A stretch of 64,000 bases of DNA, taken from Candidatus Tritonobacter lacicola. GTDB taxonomy: Bacteria > Auribacterota > Tritonobacteria > Tritonobacterales > Tritonobacteraceae. A program made the position numbers and the translations under genes. Below the pieces are notes generated by a model. The model saw only the letters and a program-made list of their open reading frames with translations, was not told the origin of the DNA and made no database searches. Location of the stretch: contig JAVCDC010000082.1 in the NCBI GenBank assembly GCA_030765135.1, positions 4,351 to 68,350 of the forward strand, written 5' to 3'. Shown here one piece after another: positions 1 to 64,000 of this stretch; the stretch's first letter is position 1, and every line of letters begins with the position of its first letter.

Positions 1-569
1 AAGCCAAATACTAAAAGGAAAATCCCGCCCAGCGGAGTTGTCCTCCCAAGCCAATAGCCTAACAGATTTATGAATTCTCCGCAATACATCGGGTGATTGA
101 TCCATCGGTATGGGCCGCTCTTGACGAGCTTGCTGAATGACACGGCAATGGCAAAAGAGCGCCTGAGGTGCCAGAGGGCCCAGATGGTCAGGACAATACC
201 GGATATCCCCATAACGGCGCCCAGAACCTTCAATGGGTAAAGGGTGAGATCCTTCGTCAGCAACCCGGGTCCTCCAGGCACCACGGTCCCGGCAATTTCC
301 TTATCGCTGCTCAGGGCGATCAATAGCGGCAACGCGAAGGCTACGATGAATGGGAAGACACCCTCCTTAAAACCCCTGCCCTGGTATACCTTGGGGTACC
401 GTATGATGTAAGCAATTGAGGCAAGCATGTAATAACCGACAAGGAGAAGTGCCCTGACCAGCTCCCACCCGCTTAACTGCCCTGAAATTGAATTACAGAT
501 AATGCTTACTGTAAGAAGCACCGCAATAAGCAAAAACCCGCAAAAACCTATTACCCCCCGGGTCCGCAT
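1..569 (-). CDS. ICMT / phospholipid methyltransferase-family membrane protein (3' end lies outside the window)
   Basis: My own minus-strand translation from the ATG at 569-567 gives MRTRGVIGFCGFLLIAVLL..., a multi-TM protein. It ends ...LWHLRRSFAIAVSFSKLVKSGPYRWINHPMYCGEFINLLGYWL, the GPY-x-x-x-x-HP-x-Y region typical of isoprenylcysteine carboxyl / phospholipid methyltransferases. It is absent from the ORF track because there is no stop codon in the window. Confidence 0.6.
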   Translation of the reverse strand, partial: MRTRGVIGFCGFLLIAVLLTVSIICNSISGQLSGWELVRALLLVGYYMLASIAYIIRYPKVYQGRGFKEGVFPFIVAFALPLLIALSSDKEIAGTVVPGGPGLLTKDLTLYPLKVLGAVMGISGIVLTIWALWHLRRSFAIAVSFSKLVKSGPYRWINHPMYCGEFINLLGYWLGRTTPLGGIFLLVFG

Positions 570-1021
570 CTTAAAAGTTAACTTTGCACTTATTCAAGAT
601 GCGGTGCATGCGGTTTCTTAATTGCTCATCTCTTTCCAGCATTTTCTCAATTTTTGATGCGGTGGCACTTATACTTGCGCTTGATACCCTCCCAAAGTGC
701 CAGGCAAGCTTTTTAATCGGGTAATCCCCATAATTCTTAGATAAATAAAATGGTAGTGCGTGTCCATGAGACAGTATGTATGAATCTTTACAGCGAAACG
801 CCATGCCATTTTGTCTATATAGTAGAGGAACTTTTTTCGATCCTTGTTCTCCGTAAAGATGGGAATACCCGCGTTCCCTCTATTCAGGATGTGATAGAAA
901 GCCCCGGCGTACTCAATTCTTAGAGGTCTGGACATAATTAGCTAACCAATCATAAACCATTGCATTCAGAATACGCCGGGCAAGGCAATAAAGCAATAGT
1001 TAACTTTTAAGATGCGGACCC
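560..1021. mobile_element. Decayed ~460-bp RAYT/IS200-like element bounded by perfect 24-bp inverted repeats
   Basis: GGGTCCGCATCTTAAAAGTTAACT at 560-583 is the exact reverse complement of 998-1021. The repeats enclose only the frameshifted Y1-transposase-like remnant. Confidence 0.6.
571..935 (-). pseudogene. Internally deleted, frameshifted REP-associated tyrosine transposase-like gene (COG1943 / IS200-like Y1 HUH family)
   Basis: ORF 669-935 gives the N-terminus MSRPLRIEYAGAFYHILNRGN...IHTYCLMDTHYHFIYL (HUH-type H-Y-H motif). The overlapping ORF 571-804 in another frame gives a C-terminal HTH-like tail (...YPIKKLAWHFGRVSSASISATASKIEKML...). The central catalytic part, including the Tyr motif, is missing. 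Confidence 0.65.
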
Positions 1022-1030
1022 TACTGAAGG

Positions 1031-2467
1031 TTAGTAGGCGCCCTCGGCGGTGAGGACTTTTAGGACAGTTTTTAGGCACAGGGCGATGTCGAGCCAGACC
1101 GTCCAGTGATCGATATAGAACATCTCCATCTTAACCCTCTCATCATAAGATGTGTTGCTCCGGCCCTGTGTCTGCCAGAATCCCGTCATGCCCGGGCGGA
1201 CAAAAAGAAGCTTCTCTCCGTATTCACCGAACCTTGAAAGCTCGTCTTTTATGATCATACGGGGGCCCACCAGGCTCATCTCGCCCTTGAGAACATTTAC
1301 AATCTGGGGAAACTCATTTAAGCTAGACCTCCTTAAGAAACGACCGAAGGGAGTGACGCGAGGATCGTTTTTCAGTTTAAAGCCCTCATTAAATTCATCC
1401 TGGAGCCATTTATTTTCAGCTATTATCTTGTCCGCATCGATCCTCATTGTCCGGAACTTGTAAGCGTCAAACTCTCCACCACCTTTCCGCATGACTCTCC
1501 TTCTGTAGAAAATTGGTCCCTTATTTATGAATAGATAGACAAAACCAACAATGAGAACCATTAGACCCAGAAGTGGCAGGAGAAGAATGGAAACGGCTAT
1601 GTCCGCAGACCGCTTGAGAAGCCTGCTTGGAAGACGCGAGAAGGGATGGACCCTGCTCTCCAGGGTAATCAGCCCGGAGAATTCGTCCACTGACATCTGC
1701 ATGGCCTGAATATGGAATGTCTCCGAGACGATATTCACCGGAATTTCCCGCGCTTTGCAAAGAGTGATGATTTCACCGATCTTTTCATGTGTCCCGCGCG
1801 AAAAATCCTGAAGGCCTATAAAAACACGGTCGATAGCAGAAGAATCTATAACCGTGGAAAAATCATCGAGCTTACCCAATATTTTAAGATCCTTGAACTC
1901 ACCCAAATTTTCATCGTCTCTTTCCACAAGAACTCCAATAAAATCAAATCTCCTGTGGCGCTGGATCCTGAACCGGTCCACGATACTTCTGGCATGTGGG
2001 TTAAAACCCACCAGGAGAACCCTCTGCCTCAAATACCCTTTAGACCAGCACCGCTTGATCACTTCCCTGAAAAGCAGCCTAGAAAAGAGGAGAAGAGGCA
2101 GAAGCAGGACCCACCATGTAAGAACGACATAACGGGAATAGACAACCGCCTTAAAGACGACGAAATTTATGAAGAGCATGAGGAGAAAGCTGAAGCAAAC
2201 TGATTTAACAACGATGGCTACCTCTGTCTCCGACCTCCGATCCTCTCCCTTCTTGTAACCCCCGTTTATATATAGCGAAATTATCAAAAAAACCATTAGA
2301 ACAAGTGCTGAAACAGCGTGTTGACTGAGCTGCGGCATCAGGGGAACAAAACTGTTAACTGCAAAAAAGGAGATAAAAAACGCGAGTAAGATAACAGATA
2401 TATCAAGAGTAAGAAGAGCGACCCTCTTCTTCCAAAAGCTACTCAGAATTGATGCAATAAAACTCAT
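1031..2467 (-). CDS. Polyprenyl-phosphate glycosyl-1-phosphate transferase (WbaP/EpsL-like initiating sugar transferase)
   Basis: N-terminal TM helices precede a C-terminal Bac_transf-type region: PIFYRRRVMRKGGGEFDAYKFRTM...DPRVTPFGRFLRRSSLNEFPQIVNVLKGEMSLVGPR...RPGMTGFWQ. Confidence 0.9.
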   Translation of the reverse strand: MSFIASILSSFWKKRVALLTLDISVILLAFFISFFAVNSFVPLMPQLSQHAVSALVLMVFLIISLYINGGYKKGEDRRSETEVAIVVKSVCFSFLLMLFINFVVFKAVVYSRYVVLTWWVLLLPLLLFSRLLFREVIKRCWSKGYLRQRVLLVGFNPHARSIVDRFRIQRHRRFDFIGVLVERDDENLGEFKDLKILGKLDDFSTVIDSSAIDRVFIGLQDFSRGTHEKIGEIITLCKAREIPVNIVSETFHIQAMQMSVDEFSGLITLESRVHPFSRLPSRLLKRSADIAVSILLLPLLGLMVLIVGFVYLFINKGPIFYRRRVMRKGGGEFDAYKFRTMRIDADKIIAENKWLQDEFNEGFKLKNDPRVTPFGRFLRRSSLNEFPQIVNVLKGEMSLVGPRMIIKDELSRFGEYGEKLLFVRPGMTGFWQTQGRSNTSYDERVKMEMFYIDHWTVWLDIALCLKTVLKVLTAEGAY

Positions 2468-2501
2468 AAATCGATCACATTTGGTCGCATTCTCATGTTT
2501 G

Positions 2502-3212
2502 TCAGACGATTACTATTGCTAATTGCGAATAGAAGGGATCGGATGCTACCAACAATTTGTAATTCCGCATAAAGGACTTAGTGAAATCCGTGAAGGCTTT
2601 AAACTGATGAGTAACCGAAGAGAATGTCCCAAATATAATTATACTACCAGGCGACATTAAATGGTTTAAACTGGCCAGGACATATAATGTTGAGCTGTAA
2701 AGGTCTGCATCGATGTTAATAATTAATCGGTTATTTGCATTAAACCTTTTCAAAAATCCTGGTAAAGCAACCTGAAAATACCCCTTAATGAATTTCACCC
2801 TTTGATCATTAATTTCCGGTATCTTTCCTCCCAAATCAAGATAACCTTTAGGGTGGACTCCCGTGAAAAGATTCCAATCTTCTGGCAGTCCCTTAAAAGA
2901 ATCAAAACCAATAAATCTTGAATTCTGGTCACGATTTAATTGGATCCAATATCTGATTGATTGGCCCCTATAAACACCAAACTCCAAATAATCTATTGGA
3001 GCATTTTTTGCAATTTCATTGTTGATATATTGGAACAAATTTTCTCTTGATTCAACTACTACCTCGCATTCATTATTCTTTAGCCATTTTCCTAATTTAA
3101 GGAGGCCGTTTAATATTTCAATCCTGAATGAAGGACTTAAGCCACAGCCAGCAATTAATTGCTTTACAATGCCCCTTTTATTATGTGAAAACCTCATTTT
3201 ACTCTCCCTCAT
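2502..3212 (-). CDS. TylF/MycF-like class I SAM-dependent (O-)methyltransferase
   Basis: Motifs YLEFGVYRGQSIRYW, FIGFDSFKGLPEDW and INIDADLYSSTLYVL...PGSIIIF resemble macrocin-O-methyltransferase-family proteins. The start may be the internal Met at 3197. Confidence 0.55.
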   Translation of the reverse strand: MRESKMRFSHNKRGIVKQLIAGCGLSPSFRIEILNGLLKLGKWLKNNECEVVVESRENLFQYINNEIAKNAPIDYLEFGVYRGQSIRYWIQLNRDQNSRFIGFDSFKGLPEDWNLFTGVHPKGYLDLGGKIPEINDQRVKFIKGYFQVALPGFLKRFNANNRLIINIDADLYSSTLYVLASLNHLMSPGSIIIFGTFSSVTHQFKAFTDFTKSFMRNYKLLVASDPFYSQLAIVIV

Positions 3213-3352
3213 TTAAGGTTGTTCTGCATCACTGGGAATATGGATGTCTAGATTGTTGTTGTAGCCTAAAACGATCTTCACATTAATCCCTCAAAAAGTC
3301 CATCCCTCTCGGCAGTTAGTCCCTAACATAATAGATGAGGATTATCTAATTT

Positions 3353-4540
3353 CTAGGTTGTCCCGGATTTCAGAAGGAGACGCAGAGCAGTATCGTATAC
3401 CTTATCTACCGTAATTCCTCTAATGCAATCGTAATGTGGACATTCAGGAACCGTGGAGCTGTCTATATAGCATGGATTGCAGGAAAGATCCTTGCGCACC
3501 ACGGCTACCCTGGGACCAATAGGAGACCATTTCTTGTACAAAGTAAAACTAAAGATGCCCACAGTCGGCACACCCAACCCAGCCGCGACATGCATAGGGC
3601 CAGTTTCGTTACCAACATAGAAGAAAGCTCCGTTTATCAACGCACCCATCTCCTTAAGATTGAGCTTGCCGGCAAGCACAATACCCGTTCCTCCCATAAG
3701 GCCATTGATTTCCTCAAGGAGATCCAATTCGACCCCAGATCCTATAAGGATAACACGCACTCCAAACTCCCGCTCAAAACGGGCGCCCAATTCGGCAAAC
3801 CTCTCCGCTGACCAGTACTTGACCTTCCATCTAGGATTCCCAGCAGGTGCAAACACGATGTATTTCTTATCAGGCCCGACTTCCGATTCTCTCAGTATGC
3901 GAGCTGCGCTCAAGAAAGCATCCTGCGGGATAAACATCCTAGTCGATAAGTTGTCCGTGGCTGCCCCAAGAGCACGGGCAGCATTGAGAAAATTCTCCAT
4001 CTCCGGCAGGTTCGTTGTCTCGTAATCAACCTTATGAGTAAAGAGAGCCGCTCTATTCCTGCCTTCCGTATCGAATCCCACGCGTATACCCGCACCAGTT
4101 AGATACGACAGAATCGGCGTAATGCGGTAATATTGCTCTAAATCTATTACCACATCGAACCGCAACGACCTCAGAAATCGTATCAGCCCGAGAAAGCCCT
4201 TGACCCCGCTCTGCTTACCCTGAACATCGTACACAATTACCTTATCCAAGAGTGGATTCCCCTCGATCATCTCAGAACAAGCTTTCGTGGTCATGACCGT
4301 GAGGGTGGCAAAGGGGAAAGTCTCACGGAGGGCCCTCAAAGCCGGCAGAAAAATAATCATATCTCCTATCCCGAGGAGCTTGATTATTAGAATGTTAAGC
4401 TCCTCTTTCTTTAACAGCCCCTTTGCTAAACGAGGGCCCAATATCCTTTCATGGAGGGTGAGCCCTTTAATCAGCCAGGCAGCTATATGATCATCTAAAG
4501 CTCTTATCGTCCTTTTCTTCATGCCCCGAATCCCCAGCAC
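3353..4540 (-). CDS. Glycosyltransferase family 9 (heptosyltransferase-like)
   Basis: ILIIKLLGIGDMIIFLPALRALRETFP near the N-terminus and GNETGPMHVAAGLGVPTVGIFS near the C-terminus are GT9 hallmarks. The start is uncertain (alternative Met at 4522). Confidence 0.8.
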   Translation of the reverse strand: MLGIRGMKKRTIRALDDHIAAWLIKGLTLHERILGPRLAKGLLKKEELNILIIKLLGIGDMIIFLPALRALRETFPFATLTVMTTKACSEMIEGNPLLDKVIVYDVQGKQSGVKGFLGLIRFLRSLRFDVVIDLEQYYRITPILSYLTGAGIRVGFDTEGRNRAALFTHKVDYETTNLPEMENFLNAARALGAATDNLSTRMFIPQDAFLSAARILRESEVGPDKKYIVFAPAGNPRWKVKYWSAERFAELGARFEREFGVRVILIGSGVELDLLEEINGLMGGTGIVLAGKLNLKEMGALINGAFFYVGNETGPMHVAAGLGVPTVGIFSFTLYKKWSPIGPRVAVVRKDLSCNPCYIDSSTVPECPHYDCIRGITVDKVYDTALRLLLKSGTT

Positions 4541-4568
4541 TATATCAAAGATCCAAATCGTGCATTAC

Positions 4569-7211
4569 CTAATTTGAAACCGCGTCAAGATAGAACAAAA
4601 GATTCCTTAAAAGTACATTGGCGGCTGGCTCACAATAGGCTTTCCTGAAAAGGTTTAACTGGCAGAACAGCGCGGTCCCCTTTCCCACCTTTTTCTCAAG
4701 AAGAGGAGTCCACTCGAGACCAGCCCTACCCCCGCACTCCGCCAGAACATCAAATTCTCCTTCATCCGGCTTTAGATAATCCAGCTTAGAGACGTAGTAA
4801 TCATTCCTCCAGAAGCGAAGGTCTTTGTCTTTCAATCCCTTAAAAGCAGGATGGGTCCTGGCTAGCTGGAAAACCATCGTTGAAGAATGATTGTCATCCC
4901 GGATTAACCCAAAATCTTTCGAGGGGCACTCCCCCCAATTCTCAAGAAAAAGGACATTCCCCCCTTTGTCAAGCCACCCGGTCCAATCCAATTGGGGAAT
5001 CTTACCAACGGCGATTATGATAGCCCCTGCAGGCTCGGTATCCTGGGGTATTTCCTTGATCATCTCGACCCAGGTGTCATCCCATAACATATTCGAAAGG
5101 TGGTCAAAATATTCTCTCGCATCACCTAAGATATAAATCCTCTTAGTAATTTCAAGATTCTTTTCCATAGGAGGGAATATAGATATAGGCGTCTTATCAT
5201 CAAACATCACCTTCTTGTCCTGGACGACCCTCCATTTAAGCACCGCCTCTTTCCGAGCAAGCGTAGATGGTAGATTAAGGCTCAACTCCACGTTATCGCG
5301 ACCTCCGGCAGGCACATTGATCTTATGCGCCTTACTCGCGAGTTCAGCGCCTTCACACTCCAGCCAGATATCGAGAATCCCATTAAGAGGCTTTGAGGAA
5401 TTGTTTAAAACCGCAAATGCCTCAGCGATTTTTTGCCCCCCATAGTAGTTATGATAACAGGAAGCCGGGATCGCTATCACATCGGAAAAAGCACGTGCAC
5501 CGGCATCCCACACGGGGTTGGGGGGGTTGCCACTCCAGCACAGCGTCCAGGGGGACATGCCATCCACTCCTAGGAGCCTGTATCTCCGTATGACCATTGA
5601 CCACTTCAGGGCGATGGCTTCAAGAAATTTCTGCTTAGAAATATAAACATCGCTTCCACCAAGAGGAGCAGCCCGATCGAGGTTCTTCCGGCATTGGTCC
5701 AGGCCCGGATACATAGCGAAAAACTCTCCGATGAAAAGGGGCTTTAGTCCATCGTAGCGAGTACCCAGCCTCCGGAAAAGAACATTACCTGGTAAAGAGA
5801 AATCAGGCATATGGAAATAGTCATTCTCCTGGGGATAGTGGATGTTCACAATATCTGCCTTTCCCCCTACATCGCCATCGCCATCAAACATCACCGGCCT
5901 CGTGGGGTCAATCTGCCTCATCATATCAAGCGTTTTTCCCATGATGGGATAGATCTCGGAGCGCTGATATTGATAGCCAACCTCGTTTCCCGCACTCCAG
6001 ATAATAACGCTCGGATGGTTGCGGTACTGAGCAATCATTCGCCTCAACTGATCCGCAAGATTATCCCAGAAGACATCCTTATTCACCGCGTAACGATCCA
6101 TGGAGCCATGAAAAGACGATTCACTAATAATCATGATTCCCAATCTGTCGGCAACGTTCAACCATGCTTCGGGATATATATGGTTATGCAGCCTTACCGT
6201 ATTGCATCCCCCGAAAGATTTATACATTTTTAAACGTCTCTCTATTTCATCTCTCTCAAGGGGGAGATGGCTGACATCAGAGGTCCCTAGTAGTTGTATC
6301 CTCCTCCCGTTAAGGTAAAAGTGGCCGTCTTTGATTTCGAAGTCCCTGAAGCCAAACGTCACTCTCTTTCTATCCGCTTCCGTTCCTTCGACATTTAAGC
6401 GAATTTCCAGGTCGTATAATTTTGGGTGGTCCAAATCCCATCGATCGAAAGAGGAAACTTTCCCCGAAACCGCTATATTTTCTTTTGAATGGGATTCAAT
6501 ATCGGCCTTTGCGGATAGCCTAAAATCACCGATTCCTTCAACTCCAACTTCAAAAGATACTTCTTGCAGCTTATTACTATCATTGGCTATAGTCGCGTCG
6601 ATATCCAATACCCCCCTCAAAGCTGACGCTTCCACTCGTATTTCATCGATTCTGACCTGCGGTTTGAGAGTAAGGTTCATGCTCGGGATCATTCCCCGTA
6701 TATAATGATTCGCACCTACCGGGTATATTAAATGCGACTTATCACCCTTACCCTCGGTAACAGATTGAGCATCAGCAAAAAATATTTCAATGCGATTGTT
6801 TTCGCCTACCCTGATGAATTGCCCGATGGGAAATTCGACAGGCAAAAATCCTCCATATCCATGCCCGGCGAACCTCCCGTTTACATAAACGTGTATGTTC
6901 AGGAATATTCCGTTCTGGTCAACAGTCAAATACAGATTGTCATCGCCCAACGTGTCAGGGAGCTGAACATCCTTTCTGAACCAGGCACCATGATAGCCTT
7001 CGGGCCATCGAAACCCGGCATTCGGGATCTGTATAGAGAGAAACGGGCCCGCCGGCGGATATCCGGGAAAAGGCTCACTCACCAATTGATAATCCCAACT
7101 TCCATCCAAGTCGAAGGAGATATCCTCATGCTCTTTTGTCCCAAGAGCATGATTGCTGAAAATCAATGATGCGGAAAGAAGCAAATTGATGATGAAGGAA
7201 CGATGCATCAA
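4569..7211 (-). CDS. Secreted glycoside hydrolase family 2-like protein
   Basis: There is an N-terminal signal peptide (MMHRSFIINLLLSASLIFSNHALG). The TIM-barrel motifs NTVRLHNHIYPEAWLNVADRLGIMIISES and HPSVIIWSAGNEVG (acid/base NE) are present. The 880-aa multi-domain size fits GH2. Confidence 0.7.
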   Translation of the reverse strand: MMHRSFIINLLLSASLIFSNHALGTKEHEDISFDLDGSWDYQLVSEPFPGYPPAGPFLSIQIPNAGFRWPEGYHGAWFRKDVQLPDTLGDDNLYLTVDQNGIFLNIHVYVNGRFAGHGYGGFLPVEFPIGQFIRVGENNRIEIFFADAQSVTEGKGDKSHLIYPVGANHYIRGMIPSMNLTLKPQVRIDEIRVEASALRGVLDIDATIANDSNKLQEVSFEVGVEGIGDFRLSAKADIESHSKENIAVSGKVSSFDRWDLDHPKLYDLEIRLNVEGTEADRKRVTFGFRDFEIKDGHFYLNGRRIQLLGTSDVSHLPLERDEIERRLKMYKSFGGCNTVRLHNHIYPEAWLNVADRLGIMIISESSFHGSMDRYAVNKDVFWDNLADQLRRMIAQYRNHPSVIIWSAGNEVGYQYQRSEIYPIMGKTLDMMRQIDPTRPVMFDGDGDVGGKADIVNIHYPQENDYFHMPDFSLPGNVLFRRLGTRYDGLKPLFIGEFFAMYPGLDQCRKNLDRAAPLGGSDVYISKQKFLEAIALKWSMVIRRYRLLGVDGMSPWTLCWSGNPPNPVWDAGARAFSDVIAIPASCYHNYYGGQKIAEAFAVLNNSSKPLNGILDIWLECEGAELASKAHKINVPAGGRDNVELSLNLPSTLARKEAVLKWRVVQDKKVMFDDKTPISIFPPMEKNLEITKRIYILGDAREYFDHLSNMLWDDTWVEMIKEIPQDTEPAGAIIIAVGKIPQLDWTGWLDKGGNVLFLENWGECPSKDFGLIRDDNHSSTMVFQLARTHPAFKGLKDKDLRFWRNDYYVSKLDYLKPDEGEFDVLAECGGRAGLEWTPLLEKKVGKGTALFCQLNLFRKAYCEPAANVLLRNLLFYLDAVSN

Positions 7212-9133
7212 TCCAAATAACCCAGGGCTTTGAGCTGCCTTACTGTTTCTTCATCCATTCTCCCTACAGTCGATTCTCCGCCAGAAAAAGGCTCCTGAGC
7301 CGTTACCCATTCTTCCAGCTTCGTTCTCAACTCGTCACACAGCTTCGGGTTCTGCGCCGAGATGTCCTTTTCCTCGCCCGGGTCCTTTCGAAGGTTAAAA
7401 AGCTTCTCATCATGGCCAAGGAAATCATAAACATATTTCATTCCATTAACTCTGATCGAACGTATCAGTTTGTTTCTCTTAATAATTTCGCTATAAGCCG
7501 GGGTCTCCTTTCCCGCAGATGATCCGGTTATCAGGGGCATAAGAGATTGCCCCTGACATTCACTAGGAATCTCTATGCCCGCGGCGTCAAGCATGGTGGG
7601 AACTATGTCCACGGCGCTAACCTGACAATTTATGGATTTTCCCCGTGGAACCATGGGCCCGTAAAAAATCAAGGGTATCTTAACAAGCTCTTCATATAGA
7701 GTATGGCCGTGAGCAATAACCCTGGAGCGATCCATGAGTTCCTCGCCATGGTCGGACGTGACACAGACGAGGGAGTTGTCCAGCATTCCCTCCTTTCCCA
7801 TCGCATCTATAAGATCACCTATACGGCAATCCGCATAGGCGATTTCCCCATCATACTGTGAAATAATGTATCGGAGGTCTTCCTCCGAGATGGAACCCCA
7901 TCTGCAAGGAGGGGTATTGTGATATGGACTGAATACTTTCCCCTTCAGGACTCCGCTGTATCCTCCATCAAAACTCACATCATAAGGCCGGGGGGGAGAG
8001 TATGGCCCGTGCGGCTCCATATACTGGATATAGAGAAAAAACGGTTCACCCTCTATCTCTCTTAACCAGTCCAGCACCGCCCTGTTGATATCACACGCAT
8101 CCCTCTTAAGGCTTGTCAGCGCACCCAGTTTCTTAAGACGGTAACGTGCCCAGAGAGAAACCGGCTTCAGGCAGGAAAAAAGCGGATGCACTTTATCTAA
8201 ACCACCCACACGCGCATCATATGTCTCGAACCCCTGGTGAAAGCCAAAGATAGGTTTCAAAAAAGGGTTACCCACAAATCCACCCGTTCTATAACCACAA
8301 CGACGAAGCACCTCAGCGACGGTATCAACCTGTTCCGGCAACCGATCACATCGTCCATACCCGTGGCTGCTGGGATAGAGCGAGGTCAAGATGGAAGCCG
8401 TTGAGAGTGTTGTATAAGGTGCTGTGGCAATTGCATCCGTGAAGGCTAGGCCCTTTTCGGCCAGGCGATCCATATTCGGGGAAGTGTTCCTAATATAGCC
8501 GGCCGAGGTTAAATGGTCGGCTCTAAGCGTATCTACAACAATTAAGATGAGATTTACACCGCCCTCATCGGAAGAGCCCGGTACATTATACCTCCCTGTG
8601 AAAGAAACCAAGGCCAAAATAAAGAAAGGCGTAAGGCAGAGTAAGAGCAATCCGATCTTCAACCAAATGCGGGGGCAAGGGATAATCTTCCCGGAGATTC
8701 CGCGCACCACGCGCAAGAGAACAACAAGAACGAACCACAGAGCGAAGACCAGCAATAAAGATACTATATAAAGAAATACGGTGCCCCCCAATAACGACCG
8801 GAGAGAATCGGTCCAACGGTCAATGACTGTCCTGAATTCCCATATTAACCATATCAGGCAGAAGCAGGCCAAATCGCTGGCAACATAGTAATCAGTACCC
8901 TTCGTCTTCCTCATTTTACGGACAAGTAAAACGCGACACAGGAAAATAACCAGGTTCAAGCACAAAAAAATAACAGTATAAAGAGCCGCCGCAATAAAAA
9001 GCATAAAGGCGGAATCCAAGAAGCGAGCGGAATAAGCCGGGTACAACAGTAACAGGTAAAAGCCTTCCCATGCCCCCACCAATAGGCCCAGAACAAGCCC
9101 TGTCCTAATCGCGCTACCAAATATTTTATTCAT
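7208..9133 (-). CDS. Membrane-anchored sulfatase/alkaline-phosphatase-superfamily protein lacking the formylglycine motif (probable transferase rather than sulfatase)
   Basis: About 180 aa of TM helices are followed by NLILIVVDTLRADHL and VTSDHGEEL sulfatase-fold motifs. The position of C/S-x-P-x-R reads T-T-L-S-T (codons at 8399-8413). Confidence 0.8.
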   Translation of the reverse strand: MNKIFGSAIRTGLVLGLLVGAWEGFYLLLLYPAYSARFLDSAFMLFIAAALYTVIFLCLNLVIFLCRVLLVRKMRKTKGTDYYVASDLACFCLIWLIWEFRTVIDRWTDSLRSLLGGTVFLYIVSLLLVFALWFVLVVLLRVVRGISGKIIPCPRIWLKIGLLLLCLTPFFILALVSFTGRYNVPGSSDEGGVNLILIVVDTLRADHLTSAGYIRNTSPNMDRLAEKGLAFTDAIATAPYTTLSTASILTSLYPSSHGYGRCDRLPEQVDTVAEVLRRCGYRTGGFVGNPFLKPIFGFHQGFETYDARVGGLDKVHPLFSCLKPVSLWARYRLKKLGALTSLKRDACDINRAVLDWLREIEGEPFFLYIQYMEPHGPYSPPRPYDVSFDGGYSGVLKGKVFSPYHNTPPCRWGSISEEDLRYIISQYDGEIAYADCRIGDLIDAMGKEGMLDNSLVCVTSDHGEELMDRSRVIAHGHTLYEELVKIPLIFYGPMVPRGKSINCQVSAVDIVPTMLDAAGIEIPSECQGQSLMPLITGSSAGKETPAYSEIIKRNKLIRSIRVNGMKYVYDFLGHDEKLFNLRKDPGEEKDISAQNPKLCDELRTKLEEWVTAQEPFSGGESTVGRMDEETVRQLKALGYLD

Positions 9134-9180
9134 AGCGTAAGCCGATCGATTATTGTCTAGGAAGGGATTAAATTATCCGT

Positions 9181-10053
9181 TTATCTATTTTTTTTACGTG
9201 CATAAACCCTGATTTGATTCGAACGGCCAATTAGCCGGGAGATGCGATCCAGGAATGAAATTATTGAACGGGAAATTAGTTTTCTTCCCCATTTACCATA
9301 GGTATCCGCAAGTATTTCAGGATCGCTACCCGCCCTTTCAATACCGCAAACTTCCAGGCCGGCTTTAAGGAGAGCCTCTGCAATAGTACCGGGGGAAAAA
9401 CGATTGATATGGTTCGCGCTATAAAGTAGGCCAACCGGAGTTCTGCAGAGGCCTAATGATAAGCGGTAAAGCGCCGCCGCAACAGCATCATAGAGGCTGT
9501 CGGCAGTTGGCATTTGCAATGCTACTATCCCTCCCTCCCTAAGCATTACGGATACCTGCCTTAAAGCGGCTAAAGGACGCTCGATATGTTCTATCACTCC
9601 CCACAAGGTGATGACATCAAAGGTGCCTAGCTCCTTCACTTCCTCAAACCTCATACGTAGGAGTTCCACTCCCAACTTTCTCATGGCATAGCCGGCAAGA
9701 ATTTCATCCGGCTCAATACCTTCCGCTTGCCAACCATTTTTGCGGGCGCTGAATACGAAAAAACCGCAACCAGCTCCCACATCCAGAGACCGTGGTGAAG
9801 GAACTGCGAGCATTCCTTGTATTTTTTTGACCTTGGCATTGGCTTCGGCAAAATAAGCTTTACGGTTTTTATCGTACACCTTCTCCACACTGGAGAAATT
9901 AACATCACCTACAAGCTTTTCCCAAAGATCGCACTTCCTTATCCCTCGCCAGGAGACATATCTCATCCCATCGGATGGACATTGAAGAACAATAAGAGTA
10001 TTTAACTTATAAATCATGCGTCCTTCACTTTCACACAGGGGGCACCTTCGCAT
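9181..10053 (-). CDS. Class I SAM-dependent methyltransferase with N-terminal Cys-rich motif
   Basis: CPLCES...LQCPSDG is followed by the SAM motif I LDVGAGCGFFVFSARKNG and DVITLWGVIEH. Confidence 0.75.
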   Translation of the reverse strand: MRRCPLCESEGRMIYKLNTLIVLQCPSDGMRYVSWRGIRKCDLWEKLVGDVNFSSVEKVYDKNRKAYFAEANAKVKKIQGMLAVPSPRSLDVGAGCGFFVFSARKNGWQAEGIEPDEILAGYAMRKLGVELLRMRFEEVKELGTFDVITLWGVIEHIERPLAALRQVSVMLREGGIVALQMPTADSLYDAVAAALYRLSLGLCRTPVGLLYSANHINRFSPGTIAEALLKAGLEVCGIERAGSDPEILADTYGKWGRKLISRSIISFLDRISRLIGRSNQIRVYARKKNR

Positions 10054-10071
10054 TTCACCGGACCTTATCTA

Positions 10072-11163
10072 TCACCGTGAACCTTCGGCAGCGCAGACTA
10101 CGGCCTCTATTGCCCGGCACACTTTCAGGGCAGCCTCATCCCAGGAATCGAAACGCTCTACCTTCTCCAGATTCGCTACGCTCATTTTCTTCTTCAGGGC
10201 TGGGTCAGATATGAGTTTCTTTATCGCTCGCGCAAGCCCGACAGAGGATGCCCGGTCAACAAGAAAACCGTTAATCCCATCCTCGACCAACTCGGGAATT
10301 GAGCCAGCCTTCGTTGCAATAATGGGCAAGCCAAAAGACATAGCCTCTAAAAGGACTATTCCGAACCCTTCCAACAGAGACGAGAGGATAAAAATATCCG
10401 CCGAGCGATATTGAGCCGTTAATTCCTCGGATGGTACCCTACCAAGAAATAGAACGCGCTCTTCAATCTCCAGTTCCCTGGCTTTGCCCCTCAAGGCCTC
10501 ATAATAATCGGACTCGAATGTAAGATCCCCAACAATACTTAAAAAAATATCCATGTCTTTGAGCATAGCTACCGCCTCTATAAGATATTCCAATCCCTTC
10601 CTTGGCCTAACCTCACCGACGAATAAAAGTCGGACGGCTCCCGAGCCGTCAATATTTGGACTTTCCAGCCTTCCCGGGAGGATTCGGTCGAATCCCGGAT
10701 AGACGACTTTAACAGTGTCTCTCTTAACACCGGATCCTATCGCCCACTCCCTTGTGGTATTGCTTATGGCGACTACCAAGCTAGCTCCCCTGATATTGAA
10801 CGTTTCAACAGACCTGTCGAGAAAACGAAGCAATCCGTGCGAAAGCTGTTGATGATATGGATGATAAGCCATAACAATCACCTTTTTGCAAAGGAGCGTT
10901 GTTAAAACGCGATTCAGGAGGAAACAATAGGGATGCATGATCATGTCTTCGATAATAACTGAATATCTTCCAGTAAATATCTTGAACGCCAGCACAGCAG
11001 CACCGCAAAGGGGATTTCGCATCAGCAACGGCATGTCGTCGAGAGTCAATATACGAACGTGATGACCGAGCTCTCGGAGCCTCCTGCAAACCTCGAAATC
11101 GTATCTTTCACCTCCCCCCCGTGGAGAGGAGAAAGGTCTGCGAGCCAAAAAAACTACATTCAT
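10072..11163 (-). CDS. Glycosyltransferase family 4 (GT-B, Glycos_transf_1)
   Basis: LLFVGEVRPRKGLEYLIEA and EGFGIVLLEAMSFGLPIIATKAGSIPELVEDGINGFLV (E-x7-E region) are present. Confidence 0.85.
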   Translation of the reverse strand: MNVVFLARRPFSSPRGGGERYDFEVCRRLRELGHHVRILTLDDMPLLMRNPLCGAAVLAFKIFTGRYSVIIEDMIMHPYCFLLNRVLTTLLCKKVIVMAYHPYHQQLSHGLLRFLDRSVETFNIRGASLVVAISNTTREWAIGSGVKRDTVKVVYPGFDRILPGRLESPNIDGSGAVRLLFVGEVRPRKGLEYLIEAVAMLKDMDIFLSIVGDLTFESDYYEALRGKARELEIEERVLFLGRVPSEELTAQYRSADIFILSSLLEGFGIVLLEAMSFGLPIIATKAGSIPELVEDGINGFLVDRASSVGLARAIKKLISDPALKKKMSVANLEKVERFDSWDEAALKVCRAIEAVVCAAEGSR

Positions 11164-11178
11164 ATCAACAACCCGTCA

Positions 11179-12138
11179 CTACTGGCCTGGCTTCCTAACT
11201 CTTGATATATCTCCCAGTAAAACTCCCTTAATCACTTTCCAGTCTAGTACCGCCCTCGAGGCCGCCCTCTCCGAAACGACGCCTGCCAAAAGGAGAGGGA
11301 AAATTCGGATACCGCATGCCCCGAGCATGGAAGCGGCGTAAAGCATCGCATAAAAGGGGCCCTCGTGTATGTGGAAGTAACGGTACGCGCTCCTGTAGTG
11401 CTCATAATAGCTGGCCACCTTATCCTGGGTCGCGCTCTTCTCCCAGTGGTGGATAACCCTTGCTTCCGGGAAATACACCACTCTGTAGCCGGCTCCTTTT
11501 ATTCTCCGGCAGAGGTCGGTATCCTCAAGATAAAGGAAATAATCCTCCGGGAATCCTCCAACTCGACGCAGGATATGCGACGGGACCATAATTGCCGCAC
11601 CTATAACCCAATCGACCTCCGTTGCGGCACAACAATCACGGCACCTGAGTTTAGACCTGCCAAAGGCCGGAATAAAACGAGAAAACCTGTCAAGGCGGCA
11701 CTCCTCCAGAAGATAAGAATTTATCCCCGGGAAAAAACCGCAGCTGTCCTGGACAGAACCATCGGGAGATATCAGACAGCATCCCACGGCGCCGACATCC
11801 GGATGCGCATGAAGAAACTCCATCATAATGCCCGGTGCGCTATTGACGAGTTCAGTGTCGGGATTAAGAAAAAATAGGTGCTCTCCTTTCGCAACCGCAG
11901 CAGCCCTGTTATTCGCCCTCGCGAACCCTTCATTTGACCGGTTCTGAATCAGGCGTACACTTGGGAATTCTGCCTTTACCATTTGAGTGGACCCATCGGA
12001 AGAAGCATTATCGACAACAATGACTTCCAGACTATAGCCTCCTTCGTGATCATAGATAGATTTTATACAATTTCTCAAAAATCCTTTTGTATTCCAATTC
12101 ACTATAATAATGGAAATGTCTGTTTTTATTGCCCTCAC
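11179..12138 (-). CDS. Glycosyltransferase family 2
   Basis: ISIIIVNWNTKGFLRNCIKSI...VIVVDNASSDGS and a later LEDTDLCRR (DxD-like) fit rhamnosyltransferase-type GT2 architecture. Confidence 0.85.
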   Translation of the reverse strand: MRAIKTDISIIIVNWNTKGFLRNCIKSIYDHEGGYSLEVIVVDNASSDGSTQMVKAEFPSVRLIQNRSNEGFARANNRAAAVAKGEHLFFLNPDTELVNSAPGIMMEFLHAHPDVGAVGCCLISPDGSVQDSCGFFPGINSYLLEECRLDRFSRFIPAFGRSKLRCRDCCAATEVDWVIGAAIMVPSHILRRVGGFPEDYFLYLEDTDLCRRIKGAGYRVVYFPEARVIHHWEKSATQDKVASYYEHYRSAYRYFHIHEGPFYAMLYAASMLGACGIRIFPLLLAGVVSERAASRAVLDWKVIKGVLLGDISRVRKPGQ

Positions 12139-13376
12139 GACCTTTCTTTCTTCTTCTCCCGCGCCGCACTGTGAGAAAACGAGCCACGGTTTGAAGCTAT
12201 CTCCTTATAAAGCTCATCGACATGCCGGAAACTTCTCTTCCAGTTGTACTCTCTTTTTATGAATTCCAGACCTGCACATGCTATTTCTCTCCTGTATTTT
12301 TTATCAACGAGTAAGCGAACAACGGCTTCCGCAAACCGAACCGGTTCATCCGCGATCAACAACTCCTTCCCCGGCAACGCTCCAATCCCTTTCGCACCCA
12401 GCGTCGTTGTCACAACAGGCTTACCTACCGACATCGCTTCCAGAATCTTCACCATTATTCCTCCCGCTATTCGCATGGGAGCCACGAAAACCAGAGCTTT
12501 TGCAAGATGCTTTCGCGGGTCATCAACAAAGCCTGTCACGTGAACACGCCCCTTCATATACGACCATGCCCGCGGGGGTGGCGAAGACCCGATCACATAC
12601 ATGACGGCGTCCGGGATTTCCTTGAGTATCAAGGGCCAAATTTCATCGAAGAAATAGTTCATGGCGTAGACATTACGGGGATTCATAAAACCCCCTAAAT
12701 AGGCCACAGAACGCGCCTCAGCATTTTCCTCGGTAATAAAATCCACCGCGGGTTGAACATACGGCTTCATAAACGATATGTCGGCACCGGGCAGGCAGGA
12801 TTGTAAAAGATCCGCGTCATGCTTCGAAGCGCATAAAATATGATCAAAGTTCATGCAGACAGCCATTTCCCATCGTTTAAGCTTCCAGAACTCCCATGAG
12901 AGGAGCAAACGAGAGAACCAGTTACGACAAAGCCGGAGCCTCTGCCGCATTACATCGAACTGGATATCGAACTTGAGCAATACTTTTGGTAAGGAGGAAA
13001 GAAGCCGGCTATAAATTGCCATCTGTGTATATTCAATCTGAACAAGGTCGAAATCCATCTCGTTAACAGAACGTTGTATTTCCGCAGCCATATCGCTCGA
13101 TCGATGTAAAACACATCTAAGAGGGATAAACGTAAAAATGGAAAGCCTGTCCAAGACCTTGCGGGCAAAGCTCCGCCGAGAATACAACGTCCTGACTTTG
13201 ACGCCTAAATTCTCCAAATCCACAACGTGTTTGCTCTCTTCCTGGCTACGCAGAAAAGAAATAAGGGTAATATCATGGTCCAGGCAAAGAGAAGAAAGCA
13301 GGGCATAGGAGACCTTGCCCCCTGCATGATCAACCGAGGCATAAGGAAGAAAAGCCGTTACAACTAAAATTTTCAT
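12135..13376 (-). CDS. Glycosyltransferase family 4/1 (GT-B)
   Basis: MKILVVTAFLPYASVDHAGG... at the N-terminus and GGIMVKILEAMSVGKPVVTTTLGAKGI at the C-terminus. I chose the ATG at 13376 because it forms an ATGA overlap with the upstream stop; the track ORF extends to 13424. Confidence 0.75.
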   Translation of the reverse strand: MKILVVTAFLPYASVDHAGGKVSYALLSSLCLDHDITLISFLRSQEESKHVVDLENLGVKVRTLYSRRSFARKVLDRLSIFTFIPLRCVLHRSSDMAAEIQRSVNEMDFDLVQIEYTQMAIYSRLLSSLPKVLLKFDIQFDVMRQRLRLCRNWFSRLLLSWEFWKLKRWEMAVCMNFDHILCASKHDADLLQSCLPGADISFMKPYVQPAVDFITEENAEARSVAYLGGFMNPRNVYAMNYFFDEIWPLILKEIPDAVMYVIGSSPPPRAWSYMKGRVHVTGFVDDPRKHLAKALVFVAPMRIAGGIMVKILEAMSVGKPVVTTTLGAKGIGALPGKELLIADEPVRFAEAVVRLLVDKKYRREIACAGLEFIKREYNWKRSFRHVDELYKEIASNRGSFSHSAAREKKKERS

Positions 13377-14830
13377 CTTCGCACATCCGCAAGATTCGCG
13401 CGCTTCGGGGATAGCAAAACGCATTCATAAACGGCGAAGACGAACCAAAGCTGCCACATTTGGGCGTCCTGCAAGAGAGCCCAACTCGCCAATCCGTCCA
13501 CGAGAACTCCGCCTATCACACCGAAGACGCCAATAGCCAACGCGAATGCCCCCGGGGAAAGTGCCTTTCTTGCCCGATACAGAGAGAGAAGAACCCTGAT
13601 AAACACCCAAACGAAAAGAACCAAGCCTACAATGCCAAGTTCCACACCCGTTAAAAGATAAATATTATGAACAACCGTTTTTACCGGATAGAAAACATCG
13701 TAACAATTATTCAGCCCAACACCGCAAATAGGATTCCTCGATATGGCTTTTATAGCCTCTATATTCAATGACATCCTTGATTGATACATCAGGCTTGTGT
13801 CACCCGTCAGGCGGTCGTAGAGCTCAACGCGAAAAAAATATCCGATCACAACCAAGCAGAGAATAAGAACTATCCCGATACGTCGAGCCAATCTCTTCCC
13901 AATTTTTCCGCTCCGATAAAGATATAAAAGAGAAAATGCCAACGCCGCCAGCAAAGCCATCGCGCCCCCTCTGCTGAGGGTCATTACAACAAGAGTAAGA
14001 CCAAGCAGCATTCCAAAAAGAAAGACTCTCTTCAGTGATTGCCTTCTCTCAACAGAATATAGGCCCAGAAGAAAGGGCAATATCAATATTAAATAAAGGG
14101 CCAGTCCAGCCGGGTGGCCAAGCGTTCCTCCCACTCCACTCCACCATCCGGAACTCCGGAAAGCCATCTCCTCGCTCAGGTAGGCAACGGGAGCAAGAAC
14201 GCTCCCCGTGCAAGCCTGGTAGAAAGACAGGCCAAATTGAATAAGTATCACACAAACGAAAATAACCCCGAGCAACGATGAATACCTCTTGATATCAAAC
14301 ACGTTGCAGGCGCACAGATAAAATAAATAAAGCTTTATCAAGCGAAGAAACTCGAACCCGGAGGCAACTGTATTTCCCGCCCATACAATCGATAGCCCTC
14401 CCCATGCGATATAGGCGAGGAGCAGGTAATTGAGTTTCAGTTCCCTGAATCTGAACGATTGGCCAAGAAGTGTTCGCATGATCACAATAGAGAGAAGAAC
14501 AAGGAGTAAAACATCCGTAAGGGAGATAATCAAACCAAGCGAGGCACCCCCCATGTGTGATTCAAGAGAGGTAATTGCTATATCCGGATTAATGGGGATA
14601 AAAAAAACGATTGCCAGCAGGAGTGATTGTGTGCGATTCCTCGTTGACAACCAGACAGTCCCAAAAAAGAAAAAGAAGAGGAATGTTATAAACCACTTCC
14701 CCTCCAAATAATGTATAACTCCTGCAATGAAAACAGCCATAAAGACAATAACCACCGCCTGGATGGCCTTATTCATGATGAAGGAAGGTACCACCATTGT
14801 CGATCCGGAGAGTTGTCTTCTTTTGAGCAA
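13373..14830 (-). CDS. O-antigen ligase/polymerase-family (Wzy_C-like) polytopic membrane protein
   Basis: The protein has about 10-12 TM helices, and MTLSRGGAMALLAALAF is typical of the Wzy_C loop region. The start is uncertain (alternative Mets at 14797 and 14776). Confidence 0.7.
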   Translation of the reverse strand: MLKRRQLSGSTMVVPSFIMNKAIQAVVIVFMAVFIAGVIHYLEGKWFITFLFFFFFGTVWLSTRNRTQSLLLAIVFFIPINPDIAITSLESHMGGASLGLIISLTDVLLLVLLSIVIMRTLLGQSFRFRELKLNYLLLAYIAWGGLSIVWAGNTVASGFEFLRLIKLYLFYLCACNVFDIKRYSSLLGVIFVCVILIQFGLSFYQACTGSVLAPVAYLSEEMAFRSSGWWSGVGGTLGHPAGLALYLILILPFLLGLYSVERRQSLKRVFLFGMLLGLTLVVMTLSRGGAMALLAALAFSLLYLYRSGKIGKRLARRIGIVLILCLVVIGYFFRVELYDRLTGDTSLMYQSRMSLNIEAIKAISRNPICGVGLNNCYDVFYPVKTVVHNIYLLTGVELGIVGLVLFVWVFIRVLLSLYRARKALSPGAFALAIGVFGVIGGVLVDGLASWALLQDAQMWQLWFVFAVYECVLLSPKRANLADVRR

Positions 14831-15590
14831 CGATGCATAATTGCAAACCTAAATGGAGGAAGAAGGCGCCCCCTAACCGGCTCTTCTCGATCCATTTCCA
14901 GAAATTCTCGATAGCATTACCTATTCGTTCAGGAATAACGGGTTTGCCAAACCTTTTCATCCCCCTCCAGTGAAAGTAGCGGACGATCATGTCCAAAAAG
15001 CCCCCGTCAAAACCTGAACCCAGCTGATTTACCACTTCCAGACCGCATCTCTTCAAGAGTTTTCTCAGGCCGCTAAGGCTAAACGAAGCCTCCCATCCAA
15101 AAGGCCATTTATTAAGGGCAATAAATAACCTCTTCTTTAAAGTATAAATGTTGTATCTCTGAGGCACACTGATGACCACATATCCTGAAGGCTTCAACAG
15201 CCTGATCTGTTGTTTTAAATAGGGGACGGGATCACGGAAATGCTCAAGGAAACCCTGATGAGATATCAGGTCAAAGGTACCGGACTTGAAGGGAAGGTAT
15301 CGAGCGTCAGCCATGACCAGCCGGATTTTGACTCCCTGACTGGCAGTTCTCGAACTGATCAGTCGAATACTGTTCCACGAGCGATCTATTGCTGTACTCC
15401 AGGCCCCTTCCGAGACCAATTTGAAGCTGTCCGCCCCCCTTCCACCCCCAACTTCCAGGACTTTTTTCCCCTTAACCCGCACCGAATTATGTATAGCATT
15501 TAAGAGGAAATGGTGAGGCAAATAAAGTTCTTCATGTTCACGTTCCTTCTTCCAAAACTTATCCCACAATCCTGCGGCGCCCCTCACCAT
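14769..15590 (-). CDS. Class I SAM-dependent methyltransferase
   Basis: SAM motif I KKVLEVGGGRGADS, then FDLISHQGFLEHF and LKPSGYVVISVP. It overlaps the upstream kinase stop by 7 nt. Confidence 0.75.
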   Translation of the reverse strand: MVRGAAGLWDKFWKKEREHEELYLPHHFLLNAIHNSVRVKGKKVLEVGGGRGADSFKLVSEGAWSTAIDRSWNSIRLISSRTASQGVKIRLVMADARYLPFKSGTFDLISHQGFLEHFRDPVPYLKQQIRLLKPSGYVVISVPQRYNIYTLKKRLFIALNKWPFGWEASFSLSGLRKLLKRCGLEVVNQLGSGFDGGFLDMIVRYFHWRGMKRFGKPVIPERIGNAIENFWKWIEKSRLGGAFFLHLGLQLCIVAQKKTTLRIDNGGTFLHHE

Positions 15591-16549
15591 TCTCCAACGC
15601 CTCCAGAATACGCAAGCAATATCTTCGCCCAGGGAAGATCACTTCTAAGGGAGTTATCTTCATCGCGAAGTTGAAGCTGCGCTCTCGCCAAGAAAACGGG
15701 CAAATACACTCTTGCTATATCAATATCGATGCCCATGGAGTCACAATAATAACTTAAACCATTTCTCAAGATGGGAGAAGATAAGTATGTCTCCGGTACT
15801 GTTCGCTCTATAGATGAGGAAAAAAAGAATATATACACAAAAAAGAGACTAAACAGATCGTAAAACGGAAGGTCTTTACACGTAACCTCCTCCCAATCAT
15901 GAAGAAAAAGTGTTCCGGGGGACTTTATGAAATTGTAAATATTAAAGTCACCATGAGACATTACCAGGGGAAGGCCGATTCCCCTTATCATCTGCACATC
16001 CTCGAGGACCTTGTTTCCCGCGCGGCTATTTGCTAAAAGCGCGGCACACTTATTCAAATAAGCAAGCACGCGCTCATCAAATTCAAGATCATTAATAAAA
16101 ATGGTTTCACATTTCAAGAGCCTCTGGAAAGCGCATAAAAAATCCATGCATTTCAGAAGCAAATCCCAGTTACGGCGAGCAAGTGGGCCATCATCTTGCT
16201 TTAATTTGTTAATAAGCCTGACACCTTCAAAAGCACGGAAGAATGAAAGGAGTTTACCTTCATGCTCACCTATATAAAGCGGATCCGGTACGCCCGCTAA
16301 AAATTCAGAATCCTGAACCCTGCGCCTCACTTCAACCGGGCCATTGTAATCCTTTCTGACCTTTTCGAAATATCGTGCTTCCCACCCAACTTTAAGAAAA
16401 TAGATTGGATGATTACCCGGACCAAAAATAAGGTAGTTTGTTAAGTAATGACGACCCCTCCTGCTCTTGAGCTTCAAAAGGTCGAAATCACTCTTCTCCC
16501 CTTCAGTTCCCAATTGCTCTTTAACAATATCTCGTACCAGCTCGATCAT
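15584..16549 (-). CDS. APH / choline-ethanolamine-kinase-like phosphotransferase
   Basis: The Brenner motif H-x-D-x4-N (VMSHGDFNIYNF) is followed by the D-W-E metal motif (LFLHDWEE). I chose the ATG at 16549 (ATGA overlap with the upstream methyltransferase stop); the track ORF extends to 16639. Confidence 0.7.
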   Translation of the reverse strand: MIELVRDIVKEQLGTEGEKSDFDLLKLKSRRGRHYLTNYLIFGPGNHPIYFLKVGWEARYFEKVRKDYNGPVEVRRRVQDSEFLAGVPDPLYIGEHEGKLLSFFRAFEGVRLINKLKQDDGPLARRNWDLLLKCMDFLCAFQRLLKCETIFINDLEFDERVLAYLNKCAALLANSRAGNKVLEDVQMIRGIGLPLVMSHGDFNIYNFIKSPGTLFLHDWEEVTCKDLPFYDLFSLFFVYIFFFSSSIERTVPETYLSSPILRNGLSYYCDSMGIDIDIARVYLPVFLARAQLQLRDEDNSLRSDLPWAKILLAYSGGVGEW

Positions 16550-17502
16550 TTTTCTACTCTCGCTACGATTCCGAATGAAGGAACTAAGTACTTGTACAGG
16601 CCACAGAAAGAAAGAAACATGGCGAGACAAGATCGGCATCTTGCCTTTAGGGAACCGCCTTTATGATATACGGCGATCCTTTTCAGAAAATATCTGAAAA
16701 TATCACGCCTATCCAAGGGGAGCATATATTCGAGCGTTTGATATGAAGCAAGCGGACAGAAAAACCTTATAGAGGAATAACCAACATTCTCAAGAAGCCT
16801 GCTGTATCCGCAATAAGAATATGTGTAGTTTCTGAAAGGAATCCTTCTTACTAAAATTGAGTACAAATTAGCTATCTTCCGCGGCAAGAGAGTCACAAAC
16901 CTGAGCTTGGTATGTCCATCCCTCTGTCCCAGAAATAGCGGATACCCATACCTGTTCTCAATTCCGATATAAAGAGATCCCCCGGGCTTAAGGACGCGAA
17001 ATATTTCCTTGAGCGCCTTGAACTGGCAGATTTCCGCTGGAGGCTCCGTGAGACTGGAGCCGATCCACTCCAGAACACCATTAAGAATAACTACATCGAA
17101 AGATGAGGAACGAAAAGGCAGCCTTCCGTGATCCAGAACTTCGCACTGCATTATTCCTATATTGCGTATGTTCTCCTGGTGCGCTCGAAGAGCAACAAAC
17201 TCCAGACTGGCGTGGCAAGGATCTATCGAGCACACAAAACCGGCATTTCTAGCAATGGAGATACTTACAGAACCCAGACCGCAACCAATATCCAGAACCC
17301 TGCTTTTCAGAGTAATGGGCAAGAGGTACTTGAAATCCGCCCGCCCCTCGTCAAGGGCATAACGAACGAGATATTCCTTTTCCTCCAATACCCTTACCAT
17401 CGCATCCCTGTAACCATGTGCCGCGGCAAGGCCCAGCATCCTCTCCATCTCCTCCTTGCTAAGGAGGCCCCAGAAAAAATTTTTATCTTTTCCAGACATC
17501 AT
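16546..17502 (-). CDS. Class I SAM-dependent methyltransferase
   Basis: SAM motif I RVLDIGCGLGSVSISIARN, then FDVVILNGVLEWI and LKPGGSLYIGIEN. Confidence 0.75.
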   Translation of the reverse strand: MMSGKDKNFFWGLLSKEEMERMLGLAAAHGYRDAMVRVLEEKEYLVRYALDEGRADFKYLLPITLKSRVLDIGCGLGSVSISIARNAGFVCSIDPCHASLEFVALRAHQENIRNIGIMQCEVLDHGRLPFRSSSFDVVILNGVLEWIGSSLTEPPAEICQFKALKEIFRVLKPGGSLYIGIENRYGYPLFLGQRDGHTKLRFVTLLPRKIANLYSILVRRIPFRNYTYSYCGYSRLLENVGYSSIRFFCPLASYQTLEYMLPLDRRDIFRYFLKRIAVYHKGGSLKARCRSCLAMFLSFCGLYKYLVPSFGIVARVEK

Positions 17503-17562
17503 ATCTTGTATCCCATTATAATAAAATCAAGCCGTGAGCCCGCTAATCTCATAGCATTCCGC

Positions 17563-19029
17563 TCAGACCTGCGGATCATCCCCTACGTCACCTTCCTTTA
17601 ACCGCATAAATATCATAGCAGGAATGAAAGATATTTCCTCTCTGCTAAACACTCGAAAAAATATCAGGAAAGGCAGATACAGGAACAGAACCGCCGTCGC
17701 TAGAAGAAAAGGTCTTTCCAGCCCAATCATATAGCGCGCTAAAAACCATGACAGAAATACAGCAAAGGAAGGCTTCAGCAACACACCAACCATGTTTACC
17801 TTTACAAGACGGTTTAAGAGATACGAGAGGTTTAAAACCATCACAACGCTGATCGAGGCAACCGTGGCAACAGCGGCGCCGATAGCCATATACCGAGGGA
17901 TGAGAAGGAGGTTCAGAACGACATTGGAGAGGGTTCCAATAACCAGGGTTCGAAGGACAATTCTCTGTTCACCAGCTGCAAACAGGACCCTGCCCGAAGC
18001 TTGCTCAACGGAGAAAGGAATCAATGCCCATACTATGATGGCAAGGATAGCCGCCGAGGCAGTGAACTCCTCTCCGAACACAGTTGTTATAATGGGAACA
18101 GAAAGAATCGAGGCAATTACCGCAACCGGCAAGAAAAGTGAGACAAGGCATTTCACGGACAGGCTGAAAATATTGGATATTCCGGCCTTTCCCTCCGAAT
18201 AGTGCCGGGAGAAAATGGGGTAAACCGACACCATAAATGCCAAAATAAATATCCAGCCCGACTGCATCAGCTTGTAGGCGGCGTTGTATAAACCAACCTC
18301 CCCCTCCCCCCAGAACTTTGAAATCATTATGGTATCCACCCTCTGGAAAAGAGCTGCGAGAATAGAAGCACCCGCAAAAACGGTTGTCGCCCTTAAGATT
18401 GCGCGGACGGCGCTTAATTCAAACGTTACCCTAGGTCTGACAATATATCGGTACAAAAAGAGGAAAGAAATCACGAAGTAGAATCCCCTGGAAAAGATAA
18501 AGACCCAGACCAGAGCCATGACTCCTCCACCGAAATAAAGGACCGAGCACCCCGCTGCAAGGATTACGCAACTCGTCAAGAACGATATCAGAGTCAAAAA
18601 ACCCATTCTCTCATATGCTTGGAAGAAAGAATCGAAAACATGGGATAAGGTATCCATCAAGAGGGCAATTCCAAGCGCGAGAGTACACCTTATGACAATT
18701 GGGGGATAATTAAGAAAATGGACACTCGCAACCATGATAACGAATACGGGTATAACCAGAAAAAGCTTCGCCAGGATAGAATTGGCTAAATACGCCCCTG
18801 CCTTCTCCTTATCCCGAGAGACCTCCCTTACAAGATAATTATGCATTCCGAAAAAACTAAGCATTTGGAATATCGCATAGAGAGCCATTATCAAGGCGTA
18901 TGTACCAAAATCCCTTACGCCGAGAAAATGGGCTATGACTGCAAAATATACCAGTGAGGAAAGTTGACCTGTCAACCTGGCAATAACAAGTAAAAAAGTG
19001 TTTTTAATAACTCGTTGCGCTGTTGACAT
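17563..19029 (-). CDS. wzx: Oligosaccharide flippase (Wzx; MOP/polysaccharide biosynthesis protein family)
   Basis: A 488-aa protein with about 12-14 TM helices. The N-terminus MSTAQRVIKNTFLLVIARLTGQLSSLVYFAVIAHFLG is typical of Wzx/RfbX-type flippases. Confidence 0.85.
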   Translation of the reverse strand: MSTAQRVIKNTFLLVIARLTGQLSSLVYFAVIAHFLGVRDFGTYALIMALYAIFQMLSFFGMHNYLVREVSRDKEKAGAYLANSILAKLFLVIPVFVIMVASVHFLNYPPIVIRCTLALGIALLMDTLSHVFDSFFQAYERMGFLTLISFLTSCVILAAGCSVLYFGGGVMALVWVFIFSRGFYFVISFLFLYRYIVRPRVTFELSAVRAILRATTVFAGASILAALFQRVDTIMISKFWGEGEVGLYNAAYKLMQSGWIFILAFMVSVYPIFSRHYSEGKAGISNIFSLSVKCLVSLFLPVAVIASILSVPIITTVFGEEFTASAAILAIIVWALIPFSVEQASGRVLFAAGEQRIVLRTLVIGTLSNVVLNLLLIPRYMAIGAAVATVASISVVMVLNLSYLLNRLVKVNMVGVLLKPSFAVFLSWFLARYMIGLERPFLLATAVLFLYLPFLIFFRVFSREEISFIPAMIFMRLKEGDVGDDPQV

Positions 19030-19068
19030 AACAGGATAGCTTGGTGTTTCTGTAGAGAAGGGACTTTT

Positions 19069-20535
19069 TTATTCCCTTGAAAGGATGGCAGTCGCCCGCC
19101 TACTTACATCACGGTCATCGCCGGCAAGCTGTAAAGCCAGGGCAGAAGCTTTTCTTGCCTCTCCCCACCTGCCCAGCTTTACATAAGATTCTGCCAATCC
19201 GAGGTGAAATCGAGGATTTTCCGGAGTTCTTTTAAGACATTCTTTCCAGAAAAGGGAGGCGTTTAAATACTCTCCCTGTTTTCCTTTAACCATAGCCATA
19301 TAGTAATAGACCATGGGTTCAGCAGGATTAATAGCGATAGCTTTTTTTAAATTATTCTCGGCGATATTCAAATTTCTCTCTTGCTTTACCTCTAAAATGG
19401 CTGCAGCCAGATAGGCACCCGGATTTTGAGGATCATTTCTGAGTGCGGTTTCGATATCCTTCTGCGCTTTAATGAAATTTCTGCTGTTCATGCTATCATG
19501 AGCCCTGCTGATAAGGTAATTAGACCTGGCATTCAAAGTCTTGGTCGTCCAGGGGCATTTCTCAAGAACCGTGCTGTGATACTCATACGCTTGCTTCCAA
19601 TCTTGGAGACTGAAATATGCATCTCCTATCCTCGCATAGACCCAATAATAATCGGGTCTCACTTTAAGAACATTCTTCCACATATCGATCGACCGCTGAT
19701 AATAGCCTAGTCTAGTGAGATTGGACGCATAATATTCTATCTCCTCCGGCGTTAATAAGCGGATTGACATAGCCTCCCTATATGCCCCATCGGCGCCCAC
19801 AGGATTATTCTCTTCCAGAAGATAAACGGCAAAGTCCAGGTATGCCCGTGCATCTCGCGGGAGAATTTTTTTGATGTTATCCGCTTTCATGCCGCTATCG
19901 CCGAGGGCGACAATAATGCTGTAAGCCATCCGGCTATCCCCATCGATCGCCTTTTGAAAATAGGGTATCGCCTCCTGCCTCTCCCCGTTCTCGAGTAGGA
20001 ATAATCCTGTTATATAGCTGTAATACGGAGAATCGGGATAGAGGCTTTGTGCCTTGAGAAACTCGCTCCGGGCCTCCGATGCCAGCTTCTCACCCTGGAA
20101 AGATGATGAAAGGAACTGGTTGATGGAAGCAACCCTGAGATGGGAAACAGAATCAGTCGGCTCGAACTCTTCCGCCCTGAGGAACTCGTCCTTCGCCAGC
20201 ATGAGGATCTGCGGCGTGTTAAGTTTCCGGTCACCGACATCGACGGAGCCTTCCCCGCCCGCCATATTCAGTTTGATTGCGTAGGGAAGATACCTGAGAT
20301 AAAGATCACCCAGCCCTCTGTGATATGATGAATCGCTTCGGTTCAGACGGACAGCCTTTTCCATAAGAGCCAGGGCTTCACCGTACTCCCTGATCGTCTC
20401 TCTCGAGACGGCGGGCTCTTCTTTCATGATCCTCTTCGCGGAAAGAAACGCCCTCTGCGCAATAGCTTGCCTGATAGAAAAATAGACGAGGAAGGCCAGA
20501 ATGGCGCAAATCAATATGGCTACGAATTTCCTCAT
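19069..20535 (-). CDS. TPR-repeat protein with N-terminal membrane anchor
   Basis: An N-terminal TM helix is followed by repeated A-x-x-x-Y/F...A-L...P 34-aa units (e.g. GEYLNASLFWKECLKRTPENPRFHLGLAESYVKLGRWGEA). Confidence 0.8.
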   Translation of the reverse strand: MRKFVAILICAILAFLVYFSIRQAIAQRAFLSAKRIMKEEPAVSRETIREYGEALALMEKAVRLNRSDSSYHRGLGDLYLRYLPYAIKLNMAGGEGSVDVGDRKLNTPQILMLAKDEFLRAEEFEPTDSVSHLRVASINQFLSSSFQGEKLASEARSEFLKAQSLYPDSPYYSYITGLFLLENGERQEAIPYFQKAIDGDSRMAYSIIVALGDSGMKADNIKKILPRDARAYLDFAVYLLEENNPVGADGAYREAMSIRLLTPEEIEYYASNLTRLGYYQRSIDMWKNVLKVRPDYYWVYARIGDAYFSLQDWKQAYEYHSTVLEKCPWTTKTLNARSNYLISRAHDSMNSRNFIKAQKDIETALRNDPQNPGAYLAAAILEVKQERNLNIAENNLKKAIAINPAEPMVYYYMAMVKGKQGEYLNASLFWKECLKRTPENPRFHLGLAESYVKLGRWGEARKASALALQLAGDDRDVSRRATAILSRE

Positions 20536-20568
20536 ATAAATTAGCTCACTTCGTTCGCAAATTTATTA

Positions 20569-22002
20569 TTAAAGCTGGGAGGAGCCATTGGTTCCTCCGG
20601 GTTCCATGGAGAACAAGATTCCTATAAGTACGGCGAAGACAAGGGCGTTGGCCGGCATGTGGAGGCCGAAGTCGGTGAAGCTGTGAAGAAGAATGGCCAG
20701 CATCGAAGCGGCTATGCCCGCTGTGAGACCCCTGGCATACGGCGTGGATTCGGCCCTCAGAAGTGCAACCGCCTTCCTCACGATCAGGACAAGAATCCAG
20801 ATCAGACAGACCAGGCCCACAATGCCGAACTCAACCAGGAACTCCAGGTAGTCGTTGTGTGCGTGGTCGTAAATGGCGTTGCTTATGATAGCCGGCTGGA
20901 CGACTGGAAAGACGGAGACAAATGCCCCGAGACCGCATCCAAAGATGGGATACTCCTTAACAAGACCGAGAGAAGCCTTCCAGATAATCCACCTGCCGCC
21001 GGCGGAGTCCCCGAGATGAGCTGTGTCGGCGAGACCGGCAAACCGCTCGGTCACGACATCCAGGCCCATCCAGACACCTGCCAGCAAGACAATAACGAGG
21101 ATTGAGACGATGATCCACAGCTTCGACCTTGAGCCCCACTCACCGGCAAAGAGACAACCAAGAAACACCATCGAGGCCGCGAAACTCAGGATGCCCGCCC
21201 TTGAACGGGAGAAGATAATGGCGAGAGACATGACGATAACAGCGAAAAAGCCCAGGGCGACAAGGTTAACCCTCTCCCCCGCCATCCATTTCAAACTTGC
21301 CCTCCAGTTCCTTAAATGGGGAACCGCGCTGAGAGCCAGGCCGAGGACAAGGGGAACCACCATCTCCAGATAGCCCGCGAAATGGTTCCTGTTAATAAAG
21401 GTTCCCGTGGCGGATTCAAGGTACCACTTCTTTTTGTAGAAGAGGATATGCTGGGACCCGCTAAAATATTCGATGAGGCCATAAAACGCCTCGAAGCATC
21501 CAACGAGGATTATGACCAATACCAGGCGATTGATATCCTTTCTGGTCTTCGCCATATTTACGACGAGAAAGAATATTGATAGGTACGCCGCAAGCTCGAC
21601 GGCCCGGTGAGCGGAAGCCGCCGGGCATAAACTCAACGTCCGCAACCCCGCCACCCCGGGCACATGCGGCAGGTACTCCGAGTAAATATCATAAGCTCCG
21701 GGTGAAAGAACCTTCAGCACTGACACAGGAAGAGGGACAAGCTGCAGGACCACAAGGACGACTAATAAAAAAACAGGGCATAGGAGGGGGAACCGGAAAC
21801 GGGAAGGCTGGATAAAGGCGTTCTTTATAAGAAAAAGGCCCAGGGAAAAAAATGCAAGGACCTCCATCACCGTCCGGGCCCAGTACACGTTGCCGCCGAA
21901 AGATAGGGGCACGAAGACAAGGAGAAAAATGAGGCAGAACCAGATTACTCTGTCAATGCAGCTAAGACGTGTAATGTGTAATGTGTTATGTGGCAGGTTC
22001 AT
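20569..22002 (-). CDS. Second O-antigen ligase/polymerase-family (Wzy_C-like) membrane protein
   Basis: A polytopic protein. IFSRSRAGILSFAASMVF and the later YDHAHNDYLEFLVEFG are typical of the O-antigen ligase family. Confidence 0.75.
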   Translation of the reverse strand: MNLPHNTLHITRLSCIDRVIWFCLIFLLVFVPLSFGGNVYWARTVMEVLAFFSLGLFLIKNAFIQPSRFRFPLLCPVFLLVVLVVLQLVPLPVSVLKVLSPGAYDIYSEYLPHVPGVAGLRTLSLCPAASAHRAVELAAYLSIFFLVVNMAKTRKDINRLVLVIILVGCFEAFYGLIEYFSGSQHILFYKKKWYLESATGTFINRNHFAGYLEMVVPLVLGLALSAVPHLRNWRASLKWMAGERVNLVALGFFAVIVMSLAIIFSRSRAGILSFAASMVFLGCLFAGEWGSRSKLWIIVSILVIVLLAGVWMGLDVVTERFAGLADTAHLGDSAGGRWIIWKASLGLVKEYPIFGCGLGAFVSVFPVVQPAIISNAIYDHAHNDYLEFLVEFGIVGLVCLIWILVLIVRKAVALLRAESTPYARGLTAGIAASMLAILLHSFTDFGLHMPANALVFAVLIGILFSMEPGGTNGSSQL

Positions 22003-22056
22003 TATTAGCGTGTAACGTGTTAGTGTGCCGTCTTAAAAATAACCTTACATAATCCT

Positions 22057-22160
22057 GTCATTGCGAGCCCCGGAGGGGCGAAGCAATCTCTAGACCTCAA
22101 CAGAACCCTCTCTCATACAACGTGATGAGATTGCTTCGTCGCTAAGCTCCTCGCAATGAC
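22057..22160. repeat. Composite inverted repeat (GTCATTGCGAG...GCGAAGCAATCTC // GAGATTGCTTCG...CTCGCAATGAC)
   Basis: 22057-22067 pairs with 22150-22160, and 22078-22090 pairs with 22127-22138. The element sits in the 266-bp spacer between the MNT gene and the wzy-like gene. Confidence 0.5.
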
Positions 22161-22268
22161 AATGATGATAACCAAAATGACAATTACTCGGACACACTCC
22201 TAGCCCCTACTATTCATAAATATCAGAAAAACACTTCAACAGCCTATTTTAAAAAGCATTAGACTGGA

Positions 22269-22661
22269 TTAACAGGATAAAGAATTTTTATGTATGAATT
22301 TTTCTCCATGGAGCCACTTAACTTCCCCGAGAACATGTTTAATCCAGAAATTGCCTTCGCTATTCATCCGCCTCAATTCCTCAACAGTATAAGGAAAAAC
22401 ATCCACGCCTACGGGAAAACGCGTTGGAAGAAATGCGACAATCCTATCCGGCAGAGGGATGGGAGAATCCTTCAGAATTACTAAGAGGTCAACATCGCTG
22501 CCTACTGAATAATCGCCCGTGGAATAAGACCCGAACAGGCCGACCGCCTCGACCTCGGGGTGATTTTCCTTCAGCTCATCCAGGTACCGCGACAGACCCC
22601 GGAAAACTGCTTCCTTATCAACGAACCTTATTTTCACAGAATGCGAGGATTGTTTCCGCAT
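22269..22661 (-). CDS. MNT-type nucleotidyltransferase (antitoxin-like partner of HEPN)
   Basis: GLFGSYSTGDYSVGSDVDLLVIL matches the G-S-x10-D-x-D pol-beta nucleotidyltransferase motif. I chose the start at 22661; the track ORF extends to 22721. Confidence 0.8.
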   Translation of the reverse strand: MRKQSSHSVKIRFVDKEAVFRGLSRYLDELKENHPEVEAVGLFGSYSTGDYSVGSDVDLLVILKDSPIPLPDRIVAFLPTRFPVGVDVFPYTVEELRRMNSEGNFWIKHVLGEVKWLHGEKFIHKNSLSC

Positions 22662-23007
22662 ATTCAATAGCCCTCTCTGCTTCCGCTCTTGTGTAATAGT
22701 CCGCAGGTATCCCCACATCAAAACCGTTTGGATACCGGCTAAAAATATAGTGCTTATCTATCTCCTTCGCCTTTTCAATCAAGCCCTCTGGAATCTCGAT
22801 GGCGCCGGGCAGGTTGCTGAGGAGCTGGGTAACCGAATGGCCCCAGGCCTCTCCTTTCAAGCTTATATATAGTCCCTTCACTGCTTTCTCGGCTGCTTGT
22901 TGAGCACTGAAGCAGGCCCACTCGAAATCTTCCCCCCAAGCCGAGAGTTTCGCATGCTCCAGATCCCTCCTCGCTTGTCTCAGCCAATCTCTGCTTCTTT
23001 CAGGCAT
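22618..23007 (-). CDS. HEPN-domain protein (toxin-like partner of MNT)
   Basis: MPERSRDWLRQARRDLEHAKLS...CFSAQQAAEKAVKGL...HSVTQLL shows the HEPN helical pattern. It overlaps the MNT gene. Confidence 0.8.
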   Translation of the reverse strand: MPERSRDWLRQARRDLEHAKLSAWGEDFEWACFSAQQAAEKAVKGLYISLKGEAWGHSVTQLLSNLPGAIEIPEGLIEKAKEIDKHYIFSRYPNGFDVGIPADYYTRAEAERAIEYAETILAFCENKVR

Positions 23008-23176
23008 TATAAACTCCCTTTATAGATTGCCGCCCTTCGACTGCGCTCAGGACTACGCACCCTGCTTCGCCCTTCTGCGGAGTTTATACTGAGCATAGCC
23101 GAAGTGATCAGGATCTTTGACAGGGCTCGCAACGACATGCGATGGATCTTCTACGCTCCTTGCATCCAGAACCACT

Positions 23177-24004
23177 TTATCCAGCCTCTTTTCTGATTCC
23201 GGCCAAAACCTGTTTATGTGTTTTGAATATCCTGCGGCGCTTCCTCCTCGGCCTGGTGGGAGAAGGAAGGTCCTCTATCTTCATATCCTCTATCACGGCC
23301 CGCGGATAATCCACGACCATAGAGCGCGCCCTCTCCCCGCCTACGACCTCTTCTGCCAATGCAACAGCCTCGCTTAAAACCGGGGGCCTCTTCCTTGAGT
23401 CATGGGCGTCCGAGGCGATAATATGCGCGAGATTGTTCTTCATGAGGGCGAACGCCGTGGATTCAGCTTTCTCTCCGAAGCCTCCCGTAACGCTCATCGC
23501 CGTGATCTGGGCCATGGCGCCACACTGAATGAGATCGAATAAAAGACCGGGATTGTCCTGAATGGCGGGATTCCTCTCCGGGTGAGTAACTATGGGAATA
23601 ACAGCCTCGGCGAGCAGCCTATCGATGAAACCGCTCATCACGGCGGGTGTCAAGAAAACCGAGAACTCAAGGAGAATGTATCTTCCGCCGTTTACAGTGA
23701 GACCCTCTCTCGACATCTTTAGCCTGTCGAGTATCTCCGGAACAGCATGAACGTCCGCGCCGGGCACTATCTCCAGGCCGGAATCCACGCACTCCATCAA
23801 CCCTGTCAAAGCATCGGTTATACGATCGGGGTCCGGGGAGACATGGAGAGGGCTCATGACGTGAGGCGATGCGACAATCGTTTTTATCCCGTCGGAAAGG
23901 GCGACGCGGCACATTTCCAAAGATTCTGCCATCGTCCGCGGCCCATCGTCTATGCCGGGAAGGATGTGGCAGTGAAGATCGATTAAAGAATGCTCAATTT
24001 TCAA
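23177..24004 (-). CDS. PHP-family protein-tyrosine phosphatase (CpsB/YwqE type; functional Wzb)
   Basis: LIDLHCHILPGIDDGPRTMAESLEM...IVASPH...VTHPERN...IASDAH are the four His-rich PHP motifs. The start is a TTG at 24004-24002 with an in-frame TGA two codons upstream. Confidence 0.85.
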   Translation of the reverse strand: MKIEHSLIDLHCHILPGIDDGPRTMAESLEMCRVALSDGIKTIVASPHVMSPLHVSPDPDRITDALTGLMECVDSGLEIVPGADVHAVPEILDRLKMSREGLTVNGGRYILLEFSVFLTPAVMSGFIDRLLAEAVIPIVTHPERNPAIQDNPGLLFDLIQCGAMAQITAMSVTGGFGEKAESTAFALMKNNLAHIIASDAHDSRKRPPVLSEAVALAEEVVGGERARSMVVDYPRAVIEDMKIEDLPSPTRPRRKRRRIFKTHKQVLAGIRKEAG

Positions 24005-24043
24005 TTTTCAATGCTCAATTTTCAATGTTCAATTCTCAATTAC
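23991..24043. repeat. Imperfect heptanucleotide tandem repeat (CAATNNT x7) overlapping the phosphatase start codon
   Basis: The sequence reads caatttt caatttt caatgct caatttt caatgtt caattct caatt. Confidence 0.55.
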
Positions 24044-24066
24044 TATATGTTCTATTCCCTCTATTA

Positions 24067-24158
24067 CCCTCTCCCTTTGCCAAGGGGAGAGGGCAGGGTG
24101 AGGGGTTGTGAGGATACACCCCCTCACTCTAACTCTCTCCCCCTCAAGGGGGAGAGAG
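24067..24158. repeat. Three consecutive GC-rich hairpins (REP-like) between wzc and the phosphatase gene
   Basis: Hairpin 1 is CCCTCTCCC-N9-GGGAGAGGG (24067-24093). Hairpin 2 is GTGAGGGG-N14-CCCCTCAC (24098-24127). Hairpin 3 is TCTCTCCCCC-TCAA-GGGGGAGAGA (about 24134-24157). Confidence 0.5.
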
Positions 24159-24244
24159 GATTCTTTTAATCGAGACGCCGGCTCCATAATAACTATTGTC
24201 CAACGAGGAAGAAAAATCCTTGAAAAAAAACGTGGAAAGTCCTT

Positions 24245-26530
24245 CTATACCTTCTCCTTGACTGTCTTATCCCGGGTGAATTTCCGCTTCCTTCGCTTCC
24301 CCCTGCCTTCCTCACCATAGTTGTAGTAGTAATAATGCTGGTAATAGTAGTAAGGGTCCCTGTCCACATCCACGTTATTAATAATCACGCCGAAGATGGT
24401 CGCGTTGACCTCCTTTAAAAGCGCCTTGGCCCTGCGAACGATGTCCCTGGCAGTTACACCTCCTTCAACCACGAGGACCACACCGTCAACCACGGTGGAT
24501 AAAATAATGCTGTCCGAAAAGCCGATTACGGGCGCTGAATCCAGTATGATGTGATCGAACTCGGACACCGCATCAGCGAGCAGGGCGCGCATTCCCCCGC
24601 CCATAAGGAGGTCGCCGGACTTGTGAGTCACGGGGCCGGCGGTCAGGACGGAGAGATTCTCGATGTGCGTTGGCCTGACAAGCTCCTTCCATGCCGGGTT
24701 TCCCTTCAGGTAATCGGAGAGCCCCCTGGAATTGTCCAGTTCAAGGGCCCTGTGACAAGCCGGCCGCCTCAGGTCGGCGTCGATCAGAAGAACCTTCAAG
24801 CCCGTCTGGCAGAAAGTAATTGCGATATTGACCGAGGCAGTGGTCTTTCCCTCGCCGGGCTGGCTGCTTGTGACCAGGAGGGTCTTCGGCGACGATTTCC
24901 CGTCGGAGAGGAGAAGGGAAGTCCTGACGGAGCGATAGGACTCGGAGATAATCGAACGAGCGTCGGCATGGCTCACGGTCTCGATGGGGCCTTCCTGCTT
25001 CCCGCCACCACCCGTAAGGAGCCTGACGCCCTTTGCCGGCAGGACGCTGGCAAGGGCGGGTATGACGCCTATCGAGGGGAGATGAAAAACCCTCTCCACT
25101 TCATCAGGCGTGTTAATCGTGTTGTCCAGATACTCGAGGAAGAAAGCGAGGCCGACGCCGCCTATAAGGCCGAGTATCATGCCGAGCAGGACGTTCAATT
25201 TTCTCCTGGGCCTGTACTTCCTCACTGGCACATCGGCTTTATCGAGGACGGTGATGTTCCCGGCTTTGAGGCCCGCGGCGATTGACGCTTCTTTCGTCCT
25301 CTGGAGCATCGCGTTGTAGATCCCCCGGTTGGTATCCACCTCGTTCTTCAGGATGCCGTACTCAATGGCGCTCTCGTTCAGCTTCCGCACCTCGGCCTTC
25401 TGCTTTTCGAGACCATCCCTCACGGACTTCTCCCGTGCGAGGCCGGCCTTGTACTCGTGTCTTACGCCCTCGATAACGTTGGCAATCTCCTTCCGGATCA
25501 TCTCCTTTTCCTGGTCCATCTTGTGCTGAAGACGGACCATCGCGGGATATGCAGGCTTGAACTTTTTTGACTTCTCGTTGTACTCCCTTTCAAGCTCCTG
25601 GTAGTCGCCCTTCAACTCCTGGACCAGGTTGTTGTTCAAAACGGCGGGGATCTCATCGGGCTTCTTGCCGATTGTCTCCCTGTAACTCGCCTCCGCCTTC
25701 ATCCTGTCGAATTCAGCCGCGGCAAGCTCCTTGTTCAGCTCGTTCAGCTTCTCGACGATAATGTTCTGCTTCTCGTCGAGGCCCAAAATATCTTTCCCCT
25801 TGCTGTACTCTTGCAGAAACCTCTCCGACTCCTTCACGCGCAGCTTCAGCTCATCGAGCTTCGATGAGAGGAACTCCCTTGCCTGCTCCGTGGCGGAGTA
25901 CTTGTCCTCGAAGTTGAGATCGATGTAGGCGCGTGCGACGGCGTTGGCGGCATCCGCAGTGAGTTGTTTATCATGTGCAGTGAAGCTCACGTTCACAAGC
26001 CTGCTGTCCTTAAAAGGACTCACCTCCACGCTATTCTGAAAAGCTTTCAAGAGAGCTTCTTCAGCCCTTCTTTGCTTGTCCGGCTTCTCACTCGCGAGGA
26101 TTCCCTCCAGCAGCTTCGAGTACTCGGGGTTGCGGGCAAGATCCAGCTTGTCGATCACCTTACGGGCGACAGCACGGCTCTGGATAATCTTGTACTGGGT
26201 CCCGTAGAAATCGCTCATGTCGGCATTGATGGCCATAACTTCTTCGAAGGAGAGGACGTTGGGATTCTCCTTCTCTATCTTGACGGTCGTCGTGGCCCTG
26301 AAAACGGGCCGCATCACGAAGGAAGCTATAGTCACTATCGAGACGAGGATGATGAAGAAGGCGGCGATCACCCCCTTCCGCTTGAGGATTACCCTCCAGT
26401 AATCTCTCAGGTGCGGACCTTCGGGCTCCGGGGCAAAATCCGGGTAGACGGGCCCGTAGGTGATATCGCGGGAAGACCTCACGACCTGTCCTCCTTGCGG
26501 CAGAACTCCCTTTATCCTCTCGTCATCCAT
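24245..26530 (-). CDS. wzc: Polysaccharide co-polymerase / BY-tyrosine autokinase (Wzc/GumC-EpsB type)
   Basis: An N-terminal Wzz-type domain with 2 TM helices and a long coiled coil is followed by the C-terminal Walker A VTSSQPGEGKTTASVNIA. The Tyr cluster YYYYQHYYYYNY lies near the C-terminus. Confidence 0.9.
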   Translation of the reverse strand: MDDERIKGVLPQGGQVVRSSRDITYGPVYPDFAPEPEGPHLRDYWRVILKRKGVIAAFFIILVSIVTIASFVMRPVFRATTTVKIEKENPNVLSFEEVMAINADMSDFYGTQYKIIQSRAVARKVIDKLDLARNPEYSKLLEGILASEKPDKQRRAEEALLKAFQNSVEVSPFKDSRLVNVSFTAHDKQLTADAANAVARAYIDLNFEDKYSATEQAREFLSSKLDELKLRVKESERFLQEYSKGKDILGLDEKQNIIVEKLNELNKELAAAEFDRMKAEASYRETIGKKPDEIPAVLNNNLVQELKGDYQELEREYNEKSKKFKPAYPAMVRLQHKMDQEKEMIRKEIANVIEGVRHEYKAGLAREKSVRDGLEKQKAEVRKLNESAIEYGILKNEVDTNRGIYNAMLQRTKEASIAAGLKAGNITVLDKADVPVRKYRPRRKLNVLLGMILGLIGGVGLAFFLEYLDNTINTPDEVERVFHLPSIGVIPALASVLPAKGVRLLTGGGGKQEGPIETVSHADARSIISESYRSVRTSLLLSDGKSSPKTLLVTSSQPGEGKTTASVNIAITFCQTGLKVLLIDADLRRPACHRALELDNSRGLSDYLKGNPAWKELVRPTHIENLSVLTAGPVTHKSGDLLMGGGMRALLADAVSEFDHIILDSAPVIGFSDSIILSTVVDGVVLVVEGGVTARDIVRRAKALLKEVNATIFGVIINNVDVDRDPYYYYQHYYYYNYGEEGRGKRRKRKFTRDKTVKEKV

Positions 26531-26532
26531 AA

Positions 26533-27627
26533 CTATATCGCGAAGCTTGCGCCTGCCACCATCCCCACAAACTGGATAAAGCCCACCATGAAAGCCTTGA
26601 AATGGTTCTTCGGGACGACAACCAGATCTCCGCCCTGGATAAATGTGTCTTCGGCCTTACCTGTTTCCAGCTTGCTCAGGTTGAAGTGGATGCGGTGCTT
26701 CTTACCCGTCTCGTCGCGCCGTACGATACGGACGCTCCGGGGCCACGCCATGTTCGTCAGTCCCCCCGCGTGATGGACCACCTGAAGAACTGTAAAATCC
26801 CTCGTCAGGCTGTACTGCCCCGGTTTCTGCACCTCACCGGTAACGAAAAACGGGAGGGCGGGCGGGATATTGATGATATCGCCGGGCTGGAGGTAATGAT
26901 TGAGCGACTGGTCGCCCCTTTCCAGAAGCTGATGGAGATCCACGACTATGGGAGGAGCCAGCATGCCGGCGCTTCCCCTGCCTCTCTTCAGCTGGTAGCT
27001 GATCTGGTAAACGGTCGAGTCGCTGCTCGCCCCCGCGCGGATTAGAAAAAGGGTAAACCCGGCCTCCTCCGTCAGACCTTCGGCCTGGGACATGAAGTCT
27101 ATGAGAGTATTAACTTTCTTCGTGATGGGATAAGACCCGGGCTTGTTAACGGCGCCAACTACAAACACCTTCTTGCTCTTGTACTCCTTGACGAAGACGC
27201 TGACCTGCGGGTCATGGAGATACTTTTCCTCGAGAAGTTCGGTAATCTCATCCTGGAGGACCCCGGCAGTCTTGCCCTTGGCCTTTATATCCCTCAGGAG
27301 GGGCAGGTTTATCGTCCCGTCCCCTTCCACCCGCACCGACTTGCTGAGCTCGGGGACCTCGAACACCGTTATCTCCAGCAGGTCCTCCGGCCCGATGACA
27401 TAACCCTTACCCCAGAGTAAACGGGGCTCCTCCCTCGCAGCGACTCCCAGATAGGGAGGGGCGCTCGCCGGAATCAGTTCTCCGTCCCTCGCAACCACCT
27501 CGCAGGATTGGCCCCCTCCCCCGTCATGAAACCGGGCCTCGTTTATACGGTCGATCGAGCCTCCGGCGCAACCCGCAACCAGCGCAAGGCAGGAAAACAG
27601 ACAGGGGAAGAAGCGATAGCTTCTCAT
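26533..27627 (-). CDS. wza: Outer-membrane polysaccharide export lipoprotein (Wza-like; Poly_export + SLBB)
   Basis: A lipobox is present (ALVAGC). The Poly_export motif is YVIGPEDLLEITVFEVPELSKSVRVEGDGTINLPLLRDIKAKGKT, and SLBB-like repeats include GDIINIP and GDLVVVP. Confidence 0.9.
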   Translation of the reverse strand: MRSYRFFPCLFSCLALVAGCAGGSIDRINEARFHDGGGGQSCEVVARDGELIPASAPPYLGVAAREEPRLLWGKGYVIGPEDLLEITVFEVPELSKSVRVEGDGTINLPLLRDIKAKGKTAGVLQDEITELLEEKYLHDPQVSVFVKEYKSKKVFVVGAVNKPGSYPITKKVNTLIDFMSQAEGLTEEAGFTLFLIRAGASSDSTVYQISYQLKRGRGSAGMLAPPIVVDLHQLLERGDQSLNHYLQPGDIINIPPALPFFVTGEVQKPGQYSLTRDFTVLQVVHHAGGLTNMAWPRSVRIVRRDETGKKHRIHFNLSKLETGKAEDTFIQGGDLVVVPKNHFKAFMVGFIQFVGMVAGASFAI

Positions 27628-27698
27628 GGTGTCACACTCACTAACATCAACTCCGAGATTCCGCCCATTATACAGGAATAAAGGGGGACCCTACAAAC

Positions 27699-27726
27699 GA
27701 AAGGGCGTTCAATCGAACGCCCTTTC
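27699..27726 (-). terminator. Candidate intrinsic terminator downstream of the FecR-domain gene
   Basis: GAAAGGGCGTTC-AATC-GAACGCCCTTTC forms a 12-bp stem. On the minus strand it is followed by a moderately T-rich tail (CGTTTGT). Confidence 0.5.
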
Positions 27727-27770
27727 TCCGCAATGTTCAGGAAGTTCTCCGTTAATTATAAGGAGAAATT

Positions 27771-28616
27771 CTAACTAGGACTGGCCTGCTGCTTTCGCTG
27801 TTCCTCCAGGTAGTACTCCCTGTGCCTCTTCCTCCGGTCATGGTCCCTTTTACTGCTTCTCTGGGCTTCGTTTACTCCTATCGGGACGGAGATACCCGTG
27901 CCCACCACCGCGGCGCCGCCGCCCACGATTGCGGCCTTGGTCGCCATGGAAGTTCCTCCCAGGGCACCGGCGCCCGCCCGCACTATTGTCGTACTCTCGA
28001 CAAGCGCAAGCGTAGTAATCTTGCCGACATCCTTAGCCGGTCCGGGAGCTTTGCCCGCGGGGATCTCACAAGCCTGGCTCGAACCTATCTTCGTCTCGCC
28101 GGCAATCTTAGGATTGCTGCTCTTCGCGACGACATCTCCCTTTAAACAGGTGCTCCTGGTGAGGCCGGCCCCGGGTATCTCGACAACGTATTCCGTTCCC
28201 ATGACGCCGCATATTGCCGTGGCCGTTTTTATCTCGAACCTGGACTTGGGGCTCTTCAGCTTCCCGACCTTGGCCCTCATGATACCGCGCGCTGCCTGGA
28301 AAGACGACTGCTGCAGCTTTTCGGCGGGGTTATAATGGAACTCGGTGATCTTGACCTCGCTGTTATGTCCGAGGTTGAGCTCCGACCCGTCCTTGAAAAC
28401 AAGGTTTACCTTCGACTGAGGCTTGGTCCTCACGGAGTCGTTCAGGTAAACAAGGCCTTTAATTGCCAGGGGCTTCCACGCCTTCGCGTCCTGACGCATG
28501 ACCTCCACGGCGCCACGCATATTGGCGACGTAGCCAACCTCCTGGGCCGCAACGGAAAATGACGAAATCACCAAAGCCAATACGATTATAACAACACTAC
28601 GGGCTACCGCTTTCAC
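27771..28616 (-). CDS. FecR-domain periplasmic protein
   Basis: A signal peptide is followed by GYVANMRGAVEVMRQDAKAWKPLAIKGLVYLNDSVRTKPQSKVNLVFKDGSELNLGHNSEVKITEF, which matches the FecR sensor domain pattern. Confidence 0.75.
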   Translation of the reverse strand: MKAVARSVVIIVLALVISSFSVAAQEVGYVANMRGAVEVMRQDAKAWKPLAIKGLVYLNDSVRTKPQSKVNLVFKDGSELNLGHNSEVKITEFHYNPAEKLQQSSFQAARGIMRAKVGKLKSPKSRFEIKTATAICGVMGTEYVVEIPGAGLTRSTCLKGDVVAKSSNPKIAGETKIGSSQACEIPAGKAPGPAKDVGKITTLALVESTTIVRAGAGALGGTSMATKAAIVGGGAAVVGTGISVPIGVNEAQRSSKRDHDRRKRHREYYLEEQRKQQASPS

Positions 28617-29032
28617 TATAAGACCTCTCTTTTCCGCCCTGCCGGGGCGCTATGCGTGTTTGAATAAAAAATACGAATTTATTGAGATTCCGAAGCATTA
28701 AAATAATTAGTGCCATGATACAATTATAGGCACTTATTGCAAGTCAAATTTTCCCTCGCCGGGTAAGTAATGCGGAATGGCGCACAAACCCGATATTTTT
28801 TTCCTGACATATATAAAGTGAATTGATAATCGATTTTATATACATTTCACCATTTCGTGCATTTTGACCATCCCTGATGAGGAGATTTACATGGCGGCGA
28901 CTTATAAAGTGCAGAACGGACATCAATTAATTTGTCAAAGCATAAGCCCTTCTTCTTTTTCACTGAAAAATCCGGAAAAATATTTGCCTCAGCTTGCCGC
29001 AGATATTGACATGGCAACTTACCAGGTATAAG

Positions 29033-31321
29033 ATGGCATCGATGTTTTCAACGCGCCCGGGTCGTAAACCGAAACTCATCGGCTTCCTTATCGGGATGCT
29101 CGCCCTCTTTATCTCTCTCTCATTCTACTTTCTCGGCGCTGAACTTCTGGACGTACTGGAGCTGAAAACGCTGGACCTCAGGTTCAGGATACGGGGCCCG
29201 ATCAGTCCCGGCAATCCAATTGCTATCGCGGCCATCGACCAGAAATCAATAGACAGGCTGGGAAGGTGGCCCTGGCCGCGATCTACCATTGGAACACTCC
29301 TGGAGACACTCAAGGAAAGAGGCGCGCTTGCAATCGGCATGGATGTCGTCTTCGCATCACCGGATAATAACCCGGCGCTAACCCAGGCGCGGACGCTCAT
29401 TGATGAATTCGACCGCACCGGCCTGGGAGAAACAGCCGGGAAAGGACCGGAGTTCAGGGATACACTCGAGAAAGCGCTGGCCGAATCGGACACAGACGCG
29501 GCCTTCGCGGAATCGATATCGAAAGTGGGCAATGTTGTCCTCGGCTACTTTTTCTTCCTCTCGCCCGATGAAATAGAACACGTCACCCCGGAGGAGAAGG
29601 AGCGGGACAGGGAGGCCCTCTCGATCACCACCGGGCCGTTCATCAAGAGGCTCTCGAAGAACGTCGACGAGAGCGGCATCCCCGTCGCCTTCGGCGTAAA
29701 GCCGAACATTATGAAGCTTTCCTCCAGGGCGAACTCCAGCGGATTCGTTAATTTCGCGCTCGACATCGATGGTGTCATCAGGTGGGCGCCGCTCATCATC
29801 CGCTACGGGCCATCCTACCACCTGTCACTGGATGTCGAGGTGATCGGCGAGTACCTTGGAATTCCCGCGACCCAGACCGCCGTCTACCTGGCTGATTACG
29901 GCGTTGCCGGCATCGCCATGGGGCCCGGGACAATCCCGACCGATGAAGGGGGAAAAATCCTCATTAACTACCGCGGGCCCGCCCGCACTTTCCCGTACTA
30001 TTCCATAAGCGACATTCTCTCCGGTGATGTGGGAAAAGAGGAGCTCGGCGGAAGGATCGTCCTTGTCGGCGCTACGGCAACAGGGCTGACGGACGTCAGG
30101 CTCACTCCCTTCTCGGGGAAATCGTGGATCTGTTTCCCGGGCGTTGAGGTCCACGCGAACGCCATCGACACTATTCTGGCGGGGGACGCAATATCGAGGC
30201 CGGACTGGTTCTACCTCATAGACCTGGTCTCCATGCTCTTCATCGGCCTAACACTGGCCATGGTTCTTCCCAGAGTTAAGGCCGTCCAGGGCTTCGCGTT
30301 CACCGCGGTTCTCCTCGCCGGCTACCTTTCGGTGGTCCAGTTAGCCTTCACGAAATTCGGAATGTGGTTGAACAGCACATGCCCCTCTCTCCTGATTATC
30401 ATGAGCTACCTTTTCATAACCACGTACCGCTTCATGACGGAGTATAAGCATAAGAACATGATAAAGAATGCGTTCAAGTTCTACCTCTCGCCACAGGTTG
30501 TTGAAGAAGTCGTCAAGGATGCCTCCACGCTCCGCCTTGGGGGGGAGAAGAAAGAATTGACCGTCCTTTTCTCCGACATCAAGGGCTTTACGTCCTTGTC
30601 GGAACAGGTCGAGCCCCACCTCCTCATTTCCATTCTCAACGAGTACCTCACCGGGATGACGGAGATCATCTTCCGTCACAACGGTACGCTGGACAAGTTC
30701 GTGGGGGACATGGTCATGGCCATCTGGGGGGCGCCTGTCGACCAGGACGACCACGCCGCAATGGCCTGCCGCGCAGCTCTTGACATGCAGGCCGCTCTTA
30801 AAGCGCTCAGGGAAAAATGGAATAAAGAAGGAAGGCCGATGATCAAGGCCAGGATCGGCATTAACTCGGGGGAGATGATCGTTGGAAACATGGGATCGAA
30901 GACACGGTTCGACTATACCGTCATCGGAGATAACGTCAACCTGGGGTCCCGGCTCGAGGATATAAACAAGCTCTACGGAACCGGTATTGTAGTCAGTGAG
31001 TCGACGCGGGACCTGGCAGGCGGTGAGTTCGTGTTCAGAGAGCTCGACACCGTCAGGGTTAAAGGAAAGAAGAAAGCCATCAGGATATACGAGCTTATGG
31101 ACTCAACCGCTTGGGCAGGAGAAACGGGTTTGCTGCCGGGCGCCTGGGACAAAGCTCTGGCTCTCTACAGAGAGCAGCGCTGGGATGAGGCGATGGATAG
31201 TTTCCGGGAATTTTTAAAAATGAACGAGAAGGACGGCCCGTCCCTGGCCTACATCGGGAGGATCGAGCAGCTGAAAAAGACAGGTGTACCGGAGAAATGG
31301 GACGGGGTAATGACACTGTAG
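29033..31321 (+). CDS. CHASE2-sensor class III adenylate/guanylate cyclase with C-terminal TPR-like tail
   Basis: A TM helix, a large periplasmic CHASE2-type region and further TM helices precede the cyclase core. The core reads ELTVLFSDIKGFTSLSE...KFVGDMVMAIWGAP...IGINSGEMIVGNMGS..RFDYTVIGDNVNLGSRLE. I took the first ATG at 29033; the track begins at a TTG at 28994. Confidence 0.85.
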   Translation: MASMFSTRPGRKPKLIGFLIGMLALFISLSFYFLGAELLDVLELKTLDLRFRIRGPISPGNPIAIAAIDQKSIDRLGRWPWPRSTIGTLLETLKERGALAIGMDVVFASPDNNPALTQARTLIDEFDRTGLGETAGKGPEFRDTLEKALAESDTDAAFAESISKVGNVVLGYFFFLSPDEIEHVTPEEKERDREALSITTGPFIKRLSKNVDESGIPVAFGVKPNIMKLSSRANSSGFVNFALDIDGVIRWAPLIIRYGPSYHLSLDVEVIGEYLGIPATQTAVYLADYGVAGIAMGPGTIPTDEGGKILINYRGPARTFPYYSISDILSGDVGKEELGGRIVLVGATATGLTDVRLTPFSGKSWICFPGVEVHANAIDTILAGDAISRPDWFYLIDLVSMLFIGLTLAMVLPRVKAVQGFAFTAVLLAGYLSVVQLAFTKFGMWLNSTCPSLLIIMSYLFITTYRFMTEYKHKNMIKNAFKFYLSPQVVEEVVKDASTLRLGGEKKELTVLFSDIKGFTSLSEQVEPHLLISILNEYLTGMTEIIFRHNGTLDKFVGDMVMAIWGAPVDQDDHAAMACRAALDMQAALKALREKWNKEGRPMIKARIGINSGEMIVGNMGSKTRFDYTVIGDNVNLGSRLEDINKLYGTGIVVSESTRDLAGGEFVFRELDTVRVKGKKKAIRIYELMDSTAWAGETGLLPGAWDKALALYREQRWDEAMDSFREFLKMNEKDGPSLAYIGRIEQLKKTGVPEKWDGVMTL

Positions 31322-31362
31322 AACTGGATTCTTGATCCTCGATACTCGATTTTTGATTAAAA

Positions 31363-32583
31363 TCAGCAGCTGGTAGGCAATTTCTGCTTTTCCTTTTCTT
31401 TTTCCTTCTTCTCCTTTTTCTTTGGCGGCCCCTTTTTGCTGATCTTTTTCTCGAGCGCGGCGATCCTCTCCGCCACAAGTTCCTCCGCCTTCGTATCCCC
31501 GCAAAGGTCCATGTACTTTCGGTAGTAGATCAGGGCCTGATCGGGTTTGACTATGTGCTTTTCATAAATGCCGCCCAAGCCGACATAGGCACGGCTGAGA
31601 CTCTTATCGAGGGACACGGACCGCCCGTAGTTTTTAACAGCTTTCTTATACTCGCCGCGCTTGTGATGCAGAACGCCCAGATTCAAGAAAGCTTCCGCGT
31701 AACCCGGGTGGAACTTGGTCGCGGCGACGTAGGACCTGATGGCCAGGCTGTCCTTCCCCTTCCCCTCGTAAATTGTGCCTGCATTGAAATGGGCCAATGC
31801 ATTTTCCGGGTCCAGCTTCAGGGCTTTTTTGTATTCGGCAAGGGCCTCGTTTTGTTTCAACTGGGATTGGTGAACCACGCCGGCCTGAAAGTGGACCGCC
31901 TGACTCCATTTCTCCAGGTTGTCTTCTTTCCCGGGAGGCTCATCTCCTTCACCTGCTGTGGCGGCATTATCTCCAGTTCCCTGTTCCGCACCGGCGGGCT
32001 TCTCGACCTTCTCAACTCCCCGCTCAATCAGCTCCACGCTCCCGGGGAGGCCCTGCGGAGGTTTCTCGCCGGCATCCGGAACCGGACCAGCACGCGGGAC
32101 GGGTCCTTCATCCGCGCCCGTTGCTCCTTTCGGGCCGGACGCATCATCCGCCGCCTCCAGGGATTCCTTTTCCGGCGGAGCGGACCGGGCGCTGGCCTCC
32201 TCATGCTTCTCCGCCCTTTTCTCCCTCTCTACGTTCGCCTTTCCCTTTGTTTCCTTACGTGCCTCGATCCCGGCACCCCTCTTTTTGCCGCCTGCCGGAG
32301 CTCCCCTCTCCTTCAGGATAACCACATTATCATCGGTCCCGGCAACGGTTCGGCCGATGAAAATGGGCACGGTTCGCTTCTCCTTCCGGATCTCACTCGT
32401 CTTTCTCTCCAGTTCGGCGAGCTGCTTCTCGAGGGATGCCAGCTTCCTGCGCAGCTCAGCATCATTGCGCCGGTCTCCCTTAACCGAGGGACCAGCGCCG
32501 CCGCAGCCCGAAAGAATCAGGATACATGTCAGACAACAGCAATAAACAAAGATCGATCTGATTGCTTCCATTTTTATTTTCAT
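31363..32583 (-). CDS. TPR-repeat lipoprotein with low-complexity linker and K/E-rich tail
   Basis: Lipobox ILSGCGG, a coiled-coil and Pro/Gly/Glu-rich middle region, C-terminal TPR units (ALAHFNAGTIYEGKGKDSLAIRSYVAATKFHPGYAEAFLNLGVLH...) and a KKGPPKKKEKKEKEKEKQK tail. Confidence 0.7.
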   Translation of the reverse strand: MKIKMEAIRSIFVYCCCLTCILILSGCGGAGPSVKGDRRNDAELRRKLASLEKQLAELERKTSEIRKEKRTVPIFIGRTVAGTDDNVVILKERGAPAGGKKRGAGIEARKETKGKANVEREKRAEKHEEASARSAPPEKESLEAADDASGPKGATGADEGPVPRAGPVPDAGEKPPQGLPGSVELIERGVEKVEKPAGAEQGTGDNAATAGEGDEPPGKEDNLEKWSQAVHFQAGVVHQSQLKQNEALAEYKKALKLDPENALAHFNAGTIYEGKGKDSLAIRSYVAATKFHPGYAEAFLNLGVLHHKRGEYKKAVKNYGRSVSLDKSLSRAYVGLGGIYEKHIVKPDQALIYYRKYMDLCGDTKAEELVAERIAALEKKISKKGPPKKKEKKEKEKEKQKLPTSC

Positions 32584-32710
32584 ATCGGGAGGATCTTTGT
32601 AGACGAAAAACCGTGCCGATTAATAAGTTCCTGACAGATACGCCTCACTGCCCGGCTGCGAAGATTTCATGCAACACCCCGGCTATCCCGCCGGCTGTCC
32701 CGGACCCTCT

Positions 32711-33343
32711 TCAGCCGTCATCTATGCAACCGGCGATGGCGTCGCTCAGTCCACCCGTAGCACGAAGGCTTACGCCTTTTTCCATCAGCAAGACCTTGAG
32801 ACGCGCCAGGGACGCATCGTCGAAAAGAATGTCTTCGGCATTGACTATAACGCAACGGGGTCTCCTGCCTTTTTTCTCCATCGCCGAGACGAGGTCGCGC
32901 AGGTTATCTCCCCCGCCGGCCTCCCGGAGGTCGATGGCCACTATCTGCTCGACCCCGGACTTACCGCTGACGGCAAGGATTTCTTCGATCATGGGCAGGG
33001 AGAGGGGCAATTCATCGCTTTCCCGGCCGGGCGGGACGGCAAACATCATCCCGGAAGGGCCTGTATCGCCCTGGCAGAATAACATCGCGTACGGCGCCAT
33101 TTGCATACCCACCTGCATGGCCGACTGGATCAGGGGAGCAAAAGGCCTTATAATCATGAAAGGGAAGGCGATCATCTGCACGGGAAGCATGGCAAACCGT
33201 TCTAGGGGGGGTGCACCCGACCCGCCCCCCGTCGTGCATCCGCACAGGGCCGCTGCAACCACACAGGCAACGAATCTTGATGTCCTTTTTCCTGCCATTC
33301 TCAACCTTCTCCAATCAGGCGCCCTGCTGTCCCCATGACTCAA
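32711..33343 (-). CDS. Hypothetical lipoprotein
   Basis: It has a lipobox-like FVACVVAAALCGC and no recognisable family motif. Coding is inferred from its operon position between two TPR genes. The start is uncertain (alternative Met at 33298). Confidence 0.45.
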   Translation of the reverse strand: MSHGDSRAPDWRRLRMAGKRTSRFVACVVAAALCGCTTGGGSGAPPLERFAMLPVQMIAFPFMIIRPFAPLIQSAMQVGMQMAPYAMLFCQGDTGPSGMMFAVPPGRESDELPLSLPMIEEILAVSGKSGVEQIVAIDLREAGGGDNLRDLVSAMEKKGRRPRCVIVNAEDILFDDASLARLKVLLMEKGVSLRATGGLSDAIAGCIDDG

Positions 33344-33424
33344 TAACCGCCCTCGTGAATGTAATACAGTAAAGGCACGGGAAGCAACCGTAAAGACTCG
33401 CCGGGGATACTTTGTCCCGGGCGG

Positions 33425-34726
33425 TCATTTGCCGGCCCCCGGGGAGCCCGTCAACGCGGATATCTTCTCCGCCGCCTGCCGCGAGTAGCTTCCCTCCGGC
33501 TCCAGCTCAAGACATCGCCTGAAATATTTCACCGCTTCCTCCTTTTTGCCCAGCTTATCCGCGCACAGCTCGCCCATGACCAGGTTGGCGAGGGCGAAGT
33601 CCTGCCTGGCGTCAACGGCCTTCTTGTACTCCGCGAGTGCAAGGCGGTAATCGCCATCATTCTCGAAATCAACCCCCTTCAGGAAATACACTCTGGCCAG
33701 GTATTGGGCCGCGCCCAGTCCTGGGTCCAGCTCACCGGCAATCTTGATCTCCCTCAATGCCTCGGCGTAATTACCCAGCACGGTGTGTATCCTGCCTGTG
33801 TTCAGATGCGAGACGGCGTCGTCCCTATCGTGCTGGAGAGCTTTTTCGAACTGAGCCAGCGCTCTCCAGTAATCTCCATTTTCCAGGTAGAAGCTGCCGA
33901 GCTTCCGGTACGCAAGAGCCAGCGCCGGGCTCGCGGCCGTATCGCCGGACGCAGCTGCAGATCTCTCAAGCTCCCGGATGGCACGATGATACTTGCCCTG
34001 GTGAATCAGGGCTAGGGCAAGTCCCCGGCGGGCCAGGAGAAAATCCGGATCGAACTCACACGCTTTCGAGAACTCGGCGACGGCCATGCCGTAATCCCCG
34101 CGCTTCGAATGGATGATCCCGATATTATACCTGATAGCCACGTTGTCCAGCCCCCCATCTATAGCCATGCGGTAATGTTCCAGGGCCTTATCCGCTGGAA
34201 ACCCCGGGCCGTACCGCAGGCCGTCCTTGTCGTTCTCGTATGCCACGGCAAGGTTGTAATGGATCAAGGGATGAGCCGGGCTCAAAAGGAGGGCGCGCTC
34301 CAGGTCGCCTATGGCGTCTCCGGTCAGCCCCATATCCAGGTGGATTACGCCGATATTGAAAATGGCCGCCGCGTTATCGGGACAAAGGCTGACCGCTTCC
34401 TCCAGGCAGCTTAACGCCGCCTTGTAATTTTTTAAACCGGCGTGGGCGACGCCCAGATTGAACGCGACCGCCGCATCGCCCGGCGTTATCCGGTGCGCCT
34501 TCTCGAACTCCGCTATCGCTTCGTAGGGCTTTCCCGCCGCCGCGTACGCGATACCCAGGTTGTTGTGGGCCACCGCGGACGGCTTTTCACCCTCGGCCGC
34601 CAGTTTCAGCTCGATGAGATTGAGGCCGACCTCACCGATTTCCGGATCGAGCATCTTTTCCAGAGAAAAGGCACCGCGGGGGAGAATGATGCAGAGGGCA
34701 AGAAAAAGGAGAAGATATTGCCTCAC
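33425..34726 (-). CDS. TPR-repeat periplasmic protein
   Basis: A signal peptide is followed by about 10 tandem TPR units (e.g. AHNNLGIAYAAAGKPYEAIAEFEKAHRITPGDAAVAFNLGVAH). It has an ATGA overlap with the upstream PCP-like gene. Confidence 0.8.
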   Translation of the reverse strand: MRQYLLLFLALCIILPRGAFSLEKMLDPEIGEVGLNLIELKLAAEGEKPSAVAHNNLGIAYAAAGKPYEAIAEFEKAHRITPGDAAVAFNLGVAHAGLKNYKAALSCLEEAVSLCPDNAAAIFNIGVIHLDMGLTGDAIGDLERALLLSPAHPLIHYNLAVAYENDKDGLRYGPGFPADKALEHYRMAIDGGLDNVAIRYNIGIIHSKRGDYGMAVAEFSKACEFDPDFLLARRGLALALIHQGKYHRAIRELERSAAASGDTAASPALALAYRKLGSFYLENGDYWRALAQFEKALQHDRDDAVSHLNTGRIHTVLGNYAEALREIKIAGELDPGLGAAQYLARVYFLKGVDFENDGDYRLALAEYKKAVDARQDFALANLVMGELCADKLGKKEEAVKYFRRCLELEPEGSYSRQAAEKISALTGSPGAGK

Positions 34727-35985
34727 TTGCCCGTTCTCTTTCCCGGGAACGGAATAACCGCACCGAGAAACAGACCGACCAGCGCGGCGACTGCGACAAT
34801 CAACCGCTTTTCCGGGAGCACCTCTTCAGACGTGGGGGGGTCGAGAATGCTGAAATCAACCACCACGGCATCCCGGTCCTTCTCCCTGCCGAGGATGGCC
34901 GCCAGCCTGCCCTTCAGGGCCTCCAGGCGCTCGATGTCCTTCCTTCGCTCCTTTTCGAGCTTGACGATCCGCTTCCAGTCGCCCGGCGGGATATCCCTCT
35001 CGCCCCGTTCATATTGATCGATATCCTCCTGCAGCTTCGACCGTCGGACACGGATCTTTTCGATCTCGCCCTCAGCCGTAAGAAGGTCGGCCGAGAGCTT
35101 GCTGTGTTTTGGATTCAAAACGACCTTTTGATGCTTTATTATCTCCTGAGGCTTTTCGGCGATCATCCTCTCCGTGCTCTCGATCTGCTTCCTGAGGCGC
35201 TTTACGATGGGGTGCTCCTCAGATGAATCCACGAGATACTGCCTGAGTGCTTTCTGCATGGCCAGCAGATCCACGTTTAAATCTAGAACGGCCGGGTTGA
35301 TCTCCTTCACCATCTCGGTCACAACGTGCTCGTCCTCTTTCTCGTGCTGTGACTTAATCTTATCTATCTCTTTTTCGGCCTTTGCCAGCTCCCTCTCGGT
35401 TTTCCTGATCTCCCGCAAGTTATCCGCGTGGGCCCTCTCCAGCTTCTCGTGGGCGATAACTACTCCTTCTTTTCGATCACCGGGGCCGGCAAGCCAGGTG
35501 TACTTCTTTATAAAACCGTTGAGCTCTTCCTCGCTCGTGGCGGCGGCCTTCCTGTATTCCGAAATGCGGTTCCTGATAAGGCGGACCTCCCCCTCGTCTT
35601 CTTTGGCATGGCGCTCGATGAGGCTGTTCGTGTACTCATCGAGAATAAGCCCGAGCACGCGCTCGCACACAAGTGGCTCGGGGCCTGCGCACCGGAGACG
35701 GACGAGCCCGCCCGCGACTTTTGTGGCGGTGAGGCTGCCCCTGACATCCAGGGTGGAGCCGTAAAACGTCTTATCCCCGGAAAGCTCATTGGAGACGGAT
35801 TTCACGAGGGATGGGCGAAGAAGCTTTAGCGTGATGGCATCGGCGTCCGCGCCCGCCTTCGGCTCCAGGAGACACTGAGTCCTGTAGCCCGGCTTGATGA
35901 TCAGCGTGGCGCAGAAACCCACGGCTGCGCCTGTAAGCGCACCGATGACCAGCATCGCCAATTTTTTCTTATTGAATATTTTCAA
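34723..35985 (-). CDS. Kinase-less polysaccharide co-polymerase (Wzz/GumC-like chain-length-determinant topology)
   Basis: An N-terminal TM (LAMLVIGALTGAAVGFCATLII), a long charged coiled-coil periplasmic region and a C-terminal TM (LIVAVAALVGLFLGAVI) are present. There is no Walker motif. Confidence 0.6.
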   Translation of the reverse strand: MKIFNKKKLAMLVIGALTGAAVGFCATLIIKPGYRTQCLLEPKAGADADAITLKLLRPSLVKSVSNELSGDKTFYGSTLDVRGSLTATKVAGGLVRLRCAGPEPLVCERVLGLILDEYTNSLIERHAKEDEGEVRLIRNRISEYRKAAATSEEELNGFIKKYTWLAGPGDRKEGVVIAHEKLERAHADNLREIRKTERELAKAEKEIDKIKSQHEKEDEHVVTEMVKEINPAVLDLNVDLLAMQKALRQYLVDSSEEHPIVKRLRKQIESTERMIAEKPQEIIKHQKVVLNPKHSKLSADLLTAEGEIEKIRVRRSKLQEDIDQYERGERDIPPGDWKRIVKLEKERRKDIERLEALKGRLAAILGREKDRDAVVVDFSILDPPTSEEVLPEKRLIVAVAALVGLFLGAVIPFPGKRTGK

Positions 35986-36016
35986 ACCCGATAGCTGCCC
36001 GAGGAGAAAAAAGAGG

Positions 36017-36397
36017 TTACGAACCGGACTTCAACGGCTCCACCCTGAACCTGAATTTAACCTCACGGCCCCCGATATCCAGGGTAAGAAGAGTGTTCAT
36101 CCTCGTCAGGAGGAGCCTGTACGGCATCTGGACCGAGTGCCCCTCCACATCTATCCCGACATTAATCTCGCCCAGGATATCTTCGGCCTCTCTTATGGCC
36201 CTTACAAGGTTATCGAACTTCGCGAGCTTTGTCATGAGGGCCCCATCGAACTCGTACTTCTTCCCGCATGAAGGACAGACAATCCTCTTGTCGCAGACGG
36301 GGTCCACCGCCGAGAAAGAGAGTATCTGATCGCACTCGTCGTTAACACAGGGAAACTCTATTTCATTGCCTTCTGGCATTGCTATCACTTTCGGCAC
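36017..36397 (-). CDS. Small zinc-ribbon-like hypothetical protein
   Basis: The Cys pairs CVNDEC and CPSC lie in the first 50 aa. It is the first gene of the co-directional 5-gene group. Confidence 0.45.
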   Translation of the reverse strand: MPKVIAMPEGNEIEFPCVNDECDQILSFSAVDPVCDKRIVCPSCGKKYEFDGALMTKLAKFDNLVRAIREAEDILGEINVGIDVEGHSVQMPYRLLLTRMNTLLTLDIGGREVKFRFRVEPLKSGS

Positions 36398-36584
36398 GTC
36401 AACCTATCAGAAAGCTGGAGCCCCTGTCAAGCCGCCATTCAGCCTGCTTCACAATTAAAGCACTTCACGGAAATATCCCGTTCGGGACGGTATGAAAGCA
36501 TATCGAAACCAGGGGTAAATTTGTGATATAAAGCAATGCGCCTTAGCAAAGCCCCGCTCTCCTCAGCGTGACGCTATTTTTAAA

Positions 36585-37628
36585 ATGGACACTGCCAATA
36601 CCGACATCAACTGCCGCCGCGGTTGCCGTCTGCTTCTCCTGACATCGATCATCATCCTGAGCCTGGGTCTTAATTTGCTTGGTATCTGGTGGGGGCAATT
36701 TCACCCCGACGATATAACCTCCCTGGTCCTTTGCATGCTCAAGAATGGAACATTTGAGCCGCCCCACTATTACTACCCGACCTTCTTCATATACGTTGCC
36801 CTGATATCTTCAATCATCCCGGAAAAAGCCTTTGAAATTATCAATCTCATATTCTCCGGATGCGACCCGCGGAGCGCCCTGTGGATGTTGAAAATCCCTA
36901 ACCCCTGGCAGCCGACTCCCCTGGAATACATCGGGCCGAGAATATTGACCTCGCTTATAGGGACGCTGGGGGTCTATTTAACCTACTGCCTCGGTAAAAT
37001 GTGTTTCACGGTGAGAACAGGGCTGATAGCAGCTCTGCTATTAGCATCCTGTATGGGCTATGTGACAAATTCCCATTTTGCGACCACAGACATCCCCGTT
37101 ACCGTAATGATGGTCCTGGCCGCCCTGACGTGTTTCAGGGCGCACAGAAATGCAACAGCGGAGAGCTATGCGCTGGCCGGCTTAACAATAGGGCTTGCAA
37201 CAAGCACAAAATATTACGGAATAACGATGCTTTTCCCTTTCCTTTTCGTTCATATTATTGCGCTGAGGAATAAGCGCATCGCCTGGGGTAGAATGCCGCT
37301 CTCTTTCGCCTTCGTATTAATCGGTTTTGTCGCCGGGACGCCATATTCGCTTTTTTCCTTTTTTAAATTTACCGGACAGTTCCTGCAAATGAACATAACC
37401 GGGCCCGTGCTCTCCGGCATTAATGCGCCCATTGGTTATATTTCCCACTTTAAGAACCTGATAAAACTAATGGGCGCGCCCCTCTTTCTTACAACGTTAG
37501 CCTGCCTTGTTTACTCTCTGTATCATCTGCTTAAAAACAGAAAGTTTGAAATGGCTTATCTATGGATTGGCTTTACTCCGTTCTGGAAACAAACAAGCTA
37601 TACAGGGTGGTGTTGCGCCAGGGAATAA
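36585..37628 (+). CDS. GT-C fold glycosyltransferase (GT39/GT83, ArnT/PMT-like), possibly truncated
   Basis: A polytopic protein with ...WGQFHPDDITSLV..., YYYPTFFIYVAL and GPRILTSLIGTLGVYLTYCLGK...GLIAALLLASCMGYVTNSHFATTDIPVTVMM, resembling ArnT-like families. At 347 aa it is short for the family. Confidence 0.6.
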   Translation: MDTANTDINCRRGCRLLLLTSIIILSLGLNLLGIWWGQFHPDDITSLVLCMLKNGTFEPPHYYYPTFFIYVALISSIIPEKAFEIINLIFSGCDPRSALWMLKIPNPWQPTPLEYIGPRILTSLIGTLGVYLTYCLGKMCFTVRTGLIAALLLASCMGYVTNSHFATTDIPVTVMMVLAALTCFRAHRNATAESYALAGLTIGLATSTKYYGITMLFPFLFVHIIALRNKRIAWGRMPLSFAFVLIGFVAGTPYSLFSFFKFTGQFLQMNITGPVLSGINAPIGYISHFKNLIKLMGAPLFLTTLACLVYSLYHLLKNRKFEMAYLWIGFTPFWKQTSYTGWCCARE

Positions 37629-37630
37629 TA

Positions 37631-38026
37631 ATGAAGCACTTTATAAGGAAAGGAAAGATGCCGGCGGATAAGATCATCGACAAGAGAATAGCCTATCATC
37701 TCAAGAAAGAGGTCCCGAATATATCCGTTCGGCCGGATAAGGAATTCGACTACTCCCTGCAGGGGTTATACGAGCGCGCCCCGGATTACCTCGTTGTCAA
37801 TCACATTTATGGATGGAGGTTCGCCGCGAAGAATAAGAAAAATGACTACCCGGTTCTTCATGAATTTTATTCCACTTTGCTGAATAATGCCGACGATAGA
37901 TACAGGAGAATAGCCGTATTTCAACCGCCGAACTTCTATATGCTCGATCCTTCAGTACCGTTTGCTGATGATCTCATCAGTGTGTACAAAAGAACTGCCG
38001 GCCCACCGCTTGCCCCTGGTCCCTAA
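37631..38026 (+). CDS. Hypothetical protein; possibly the detached C-terminal soluble domain of the preceding GT-C gene
   Basis: This frame is already open from 37562 and overlaps the end of ORF 36585-37628. It has no TM helices and no recognised motif. Confidence 0.4.
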   Translation: MKHFIRKGKMPADKIIDKRIAYHLKKEVPNISVRPDKEFDYSLQGLYERAPDYLVVNHIYGWRFAAKNKKNDYPVLHEFYSTLLNNADDRYRRIAVFQPPNFYMLDPSVPFADDLISVYKRTAGPPLAPGP

Positions 38027-38077
38027 AGACTTGTGGATTAAAACCACCTCGGGGAATGCCCCCGGGAGGAGAACATC

Positions 38078-38965
38078 TCAGCCCCGGGGATGGTACTTCT
38101 TATGGATTGATTTCAGCCTGTCTTTGTCGACGTGGGTGTAGATCTGCGTGGTGGAGATGTCCGCGTGGCCGAGAAGCTCCTGGACGACCCTGAGGTCGGC
38201 CCCGCCGCTCAGTAAATGGCTTGCGAAGGAGTGCCTCAGGCTGTGGGGTGTAATGTCTTTTTCAATACCGCTCCTCCTGGCGTGGAGCTTTACCCGCTTC
38301 CAGAGCCCCTGCCTGGTAAAAGCCCCCCCCCGGCGCGTGACGAAGAGAGAATCGGAGGCGCTTCCCTTCAACAGCGCCGGCCTGGCCGTCTCCAGATATG
38401 AGACGAGGAACCGGCGCGCGTAGTGGCCGAGGGGGACTACCCGCTCCTTCATGCCCTTCCCCCTGCATTTCACGAACCCGACCTCGAAATTGATGTCGAC
38501 GGTGGAGAGGCCGGAGACCTCGGAGACCCTGAGGCCCGAGGCGTACATCAGCTCGAGTATGGCCCTGTCCCTGAGGCCTATCGGGGATGACGTGTCGGGC
38601 GCCTTCAGCAGCTCCTCAACCTCCGCCGGAGAGAGAATGTCCGGGAGATACTTCCACAGCTTGGGGGACTCCAGAACCTCAGCGATGTCCTTCCTCACAT
38701 ACCTGTTCGCCGCGAGGAACCTGAAGAGCATCTTCAGGGCGGCAAGGTTCCTGGCTATCGACCTGGCGGAGAGGCCCCGGCGCTTCTCGCTCACCATGAA
38801 AGACATTATATCGTCCCTTCCCGCGCGCTCCAGGGAACCCCTACCCTTCTCTTTCATGAACTCCATGAACTTGCCTATGTCCCGCCTGTAAGCATCGATG
38901 GTGTTCGGGGAGGACCCCTTCTCCACGGAGAGAAAATTGAGAAACTCCTCGACGAGGATATCCAT
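38078..38965 (-). CDS. xerD: Tyrosine recombinase XerD (XerC/XerD family)
   Basis: MDILVEEFLNFLSVEKGSSPNTIDAYRRDIGKF... at the N-terminus and HSLRHSFASHLLSGGADLRVVQELLGHADISTTQIYTHV at the C-terminus. The ATG at 38965 shares one nucleotide with the upstream TGA. The track's longer N-terminus is Arg/Pro-rich and lies inside the MBL gene. Confidence 0.85.
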   Translation of the reverse strand: MDILVEEFLNFLSVEKGSSPNTIDAYRRDIGKFMEFMKEKGRGSLERAGRDDIMSFMVSEKRRGLSARSIARNLAALKMLFRFLAANRYVRKDIAEVLESPKLWKYLPDILSPAEVEELLKAPDTSSPIGLRDRAILELMYASGLRVSEVSGLSTVDINFEVGFVKCRGKGMKERVVPLGHYARRFLVSYLETARPALLKGSASDSLFVTRRGGAFTRQGLWKRVKLHARRSGIEKDITPHSLRHSFASHLLSGGADLRVVQELLGHADISTTQIYTHVDKDRLKSIHKKYHPRG

Positions 38966-39606
38966 CACATTCTCACGAAGGCGTTCCCCGACTTCTCGCT
39001 GCCGATTGTCGAATTCTCGCCGTGGCCGGGGAGGACAACGGTGTCGTCGGGGAGAGAGTAGAGCTTTTCCCGGATGCTTCTCTCCAGTTCCCGCATGGAG
39101 CCGCCCGGAAAGTCCGTCCGCCCGATGCCGCCCGCGAAGAGGGTATCGCCCGTGAAAAGTATCCGCCCCTCCCTCCAGTAGAGGCATACCCCCCCCTCCG
39201 TGTGGCCGGGCGTGTGGATCACCTCGAGCCTGATATCGCCGACCCAGAAGGTATCACCGTGCTCCAACGTGACATCCGGAGGAGGAGACGGGATAACCCT
39301 TACACCCATAAGCGACAGTAAGTCACTGCCGGACTGCATAAGGGTGGAATCCAGCCCGTGGGCGACGATCTCCAGGCCGAATTCATTCTTCAGGTCGGCG
39401 TTGGCGCTAACGTGATCGGGATGGCCGTGCGTATTGATTATGTATAATGGCCTCACACCGGCATCCCTCACGGCGGCGGCTATCTCATCCGCGTCGTCCC
39501 CCGGATCGATGACGGCGGCCTCCCCCGTCTTCCCGCAGCCTATCAGGTAGCAGTTTACCGCGAGCGGCCCGACAACAATTCTCTTAATAAAGTCTTCTTT
39601 ATCCAC
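38965..39606 (-). CDS. MBL-fold metallo-hydrolase (glyoxalase II-like)
   Basis: INTHGHPDHV (H-x-H-x-D-H), HTPGHTEG and VLPGHG motifs are present. Confidence 0.85.
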   Translation of the reverse strand: MDKEDFIKRIVVGPLAVNCYLIGCGKTGEAAVIDPGDDADEIAAAVRDAGVRPLYIINTHGHPDHVSANADLKNEFGLEIVAHGLDSTLMQSGSDLLSLMGVRVIPSPPPDVTLEHGDTFWVGDIRLEVIHTPGHTEGGVCLYWREGRILFTGDTLFAGGIGRTDFPGGSMRELERSIREKLYSLPDDTVVLPGHGENSTIGSEKSGNAFVRM

Positions 39607-39661
39607 GAATTACACGAATTTCCACGAATTTCATTTTAAAAGATCGCTTACGTACAAAACC

Positions 39662-39686
39662 TTGTCCCACCCCGGAGGTGGGACAA
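39662..39686. repeat. REP hairpin (TTGTCCCACC-CCGGA-GGTGGGACAA) next to the RAYT gene
   Basis: It has a perfect 10-bp stem. The same core recurs at 46134-46170 and in degenerate form at 40411-40453. Confidence 0.7.
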
Positions 39687-39704
39687 TAGGTGGAAAAGCA
39701 AAGG

Positions 39705-40373
39705 TTAGTCAATAAGCAAAGCCTTTATTTTTGCCAATTCTCTCTGATAAGAAATCCCATCGAGCACAAAATCCCTGTAGGAATTTGGCTCGATCTTTAA
39801 GATATCTGCGTATTTACAAATTCTATCACTATCTTCAACTTCACCTATATACTCTCGATAGGAGGATGCTAACCAATCTTCCGGTTTACTGACCAGGGAC
39901 GCAGTTACGGGATTCAGATGAATGTACCTTGTTAAGTGAAGCAATTGCTCATCGGTTTTAACAAGCACATTTTTAAACCTTCCCTCCCATAAAGGCCCCT
40001 TCCTCTTATGCTTTATATTGAAATAACGAGCATAGCTATTAAGAATATTCCTCATCAAAATAGTAATCCCCGTATCCTTTAACTGAGTAAGGATCAGATG
40101 CAAATGAGTAGGCATAATGCAATAAGCTATTATTTCAACGAGTTTGCTTCTATTACATGAAACCGTCGTACCGGAAAAGTTTTTATCGGATCTTTTTAAT
40201 CGCGCAAATCCGGAAAACTTAACAGGGGGTTTCTCCCGCTGATAATAGCGAATAGTTGCTACTATTCTGGAAAAATCAGTCTCATGTTTAAATATCTTGA
40301 ACCTTGAAATACTTTTATTGAAAACGTGATAAACCTGGCCATTCACCAACGGAGTTTTTCTTTTATACACCAT
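39705..40373 (-). CDS. REP-associated tyrosine transposase (RAYT; IS200/IS605 Y1 HUH family, COG1943)
   Basis: The HUH motif is in IIAYCIMPTHLHLILTQL, followed by KGPLWEGRFK and the catalytic-Tyr region LTRYIHLNPV. REP-like hairpins lie on both sides. Confidence 0.8.
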   Translation of the reverse strand: MVYKRKTPLVNGQVYHVFNKSISRFKIFKHETDFSRIVATIRYYQREKPPVKFSGFARLKRSDKNFSGTTVSCNRSKLVEIIAYCIMPTHLHLILTQLKDTGITILMRNILNSYARYFNIKHKRKGPLWEGRFKNVLVKTDEQLLHLTRYIHLNPVTASLVSKPEDWLASSYREYIGEVEDSDRICKYADILKIEPNSYRDFVLDGISYQRELAKIKALLID

Positions 40374-40410
40374 AGCCCTATTTTCCAGTTTTTAAAATCT
40401 CTTTACAACC

Positions 40411-40453
40411 CTGTCCCATTTTAACCGGTTCCACCTACGAGGTGGGGTTGGTT
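40411..40453. repeat. Degenerate REP copy (CTGTCCCA...AACCGGTT-CCACC-TACGA-GGTGG-GGTTGGTT)
   Basis: It shares the (C)TGTCCCA and CCACC-N5-GGTGG core with the REPs at 39662 and 46134, in the same orientation. Confidence 0.5.
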
Positions 40454-40474
40454 AAAAGGCAGGGGGGGTAAAAG

Positions 40475-42469
40475 TTATGGGTTTAGGAGTTTTTTGAATT
40501 CCTGTTCGTTTATTGTCTTAACGCCCAGCTTTTCGGCCCTTTCGTATTTCGAGCCCGGGTCCTTCCCGACGACGACGACGTCCGTCTTCCTGCCGACGCT
40601 GCCGGAGACACTGCCTCCCCTCGATTCAATGAGTTCGGCCGCCTCCGTTCTCGTGAAATCCTCCAGTCCCCCCGTCAGAACGAAAGTTTGTCCCGCAAGG
40701 TCACCGGCAAGCCTGCCGGCCTTCATATTGACGCCGGCGGCTTTCAGCTTCTTTACGACCTTGATATTTTCTTTGTTGCCGAAGAAGGAGGCCACGCTAC
40801 CGGCCATGACGGGCCCTATCTCGTGTGTCTTCTCCATATCCGCCGGGCGCGCATTCATCAAGTCGTCAACGCTGCAATGCCTGTCGGCGAGGACCCTTGC
40901 GGCGTAAGATCCCACGTTCCTGATGCCCAGCGCGAAGACCAACCGCCGGAGGGGTCTTTTCCTGCTCTCTTCTATGGCCCTTATTAAATTACGTGCGGAC
41001 TTTTCGCCCATCCTATCCAGTGCCGCCACGCCTCCTTCCTTCAGGCTGTAGAGATCACCGTAGTCCTTGACGAGGCCCGTGCGGACAAGCTGGTCGACGA
41101 GCTCCGACCCCAGTCCCTCGATGTCCATCGCCCCCCTCGAAGCAAAATGTTTTACCCGCGCCTTAACCTGTGCCGGGCAGGCGACGTTCTCGCAGCGAAC
41201 CGCCACCTCGCTCTCATGCCTGGCGGCCGGACTCCCGCATACGGGGCAGCGATCCGGCATGACAAAGCACCTCTCCCTCCCCGTGCGCTTGCTCGTGACC
41301 GGACCGACAACCTTGGGGATGACGTCGCCGCCCTTCTCTATAACGACGGTGTCTCCGATCCTGATATCCTTCCGGCTCACCTCATCCTCGTTGTGGAGCG
41401 TGGCCCTGCCGACCGTCGAGCCGTCCACGAAGACGGGATCGAGCACAGCCACGGGAGTGAGGCTTCCCTGTCTCCCCACCTGGACTATTATATCCCTGAT
41501 CCTCGTCGTGGCCTGCCGGGCGGCGAACTTATAGGCGATTGCCCAGCGCGGCGCCTTCGAGGTGGCCCCCAGGAGCTTCTGCTGATCGAGCGAGTTGACC
41601 TTGGCAACTATCCCATCAACCTCGAAAGCGAGGCCATCCCTCTTCTTCTCCCAATTGCCGCATACTTTCGATACATCGTCGATCGACGGGCACAGGATGA
41701 GCGGGTTGCTGATCCTCAGGCCGAAGCCCTTCAATTTATGAAGGGCTTCGTAATGGGTCTTCACACCCAGCTCTCCTATCTGGCCGATGCTGTGAATGAA
41801 TATATTGAGCCGCCTCTTCGCCGCTATGGAAGGGTCCAGAAGCTTCAGAGAGCCGGCCGTTGCGTTCCGCGGGTTGGCAAAGGGCTCTTCACCGCTCTTC
41901 TCCCTCTCCCTGTTCACCTTCTTGAATGATTCCCTGTCCATGTAGATCTCTCCGCGGATATCCATGACTGGCGGGATGCTTTTGCCCCTGAGCGTCAATG
42001 GAACGGCCCTGATGGTCCTGACGTTATGCGTGATATCGTCTCCCCTCCTGCCGTCTCCCCGGGTAGCGGCGACGGTCAGCTTGCCTTCCTCGTATCTCAG
42101 AGAGACGGCGACTCCGTCGATCTTGAGGTCCACCACATACTCGTAATCCCGTCCCTTGAGATTTTTTTCGACCCGCCCGTCGAACTCCTCGATCTCATCC
42201 CTGGAGTAGGTGTTATCCAGCGATAGCATGGGGATCTCATGCGTCACCACCCGGAAGCCCGCCACGGGCTCGCCCCCCACCCTCCGGGTGGGCGAGTCCC
42301 GGGTAACCAGGCCGGGAAACTCCCCCTCAAGCTCGAGCAGCTCCTTCATGAGCTCGTCGAACTCACGGTCGGATATTTCAGGCCTGTTCTCGACGTAGTA
42401 CAGGTAGTTGTGGCGCGCAATTTCGCTTTTAAGAGCCTGTATCCGCCTGACGGCTTTCGCCCTTTTCAT
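40475..42469 (-). CDS. ligA: NAD-dependent DNA ligase
   Basis: IQALKSEIARHNYLYYVENRPEISDREFDELMKEL, the adenylation motif VDLKIDGVA, the zinc finger CPVCGS...C...C and a BRCT tail (FVLTGGLEDFTRTEAAELIESRGGSVSGSV) are present. The ATG at 42469 gives an ATGA overlap with the vanZ-like stop. Confidence 0.95.
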   Translation of the reverse strand: MKRAKAVRRIQALKSEIARHNYLYYVENRPEISDREFDELMKELLELEGEFPGLVTRDSPTRRVGGEPVAGFRVVTHEIPMLSLDNTYSRDEIEEFDGRVEKNLKGRDYEYVVDLKIDGVAVSLRYEEGKLTVAATRGDGRRGDDITHNVRTIRAVPLTLRGKSIPPVMDIRGEIYMDRESFKKVNREREKSGEEPFANPRNATAGSLKLLDPSIAAKRRLNIFIHSIGQIGELGVKTHYEALHKLKGFGLRISNPLILCPSIDDVSKVCGNWEKKRDGLAFEVDGIVAKVNSLDQQKLLGATSKAPRWAIAYKFAARQATTRIRDIIVQVGRQGSLTPVAVLDPVFVDGSTVGRATLHNEDEVSRKDIRIGDTVVIEKGGDVIPKVVGPVTSKRTGRERCFVMPDRCPVCGSPAARHESEVAVRCENVACPAQVKARVKHFASRGAMDIEGLGSELVDQLVRTGLVKDYGDLYSLKEGGVAALDRMGEKSARNLIRAIEESRKRPLRRLVFALGIRNVGSYAARVLADRHCSVDDLMNARPADMEKTHEIGPVMAGSVASFFGNKENIKVVKKLKAAGVNMKAGRLAGDLAGQTFVLTGGLEDFTRTEAAELIESRGGSVSGSVGRKTDVVVVGKDPGSKYERAEKLGVKTINEQEFKKLLNP

Positions 42470-42825
42470 CGGGCAACCACTCTTCCCGCGATTATCACGA
42501 TCTGGGCGAAAGCGGCCCCGAGCGTATCGGCGCACAGGTCCGCCACCGACGCCACCCTGTCCGGGACGAAGCTCTGGTGGAACTCATCCGTCACCCCGTA
42601 AGCGGCCGCTATGAGAACGGCCAGGATAGCTGCGCAACGGGCTCCACCCATCGCCCTGTGGAGAAGCGCACCCAGGACAAAGTACTGGATAAAATGACCG
42701 AGCTTGTCCTGGTGGGGAAAAAGCTCGAACGGGACGACCGGCCCCGGTTGGGAGGAGAGGGCAAAGATCACAGCCGCCCATGCGCCGACCGCCAGCCACG
42801 CCCTTGTCTTCCAGTCCATCGCCAT
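42466..42825 (-). CDS. VanZ-like family membrane protein
   Basis: WAAVIFALSSQPG...HQDKLGHFIQYFVLGALL...YGVTDEFHQSFVPDRVASVADL matches the VanZ pattern. Confidence 0.75.
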   Translation of the reverse strand: MAMDWKTRAWLAVGAWAAVIFALSSQPGPVVPFELFPHQDKLGHFIQYFVLGALLHRAMGGARCAAILAVLIAAAYGVTDEFHQSFVPDRVASVADLCADTLGAAFAQIVIIAGRVVAR

Positions 42826-43547
42826 CAGTGTCCGAACAGGAGCCTGTCGCCGAGGGCATGCGGCAGGCCCGCCTGGATGATCTTTTCCCTGGCGGTCTCG
42901 ACATCGTATTCAACGAAGCGATAGGAGACCGTCCGGCCCGTCGAGTCGTAAATTAAATACCGTGAGCGGGGATCCCCGTCACGGGGCTGGCCTACGCTTC
43001 CAACATTAACGATATGCTTCCCGTCTTCGAGCACCATCACATGCTCCCCGTCAGGAACGGTGTAAGACTCCCGACCGAAGACGACAGGCGAGTGCGAGTG
43101 ACCTATGAAACAGATAGACTCCTCCATGAAATCGAAGCACCGGGAAGCGGCCCTGGCCGTTAGCACGTAGTCCCACCCGGAGGGGTCCACAAGGCTTGAG
43201 TGGACCAGGACAGCGCCGTCAATACGCCCGACCAGCGGCAGCCCCTCCAGATATTTCACCTCTTCATCTCCTATGTGCCCACCCGTCCATATAATGGCCC
43301 GCCGCGCATTGATGTTGAAATAATTTATATCGGTCCGCCCTACTGTTGCATCGTCGTGATTGCCAAGAAGAACCACCTCGGGCTCCATGCTTTTCAACAT
43401 CGAGACGCATTCGGACGGATTGGCCCCGTAGCCGACGATATCCCCCAGGCAGACGACAGCATCGACACGCTCCTTCGCAATGGATATTTTAACGGCTTCA
43501 AGGGCCTCGATGTTACTGTGCAGATCGCTGATTATCGCGTATTTCAT
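42825..43547 (-). CDS. Metallophosphoesterase (calcineurin-like, YfcE/MJ0936-type)
   Basis: YAIISDLHSN, CLGDIVGYG, LLGNHD and IGHSH motifs are present. Confidence 0.8.
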   Translation of the reverse strand: MKYAIISDLHSNIEALEAVKISIAKERVDAVVCLGDIVGYGANPSECVSMLKSMEPEVVLLGNHDDATVGRTDINYFNINARRAIIWTGGHIGDEEVKYLEGLPLVGRIDGAVLVHSSLVDPSGWDYVLTARAASRCFDFMEESICFIGHSHSPVVFGRESYTVPDGEHVMVLEDGKHIVNVGSVGQPRDGDPRSRYLIYDSTGRTVSYRFVEYDVETAREKIIQAGLPHALGDRLLFGH

Positions 43548-43602
43548 AGCATGAAAAATAACAGGGCGGCGGCGGCCAAGCTAGAATTCGAAGCCCGCAT
43601 TT

Positions 43603-43639
43603 CCCCGCCTCCCCGGCGTGATACCGGCGGGGAGGCGGG
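43603..43639 (-). other. GC-rich hairpin immediately 3' of tRNA-Pro (possible terminator or processing structure)
   Basis: CCCCGCCTCCCCGG-N7-CCGGCGGGGAGGCGGG forms an imperfect stem of about 13 bp. There is no clear U tract on the minus strand. Confidence 0.3.
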
Positions 43640-43647
43640 CGTAATAA

Positions 43648-43726
43648 TGGTCGGAGCGGTGGGATTTGAACCCACGGCCTCAGCGTCCCGAACGCTGCGC
43701 GCTAAACCGGACTGCGCCACGCTCCG
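43648..43726 (-). tRNA. tRNA-Pro (anticodon CGG), CCA encoded
   Basis: The reverse complement folds by hand as a cloverleaf. The acceptor is CGGAGCG/CGCTCCG, the D-stem GCGC/GCGC and the anticodon stem CAGCG/CGCTG. The anticodon loop is TTCGGGA, the T-arm is GTGGG-TTCAAAT-CCCAC, and the discriminator A is followed by CCA. Confidence 0.85.
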
Positions 43727-43870
43727 ATCTATTAATTATCGATTTATGTTACTGAACTCCTAGTTGCCTCAAATACCCTAACTGCCCCCTCTTCGCTCTC
43801 GCTCATCGGGATCTAAGAATTTCATGATATTTAGAGTCGCTGCGCTCCCTAAATATCTGAATTTCTAAGA

Positions 43871-43902
43871 CGGACTGCGCCACGCTCCGATCTATTAATT
43901 AT
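43871..43902. repeat. 32-bp perfect direct duplicate of the tRNA-Pro 5' end plus upstream flank (first copy at 43708-43739)
   Basis: CGGACTGCGCCACGCTCCGATCTATTAATTAT occurs at both positions, separated by 131 bp. Confidence 0.8.
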
Positions 43903-43924
43903 ACCAGATAATCCAATGCCCCCT

Positions 43925-44605
43925 CTATTTTTTCCGTTTTCCCCCGGCCATTACCTTTTTGTGAATCCAGACATAACAGACTACGATAACGGTACAAGCC
44001 AGGAGGATCCAGACCATGTTCTGCCCGAGCATTGCCTTTCCCTGGTGCACTATATCCGCGTAGCTCATCTCCGTTGTTTTTCCGCCCATGTAGTATCCCA
44101 GAGCGATAAGCACCAGGATCCATATTCCCGCCCCAAGGGCCGTAAAAATGCTGAACCGGTCGAGCTTCATTCTGGAAATGCCCGCGGGCAGGGAAATCAA
44201 CTGACGGATGGCGGGGATCAGCCTGGAAACGAAAGTTGCAACTTCTCCGTACTCCCGGAAAATCTCTTCCGCACGCTCCAGCTTGTCCTCAGAGAGGAAG
44301 AAATACCTTCCGTACTTGTGAAGAAAAGGCCTGCCAAGCTTCAACGCGAGAAAGTAGTTAAAATAAGCCCCGGCCATGGAGCCCGCGAGCCCGCAGGCGA
44401 AGGCCACGACAAGGGCCGGGATCTCCGAGCCGGGGAAGAATTCAGAACGGGCGGCCCAGAAACCGGCGGGAATCATTATCACCTCACTCGGAAAAGGGAT
44501 CAGCGAGGATTCCACGGCCATGAAGAAGAACACCAGGAATGGGCCCCACCAAGTGACCATAAAGGAGGAGAGGGTCTCGAAAAACGGAATAAGGTACTCT
44601 GTCAT
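43925..44605 (-). CDS. DedA-family membrane protein
   Basis: FFMAVESSLIPFPSEVIMIPAGFWAA and YGEVATFVSRLIPAIRQLISLPAGISRM are DedA / SNARE-associated signature regions. Confidence 0.85.
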   Translation of the reverse strand: MTEYLIPFFETLSSFMVTWWGPFLVFFFMAVESSLIPFPSEVIMIPAGFWAARSEFFPGSEIPALVVAFACGLAGSMAGAYFNYFLALKLGRPFLHKYGRYFFLSEDKLERAEEIFREYGEVATFVSRLIPAIRQLISLPAGISRMKLDRFSIFTALGAGIWILVLIALGYYMGGKTTEMSYADIVHQGKAMLGQNMVWILLACTVIVVCYVWIHKKVMAGGKRKK

Positions 44606-44700
44606 TTATATTTCCTCGCTATCTCCGGGTGGACTCCCAGCCCACCCTTTTCTGTACTTCCCGCCCAGCCGACTCATAGAATCCGCCGCTTTGCCGGGAA

Positions 44701-45354
44701 CTAGCGACCCTGTCCTTTCCAGCCGTGCTTCCCCACCAGGGGGACGAAGACGCATCCGCAGACCGTCCTCTTGTCGCAACGCTTCCCCCGTCTCGTGAAG
44801 ACCATGAGCGTCTGGGAGAACGAGCCCCCGACAGGTATGACCAGTCTTCCCCCATCGGCGAGCTGATCCATAAGGGGCGGCGGAGCTTCGGGAGCGCCGG
44901 CGGTAACAATTATGCCGTCGTAGGGCGCGTGCTCGGGCCATCCCTCCGTACCGTCGCCGACCTTTACGTGGACGTTGGGGTACACATCGAGCAGCGGGGA
45001 TGCCCGCATTGCGAGGCTCTCGTGCCTCTCGACCGTGTACACCTCCCGCGCCAGCACGGCCAGAATCGCCGCCTGGTACCCCGAACCGGTCCCTATCTCC
45101 AGCACGCGCTCGCCGCCCGTGAGCTCAAGGCACTGGGTCATGAGAGCCACCATGTACGGCTGCGATATTGTCTGCCCCGAGCCTATCGGCAGGGGGTGAT
45201 CGGCGTATGCCCCTGATCTCATGTCCGGGGGGACGAATTCGTGACGCGGTACCGCTCTGAACGCCTCGAGCACCCGCTCGTTACGGATGTCGCGGGCCAT
45301 AAGCTGACGGGCGACCATATCCTCCCGCTCACGGCGCCACCTATCCCCGGTCAC
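44701..45354 (-). CDS. pcm: Protein-L-isoaspartate O-methyltransferase
   Basis: VLEAFRAVPRHEFVP, PLPIGSGQTISQPYMVALMTQ and VLEIGTGSGYQAAILA are present. I chose the GTG at 45354 because AGGAGG lies 7 nt upstream. The alternative ATG is at 45318, and the track ORF extends to 45405. Confidence 0.9.
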   Translation of the reverse strand: MTGDRWRREREDMVARQLMARDIRNERVLEAFRAVPRHEFVPPDMRSGAYADHPLPIGSGQTISQPYMVALMTQCLELTGGERVLEIGTGSGYQAAILAVLAREVYTVERHESLAMRASPLLDVYPNVHVKVGDGTEGWPEHAPYDGIIVTAGAPEAPPPLMDQLADGGRLVIPVGGSFSQTLMVFTRRGKRCDKRTVCGCVFVPLVGKHGWKGQGR

Positions 45355-46018
45355 GGAATTTCCTCCTGCTCGCCAGGACAAGCTTGAAAAACCTAATCGT
45401 GTCAATGAGGGGATTGATCTTGCTCTTCTCTCCGCCGTAGATGGTCGACACCCTGACCGAATCGATTTTCCAACCCTTTCTGCCGGCCGTCATCAACATC
45501 TCCGACTCGGTCTCGAACCTCCCCGTCACCAGATCCATAGTCCTCAAGACGGCGGAGCGAATGAACCTGAATCCGCACTGGCTGTCGGGAATTTTCTGGC
45601 GCGCTATCCCGGAAACCACCATTGAAGTGAACCTGTTGGTCAGGTAGCGCACAATCGGCATTTTGCCCGTGTCTTCCATCCTGTTTCCGACAATAATGCC
45701 GGCGTCCGTCCGTTCGGCCGTTTCCAGGAAAGCGTCGATGTCATCCGGGTCGTGCTGGCCGTCGCCGTCCATCACCAGCACACCGTCGTAACCCCCGTTT
45801 AGCACGTAACTAAAACCGGTTTTCAGGGCCGAGCCCTTGCCCCTGTTCCCGGGATGGGTAATCACCACAGCCCCCGCCCGGCGGGCCTCCTCCCCCGTCT
45901 TGTCGGAAGAGCCGTCATCGACAACAATGACGGAATCCACCTTTCTCAGGGCAGCCTTGACCACATTATAAATGGTCGTCTCCTCGTTATACGCCGGTAT
46001 AAGAACGCAGACATTCAT
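45341..46018 (-). CDS. Glycosyltransferase family 2 (polyprenol-phosphate glycosyltransferase / DPM1-like)
   Basis: VCVLIPAYNEETTIYNVV...VIVVDDGSSDKTGEEARRAGAVVITHPGNRGKGSALKTGF...MDGDGQHDP is present. Confidence 0.85.
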   Translation of the reverse strand: MNVCVLIPAYNEETTIYNVVKAALRKVDSVIVVDDGSSDKTGEEARRAGAVVITHPGNRGKGSALKTGFSYVLNGGYDGVLVMDGDGQHDPDDIDAFLETAERTDAGIIVGNRMEDTGKMPIVRYLTNRFTSMVVSGIARQKIPDSQCGFRFIRSAVLRTMDLVTGRFETESEMLMTAGRKGWKIDSVRVSTIYGGEKSKINPLIDTIRFFKLVLASRRKFRDRG

Positions 46019-46133
46019 CGCACATTACAGGGAAAAAAGGTAAAGAACGGAATATCAGGGAATATCAAGAAAAAATATTCATGAAAGAATCTATTGATTA
46101 ACTCGTATTCCCTGATCTTCCCTGAAGTCACAG

Positions 46134-46170
46134 CCAACCTTGTCCCACCTCCGGGGTGGGACAAGGTTGG
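46134..46170. repeat. REP hairpin (CCAACCTTGTCCCACC-TCCGG-GGTGGGACAAGGTTGG)
   Basis: It has a perfect 16-bp stem with the same core as the RAYT-flanking REP at 39662. It is embedded between TTCCCTGA-type stutter repeats. Confidence 0.7.
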
Positions 46171-46185
46171 GGACTGCATTCCCTG

Positions 46186-47106
46186 CTATTCCCTGATTTT
46201 CCCTGAATTCCTTGATTTTCCCTGAAGTTGCGGCCATACCTTGTAGAAGATAAACCACTGGGAGAGATACCGCGCTATGTATTTTTCAAGCACGCCGGCC
46301 AGCTCGCTGTAAATCTCTTCCAGCCGGGCCTCTTTGTCCATGCCAGCGACCGGGGTTATCGGGTCGTCGAATACAAGCCTGAATTCGCCGGCCCTCACCT
46401 GGATCATGAACCCGGGGATAATGGGGACGCCGGTCCTGCAGGAAAACTCCGGCGCGCCCCTTACGAGCGTCGCCTCCTCCCCGAAAAGCATGACCTTTCT
46501 GCCCTTGAAGCTTTCATCCCTGTCGATGACGAAGGTGGCGAGGCCGTTTTCCTTAAGAATTTTCAGGATATGACGAATCTCGAACCCCTCGTGTGCCATA
46601 AGGGCGCCGCTGTTCACGCGCAGGTCCGTGAAAAATTTGTCCAGCCACCTGTTCTCGTGTTTGATCTCCACGGCGCCGAACCTGTACCCCATATCCGTCA
46701 GAACCCTGGGGCCCAGCTCCCAGTTCCCGATGTGGGCCGTTATGGCGATAACGCCGCGGCCGGCTCCGAGGACGCGGTCCAGCTTCTCAACGCCCACTGT
46801 CTCTATCCTGCCTGACCCGGCTCCACGGCCAAAGCTCGCTATATCGAAAAAATCCGCGAGGTGAACGGCGAAGTTCTCGAAGGTCTCGCGCGCCAGCCTG
46901 TTCACCATCACACGCCGGGCCGGGCTCTCATCCTTCCCCCTCGTATAATCCAGTACATGTGCGATATTGCTTCTTACCGCATCCCTGGGCTCCACTGCAA
47001 AAAGATAATAAAGGCGTGCTGTCAATCTCCCGACCTTGTAACTGAGCCACCTCGGGGAGATGGATAGAAGGAACTGGATTAATTTAAACAGAATGTACTG
47101 GAGCAT
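46186..47106 (-). CDS. LpxL/HtrB-family (lysophospholipid / lipid A late) acyltransferase
   Basis: The N-terminal TM is followed by VIAITAHIGNWELG, the family catalytic H-x4-E/D region. The last ~15 codons are encoded by the TTCCCTGA stutter repeat. Confidence 0.7.
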   Translation of the reverse strand: MLQYILFKLIQFLLSISPRWLSYKVGRLTARLYYLFAVEPRDAVRSNIAHVLDYTRGKDESPARRVMVNRLARETFENFAVHLADFFDIASFGRGAGSGRIETVGVEKLDRVLGAGRGVIAITAHIGNWELGPRVLTDMGYRFGAVEIKHENRWLDKFFTDLRVNSGALMAHEGFEIRHILKILKENGLATFVIDRDESFKGRKVMLFGEEATLVRGAPEFSCRTGVPIIPGFMIQVRAGEFRLVFDDPITPVAGMDKEARLEEIYSELAGVLEKYIARYLSQWFIFYKVWPQLQGKSRNSGKIRE

Positions 47107-48226
47107 CGATCAACTCCATAACTGCCTTGGCGGCATCGACGGCAGAGTTCAGTTTGCCCATACTCATGGCCTTACGCCTCACAACAGCCAGTTTCTCCCT
47201 GTCACCCACAAGCTCTCTGGCCAGCCGGACAGCCTCTTCAGGCCGGTCCGCCCTGTACGCCAGACCCTTTTCTATCAAGTAACTCATGTTCTTTTCCTCC
47301 TGGCCCGGCAACGGCGGGAGCGCAATGACCGGCAGTCCCTTGGCCATGGATTCCGCGAGCGTCAATCCCCCCGGTTTGCTTATGACGAGATCCGCCACTT
47401 CCATGAGTTCGTTCAGTCTTTTCACATAGCTCAGCACCATGACATGGCGAGCGCCTAATTTTTCTTTTTCCCTCCTGAGCCGCTGCTTGAGAGCATTATT
47501 CTTCCCGGTGATCACGATGACCTGGATATCATCGGGGTCCTCCATGAAGCCCCGCGCAATCTCCTGCAACGGTCCGATGCCGCTTCCTCCCCCCATGAGA
47601 AGAACAAGCGGTCTCTCCGGGTCCAGCCCCATGCGCTCCCGGACCGCCTCCCCGGCCACGGCCTTGCTGAAGCCGGGATCTATCGGAATGCCGAGAGGCC
47701 TGACCTTATGAACCGGGACGCCGAAACTCACAATATCCTTCATTATTTCCTCATCGGGGACAATATACAAATCAACGCCCTGACATATCCAGTAATAGGG
47801 GATGAAGAAGTCCGTCACCACCGCCACGAGCGGGACGGTAGAACCGGTCTTGCGCTTGTACTCGTCGACCATATTACAGGGAAGACACTGGGTACAGACG
47901 ATAGCGGCGGGGGCGGACTCATCGACAAGTGTGCGTACTTTATCCGTACCAAGACGGTAGGCTATATCCGTGAACTGCTCGAAGAACTTCTCGTTCCTGT
48001 CGCTGTTGTACAGGCGGCCCCATATCCCGGGCCGCTTCTTCATGACCTGAACGAAGAGATTGCTTAATACCCTTTCTATAATCGGGTTGGTGTAGGCGAC
48101 GAGGTTCAGGATGGAGACGTCGACTTCCCCGTCCACACGCCCGAAGGCTTTTTCCAGGGCCCTGGCCGCAGAATGATGGCCGGAGTCCCTGATAGTGTAG
48201 AATATAAATACGTGCTTGCTCCCCAT
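47084..48226 (-). CDS. GT28 glycolipid synthase-like glycosyltransferase (MGDG synthase / UgtP-type)
   Basis: KHVFIFYTIRDSGHHSAARALEKAF at the N-terminus and VLLMGGGSGIGP...ADLVISKPGGLTLAESMAKGLPVI in the C-terminal half. I chose the ATG at 48226. Confidence 0.7.
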   Translation of the reverse strand: MGSKHVFIFYTIRDSGHHSAARALEKAFGRVDGEVDVSILNLVAYTNPIIERVLSNLFVQVMKKRPGIWGRLYNSDRNEKFFEQFTDIAYRLGTDKVRTLVDESAPAAIVCTQCLPCNMVDEYKRKTGSTVPLVAVVTDFFIPYYWICQGVDLYIVPDEEIMKDIVSFGVPVHKVRPLGIPIDPGFSKAVAGEAVRERMGLDPERPLVLLMGGGSGIGPLQEIARGFMEDPDDIQVIVITGKNNALKQRLRREKEKLGARHVMVLSYVKRLNELMEVADLVISKPGGLTLAESMAKGLPVIALPPLPGQEEKNMSYLIEKGLAYRADRPEEAVRLARELVGDREKLAVVRRKAMSMGKLNSAVDAAKAVMELIDAPVHSV

Positions 48227-48227
48227 C

Positions 48228-49415
48228 TCAGGAATCCACATCGAGGTGCTTCTTCAGCCTTGACACAGCCTCCTTCAGGCGCTCCTCTTTCTGGACCAGG
48301 GCGAACCTGACGTAACCCTCCCCGTACTCGCCGAAGCCTGTGCCCGGAGCGACAGCGACGCCGGTTTCTTCCAGGAGAAGCGTCGCGAATTCAAGGGAAG
48401 TCAGGGCACTGTACTTCAAGGGTATTCTCGCCCAGACATAAAACGTTCCCTTTGGCAGGGGAACGTTCCAGCCGATCTCCTTCAAACCGTTTACGAACAC
48501 GTCTCTCCTGCGCCTGTAAATCTCGACCGTCTCCAGCACGTATTCGTCGGAGCCGTCGAGACAGGCTATAGCGGCGCACTGGATAGGCCGGAAAATGCCG
48601 AAGTCGACGTAGCTCTTTGTTTTGGCTATGGATTTCAGTATCCTCCTGTTGCCCACGGCGTAGCCGATCCTCCACCCGGCCATGCTGTACGACTTTGACA
48701 TCGTGTGAAACTCGACCCCGATTGTCCTGGCGTCCCCGACCTGCATCATGCTCGGGGACCGGTAGCCGTCGAAAACAATATCCGAATAGGCAAGGTCATG
48801 GGCCACTATGATATCGTTTTTCTTAGCCCAGGCCACAACGCGCTCAAAGAACTCCAGATCAACGACTGCCGCCGTCGGGTTATGCGGATAGCTGATAAGG
48901 AGGAGCTTTGCCATCCTTACTATATGTTTATCGAGCTTATCAAGCTCGGGCTTGTAATCGTTCCCCGGGCCGAGAGGAAGGTTGTAAAGAATCCCGCCGG
49001 CCATGATCGCCCCGTTAAAGTGGACGGGGTACGCCGGGCTCGGGACAAGCGCGATATCGTCGTTATTTAAAAATGCAAGGGAGAGATGGGCTATCCCCTC
49101 CTTCGCGCCTATCAGGGGAAGGACCTCAGTAGCCGGATCGAGGTCGACGCCGAACTTTCTGCCGTACCAGTCTGCGATAGCCCTCTTGAGATCCTGCTCA
49201 ATCGGCCCATAGCTCTTTGAATAACCGTGGTTATCCGAATCGGCGGCAGCCTCGCAGAGAGCGCTCAACGCCCGGGGCGGAGCTCCGAGGTCCGGATTGC
49301 CCATGCTCAGATCTATTACATCGACCCCCCTCGCGGCCACCTTTTGCTTCAGATCGTCCACAATCGTAAAAAGGTACGGGGGTAGCCTTAGCATCCTGTT
49401 CGCTTCTCGTATCAT
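48228..49415 (-). CDS. Class I/II PLP-dependent aminotransferase (AlaC/DapL-like)
   Basis: LPPYLFTIVDDLK, LSMGNPD, ISYPHNPT and the PLP-lysine region HTMSKSYSMAGWRIGY are present. GGAGGG lies upstream of the ATG. Confidence 0.85.
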   Translation of the reverse strand: MIREANRMLRLPPYLFTIVDDLKQKVAARGVDVIDLSMGNPDLGAPPRALSALCEAAADSDNHGYSKSYGPIEQDLKRAIADWYGRKFGVDLDPATEVLPLIGAKEGIAHLSLAFLNNDDIALVPSPAYPVHFNGAIMAGGILYNLPLGPGNDYKPELDKLDKHIVRMAKLLLISYPHNPTAAVVDLEFFERVVAWAKKNDIIVAHDLAYSDIVFDGYRSPSMMQVGDARTIGVEFHTMSKSYSMAGWRIGYAVGNRRILKSIAKTKSYVDFGIFRPIQCAAIACLDGSDEYVLETVEIYRRRRDVFVNGLKEIGWNVPLPKGTFYVWARIPLKYSALTSLEFATLLLEETGVAVAPGTGFGEYGEGYVRFALVQKEERLKEAVSRLKKHLDVDS

Positions 49416-49541
49416 GAGATTAATTCCCTCCCTGAATGAATACGTATTGTATCCGCTTTCCTGGAAAAAAAACAGTCAACTCTATATAAAACCCGATATT
49501 CTGTCATCAAGAATACAACCGTTCAATAGTCAATTGAGAAA

Positions 49542-49563
49542 GTACCGCGTTCATAACGCGTAC
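49542..49563. promoter_or_regulatory. 22-bp near-palindrome, candidate enhancer (UAS) for a sigma-54 activator
   Basis: GTACCGCGTT-CAT-AACGCGTAC (one bulged C) lies about 140 nt upstream of the -24/-12 element. The function is inferred from position only. Confidence 0.3.
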
Positions 49564-49700
49564 AAATGAAGTATATCTTCAATTCTTGTGAAGAACGTCT
49601 TCATTATTATAACAGGATCGCTCCAGGGATGAAAAACCATGCTTATTGCATTTTGCTCTGCTGCAAGATAATACAGCTAAAATGGTGGATACCGGTCTTC

Positions 49701-49716
49701 TGGAACAATTATTGCA
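49701..49716 (+). promoter_or_regulatory. Sigma-54 (-24/-12) promoter candidate for the pseudopilin operon
   Basis: TGGAAC-AATTA-TTGCA has GG and GC exactly 12 nt apart, as in TGGCAC-N5-TTGCW. Caveat: the -12 GC is only 16 nt from the ATG at 49731. Confidence 0.5.
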
Positions 49717-49730
49717 TGTAATCAGGCGGC

Positions 49731-50201
49731 ATGAAAACCATTTCAGACGAATCCGGTGTGACATTAATGGAGGTATTGATAAGCGTCCTCCTGTTCTCTG
49801 TATTTACAGCCTGTTTTATCTCATCCCTCTGGTTCTGCAACTCAACCGCCAGGTTATCAACCCACAGCATGACTGCATGCAACCTCGCACAGCAGCAGAT
49901 CGAGTGTTTACGGGGAAAGTCATTCGCCAACATAGAGCTCGGCAGCTCCGGAGATGACTACGAAGTCTCCGCGTATTCAGAGGAGTATGTCCAGCTCGAC
50001 ACAGCCATCTACGCGGATATAAACGTTTATGTCGAGGGAAGGGACTTAAACGACAATACCGACAGCGACGGCGACGGGACGTCAAACGCGGGCAAGGACG
50101 TCGTGAGGAAATATATCAAGGTTAACATCGGGTGGACGGAGAGCGGAAAGGAGTACGTCCAGCTGCTGGAGACAATGGTAGCTACCGGTGGCGAGGGTTA
50201 A
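49731..50201 (+). CDS. Prepilin-type N-terminal cleavage/methylation domain protein (GspI/PilV-like minor pseudopilin)
   Basis: MKTISDESG|VTLMEVLISVLLFSVF shows a short leader, Gly, a hydrophobic helix and Glu at +5. Confidence 0.7.
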   Translation: MKTISDESGVTLMEVLISVLLFSVFTACFISSLWFCNSTARLSTHSMTACNLAQQQIECLRGKSFANIELGSSGDDYEVSAYSEEYVQLDTAIYADINVYVEGRDLNDNTDSDGDGTSNAGKDVVRKYIKVNIGWTESGKEYVQLLETMVATGGEG

Positions 50202-50205
50202 AACG

Positions 50206-50739
50206 ATGGTAAAGCCGGGGAGGAACGACGGGTTCACGATGGCGGAGTTGATGATCAGCGTCGTCCTCTCCGGGATCGTGATGGGAGCGATACTTACATT
50301 CTTCCTCACGGGCTATTCGGTGCTTTTCGGGGGCTTCCATCAGATAGCCGCCAAGATGGATTCGCACAGAACAGTCGAGAAGATCGTGGAAGACACGCGC
50401 CATGCCCGCACGGTCAGGCTTTACGACCACTACGACCCGGATCATCCGGGGAGCGAGGTGCAGGAGGGTAATTATCTCGAGCTCTGCTTCCCCACGGGCC
50501 TCGGCAGGGACGACGTCGGGTACTACCTCTCCAGTAACCAGCTTGTGTTCATAGACGACCTGAACGATCAGCAGCCCAATCATATTATGGTCTCGGAGGA
50601 GATCGAGCCCGTTTCCGGATCTTACGTATTCTTCAAGAACACCGGGGGCTACTCCATAAAATTCAAGCACAGGGACGTCAGTACGAAGGACGGGGACCAG
50701 AGAGTGCGTATAATAACCGACGTACAGCCGAGGAATTGA
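50206..50739 (+). CDS. Prepilin-type N-terminal domain protein (GspJ/PilW-like minor pseudopilin)
   Basis: MVKPGRNDG|FTMAELMISVVLSGIVMG has Glu at +5. The ATG at 50206 lies 4 nt after the upstream stop; the track ORF starts at a GTG at 50188. Confidence 0.7.
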   Translation: MVKPGRNDGFTMAELMISVVLSGIVMGAILTFFLTGYSVLFGGFHQIAAKMDSHRTVEKIVEDTRHARTVRLYDHYDPDHPGSEVQEGNYLELCFPTGLGRDDVGYYLSSNQLVFIDDLNDQQPNHIMVSEEIEPVSGSYVFFKNTGGYSIKFKHRDVSTKDGDQRVRIITDVQPRN

Positions 50740-50741
50740 CC

Positions 50742-52886
50742 ATGATCGGATACCGATGGAAAACGAAAAAGAACGCCGGCAGCACCCTGGTAACATCCAT
50801 GATAACGGTGCTGGTCCTCTCCGGCCTCCTCGCAAGCTACCTGGGGCTCGTCAGCGGGGACTACTCCCAGACAAGGCGCTCCAGCGAGAGCAAGAGGGCG
50901 TTCTACGCCGCCGAGGCGTACGTGGAGAAGGTCGTATCCCAGATACTGAACGATTACTCATCGATGCAGATACCGGACTCCGCGAGGCTGTCGGGGCTGA
51001 GCGGCCAGTCCAACTGGCCTTCCTACGAGGGCCTGACGTTCCAGGCCGGGGGGACGGGCGTCTCCGTCGGGGCTTCGGGGAGCGAGGTCATCCAGGAGGG
51101 CAAGCTCAAGGGGTTGTACGAGCTGTACACGGAGTACGATGTACAGGCGGAGGTCATATCCGACTCGAACGGGGCGCGGGCGGCGGTGCAGCAGACCGTG
51201 CGGGCAAGGTTCATAGGCCTCTTCCAGTTCGCGGCGTTCTACGACGAGGACCTGGAGTTCGTGCCCGGGCCGACCGTCACGATGGTCGGCTGGGTCCACT
51301 CCAACAAGGACCTGTGGCTTGACAAGGGCGGTGGAACGCTCTACTTCGACTCATACTGGATCGATGAGAACAACCACTCCCTGGGCAAGGTCTACCCGCG
51401 GGTGACGGCGGCGGGATGCATCTACCAGGGAGACAAGAGCGGCAGGAAGAACGGCGGAGGTTCGGTCAAGATACGGGACAGGCAGGGAGAGGGCGGGGAC
51501 TGGAACGACCAGTATCAGAACATGAAGCAGCCCGGCGTGGACGACGACGGTGACGAATCCTCCGACGAGGACCCCCGCGACGGCGTGGACAACGACGGGG
51601 ACAGCGTGGTGGACGAGGACGACGCGTGGCTGCAGCACACGAACGCCGACTGGCAGGCGACCTCCCAGGAGCTCTGGGACGGCAACGTCCAGGACGTGGC
51701 GCACGGGATGTTCAACCTCAACCTGCCGCTGCCCGAGCTGTCCGAGGAGCTCGAGGAGGAGTACGGCGTCAACAAGGAGATCATCCTGATAGAGAAGGGC
51801 GACGCGGTCGACCCGGACAACTCGCAGGAGCTCGCGGACTACCCGGAGCTGGAGGAGGCGCGGTTCTACTGGCAGGCGGACCTCAGGTTGCTCGTGGAGG
51901 ATGACCGCTTCTTCGACGATGGGACAGAGAAGTACGTCACCGAGACAGAGGTCAAAGGCTACGACGGAGACGGCACCGCCGTCATAAGCGAGACGAAGTA
52001 CTACGACGATGAGGGCTACCGCCTGGACCCGGCGAATGACTACGAAAGGATATGGTCGGACCGGGATGACCAGGAGGAGGGCGAGGAGGACGATATCTGG
52101 CGGAGGAGGACGTTCAACGACGGGCGCGAGTGGGCGACGATGAAGTCGCTTGAGCGGGACGAGTGCGAGGACACCTACGAGAAGCACAACATGGTCACGG
52201 TGGACGTCGATGTCGGCAACCTCATAGACACGATGGACTCGGACAGCGATTTCTGTCTGAAGAACGGCATCCTTTACGTACACCGCGAGGGGTCCCCCTA
52301 CGGTCGCTATGACGGCGTGAGGCTTGTCAACGCGCAGACGATGCCCGACGGGACACAGGCGAACGGGAACGTGAGGGGCCTGACAGTGGCCACGGACAAC
52401 CGCCTTTACGTCCTGGGCAATTACAATACGACGGCCGCGGGAACGTCGAGCCAGCGGCCGGCCGCCATAGCCGGAGACGCCATCAGCATACTCTCGAACT
52501 CGTGGACGGACGAGAAGAGCACGGATAGCCTGAGCAACCGCAGGGCGTCAAACACGACGCTTTACACTGCCATGATGATGGGCAACTACGAGAGCTCCCA
52601 GAACGACTACAACGGGGGACTGGAGAACCTGCCCCGTTTCCTCGAGTATTGGTCCGGTAAGACGGCCAAGATCAGGGGCTCCATGGTGGATCTCTGGTAC
52701 TCGAACGAGAAGATCAGGGACTGGTACGGCAACAAGACTCTGGTCAGCAAGTGGTCGTACGGCAGCTACTACACAGCGCCCAACAGGGACTGGGGCTACG
52801 ACAAGTTCTTCGACGACCCGCTGAACTGGCCCCCGGGGACCCCCATGGTCGTGAGCGTCGGCGCCACGCTGTGGAAAAGGAAATAG
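50742..52886 (+). CDS. Large PilX-N/GspK-like pseudopilin-type protein with acidic Ca-binding-like repeats
   Basis: KKNAG|STLVTSMITVLVLSGLL has no Glu at +5, and is followed by SESKRAFYAAEAYVEKV (PilX_N-like). Tandem units DDDGDESSDED / DNDGDSVVDED lie at 51537-51623. GAGG lies upstream of the ATG at 50742; the track starts at a TTG at 50736. Confidence 0.65.
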   Translation: MIGYRWKTKKNAGSTLVTSMITVLVLSGLLASYLGLVSGDYSQTRRSSESKRAFYAAEAYVEKVVSQILNDYSSMQIPDSARLSGLSGQSNWPSYEGLTFQAGGTGVSVGASGSEVIQEGKLKGLYELYTEYDVQAEVISDSNGARAAVQQTVRARFIGLFQFAAFYDEDLEFVPGPTVTMVGWVHSNKDLWLDKGGGTLYFDSYWIDENNHSLGKVYPRVTAAGCIYQGDKSGRKNGGGSVKIRDRQGEGGDWNDQYQNMKQPGVDDDGDESSDEDPRDGVDNDGDSVVDEDDAWLQHTNADWQATSQELWDGNVQDVAHGMFNLNLPLPELSEELEEEYGVNKEIILIEKGDAVDPDNSQELADYPELEEARFYWQADLRLLVEDDRFFDDGTEKYVTETEVKGYDGDGTAVISETKYYDDEGYRLDPANDYERIWSDRDDQEEGEEDDIWRRRTFNDGREWATMKSLERDECEDTYEKHNMVTVDVDVGNLIDTMDSDSDFCLKNGILYVHREGSPYGRYDGVRLVNAQTMPDGTQANGNVRGLTVATDNRLYVLGNYNTTAAGTSSQRPAAIAGDAISILSNSWTDEKSTDSLSNRRASNTTLYTAMMMGNYESSQNDYNGGLENLPRFLEYWSGKTAKIRGSMVDLWYSNEKIRDWYGNKTLVSKWSYGSYYTAPNRDWGYDKFFDDPLNWPPGTPMVVSVGATLWKRK

Positions 52887-52890
52887 TTAT

Positions 52891-52997
52891 GAAAATAAGA
52901 TAATAAGTAAAAAATAAGTTCCCCGGCTTCGTCCCCATTTCCTTGTATTTCCGTATTCCCTTATTACTTTATTCTCTTATTTCCTTATTATCTTATT
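52891..52997. terminator. AT-rich long inverted repeat between convergent genes (candidate bidirectional terminator)
   Basis: GAAAATAAGATAATAAG (52891-52907) pairs with CTTATTATCTTATT (52984-52997) for 14 perfect bp. The whole spacer is built from AATAAG/CTTATT words. Confidence 0.4.
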
Positions 52998-53009
52998 ATT
53001 TTATATTTC

Positions 53010-54335
53010 CTATTTAAAGTCTTTTGAGCTCATGCCGAGGTTCTTCAGCTTTTCATAGAGGGCCCTCGAGCTTATCCCCATCTCGATAGCCGCGCGGGTG
53101 ACGTCCCCCCCCTCTTTCTTCAGGACATCCTCGATGAACTTCCTGTCGAAATCCGCAAGGGCCCCTTTTCTGGCACTGCGGTAATCAAGGATCTCCGCGG
53201 AACAGGTCCCCTTAATCCTGTCCGGGATGTCCTCCAGTCCCATGACGCCGCCCGTGCTCACCGTGCACGCATGTTCGATGACGTTCTCCAGTTCCCTGAC
53301 ATTGCCCGGCCACCCGTACACCAGCAGCAGCTTCAGAGCCTCGCCGTTGAATTTTTTCTCTCTCCGGGTACTTATCAGAAAATGATCGATCAGGAGCGCT
53401 ATGTCCCCGGGCCTTTCCCTGAGAGGAGGGACATGGATGGAGACGACATCGAGCCTGTAATAAAGGTCCTTGCGGAACCTTCCCTCCTCAACGTCCCACC
53501 TGAGGTTACGATTTGTGGCTGCGATGACCCTTACATCCACGGGATAAAAATCATCTCCTCCCACCGGACGGACTCTCATATCCTCCAGGAGCCGGAGAAA
53601 CTTGGCCTGGAGCCCCAGGCCGAGATTTGCCACCTCATCGAGAAATACCGTCCCCCCGTCGGCCGACCGGATAAGTCCCACACGCTCCTCGTCGGCCCCC
53701 GTGAACGCTCCCTTCTTATGGCCGAAAAGCTCGCTCTCCAGGAGGCTCTCGCTCAGGGCGCCGCAGTCAATCGCCACGAACGGCCCCCCGGCTCGCGCGC
53801 TCCCTCCATGGATTGCCCGTGCCACCAGCTCCTTGCCCGTCCCGCTCTCCCCCTGGATAAGGACGGTAACCTCGCTTTTCGCCACCTTGTGAATAAGCTC
53901 ATGGACCCTGCGAATGGCCCCGCTGTCGCCGATGATCCCATCCACCCGGGTCCCGGAGGGAGGGGCAGCCTCCAGGAGCTTTTTCTCGCGGACGTTCTTC
54001 GCAATCATGTCTATCTGGGCGGCATCGAACGGCTTGGTAATGTAATCAACGGCCCCTCTCCTGATCGCCTCCACCGCGGTCTCGACCGAGGCATACGCCG
54101 TCATCATCACTATATCGGCGGCAGGATCCAGGGCCTTTATCTTTTCGATAACGCCCATACCGTCGAGCCCCTCCATCTTCAGGTCGACGACGACCAGATC
54201 CGGGGACTCTTTCCTGAAGAGCTCCACCCCCTCCTCCCCCGCCCCGGCATCACACACTTCGTGTCCGAGGACGGAGAGGGAATCGAAAAGGTACTGTCTC
54301 ACGCGCCTGTCATCATCTATTACCAGGATCTTCAC
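53010..54335 (-). CDS. Sigma-54-dependent response regulator (NtrC/PilR-type bEBP)
   Basis: A receiver domain (MKILVIDDD...VVVDLKM), an AAA+ domain with GESGTGKELVARAIH and ELFGHKKGAFTGA (GAFTGA loop), and a C-terminal Fis-type HTH (GDVTRAAIEMGISSRALYEKLK) are present. Confidence 0.9.
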   Translation of the reverse strand: MKILVIDDDRRVRQYLFDSLSVLGHEVCDAGAGEEGVELFRKESPDLVVVDLKMEGLDGMGVIEKIKALDPAADIVMMTAYASVETAVEAIRRGAVDYITKPFDAAQIDMIAKNVREKKLLEAAPPSGTRVDGIIGDSGAIRRVHELIHKVAKSEVTVLIQGESGTGKELVARAIHGGSARAGGPFVAIDCGALSESLLESELFGHKKGAFTGADEERVGLIRSADGGTVFLDEVANLGLGLQAKFLRLLEDMRVRPVGGDDFYPVDVRVIAATNRNLRWDVEEGRFRKDLYYRLDVVSIHVPPLRERPGDIALLIDHFLISTRREKKFNGEALKLLLVYGWPGNVRELENVIEHACTVSTGGVMGLEDIPDRIKGTCSAEILDYRSARKGALADFDRKFIEDVLKKEGGDVTRAAIEMGISSRALYEKLKNLGMSSKDFK

Positions 54336-55419
54336 GTTCCTCCTTCATTGCCGGCAGGTATATCGTAATCTCGGACCCCTGCCCGGGCCCGGACATCACT
54401 TCGACCCTCCCGCCGTGATCCGTGATTATGCCATACGAGATGGAGAGTCCGAGCCCGGTCCCGCTAGCCGGTCCCTTGGTTGTAAAGAACGGCTGAAATA
54501 TCTCGCGGCGTCTCGCCTCATCCATGCCCTCGCCGTTATCCTTCACGGAGATTGCAACATATCCATCGCCGGCGCGGGAGCAAACCTCTATCACCCCTGC
54601 CGGGCCCTTGATCGCCTGCTGGGCGTTAATTATAAGGTTAGCGAGGACCTGCTGGAGCTGGCTGTCGTTGCCGAGAACGGCCGGCGCCGGTTCAATCCGG
54701 ACGATAAATTCAACACCTTTATCATCGAGACCGGGCCGCATCAGTTTCTCTATTGTCCGAACGACCTCCCCTACATCCACCCGGGAGAACGTCGACCTGT
54801 CCTGGCGGGCGAATGTCAGGAGCCTCCTTATGATATCACTGCCTCTCGTGGCGCACTCCTCGATGATCTCCGCCTTCCGCACCGACTCCTCGTCGGCGAC
54901 GGCCGACTTCAGAAGCGCGGCATACCCGATAATGGGCATCATGATATTGTTCATCTCGTGGGCTATGCCCGCGGCCATCTCCCCCACGGCGGAAAGCCTC
55001 TCGGCGCTGATCAGCTGCCTGGTCCTCTCCTCGACCTTCTTCTCGAGCCCCCTGTTTGCCTCCTCTATCATCCCGGCCTGCGCCTCTATCCGGGCCATGA
55101 TGCGGCTGAGCTCCTCGTAAAGGAAATCGATCTCCCCCTTCAAGGGCCTGGTTCCGTCCCACCTGCCGAGGGCTACCGATCTCATATCCCTCTGAAGCCG
55201 GACCATCGCCCTGGATCCGGACCAGACCATGACAACGCCGAGGGAGGCTACCAGAACGGTCAGGAGAAATATCGAGGTATACTCCCACCGCGCCGGGACC
55301 TCATACCCCGGCCCGATGGCCGTGTAGCAAAGGACAAGGGCGGGAATGACGGCAACAAGGGCGAAACCGGCGGCCAGCCTCGCCCCCCGTTTCCTCGAAC
55401 CTTGTTTCATATATATCAT
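54313..55419 (-). CDS. Sensor histidine kinase (2 TM, HAMP-like, HisKA, HATPase_c)
   Basis: The H-box is GEMAAGIAHEMNNIM, the N-box LQQVLANLIINAQQA, and the G-boxes VKDNGEGM and GTGLGLSISYGI. It overlaps the regulator gene by 23 nt. Confidence 0.85.
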   Translation of the reverse strand: MIYMKQGSRKRGARLAAGFALVAVIPALVLCYTAIGPGYEVPARWEYTSIFLLTVLVASLGVVMVWSGSRAMVRLQRDMRSVALGRWDGTRPLKGEIDFLYEELSRIMARIEAQAGMIEEANRGLEKKVEERTRQLISAERLSAVGEMAAGIAHEMNNIMMPIIGYAALLKSAVADEESVRKAEIIEECATRGSDIIRRLLTFARQDRSTFSRVDVGEVVRTIEKLMRPGLDDKGVEFIVRIEPAPAVLGNDSQLQQVLANLIINAQQAIKGPAGVIEVCSRAGDGYVAISVKDNGEGMDEARRREIFQPFFTTKGPASGTGLGLSISYGIITDHGGRVEVMSGPGQGSEITIYLPAMKEEREDPGNR

Positions 55420-55424
55420 GGGCT

Positions 55425-57101
55425 TTACATTGACTCGGGGACGCTGACGCCGAGAAGGCCGAGACCGATCTTGAGAACAATCTGGACGGCCCTCGCCATA
55501 GCCAGCCTCGCCTCCCTCAGCCCCTTATCCTCAATCATAACCCTGTGCTTGTTGTAATAGGAGTGAAAGCCGGCGGCAAGCTCCTCAAGATACACGCAGA
55601 GCCTGTGCGGCTCGAATAAAGCCGCCGCCGATTTCACCGTCTCTTCAAATCTCATCAGGTCTTTTATTATCTCCAGCTCCTCCTCCTTCGTCAGCCTCCG
55701 GAGGTCCACCTCGAGCAGCCTTCCCCTATCAAGCAGTCCGTACCGCTCCCCGTATTTCTTCTGGATGCTGCATATCCTGGCATGGGCATACTGAAGGTAG
55801 TAAACAGGGTTGTCCAGCGACTGCTTCCGGGCCACCCCGAGGTCGAAATCCAGATGGCTTCCCATCTTCCTCATGAGGAAGAAATACCTGGCAACGTCCC
55901 TCCCCACCTCGCCGAGAAGCTCTTCAAGAGTGACGAACTGAGCTTTCCTGGTCGACATCTTCACCTGCCGGCCGTCCCTCACAAGGGTGACGAACTGGTG
56001 AATTAACACAACGATCTTCGATTTGTCACAGCCGAGAGCCTCAACTCCGGCCAGCACGTCCGGGAAAGTACCGTGATGATCCGCGCCGAAAACATCGATA
56101 ACGATATCGAAGCCGCGGTCCAGCTTGTCCCGGTGGTAGGCTATGTCCGGCAGCCTGTACGTAGCCTCTCCTGTCTTCTTTATTATCACCCTGTCCTTGC
56201 TGCGTCCGAAACGTGTCGCTTGAAACCAGACGGCCCCGTCTCTCTCGTAAACACAGCCCGCCTTCCTGAGAAGGTCGACCACCCGGGCAACCTTCCCGGA
56301 TTCGAAAAGCGAGTTCTCGTTGTAATAAACGTCGAAGCGAATGCCCATCGAGGCGAGGGTCTTTTTAATGCCCGAAAAGATCGACTCCTCGGCTATTTCC
56401 TGGAATCGCTTGAGATCTTTCTCGGCTCGCAGGGAATCGCCGCACCTCTCACGCAGGGCCCCAGCTATATCCACTATATACTCCCCCTGGTATAGGTCTT
56501 CTCCGAAATCGATCTCTTCCCCCAGGAGCTGGAGGTAGCGCTTCTTCACGGACACGGCCAGAACCTTCATCTGGTTGCCGGCATCGTTGTAATAATACTC
56601 CCTGGTCACTGCATAGCCCACCCTCTCCAGCAGGTTGGCAATCGTATCGCCGATGGCGGCCTGCCTTCCGTGCCCCACCGTCAGGGGGCCTGTGGGATTG
56701 GCGCTGACGAACTCCACCTGAACCGTTTTCCCTTCGCCCACCTTGAACCGCGCGTATTCCTCCCCCTGCTCGAGAATTGTTGAGAGCCCGCGGTAAAGGG
56801 CGGACGGCGAGATGAAAAAATTGACGAAGCCCGGGCCTGCCACCTCCACCCTGTCGTATACCTCACCCCCGCGCCCCGCAAGGCGCCTGACAAGCGCCTC
56901 CGCTATTCTCGCCGGCGGCAGCTTCGCCTCTTTTGCGATGACAAAGGCAAAGTTCGTCGAGAAGTCGCCGTGCGACCTGTTCGAAGGTCTCTCGATACGT
57001 ACGGACGGAACAGCGGAATAAGAGAGGTCGCCCGACTTCCTGGCTTCTTCAGCGGCTGCGGCCAGAAGGGACTTCAGCCTATCGCTCAGTAGTTCGCCCA
57101 T
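55425..57101 (-). CDS. argS: Arginine--tRNA ligase
   Basis: HGDFSTNFAF, FVSANPTGPLTVGHGR (HIGH-type), a MSTRK-type KMSKS variant and a C-terminal ...ESM are present. I chose the Met at 57101 (MGELLSDRLKSLL...); the track ORF extends to 57149. Confidence 0.95.
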   Translation of the reverse strand: MGELLSDRLKSLLAAAAEEARKSGDLSYSAVPSVRIERPSNRSHGDFSTNFAFVIAKEAKLPPARIAEALVRRLAGRGGEVYDRVEVAGPGFVNFFISPSALYRGLSTILEQGEEYARFKVGEGKTVQVEFVSANPTGPLTVGHGRQAAIGDTIANLLERVGYAVTREYYYNDAGNQMKVLAVSVKKRYLQLLGEEIDFGEDLYQGEYIVDIAGALRERCGDSLRAEKDLKRFQEIAEESIFSGIKKTLASMGIRFDVYYNENSLFESGKVARVVDLLRKAGCVYERDGAVWFQATRFGRSKDRVIIKKTGEATYRLPDIAYHRDKLDRGFDIVIDVFGADHHGTFPDVLAGVEALGCDKSKIVVLIHQFVTLVRDGRQVKMSTRKAQFVTLEELLGEVGRDVARYFFLMRKMGSHLDFDLGVARKQSLDNPVYYLQYAHARICSIQKKYGERYGLLDRGRLLEVDLRRLTKEEELEIIKDLMRFEETVKSAAALFEPHRLCVYLEELAAGFHSYYNKHRVMIEDKGLREARLAMARAVQIVLKIGLGLLGVSVPESM

Positions 57102-57486
57102 CAAGGTCCTCTTTCGTATCTCCCGTTTCAATATCGACACGGCCGGCATCTCCCCAGAGGGCCTCCAGCCTGTAGTAATCTCTCTGCTCCCTGGAGAATA
57201 CGTGGGCCATCACCCCGGCAAAATCAAGGATGACCCACCGCCCTTCACCATATCCGTCGATATGGATACAGGGATGGTCCGCCCGTTTCAACCGTGACTT
57301 TATCTCACCGGCAATCGCCTTTATATGGCGGTCGGACGTCCCCTCGCATATCACGAAGTAATCCGCAACGGTGGATATGCCGCGTATATCAAGGACAACG
57401 ATATCAGCAGCCTTCTTATCGTCCGCGGCCCCGGCGCATTCCAGGGCGACCTTACGCCAGTCACCCGGCATCGCTTTTTTTCTCAT
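57079..57486 (-). CDS. rsfS: Ribosome silencing factor RsfS (iojap-like)
   Basis: ADIVVLDIRGISTVADYFVICEGTSDRHIKAIAGEI...WVILDFAGVMAHVFSREQRDYYRLEALW is present. Confidence 0.9.
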   Translation of the reverse strand: MRKKAMPGDWRKVALECAGAADDKKAADIVVLDIRGISTVADYFVICEGTSDRHIKAIAGEIKSRLKRADHPCIHIDGYGEGRWVILDFAGVMAHVFSREQRDYYRLEALWGDAGRVDIETGDTKEDLDGRTTER

Positions 57487-58111
57487 ACTTTTGATAGAGC
57501 CCTTTCCTGCTTATATACTCCGCCACGGCTTCCGGGACCATGTAATCTATGCATTTGCCCTCCCCGACGCGGTTCCTTATTTCCGTGGACGATATGTCTA
57601 TCACGGGGGTCTCGACTATTCCGGCGGCCAATCTGCGAAAAACTTCCTTCCCGACAGACAGGCTCTCCGCCGAGAGGCCCCTCAGGGGATAACCTGACCT
57701 TGCGGCGATTATGAAATCGCAGAGCCCGGATAACCTTTCAACGTCTTTCCACGTCGAAATTTCGTGAAGGCTGTCCGCCCCTACGATAAAGTAAAACTCC
57801 TCTCCCCGGTTGAATCTCCTCTTTAATTCCTCGATGGTCTTTACCGAATAGGACCTTCCCCCTCTCTTCAGCTCTATGTCGCTCGCCCTGAACCCGGGAT
57901 TGGAGGAGACGGCAAGCTCGACCATCCGCAACCTGTCCCCGCCCGGGGCGAGTTCCCCGCTCCCTTTGTGGGGAGGAAGGGCGCAGGGAACGAAGAGCAC
58001 CTCGTCAAGGTGCTTCTCCTCCAGCACGGCCGTTGCGATAATCAGGTGGCCGATGTGTATCGGGTTGAACGTCCCACCGAAAATGCCTATCCGCTTTGCT
58101 CTTTTACCCAT
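57461..58111 (-). CDS. nadD: Nicotinate-nucleotide adenylyltransferase
   Basis: IGIFGGTFNPIHIGHL (the (H/T)xGH motif) and ...ISSTEIRNRV are present. I chose the Met at 58111. Confidence 0.9.
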   Translation of the reverse strand: MGKRAKRIGIFGGTFNPIHIGHLIIATAVLEEKHLDEVLFVPCALPPHKGSGELAPGGDRLRMVELAVSSNPGFRASDIELKRGGRSYSVKTIEELKRRFNRGEEFYFIVGADSLHEISTWKDVERLSGLCDFIIAARSGYPLRGLSAESLSVGKEVFRRLAAGIVETPVIDISSTEIRNRVGEGKCIDYMVPEAVAEYISRKGLYQKYEKKSDAG

Positions 58112-58343
58112 CGCATTACCTGAGCATCTACTCTTCATCTACCCCTGTGTTTTATAATCACGGTAACGTTTGAGGGTTAAGGTTACGATGCCCTGTCTGC
58201 CCCGGTGACTATCGGGGTTTCGGCTCTAGGCTACGTCCTTCGTCTTTTTTATCCGTAACCGTTGACCGTAGCCGATACGGGCTTCGTTACCCTAGCCTTT
58301 ACCGGTGTATTCATTACACTACATATAACTTCTTTCGCAGCTT

Positions 58344-59600
58344 TCAGCTTCGCACTTGCCCCGACCCTCTGACAATATATTTATACGTCGTCAGCTCCTC
58401 AAGAGCCATGGGCCCCCTGGCGTGTATCTTGTCCGTACTGATGCCGATCTCGGCCCCAAAGCCGAACTCTCCCCCATCGCTGAATCTCGTCGAACAGTTC
58501 CAGAAGACCGTCGCCGAATCAACGCGCTTGAGAAATGCCTGTGCGGCAGCCTCATCCTCCGTGACGATGGCGTCGGAGTGCCGGGACCCGTACTCCTCTA
58601 TGTGCTCGATTGCCTCATCAAGACCTTCGACCACCCTGACGGCCAGGATAAGGTCAAGGTACTCTTCGCGCCAGTCGGACTCGCGGGCGGGCCCGGCTTC
58701 GCCCACGATCTTCAGGGTCGCCGGGCATCCCCTCAACTCGACGTTTCGCTCAAGAAGGAGGCGTGCGACATCCGGGAGAAGCTTTTCCGCGATCCCCCTG
58801 TGGACGAGCAGTGTCTCCATGGCGTTGCAGACTCCCGGCCTCTGGCATTTAGCGTTCACGATAATCTCCTTCGCCATGTCGAGGTCGGCGGCCCCGTCGA
58901 TATAGACGTGACAGTTCCCCCTGTAATGCTTTATCACCGGAATGCGGGACTTATCGACTACAGCCCGTATCAGCCCCTCGCCGCCCCTGGGAATGACGAC
59001 ATCGATGTACTCGTCCAGCTTGAGCAGCTCGTCCACGGCGGACCTGTCGGGCGTCTCTATCATGCACACGGCGCTACCCGGAACATCGCTCTCTTCCAGC
59101 GCTCCGGACATGACGGACGCGAGGGCCCTGTTTGTGGCCAGCGCCTCCTTGCCTCCCCTCAGGATCGCCGCGTTCCCGCTCTTGAGGCACAGGCTCGACG
59201 CGTCCACGGTGACGTTGGGCCTCGACTCGTATATCATGCATATCACGCCGAGGGGGACGCGCACCTTCGATATCACGAGACCGTTGGGACGTTTCCATTC
59301 ACGCATAACTTCGCCCACGGGGTCGGGGAGTTCGATGATCGCGCGCACTCCGTCGACCATTTTTTCAAACCTCGCCTCAGTGAGTGTGAGCCTGTCAACG
59401 AGGGCGGAAGACAAGCCGGCCTTCTTTCCCTTCTCGACATCCTGCTCGTTTGCCGACCTGATATCGGCGATCTTCTCCTCAAGCGCCCGCGCCATGGCCT
59501 CAAGGCCTGTGTTCTTCTCTTCAGTCGAAAGGGCCGCCAGCCCGCGCGACGCCTCCCGGGCCCCCCGGGCTAACTCCAGAACATAGTCCTTAATATCCAT
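58344..59600 (-). CDS. proA: Glutamate-5-semialdehyde dehydrogenase (gamma-glutamyl phosphate reductase)
   Basis: At 418 aa it carries IYESRPNVTVDA, VIPRGG, CNAMETLLVH and STRFSDGGEFGFGAEIGIST. Confidence 0.95.
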   Translation of the reverse strand: MDIKDYVLELARGAREASRGLAALSTEEKNTGLEAMARALEEKIADIRSANEQDVEKGKKAGLSSALVDRLTLTEARFEKMVDGVRAIIELPDPVGEVMREWKRPNGLVISKVRVPLGVICMIYESRPNVTVDASSLCLKSGNAAILRGGKEALATNRALASVMSGALEESDVPGSAVCMIETPDRSAVDELLKLDEYIDVVIPRGGEGLIRAVVDKSRIPVIKHYRGNCHVYIDGAADLDMAKEIIVNAKCQRPGVCNAMETLLVHRGIAEKLLPDVARLLLERNVELRGCPATLKIVGEAGPARESDWREEYLDLILAVRVVEGLDEAIEHIEEYGSRHSDAIVTEDEAAAQAFLKRVDSATVFWNCSTRFSDGGEFGFGAEIGISTDKIHARGPMALEELTTYKYIVRGSGQVRS

Positions 59601-59878
59601 ACTGCTTCACCTTTTCTCAAACTCAATCTTACTCCGATATTGCTGTTGAAATAACTTATCCATCTTGTAGATCAACGTAATTCCTGCTTCTTTTAAATTC
59701 GTGTTCATTCGTGCCTTAGTGTCTTCGTGGCTATATCTTCCCCGCTTCACGCTTTCCGTCTTTTTTTCATCCTGCATCCTGTATCCTGCATCTTTTTTAT
59801 TTTTCATCCTGCATTTGGTCATCCGTCTTTGGTCTATAGTCTAGGGTCTTTAGTTTCTTCATTGAACATTGGTCGTTG

Positions 59879-61006
59879 TCATCTTGTAAAGATGACCAGG
59901 TTGTCCCGGTGGACCACCTCGTCGTAATACTTGTACCCGAGGACCCCCTCTATCTCTCCGGTCTTTTTGCCCATGATTTTTTTCAGCTCGTCGCTGCCGT
60001 AGTTCACCAGCCCGCGCCCCACCTCGCGCCCTTCCCCGGACATGATCCGGACCGAATCGCCCGTTTTGAATTCGCCCTTCACGGCCTTTAAGCCGGAGGA
60101 GAGGAGGCTCTTCCCCTTCACACAGAGGGCATCCGCGGCACCCTCGTCGACGTGGAGCTCTCCGCGGGGCCTGGTGAAGTAGGCTATCCACCTCTTCCGT
60201 CCGCGCATCTTTCCCCTCGATGGAAAAAATATCGTCCCCACATCCTCTCCGTCGAAAATTCGACGCAGGACGCAATCCGCGCGACCGTCGGCGATAACCA
60301 TCGTTTCACCGGCGCCCGTCACGATTCTCGCCGCCTCCAGTTTGCTTGCCATGCCCCCGATCCCGCATGGACCCACAGTCCCATCCGCGCATGAAGCTAT
60401 TTCGTCCGTTATACCGGTTACCTCGCTAATCCGCATTGCATTCCGCGACCTTCTCGGGTCTTCGGTCATCAGGCCGTCTATATCCGACAGTATTATCAAA
60501 AGATCCGCCTTTACCAGATTGACAACGAGAGCACTGAGCATGTCATTGTCCCCGAACTTGATTTCATCCACCGATACCGTATCGTTTTCATTTATTATGG
60601 GCACCACGCCGGAGGAGAGAAGCGTCGTGATCGTGTTCCTGACATTCAGATGCCGCGCCCTGTCGCGCAGGCCGTCGTGCGTCAGGAGAATCTGGGCGAC
60701 CCTGAACCCGTGTCGCTCGAAACACCTGTCATAGGCGGATATGAGCACGCTCTGCCCCACAGAGGCCGCCGCCTGAAGCTCGGGGAGCAGATTGGGACGC
60801 GCCCGGAGCCCGAGCTTCCCGACACCGGCGCTTATGGCGCCCGATGTCACGATAATCACCTGCACACCACGCCCCATGAGATCCACGATCTGGCCTACCA
60901 GGTCGTTTATCATCCGCTCGTCGAGATCGCCTCCGGATCGCGTCAGGAGAGCCGTCCCCACCTTGACGACAACCCTGCCGGCTTTCCGGATCTCCGATCG
61001 ATTCAT
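59879..61006 (-). CDS. proB: Glutamate 5-kinase with PUA domain
   Basis: VVVKVGTALLT, IIVTSGAISAG, VPIINENDTV, FGDNDMLSALV and a C-terminal PUA region (GDSVRI...GRGLVNY) are present. Confidence 0.95.
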   Translation of the reverse strand: MNRSEIRKAGRVVVKVGTALLTRSGGDLDERMINDLVGQIVDLMGRGVQVIIVTSGAISAGVGKLGLRARPNLLPELQAAASVGQSVLISAYDRCFERHGFRVAQILLTHDGLRDRARHLNVRNTITTLLSSGVVPIINENDTVSVDEIKFGDNDMLSALVVNLVKADLLIILSDIDGLMTEDPRRSRNAMRISEVTGITDEIASCADGTVGPCGIGGMASKLEAARIVTGAGETMVIADGRADCVLRRIFDGEDVGTIFFPSRGKMRGRKRWIAYFTRPRGELHVDEGAADALCVKGKSLLSSGLKAVKGEFKTGDSVRIMSGEGREVGRGLVNYGSDELKKIMGKKTGEIEGVLGYKYYDEVVHRDNLVIFTR

Positions 61007-61103
61007 TTTTTTCCTTTTTACATCTTTAAAACAACCGGCTGAAAGCGAACGGTTATTACGTTCGGAACAATGTTAACCTTAATTGCTTTTAATGGAAAAA
61101 ATA

Positions 61104-62114
61104 TTATTCCCCATTATCTTGCGGCAATAAAATTTCCCTGATTCCTTTTTTGAGGTTATCCAAACCGGTGCCTTTCACGGCAGAAATCGGATAGATCTTA
61201 TCGGATCGAACCCCCGTTTTCTCCCGGAAGAGACGGAGATTTTCCTCCGACGGACTCAGGTCCATCTTATTAGCCGCCACGACAAAAGGCTTCCGGGCCA
61301 GGCCTTCGTCGTGAAGACGCAATTCCCTCATCAGTGACTTATAATCCTCAACCGGTTCCCGGCCGTCGACCGCGGCCATATCCACCACGATAATCAGGGC
61401 CCTCGTCCTCTCGATATGCCTGAGGAACGCGTGGCCAAGCCCCCTGTTTTCATGTGCTCCATCTATCAGGCCCGGCATATCGGCTATTACTATTGTCCGG
61501 TAGTCGTCCGTATCGAGCGTGCCCAGGACCGGCGCCAGGGTCGTAAACGGGTAAGAAGCAATCTTTGATCTCGCTTTTGTGATCTTTGAAAGGATGGTTG
61601 ACTTGCCTGCGTTCGGATACCCGACAAGGCCCGCGGCGGCGATGAGCTTTAACTCTAATATAGCCGTGGCCTCCTCGCCGGGCATTCCGCTTTCGGCTTT
61701 GCGGGGAGCCCTGTTCGTGGAGCCGGCGAAACGCTTGTTCCCCTTCCCCCCCCCTCCTCCCCTGACGATGACTCTTCTATCGCCGTCTTCGACGAAATCG
61801 TGAATGACCTTGCCGGTGAGCTTGTCCCTCACGACTGTGCCGACGGGAACGCGAACAAGAAGGTCCGCGCCGTTCTTCCCGGTGCAGGCCTTGCCGCGGC
61901 CATGCTGGCCGTTGCCGGCTTTCAAATGCGGCCTGTACTGGAAATCGAGGAGGGTTGCAATGGAGCGGTCCGCCACGATCAGGATATCACCGCCCTTCCC
62001 GCCGTCTCCGCCGTCGGGGCCGCCGCGGGGAACGTATTTCTCGCGGCGGAAACTGACACACCCGTTGCCCCCGCTACCCGCCTTGAGATAAACCTTGGCC
62101 CAGTCGACAAACAC
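61104..62114 (-). CDS. obg: GTPase Obg/CgtA
   Basis: MFVDWAKVYLKAGSGGNGCVSFRREKYVPRGGPDGGDGGKGGDI is followed by the G1 motif GYPNAGKST, G3 motif DMPGLI and G4 motif NKMD. Confidence 0.95.
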   Translation of the reverse strand: MFVDWAKVYLKAGSGGNGCVSFRREKYVPRGGPDGGDGGKGGDILIVADRSIATLLDFQYRPHLKAGNGQHGRGKACTGKNGADLLVRVPVGTVVRDKLTGKVIHDFVEDGDRRVIVRGGGGGKGNKRFAGSTNRAPRKAESGMPGEEATAILELKLIAAAGLVGYPNAGKSTILSKITKARSKIASYPFTTLAPVLGTLDTDDYRTIVIADMPGLIDGAHENRGLGHAFLRHIERTRALIIVVDMAAVDGREPVEDYKSLMRELRLHDEGLARKPFVVAANKMDLSPSEENLRLFREKTGVRSDKIYPISAVKGTGLDNLKKGIREILLPQDNGE

Positions 62115-62130
62115 CTGTCACATCGGGGTG

Positions 62131-62388
62131 CTATTGGCCGACGGGGGCAACGGACACCTTCCTCGCCCCCTTCTTTCCGGAGAAGCCTACCAGGCCGTCC
62201 ACCGTGGAGAAGAGCGTATCGTCGCGCCCTCTACGCACGTTGGAGCCGGGATTGAACTTGGTGCCCCGCTGTCTGACAAGTATGGAGCCGCTGGTCACAA
62301 ACTGCCCCCCCCATTTCTTAAGGCCCAGCCTCTTGGAGCGGCTCTCACGGCCGTTCCTGCTGCTTCCCATTCCCTTCTTGTGAGCCAT
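62131..62388 (-). CDS. rpmA: 50S ribosomal protein L27
   Basis: [48 protein letters not shown] is present. Confidence 0.95.
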
Positions 62389-62402
62389 GAGGAATATCCC
62401 TC

Positions 62403-62723
62403 CTAATCTTTAACCTTGATGTCTGTGATTTTCACCATGGAGTACTTCTGCCGGTGTCCCCTCGTGCGGCGGTATCCTTTTCTTCTCTTCATCTTGAAGA
62501 CCACGATTTTGTCGTCCTTCTCTTCACCGATCACCTCCGCAGCCACAGACGCACCCTCCACGGTAGGGGTGCCGGCCATGACCCTGCGTTCATCCACCAC
62601 GAGAAGGACATCTTCAAAGACGACCTTATCGCCGGACTCCAAGCCAAGCCTGTCAACGGCAACCGTTTCACCTTTCTCGACCTTGTACTGCTTTCCACCT
62701 GTTTTTATCACTGCGAACATCAT
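62403..62723 (-). CDS. rplU: 50S ribosomal protein L21
   Basis: (M)[20 protein letters not shown]... matches L21. The canonical rplU-rpmA-obg order is present. Confidence 0.95.
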
Positions 62724-62768
62724 TACCTCATCTTTGCCTACTATAATAGAAAATTGTACGACCGGTAG

Positions 62769-64000
62769 TCAATTATTACCGGACGATCTCTTATCGCAGA
62801 TTTCCCTGCCCGTCCCGGCATCGAATACCACGAACTTCTCGATATGGAGCAATGGATCGGCTTCCACGATTATCTCCATCCTGTAATCCCGCTCCGCCTC
62901 ACACACGGCAGAAAAATCATTTTTCTTCATGAACTCCAGCAAATCGGGGTGCACGGTTATCTTCAGCGGGCTTCGGCCGCGCGCCATGAATATTTTTCGA
63001 ATCCTCCTCTGTATCTCGATGGCAAGACTCGGCATGGTCTTGACCATACCTTTGCCGCCGCACGAGGGGCATTTGCCATACACCTCTTCCGATATACTCT
63101 CCTTGACGCGCTGTCGAGTCATCTCCAGAAGGCCGATATCGGATATGGGCAACAAGTTGAACTTCGCCTTGTCCTTCTTAAGGCCGCCCTCCAGCCGTTT
63201 CATCACGGCCCGCTGGTTCCTCCTGGAAGGCATATCGATGAAGTCGATAACGATAATCCCCCCGAGATCCCTCAGCCTGAGCTGCCTCGCTACCTCATCG
63301 GCAGCTTCAAGATTGGTTTGTATGACGGTTTCGGAGAGGTTCTTCTTCTTCACAAAACGTCCGCTGTTGACATCTATGACCCACATAGCCTCTGTCTGCT
63401 CTATAATCAAGTACCCCCCGCTCTTGAGCCACACCTTCCTCTGAAATGCCTTTTCGATCTCCCTCTCTATCCCGTACCTCTCGAATATCGGGCGCCTCCC
63501 CCTGTAAATCGAGACCTTCCTCTGAAGCTGGGGAAGTGTCGAGGCAATGAACTTCCTGACCCTCCTGCACTCCTCCCTGGAGTCGATCAACACCCTGTCC
63601 ACATCATCGGTGAAAGAATCCCTGACCACCCTGAGGATAAGATCGAGCTCTTCATGGAGGAGGCTCGGCACGGAAGAGGACGCCGTCTTTTTTCTTATCC
63701 TGTCCCAGAGAGCGCGAAGGTACCGTATATCCCTCTCAAAATTATTTTTCTTCTCTCCCTGTGCCGCCGTCCTCACTATGAATCCGATATCCCCCGGAAA
63801 ATCCATGGAAGCGAATATGGACTTAAGCCGCGCTCTCTCCTTCCGGTCGGCAATCCGTCTCGATATGCCGATACGCCGCTCTCCCGGAATGAGGACCAGG
63901 TACCTCCCCGGCAAGCCGATGTGAGTGGATAACCGGACGCCTTTTTCGCTTATCTTCTCCTTTATAATCTGAACGACGATATCCTGACCGTCTTTTACGA
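62769..64000 (-). CDS. rng: Ribonuclease G/E-family endoribonuclease (5' end outside the window)
   Basis: GRYLVLIPGERRIGISRRI, GFIVRTAA, GGYLIIEQTEAMWVIDVNSG, GGIIVIDFIDM and CPSCGGKG are present. The frame stays open beyond the track's first Met (63914) to the window edge. Confidence 0.85.
   Translation of the reverse strand, partial: VKDGQDIVVQIIKEKISEKGVRLSTHIGLPGRYLVLIPGERRIGISRRIADRKERARLKSIFASMDFPGDIGFIVRTAAQGEKKNNFERDIRYLRALWDRIRKKTASSSVPSLLHEELDLILRVVRDSFTDDVDRVLIDSREECRRVRKFIASTLPQLQRKVSIYRGRRPIFERYGIEREIEKAFQRKVWLKSGGYLIIEQTEAMWVIDVNSGRFVKKKNLSETVIQTNLEAADEVARQLRLRDLGGIIVIDFIDMPSRRNQRAVMKRLEGGLKKDKAKFNLLPISDIGLLEMTRQRVKESISEEVYGKCPSCGGKGMVKTMPSLAIEIQRRIRKIFMARGRSPLKITVHPDLLEFMKKNDFSAVCEAERDYRMEIIVEADPLLHIEKFVVFDAGTGREICDKRSSGNN

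Follow-up and report, generated by a model that had tools for sequence, protein, structure and literature searches.

The large tip-associated minor pilins have already been described as ComZ, cyanobacterial PilX and HpsA. A structure and a tip model are available for ComZ of the Thermus thermophilus competence pilus (PMC6561018), and the solenoid of cyanobacterial PilX, of which HpsA is one subfamily, has been suggested to replace PilY1 as the plug at the end of the filament (bioRxiv 10.64898/2026.02.12.705559). In Xanthomonas, the fimT-pilVWXYE operon is controlled by a sigma-54/PilR system (PMC7170775). The locus described here, three genes within a 64-kb window (the whole stretch of DNA that was analysed), is an ordinary minor-pilin set whose large third protein belongs to this class; here that protein carries an additional acidic stretch, and the set probably has a sigma-54 promoter. 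We believe, with a probability of about 0.78, that the three products form the core minor pilins of a type IV pilus-like tip (priming) complex that works with machinery encoded elsewhere and is expressed through sigma-54 and the adjacent regulator.

A plus-strand trio of prepilin genes

ORF1 (49731-50201, 156 aa), ORF2 (50206-50739, 177 aa) and ORF3 (50742-52886, 714 aa) are co-directional on the plus strand, with gaps of 4 and 2 nt between them, in agreement with the tightly packed trio reported by the first-pass annotation. Its description of the trio as the only plus-strand operon holds for the local block (~40-63 kb) but not for the whole window, where 29033-31321, for example, is also on the plus strand. 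Reading of the leaders bore out class-III prepilin signals with Glu at +5 in ORF1 (MKTISDESG/VTLME, cleavage at the slash) and ORF2 (MVKPGRNDG/FTMAE). The Pfam N_methyl profile, proposed as a check, recognised ORF2 above the cut-off (E = 7.5e-6), whereas ORF1 fell below it (E = 1.8e-3).

Taken alone, ORF1 (pI 4.2) matched only PilV (3e-3) and ComGE (3.7e-4). Compared by hhalign with the group of genes occupying the same position in related operons, it gave 97.7% probability over 76 columns, and it could be aligned end to end with that group, of which 18 of 20 members matched PilV (best 1.8e-13) and 13 of 20 matched GspI; by these profile comparisons, ORF1 is assigned to the PilV/GspI class. 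An unusual feature of this protein is an Asp-rich DxDxDG loop (DSDGDG), located within a lineage-specific acidic insertion of 32 residues. ORF2 is a prepilin-type minor pilin in the slot filled by PilW/GspJ in related operons, and could not itself be matched to either. Only two relatives (89% and 73% identity) were found among 5.8 billion proteins, hhalign against the related operons covered only the N-terminal 34 residues, and the AlphaFold model (pLDDT 52) gave no meaningful fold match.

In gene order and roles, and in a last subunit that lacks Glu5, the trio resembles FimU-PilV-PilW-PilX of Pseudomonas and GspH-I-J-K of type II secretion systems (T2SS), and like fimU-pilVWXY1E it stands apart from machinery genes. 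Unlike the Pseudomonas set, the operon has no FimU/GspH-type adaptor, PilY1 or PilE; neither such an adaptor nor a major pilin is present in the 64-kb window. Related loci, L011 for example, retain a GspH/FimU-like first gene. The PilX-class protein also differs, with 714 aa and a solenoid here compared to ~195 aa in Pseudomonas.

ORF3 as a PilX-type cap pilin

The signal of ORF3 (KKNAG/STLVT) places Thr at +5, as expected from the earlier reading of a pilin helix without Glu5, and none of the 28 aligned members of its family has Glu at this position. The protein is acidic (pI 4.39, D+E 17.4%), and its gene is GC-richer than its neighbours, as had been noted, with a GC of 0.62 and a GC3 of 0.887, the highest among the 49 ORFs of the window. 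The label of PilX-N protein stood at the level of the family, in which 13 of 28 members matched PilX_N, but not for ORF3 alone, whose match fell short of significance (E = 0.37). Profile search detected no GspK domain in ORF3 itself; one family member matched T2SS_GspK (E = 4.9e-6).

The AlphaFold model of ORF3 (pLDDT 68, pTM 0.72) had a single significant Foldseek match, ComZ (PDB 6QVI; E = 1e-5, probability 1.0), with a TM-score of only 0.22-0.29. At the sequence level, just the N-terminal FYAAEAGL motif, within the first ~40 residues, of the two proteins aligned (E = 0.17), and a family member from Trueperaceae gave no ComZ match. Like ComZ, ORF3 begins with a pilin helix bearing a FYAAEAGL-type motif, and in both proteins a large beta-solenoid interrupts a GspK-like pilin sheet ahead of its last strand; the ORF3 gene, too, follows those of small minor pilins, and the protein appears too bulky for any site but the tip. 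Unlike ComZ, it is acidic and carries an extra insert of ~230 residues, and while ComZ binds DNA, DNA binding by ORF3 is unlikely.

The C-terminal region, GGLENxPRFxExW...RGS...P.R.W.YD...PP.TP, resembles that of HpsA (PilX-EPS; NCBIfam NF038301), and residues 600-687 matched EPS_HpsA with E = 7e-17. The score was 60 bits, compared to an equivalog cut-off of 400, and 27 of the 28 members of the family, which come from non-cyanobacterial phyla, showed the same partial match. This indicates that the match marks the whole family and not Hps function. Other features that ORF3 has in common with cyanobacterial PilX/HpsA are a PilX_N-type N-terminus, a position +5 without Glu and an accompanying PilV-class protein. 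It differs from HpsA in having at most half its length, in its non-cyanobacterial origin and in having no adjoining hps glycosyltransferase genes. As modelled, then, ORF3 is a PilX-type cap pilin with a pilin fold, an inserted ComZ-like beta-solenoid and an HpsA-like C-terminal region.

The extra ~230 residues (51501-52181, plus strand; approximately residues 254-480) reach 25-40% D+E locally. Among the 28 aligned family members, this insertion was restricted to ORF3 and its 80% ortholog, and we consider it an unusual, lineage-specific feature. Two Asp-rich units, DDDGDESSDED and DNDGDSVVDED, lie within it at 51540-51620; both are present as first annotated, but they do not form a tandem repeat at the DNA level. 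The suggested likeness to thrombospondin-type-3 loops, or to the calcium site of GspK, found no profile support: a Pfam search with the 45-residue loop segment returned no match, TSP_3 included. The units share the pLDDT below 50 of most of the insertion.

The ORF3 family and the position of the operon

The family is found in at least 405 species genomes from many phyla, and its members range from ~550 to 1300 aa, so the size of the cap, first described as unusually large, is the family norm. Related operons have the order FimU/GspH-like, PilV-like, PilW-like, big protein. The closest full-length relatives lie in complete type-IV-pilus-like clusters, the nearest of them (31% identity) between PilB(MshEN)-PilC-pilin genes and PilM. 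These findings support the original view that the minor pilins make up a tip module, of the GspI/J/K or PilV/W/X kind, with a PilX-N cap that lacks Glu5.

The scanned products of the 64-kb window included no PilB/GspE, PilC/GspF, PilM, secretin or prepilin peptidase; tblastn, which covered its entire length, was limited to the ATPase, the platform and PilM. The reported lack of nearby machinery thus held within the window. A pilus ATPase was likewise absent from 69 of 80 related loci, in flanking DNA of up to 10 kb to either side. Since most operons of the family lie far from a pilus ATPase, this "orphan" status is the usual state and gives no indication of a new fibre.

Promoter and upstream elements

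The first-pass annotation had proposed a sigma-54 promoter, TGGAAC-N5-TTGCA, ahead of ORF1, and this assignment was strengthened. The element TGGAACAATTATTGCA (49701-49716, plus strand; GG at 49702-3, GC at 49714-5) was the sole match to TGGMAC-N5-TTGCW in 64 kb, compared to 0.08 expected. It is identical in the close relatives L091 and L092, and is kept as TGGAACGATTATTGCT within diverged DNA in the 80% ortholog, L010. Across 80 independent family loci, sigma-54-like sites were enriched in the DNA preceding the operons (10 compared to 2.5 expected, P = 3e-4). Together, we take the trio very probably to have a sigma-54 promoter. Because the -12 element lies 16 nt from the ATG, the predicted start site (~49727, 4 nt 5' of the ATG) would leave a leader of ~4 nt, unusual for a sigma-54 transcript.

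Two TGAAG-N5-CTTCA inverted repeats (49567-49581 and 49589-49603, centres 22 bp apart) precede the predicted start site by ~130 and 152 nt. The block is conserved in L091 and L092 and, apart from one mismatch per site, in L010, amid diverging flanks. Conservation makes this pair a candidate enhancer at which the regulator may bind, and a better one than the 22-bp near-palindrome GTACCGCGTTCATAACGCGTAC (49542-49563) first put forward in that role. The near-palindrome occurs in very close relatives only (L091 and L092), is deleted in L010, and was also scored by the terminator scan as a weak minus-strand hairpin; it is probably not part of the system.

The adjacent two-component system

Convergent with the trio, on the minus strand, are genes for an NtrC-family activator with REC, AAA+ (GAFTGA) and Fis-type HTH domains (53010-54335; Response_reg, Sigma54_activat with E = 9.5e-67, HTH_8) and for a histidine kinase (54313-55419; HisKA and HATPase_c). 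These domain matches agree with the functions first assigned to the neighbours. The two genes overlap by 23 nt, and the kinase gene starts 5 nt after argS. The layout resembles sigma-54 PilS-PilR control in Pseudomonas, Myxococcus and Geobacter: the pilin genes are preceded by a -24/-12 element, and near them lie genes for a kinase and for an NtrC-family activator of REC-AAA+-HTH type. The earlier "PilS/PilR-like" label holds only for the domain architecture of the regulator; the best named models of the regulator were AtoC, ZraR and NtrC, and the kinase has two transmembrane segments, joined by a ~14-residue loop and without an extracytoplasmic sensor domain, where PilS has six. The target also differs, being a minor-pilin operon with a nearly leaderless predicted mRNA and not pilA. 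Sigma-54 is not known from cyanobacteria, so regulation should also differ from that of cyanobacterial PilX/HpsA. The target resembles that of RpoN2-PilRX in Xanthomonas oryzae, the minor-pilin operon fimT-pilVWXYE (PMC7170775).

The kinase and regulator pair is kept in L010, and a regulator gene occupies the same convergent position there and in L080 and L082; the convergent arrangement recurs in Zixibacteria and Ignavibacteria loci. An activator gene adjoins the operon in four unrelated loci, all of which also have a GG-N10-GC element ahead of it, close to consensus in L032 and L035 and weaker (CGGTAT-N5-TTGC) in L080 and L082. In two NC10 loci, the activator gene is followed directly by a TGGCAC-N5-CTGCT site and the big gene. 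Over the family, an activator gene was present within 10 kb in 12 of 80 loci, a frequency not clearly above chance. No orthologs of the regulator were recognisable beyond 74% identity, so that what ties it to the operon is its neighbouring position. We consider the adjacent NtrC-type system a reasonable candidate for the operon's regulator, which would act on the promoter described above.

A probable tip complex and its alternatives

In the arrangement we propose, motor, platform, peptidase, secretin and major pilin would be encoded elsewhere in the genome. The prepilin peptidase would cut all three precursors at Gly-1, and the mature proteins would then associate through their N-terminal helices, with ORF3 presumably at the distal end because it lacks Glu5 and carries a bulky beta-solenoid. 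In that position it would form a cap or plug and probably act as an adhesin, in line with what has been suggested for ComZ and cyanobacterial PilX. The acidic insertion of ORF3 and the DxDxDG loop of ORF1, gained in this lineage, are together likely to coordinate Ca2+ or a different cation and to influence what the tip adheres to. Transcription from the sigma-54 promoter would depend on an AAA+ activator. This is most likely the neighbouring response regulator, which its two-transmembrane kinase would phosphorylate and which would bind the TGAAG-N5-CTTCA pair; the resulting mRNA would be almost leaderless.

Other functions for the trio were weighed against this proposal. Priming of an Hps-like filament for exopolysaccharide (EPS) secretion or EPS-dependent gliding, comparable to cyanobacterial HpsA-D, with ORF3 binding the cell's own polysaccharide, would fit the HpsA match of the ORF3 C-terminus, a weak HpsC match of ORF2 (0.067), a large Wzx/Wzy/Wza/Wzc cluster at 1-28 kb of the window and the proposed binding of EPS by PilX-EPS (bioRxiv 10.64898/2026.02.12.705559). 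We find it unlikely, given that the HpsA match is far below cut-off and common to nearly the whole family, and that the EPS cluster is >21 kb away, beyond housekeeping genes, an integrase and an IS200-type transposase gene. Were the trio instead the GspI-GspJ-GspK tip of a true T2SS pseudopilus, a piston for protein export and not a surface pilus, one could account for the GspI matches of the ORF1 group and the single T2SS_GspK match, and GspK is the nearest structure to the ComZ pilin domain (PMC6561018). But PilV matches were commoner and stronger, the closest relatives keep company with PilM and an MshEN-type PilB, ORF3 itself lacks a GspK match, and a ~60 Å-wide solenoid is described for pilus tips and not for T2SS, which makes this quite improbable. 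ComZ, the only significant structural match of ORF3, binds DNA and pairs with an adjacent minor pilin (PMC6561018), which raises the idea that ORF3 is a ComZ-type receptor for DNA on a competence pilus tip; the strong acidity of ORF3 and its insert is unfavourable for DNA binding, sequence similarity to ComZ is limited to the N-terminal motif, and the scanned products of the window included none of competence genes, so we regard such a role as very improbable. That the trio forms a self-contained surface fibre or adhesin system, as first suggested from the missing machinery genes, is hardly credible: separation from machinery is the usual layout of the family, its clustered members sit in standard type IV pilus loci, and prepilins require a dedicated peptidase, platform and ATPase.

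A tip complex driven by sigma-54 leaves room for a different activator, with the adjacent kinase and regulator controlling something else and their position coincidental. We hold this to be possible but doubtful. The two genes lie directly behind argS, apparently co-transcribed with a housekeeping block, and the named models of the regulator, its lack of distant orthologs and the scarcity of activators near family operons all agree with it; the convergent arrangement repeated in the 80% ortholog and in Zixibacteria and Ignavibacteria, and the gene order of the NC10 loci, argue for a functional connection.

Between the convergent stops, the AT-rich spacer 52887-53009 contains a long imperfect inverted repeat, AATAAGATAATAAG ... 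CTTATTATCTTATT. The terminator scan recognised no canonical terminator in it; its fold had z = -2.9 relative to shuffles, and it is possible that the spacer acts as a bidirectional terminator.

Three co-directional genes encode a predicted pilus-tip set

The plus-strand operon consists of ORF1 (49731-50201, 156 aa), ORF2 (50206-50739, 177 aa) and ORF3 (50742-52886, 714 aa), all in the same direction and separated by gaps of 4 and 2 nt. Each product carries a class III-type leader ending in Gly at -1, followed by a hydrophobic helix of ~20 residues. Glu at +5, a feature of pilin subunits that accept a following subunit, is present in ORF1 (MKTISDESG, then VTLME) and ORF2 (MVKPGRNDG, then FTMAE). 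The cleavage region of ORF3 (KKNAG, then STLVT) has Thr at this position, as expected of a cap subunit. The prepilin signals that the first-pass annotation had read in the three genes, including the lack of Glu5 in ORF3, were thus borne out.

We consider it roughly 85% probable that the trio is a PilV/(PilW)/PilX-solenoid tip set. The three products have been nameless in every source so far, and they can now be read as PilV-class, PilW-position and PilX-class (ComZ/HpsA-like) subunits of a pilus tip, a reading that amounts mostly to annotation clean-up. In the mechanism we propose, a peptidase encoded elsewhere would cleave the three prepilins, which would then assemble as a tip complex on a type IV pilus platform with ORF3 at the distal position as cap, plug and adhesin. 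The operon would be expressed from a sigma-54 promoter, with the adjacent two-component system in control.

ORF3 belongs to a widespread family related to ComZ and HpsA

Homology searching of a set of 5.8 billion proteins detected 56 relatives of ORF3, including one 80% ortholog (in locus L010, with synteny kept), a handful ~31% identical over the full length, and many that are alike only in the C-terminal quarter or so. Family features were drawn from an alignment of 28 sequences. Gly at -1 followed by a hydrophobic helix is a family feature and Glu5 occurs in none of the 28; the members share an FYAAEAG motif, the block LFQFAAFYD.DLE..PGP...G.VH.N and a C-terminal block, GGLEN.PRF.E.W...RGS...P.R.W.YD...PP.TP. 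One conserved C-terminal motif is thus common to this solenoid-bearing PilX family.

Profile searches placed the family more clearly than they placed ORF3 itself. PilX_N (PF14341) matched ORF3 below its cut-off (E = 0.37) and 13 of the 28 family members, at best with E = 1.5e-10; AFYAAEAYVE in ORF3 aligns with the PilX_N motif, a hydrophobic helix followed by FYAAEAG. The HpsA model (NCBIfam NF038301) gave partial matches in 27 of the 28, with residues 600-687 of ORF3 falling on model positions 1332-1439 (E = 7e-17, 60.4 bits against a cut-off of 400). Judged by these matches, ORF3 is a protein with a domain in common with HpsA and not an HpsA equivalog. The GspK models (T2SS_GspK NF037980 and Pfam T2SSK) did not match ORF3, and T2SS_GspK matched a single member of the 28, at 4.9e-6.

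The AlphaFold model of ORF3, built on the 28-sequence alignment (pLDDT 68, pTM 0.72), has an N-terminal helix (residues 12-73), a four-stranded sheet, many short strands and a closing strand pair at the C-terminus. Its sole significant PDB match was Thermus thermophilus ComZ, 6QVI (Foldseek E = 1.2e-5, probability 1.0, full length), at a TM-score of just 0.22-0.29, a low value that we attribute to disordered inserts and the helix orientation in the model. A bridge to ComZ at the sequence level was sought and dropped, as a PDB search with the family profile reached E = 0.17 over the N-terminus only, and a search with a Trueperaceae (Deinococcota) family member for a ComZ link found nothing. ComZ is described as having a pilin fold like that of GspK, into which a large beta-solenoid is inserted just ahead of the last strand, and has been argued to occupy the pilus tip with its neighbour PilA2 (PMC6561018). 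According to a 2026 preprint, a beta-solenoid of this kind is present in all cyanobacterial PilX homologs, of which HpsA represents one subfamily, and may stand in for PilY1 as a tip plug (bioRxiv 10.64898/2026.02.12.705559). Given the ComZ fold match and these descriptions of ComZ and cyanobacterial PilX solenoids, ORF3 falls in an already described structural class. One probable difference concerns function: ComZ binds DNA via surface lysines, whereas the composition of ORF3 (pI 4.4) would speak against DNA binding.

The kind of system is already known, from ComZ, cyanobacterial PilX/HpsA and PilX_N-containing assembly proteins, and its regulatory logic is known too. New here are a member from a poorly sampled lineage, its acidic inserts, a missing adaptor gene and a predicted near-leaderless sigma-54 transcript; the lineage-specific acidic insert and that transcript are small curiosities and not a new kind of system.

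ORF1 is probably PilV-like and ORF2 is assigned by position

Searched singly, ORF1 matched N_methyl (PF07963, Pfam; E = 1.8e-3), PilV (TIGR02523; 3e-3) and GspI (TIGR01707; 0.32), all below cut-off. Over its entire length ORF1 could nevertheless be aligned with the small gene at the same position of related operons (hhalign probability 97.7%), and within this same-position group PilV was matched by 18 of 20 members (best 1.8e-13) and GspI by 13 of 20. Against PDB, the group profile matched nothing beyond pilin N-terminal helices.

ORF2 gave an N_methyl match above cut-off (E = 7.5e-6) and is a bona fide prepilin. Gene callers picked its ATG on six metagenome contigs; an alternative in-frame GTG start lies at 50188. 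The 5.8-billion-protein search returned two relatives, both close, so that none is detectable beyond the lineage of ORF2, which counts among the new elements here. Neither PilW (PF16074) nor GspJ profiles matched it, and hhalign against the same-position group aligned the N-terminal helix alone. The AlphaFold model, built from three sequences, was unreliable (pLDDT 52) and had no pilin fold match; its Foldseek hits to small heat-shock proteins (E > 0.03) were meaningless. Its assignment to the PilW/GspJ role is made from gene position alone.

Separation from the pilus machinery is common in the family

At least 405 genomes contain an ORF3-family member in a scan of one genome per species, with a best identity to ORF3 of 33% among the matches listed. 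The hosts include Planctomycetota (Scalindua, Pirellulales), Zixibacteria, Ignavibacteria, NC10/Methylomirabilota, Gemmatimonadota, Binatia, KSB1, Calditrichota and Trueperaceae. Solenoid-bearing PilX proteins, discussed until now for Thermus and cyanobacteria, are therefore widespread across phyla, and the survey should be useful for work on pilus capping in bacteria without PilY1. The related operons typically encode, in order, a FimU/GspH-like protein of ~160 aa, a PilV-like protein of ~125 aa, a PilW-like protein of ~275 aa and the big, ORF3-like protein of ~550 aa; the window operon has no FimU/GspH-type gene. One related locus (L011, 11842-15069) has a second PilV-like/PilW-like/big-protein set in tandem right after the first, a duplicated tip module.

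The first-pass annotation had found no pilus machinery near the operon and had raised the possibility of a distinct fibre system. The absence held up: PilB/GspE, PilC/GspF, PilM, secretin and prepilin peptidase were all missing among the products scanned over the 64-kb window. The step from missing machinery to a distinct fibre is unsupported, because most family loci likewise lack a nearby ATPase (a PilB/GspE-type gene is present in only 11 of 80, in the flanking DNA covered, up to 10 kb per side). The closest full-length relative (P0006, 31% identity) sits within a complete type-IV-pilus-like cluster, in the order MshEN-PilB, PilC, a 139-aa pilin, small prepilins, the big protein and PilM. 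The fimU-pilVWXY1E minor-pilin operon of Pseudomonas also lies apart from its machinery, in a layout like that of the window.

Two subunits carry lineage-specific acidic insertions

ORF1 (pI 4.2) and ORF3 (pI 4.39, 17.4% D+E) are markedly acidic, and since the housekeeping proteins of the window are not (pI 5-10), this acidity is specific to the two subunits. In ORF3, residues ~254-480 (25-40% D+E) form an insertion that holds both Asp-rich units (51540-51620) and is present in the window protein and its 80% ortholog alone among the 28 aligned sequences; pLDDT is below 50 across most of it. The likeness of these units to thrombospondin type 3 or calcium-binding repeats, proposed in the initial reading, did not survive closer inspection. 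The 45-residue Asp-loop segment matched no Pfam family at E<=1, TSP_3 (PF02412) included, its register (xxDxDGDxxxDxD) fits neither the thrombospondin (DxDxDGxxDxxD) nor the DxDxDG pattern, and no DNA-level tandem repeat was found in the loops. The ORF1 insertion (32 residues, ~120-150) is absent from 18 of 18 PilV-like relatives outside the lineage. Within it sits a canonical calcium-type motif, DxDxDG, which reads DSDGDG in the window and DSDGNG in L010.

The gain of Asp-rich loops by two subunits of one predicted complex in the same lineage suggests that the tip might be cation-dependent. A more speculative joint reading, which taken as a whole we regard as improbable, is that the tip complex of this poorly sampled lineage may have been remodelled into an adhesin that depends on cations. 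The DSDGDG loop of ORF1 and the Asp-rich loops in the 230-residue acidic insert of ORF3 may form a Ca2+/metal- or mineral-binding cap, and the two-transmembrane kinase next door may monitor the level of these prepilins in the membrane, much as PilS does for PilA, with feedback through the sigma-54 activator onto the leaderless transcript. If true, the minor-pilin module would regulate itself and would differ from the PilSR circuits known so far.

ORF3 also stands out in base composition (GC 0.62). Its GC3 of 0.887 ranks first among the 49 long ORFs of the window, and the neighbouring genes have values of 0.67-0.76. This high GC3 produces long spurious antisense ORFs, for example at 51351-52283; its candidate causes are a foreign origin or a codon bias suited to strong expression.

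A predicted sigma-54 promoter lies directly before ORF1

The element TGGAACAATTATTGCA (49701-49716) matches TGGMAC-N5-TTGCW, a pattern that occurs nowhere else in the 64 kb and for which 0.08 matches would be expected; it agrees with TGGCAC-N5-TTGCW at 10 of 11 consensus positions and has GG and GC 12 nt apart. In L010, the 315-nt intergenic region is strongly diverged, yet the element is kept as TGGAACGATTATTGCT. Two contigs of a closer relative (L091 and L092) have exactly the window's version, and three further contigs in all carry the element. We also scanned the sense strand of 80 independent loci over the 2.8 kb before the big gene, requiring at least 10 of 11 consensus positions plus GG and GC. 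Sigma-54-like sites were found 10 times against 2.5 expected (Poisson P = 3e-4), most of them directly before the big gene or the PilV-like gene. On this evidence we judge a sigma-54 promoter to be probable. Precedent for sigma-54/PilR control of a minor-pilin operon exists in Xanthomonas oryzae (PMC7170775).

The alternative of sigma-70 transcription found no footing on the operon side: the scan of 49416-49730 returned no plus-strand sigma-70-like site. The sites it did return are on the minus strand, could serve the divergent aminotransferase gene and are not kept in L010. One of them, an extended -10 promoter towards that gene (TTTTCA-18-TATAAT, 10/12; 49606-49635, minus strand), overlaps conserved inverted repeats, and its -10 is not kept in L010. 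Synteny with the aminotransferase gene is broken in the closest relative, L091, whose ORF2 is 89% identical, because the promoter region that both share is bordered on its left by wholly different DNA (L091 1-60 against window 49400-49460).

The sigma-54 element would place the -12 C at 49715 and the start at about 49727, which leaves 4 nt to the ATG (6 nt in L010). The short leader had been flagged as a sign of either a near-leaderless mRNA or a mis-called start, and this caveat is real. A start at Met13, as called on L092, was rejected: the leader M-K-x-x-S-x-x-x-G and the cleavage-site Gly are kept in L010 and a Met13 start deletes both, so the ATG cannot shift. With the ATG fixed, the transcript is predicted to be effectively leaderless, which is unusual.

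The adjacent two-component system and its candidate binding sites

Convergent to the operon lie a regulator (53010-54335, minus strand) and a HisKA/HATPase kinase (54313-55419, minus strand), both recognised by domain profiles, in agreement with the GAFTGA activator and histidine kinase initially described. Their description as PilS/PilR-like stands in part. The REC - sigma-54 AAA+(GAFTGA) - HTH_8 architecture is present, but it is common to all NtrC-family regulators and thus not PilR-specific; the best named models are AtoC, ZraR and NtrC, and homology drops from a 74% ortholog to a generic level of 47%. The kinase has two hydrophobic segments (residues ~15-34 and ~49-66), compared with the six transmembrane segments of a PilS-type kinase. 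Two segments with a ~14-residue loop are of the intramembrane-sensing type. The kinase ORF begins 5 nt past the argS stop and overlaps the regulator gene by 23 nt, a spacing from which both genes look co-transcribed with the housekeeping operon behind which they sit (argS, rsfS, nadD, proA, proB, obg, rpmA, rplU).

The predicted GAFTGA activator next door implies that the organism would possess sigma-54. Across the family, operons recur behind sigma-54-type promoters, and at four unrelated loci the operon is preceded by GG-N10-GC with an activator gene immediately adjacent. Two of these (L032 and L035, NC10) have the activator, then TGGCAC-N5-CTGCT, then the big gene. The other two (L080, Zixibacteria, and L082, Ignavibacteria) have a weaker CGGTATCCTNTTTGC before the PilV-like gene, and their activator follows the big gene in convergent orientation, precisely the arrangement seen in the window. 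We lean slightly towards the adjacent regulator being the activator of the pilin promoter.

The palindrome at 49542-49563, put forward in the first-pass annotation as an enhancer, is not conserved, because it falls inside a 30-nt deletion in L010. Just downstream, a conserved block contains two TGAAG-N5-CTTCA inverted repeats (49567-49581 and 49589-49603) with 22 bp between their centres, which fall at about -152 and -130 relative to the predicted start. Such geometry is classical for NtrC-type activators (NtrC/PilR upstream activating sites). We tentatively regard the pair as candidate activator-binding sites, and as a better enhancer candidate than the palindrome.

Between the convergent ORF3 and regulator genes, a 123-nt AT-rich spacer (52887-53009) contains a long imperfect inverted repeat (fold z = -2.9); this may be a bidirectional terminator, though the terminator scan made no call.

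Other features of the window

The window has no rRNA and a sole tRNA (43651-43726). A tyrosine recombinase/integrase (38078-39187) and an IS200-type Y1 transposase (39705-40373, GC 0.37), both on the minus strand, separate the polysaccharide region from the housekeeping block. The former is a large Wzx/Wzy-type exopolysaccharide cluster on the minus strand (1-28520), whose products include a sugar transferase (1031-2467), a GT9 glycosyltransferase, a GH2 hydrolase (4569-7208), a sulfatase (7208-9133), two Wzy_C proteins (13373-14797 and 20569-22002), a Wzx flippase (17563-19029), CpsB (23177-23932), a Wzc-like kinase (24245-26530) and Wza (26533-27627). GC in the first 20 kb is 0.36-0.49, markedly below the remainder. 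Adjoining the polysaccharide export genes are a FecR-like protein (27771-28520, minus strand) and a CHASE2-domain adenylate/guanylate cyclase (29033-31321, plus strand); the cyclase is of interest because cAMP has been tied to PilX-dependent surface sensing in cyanobacteria (bioRxiv 10.64898/2026.02.12.705559).
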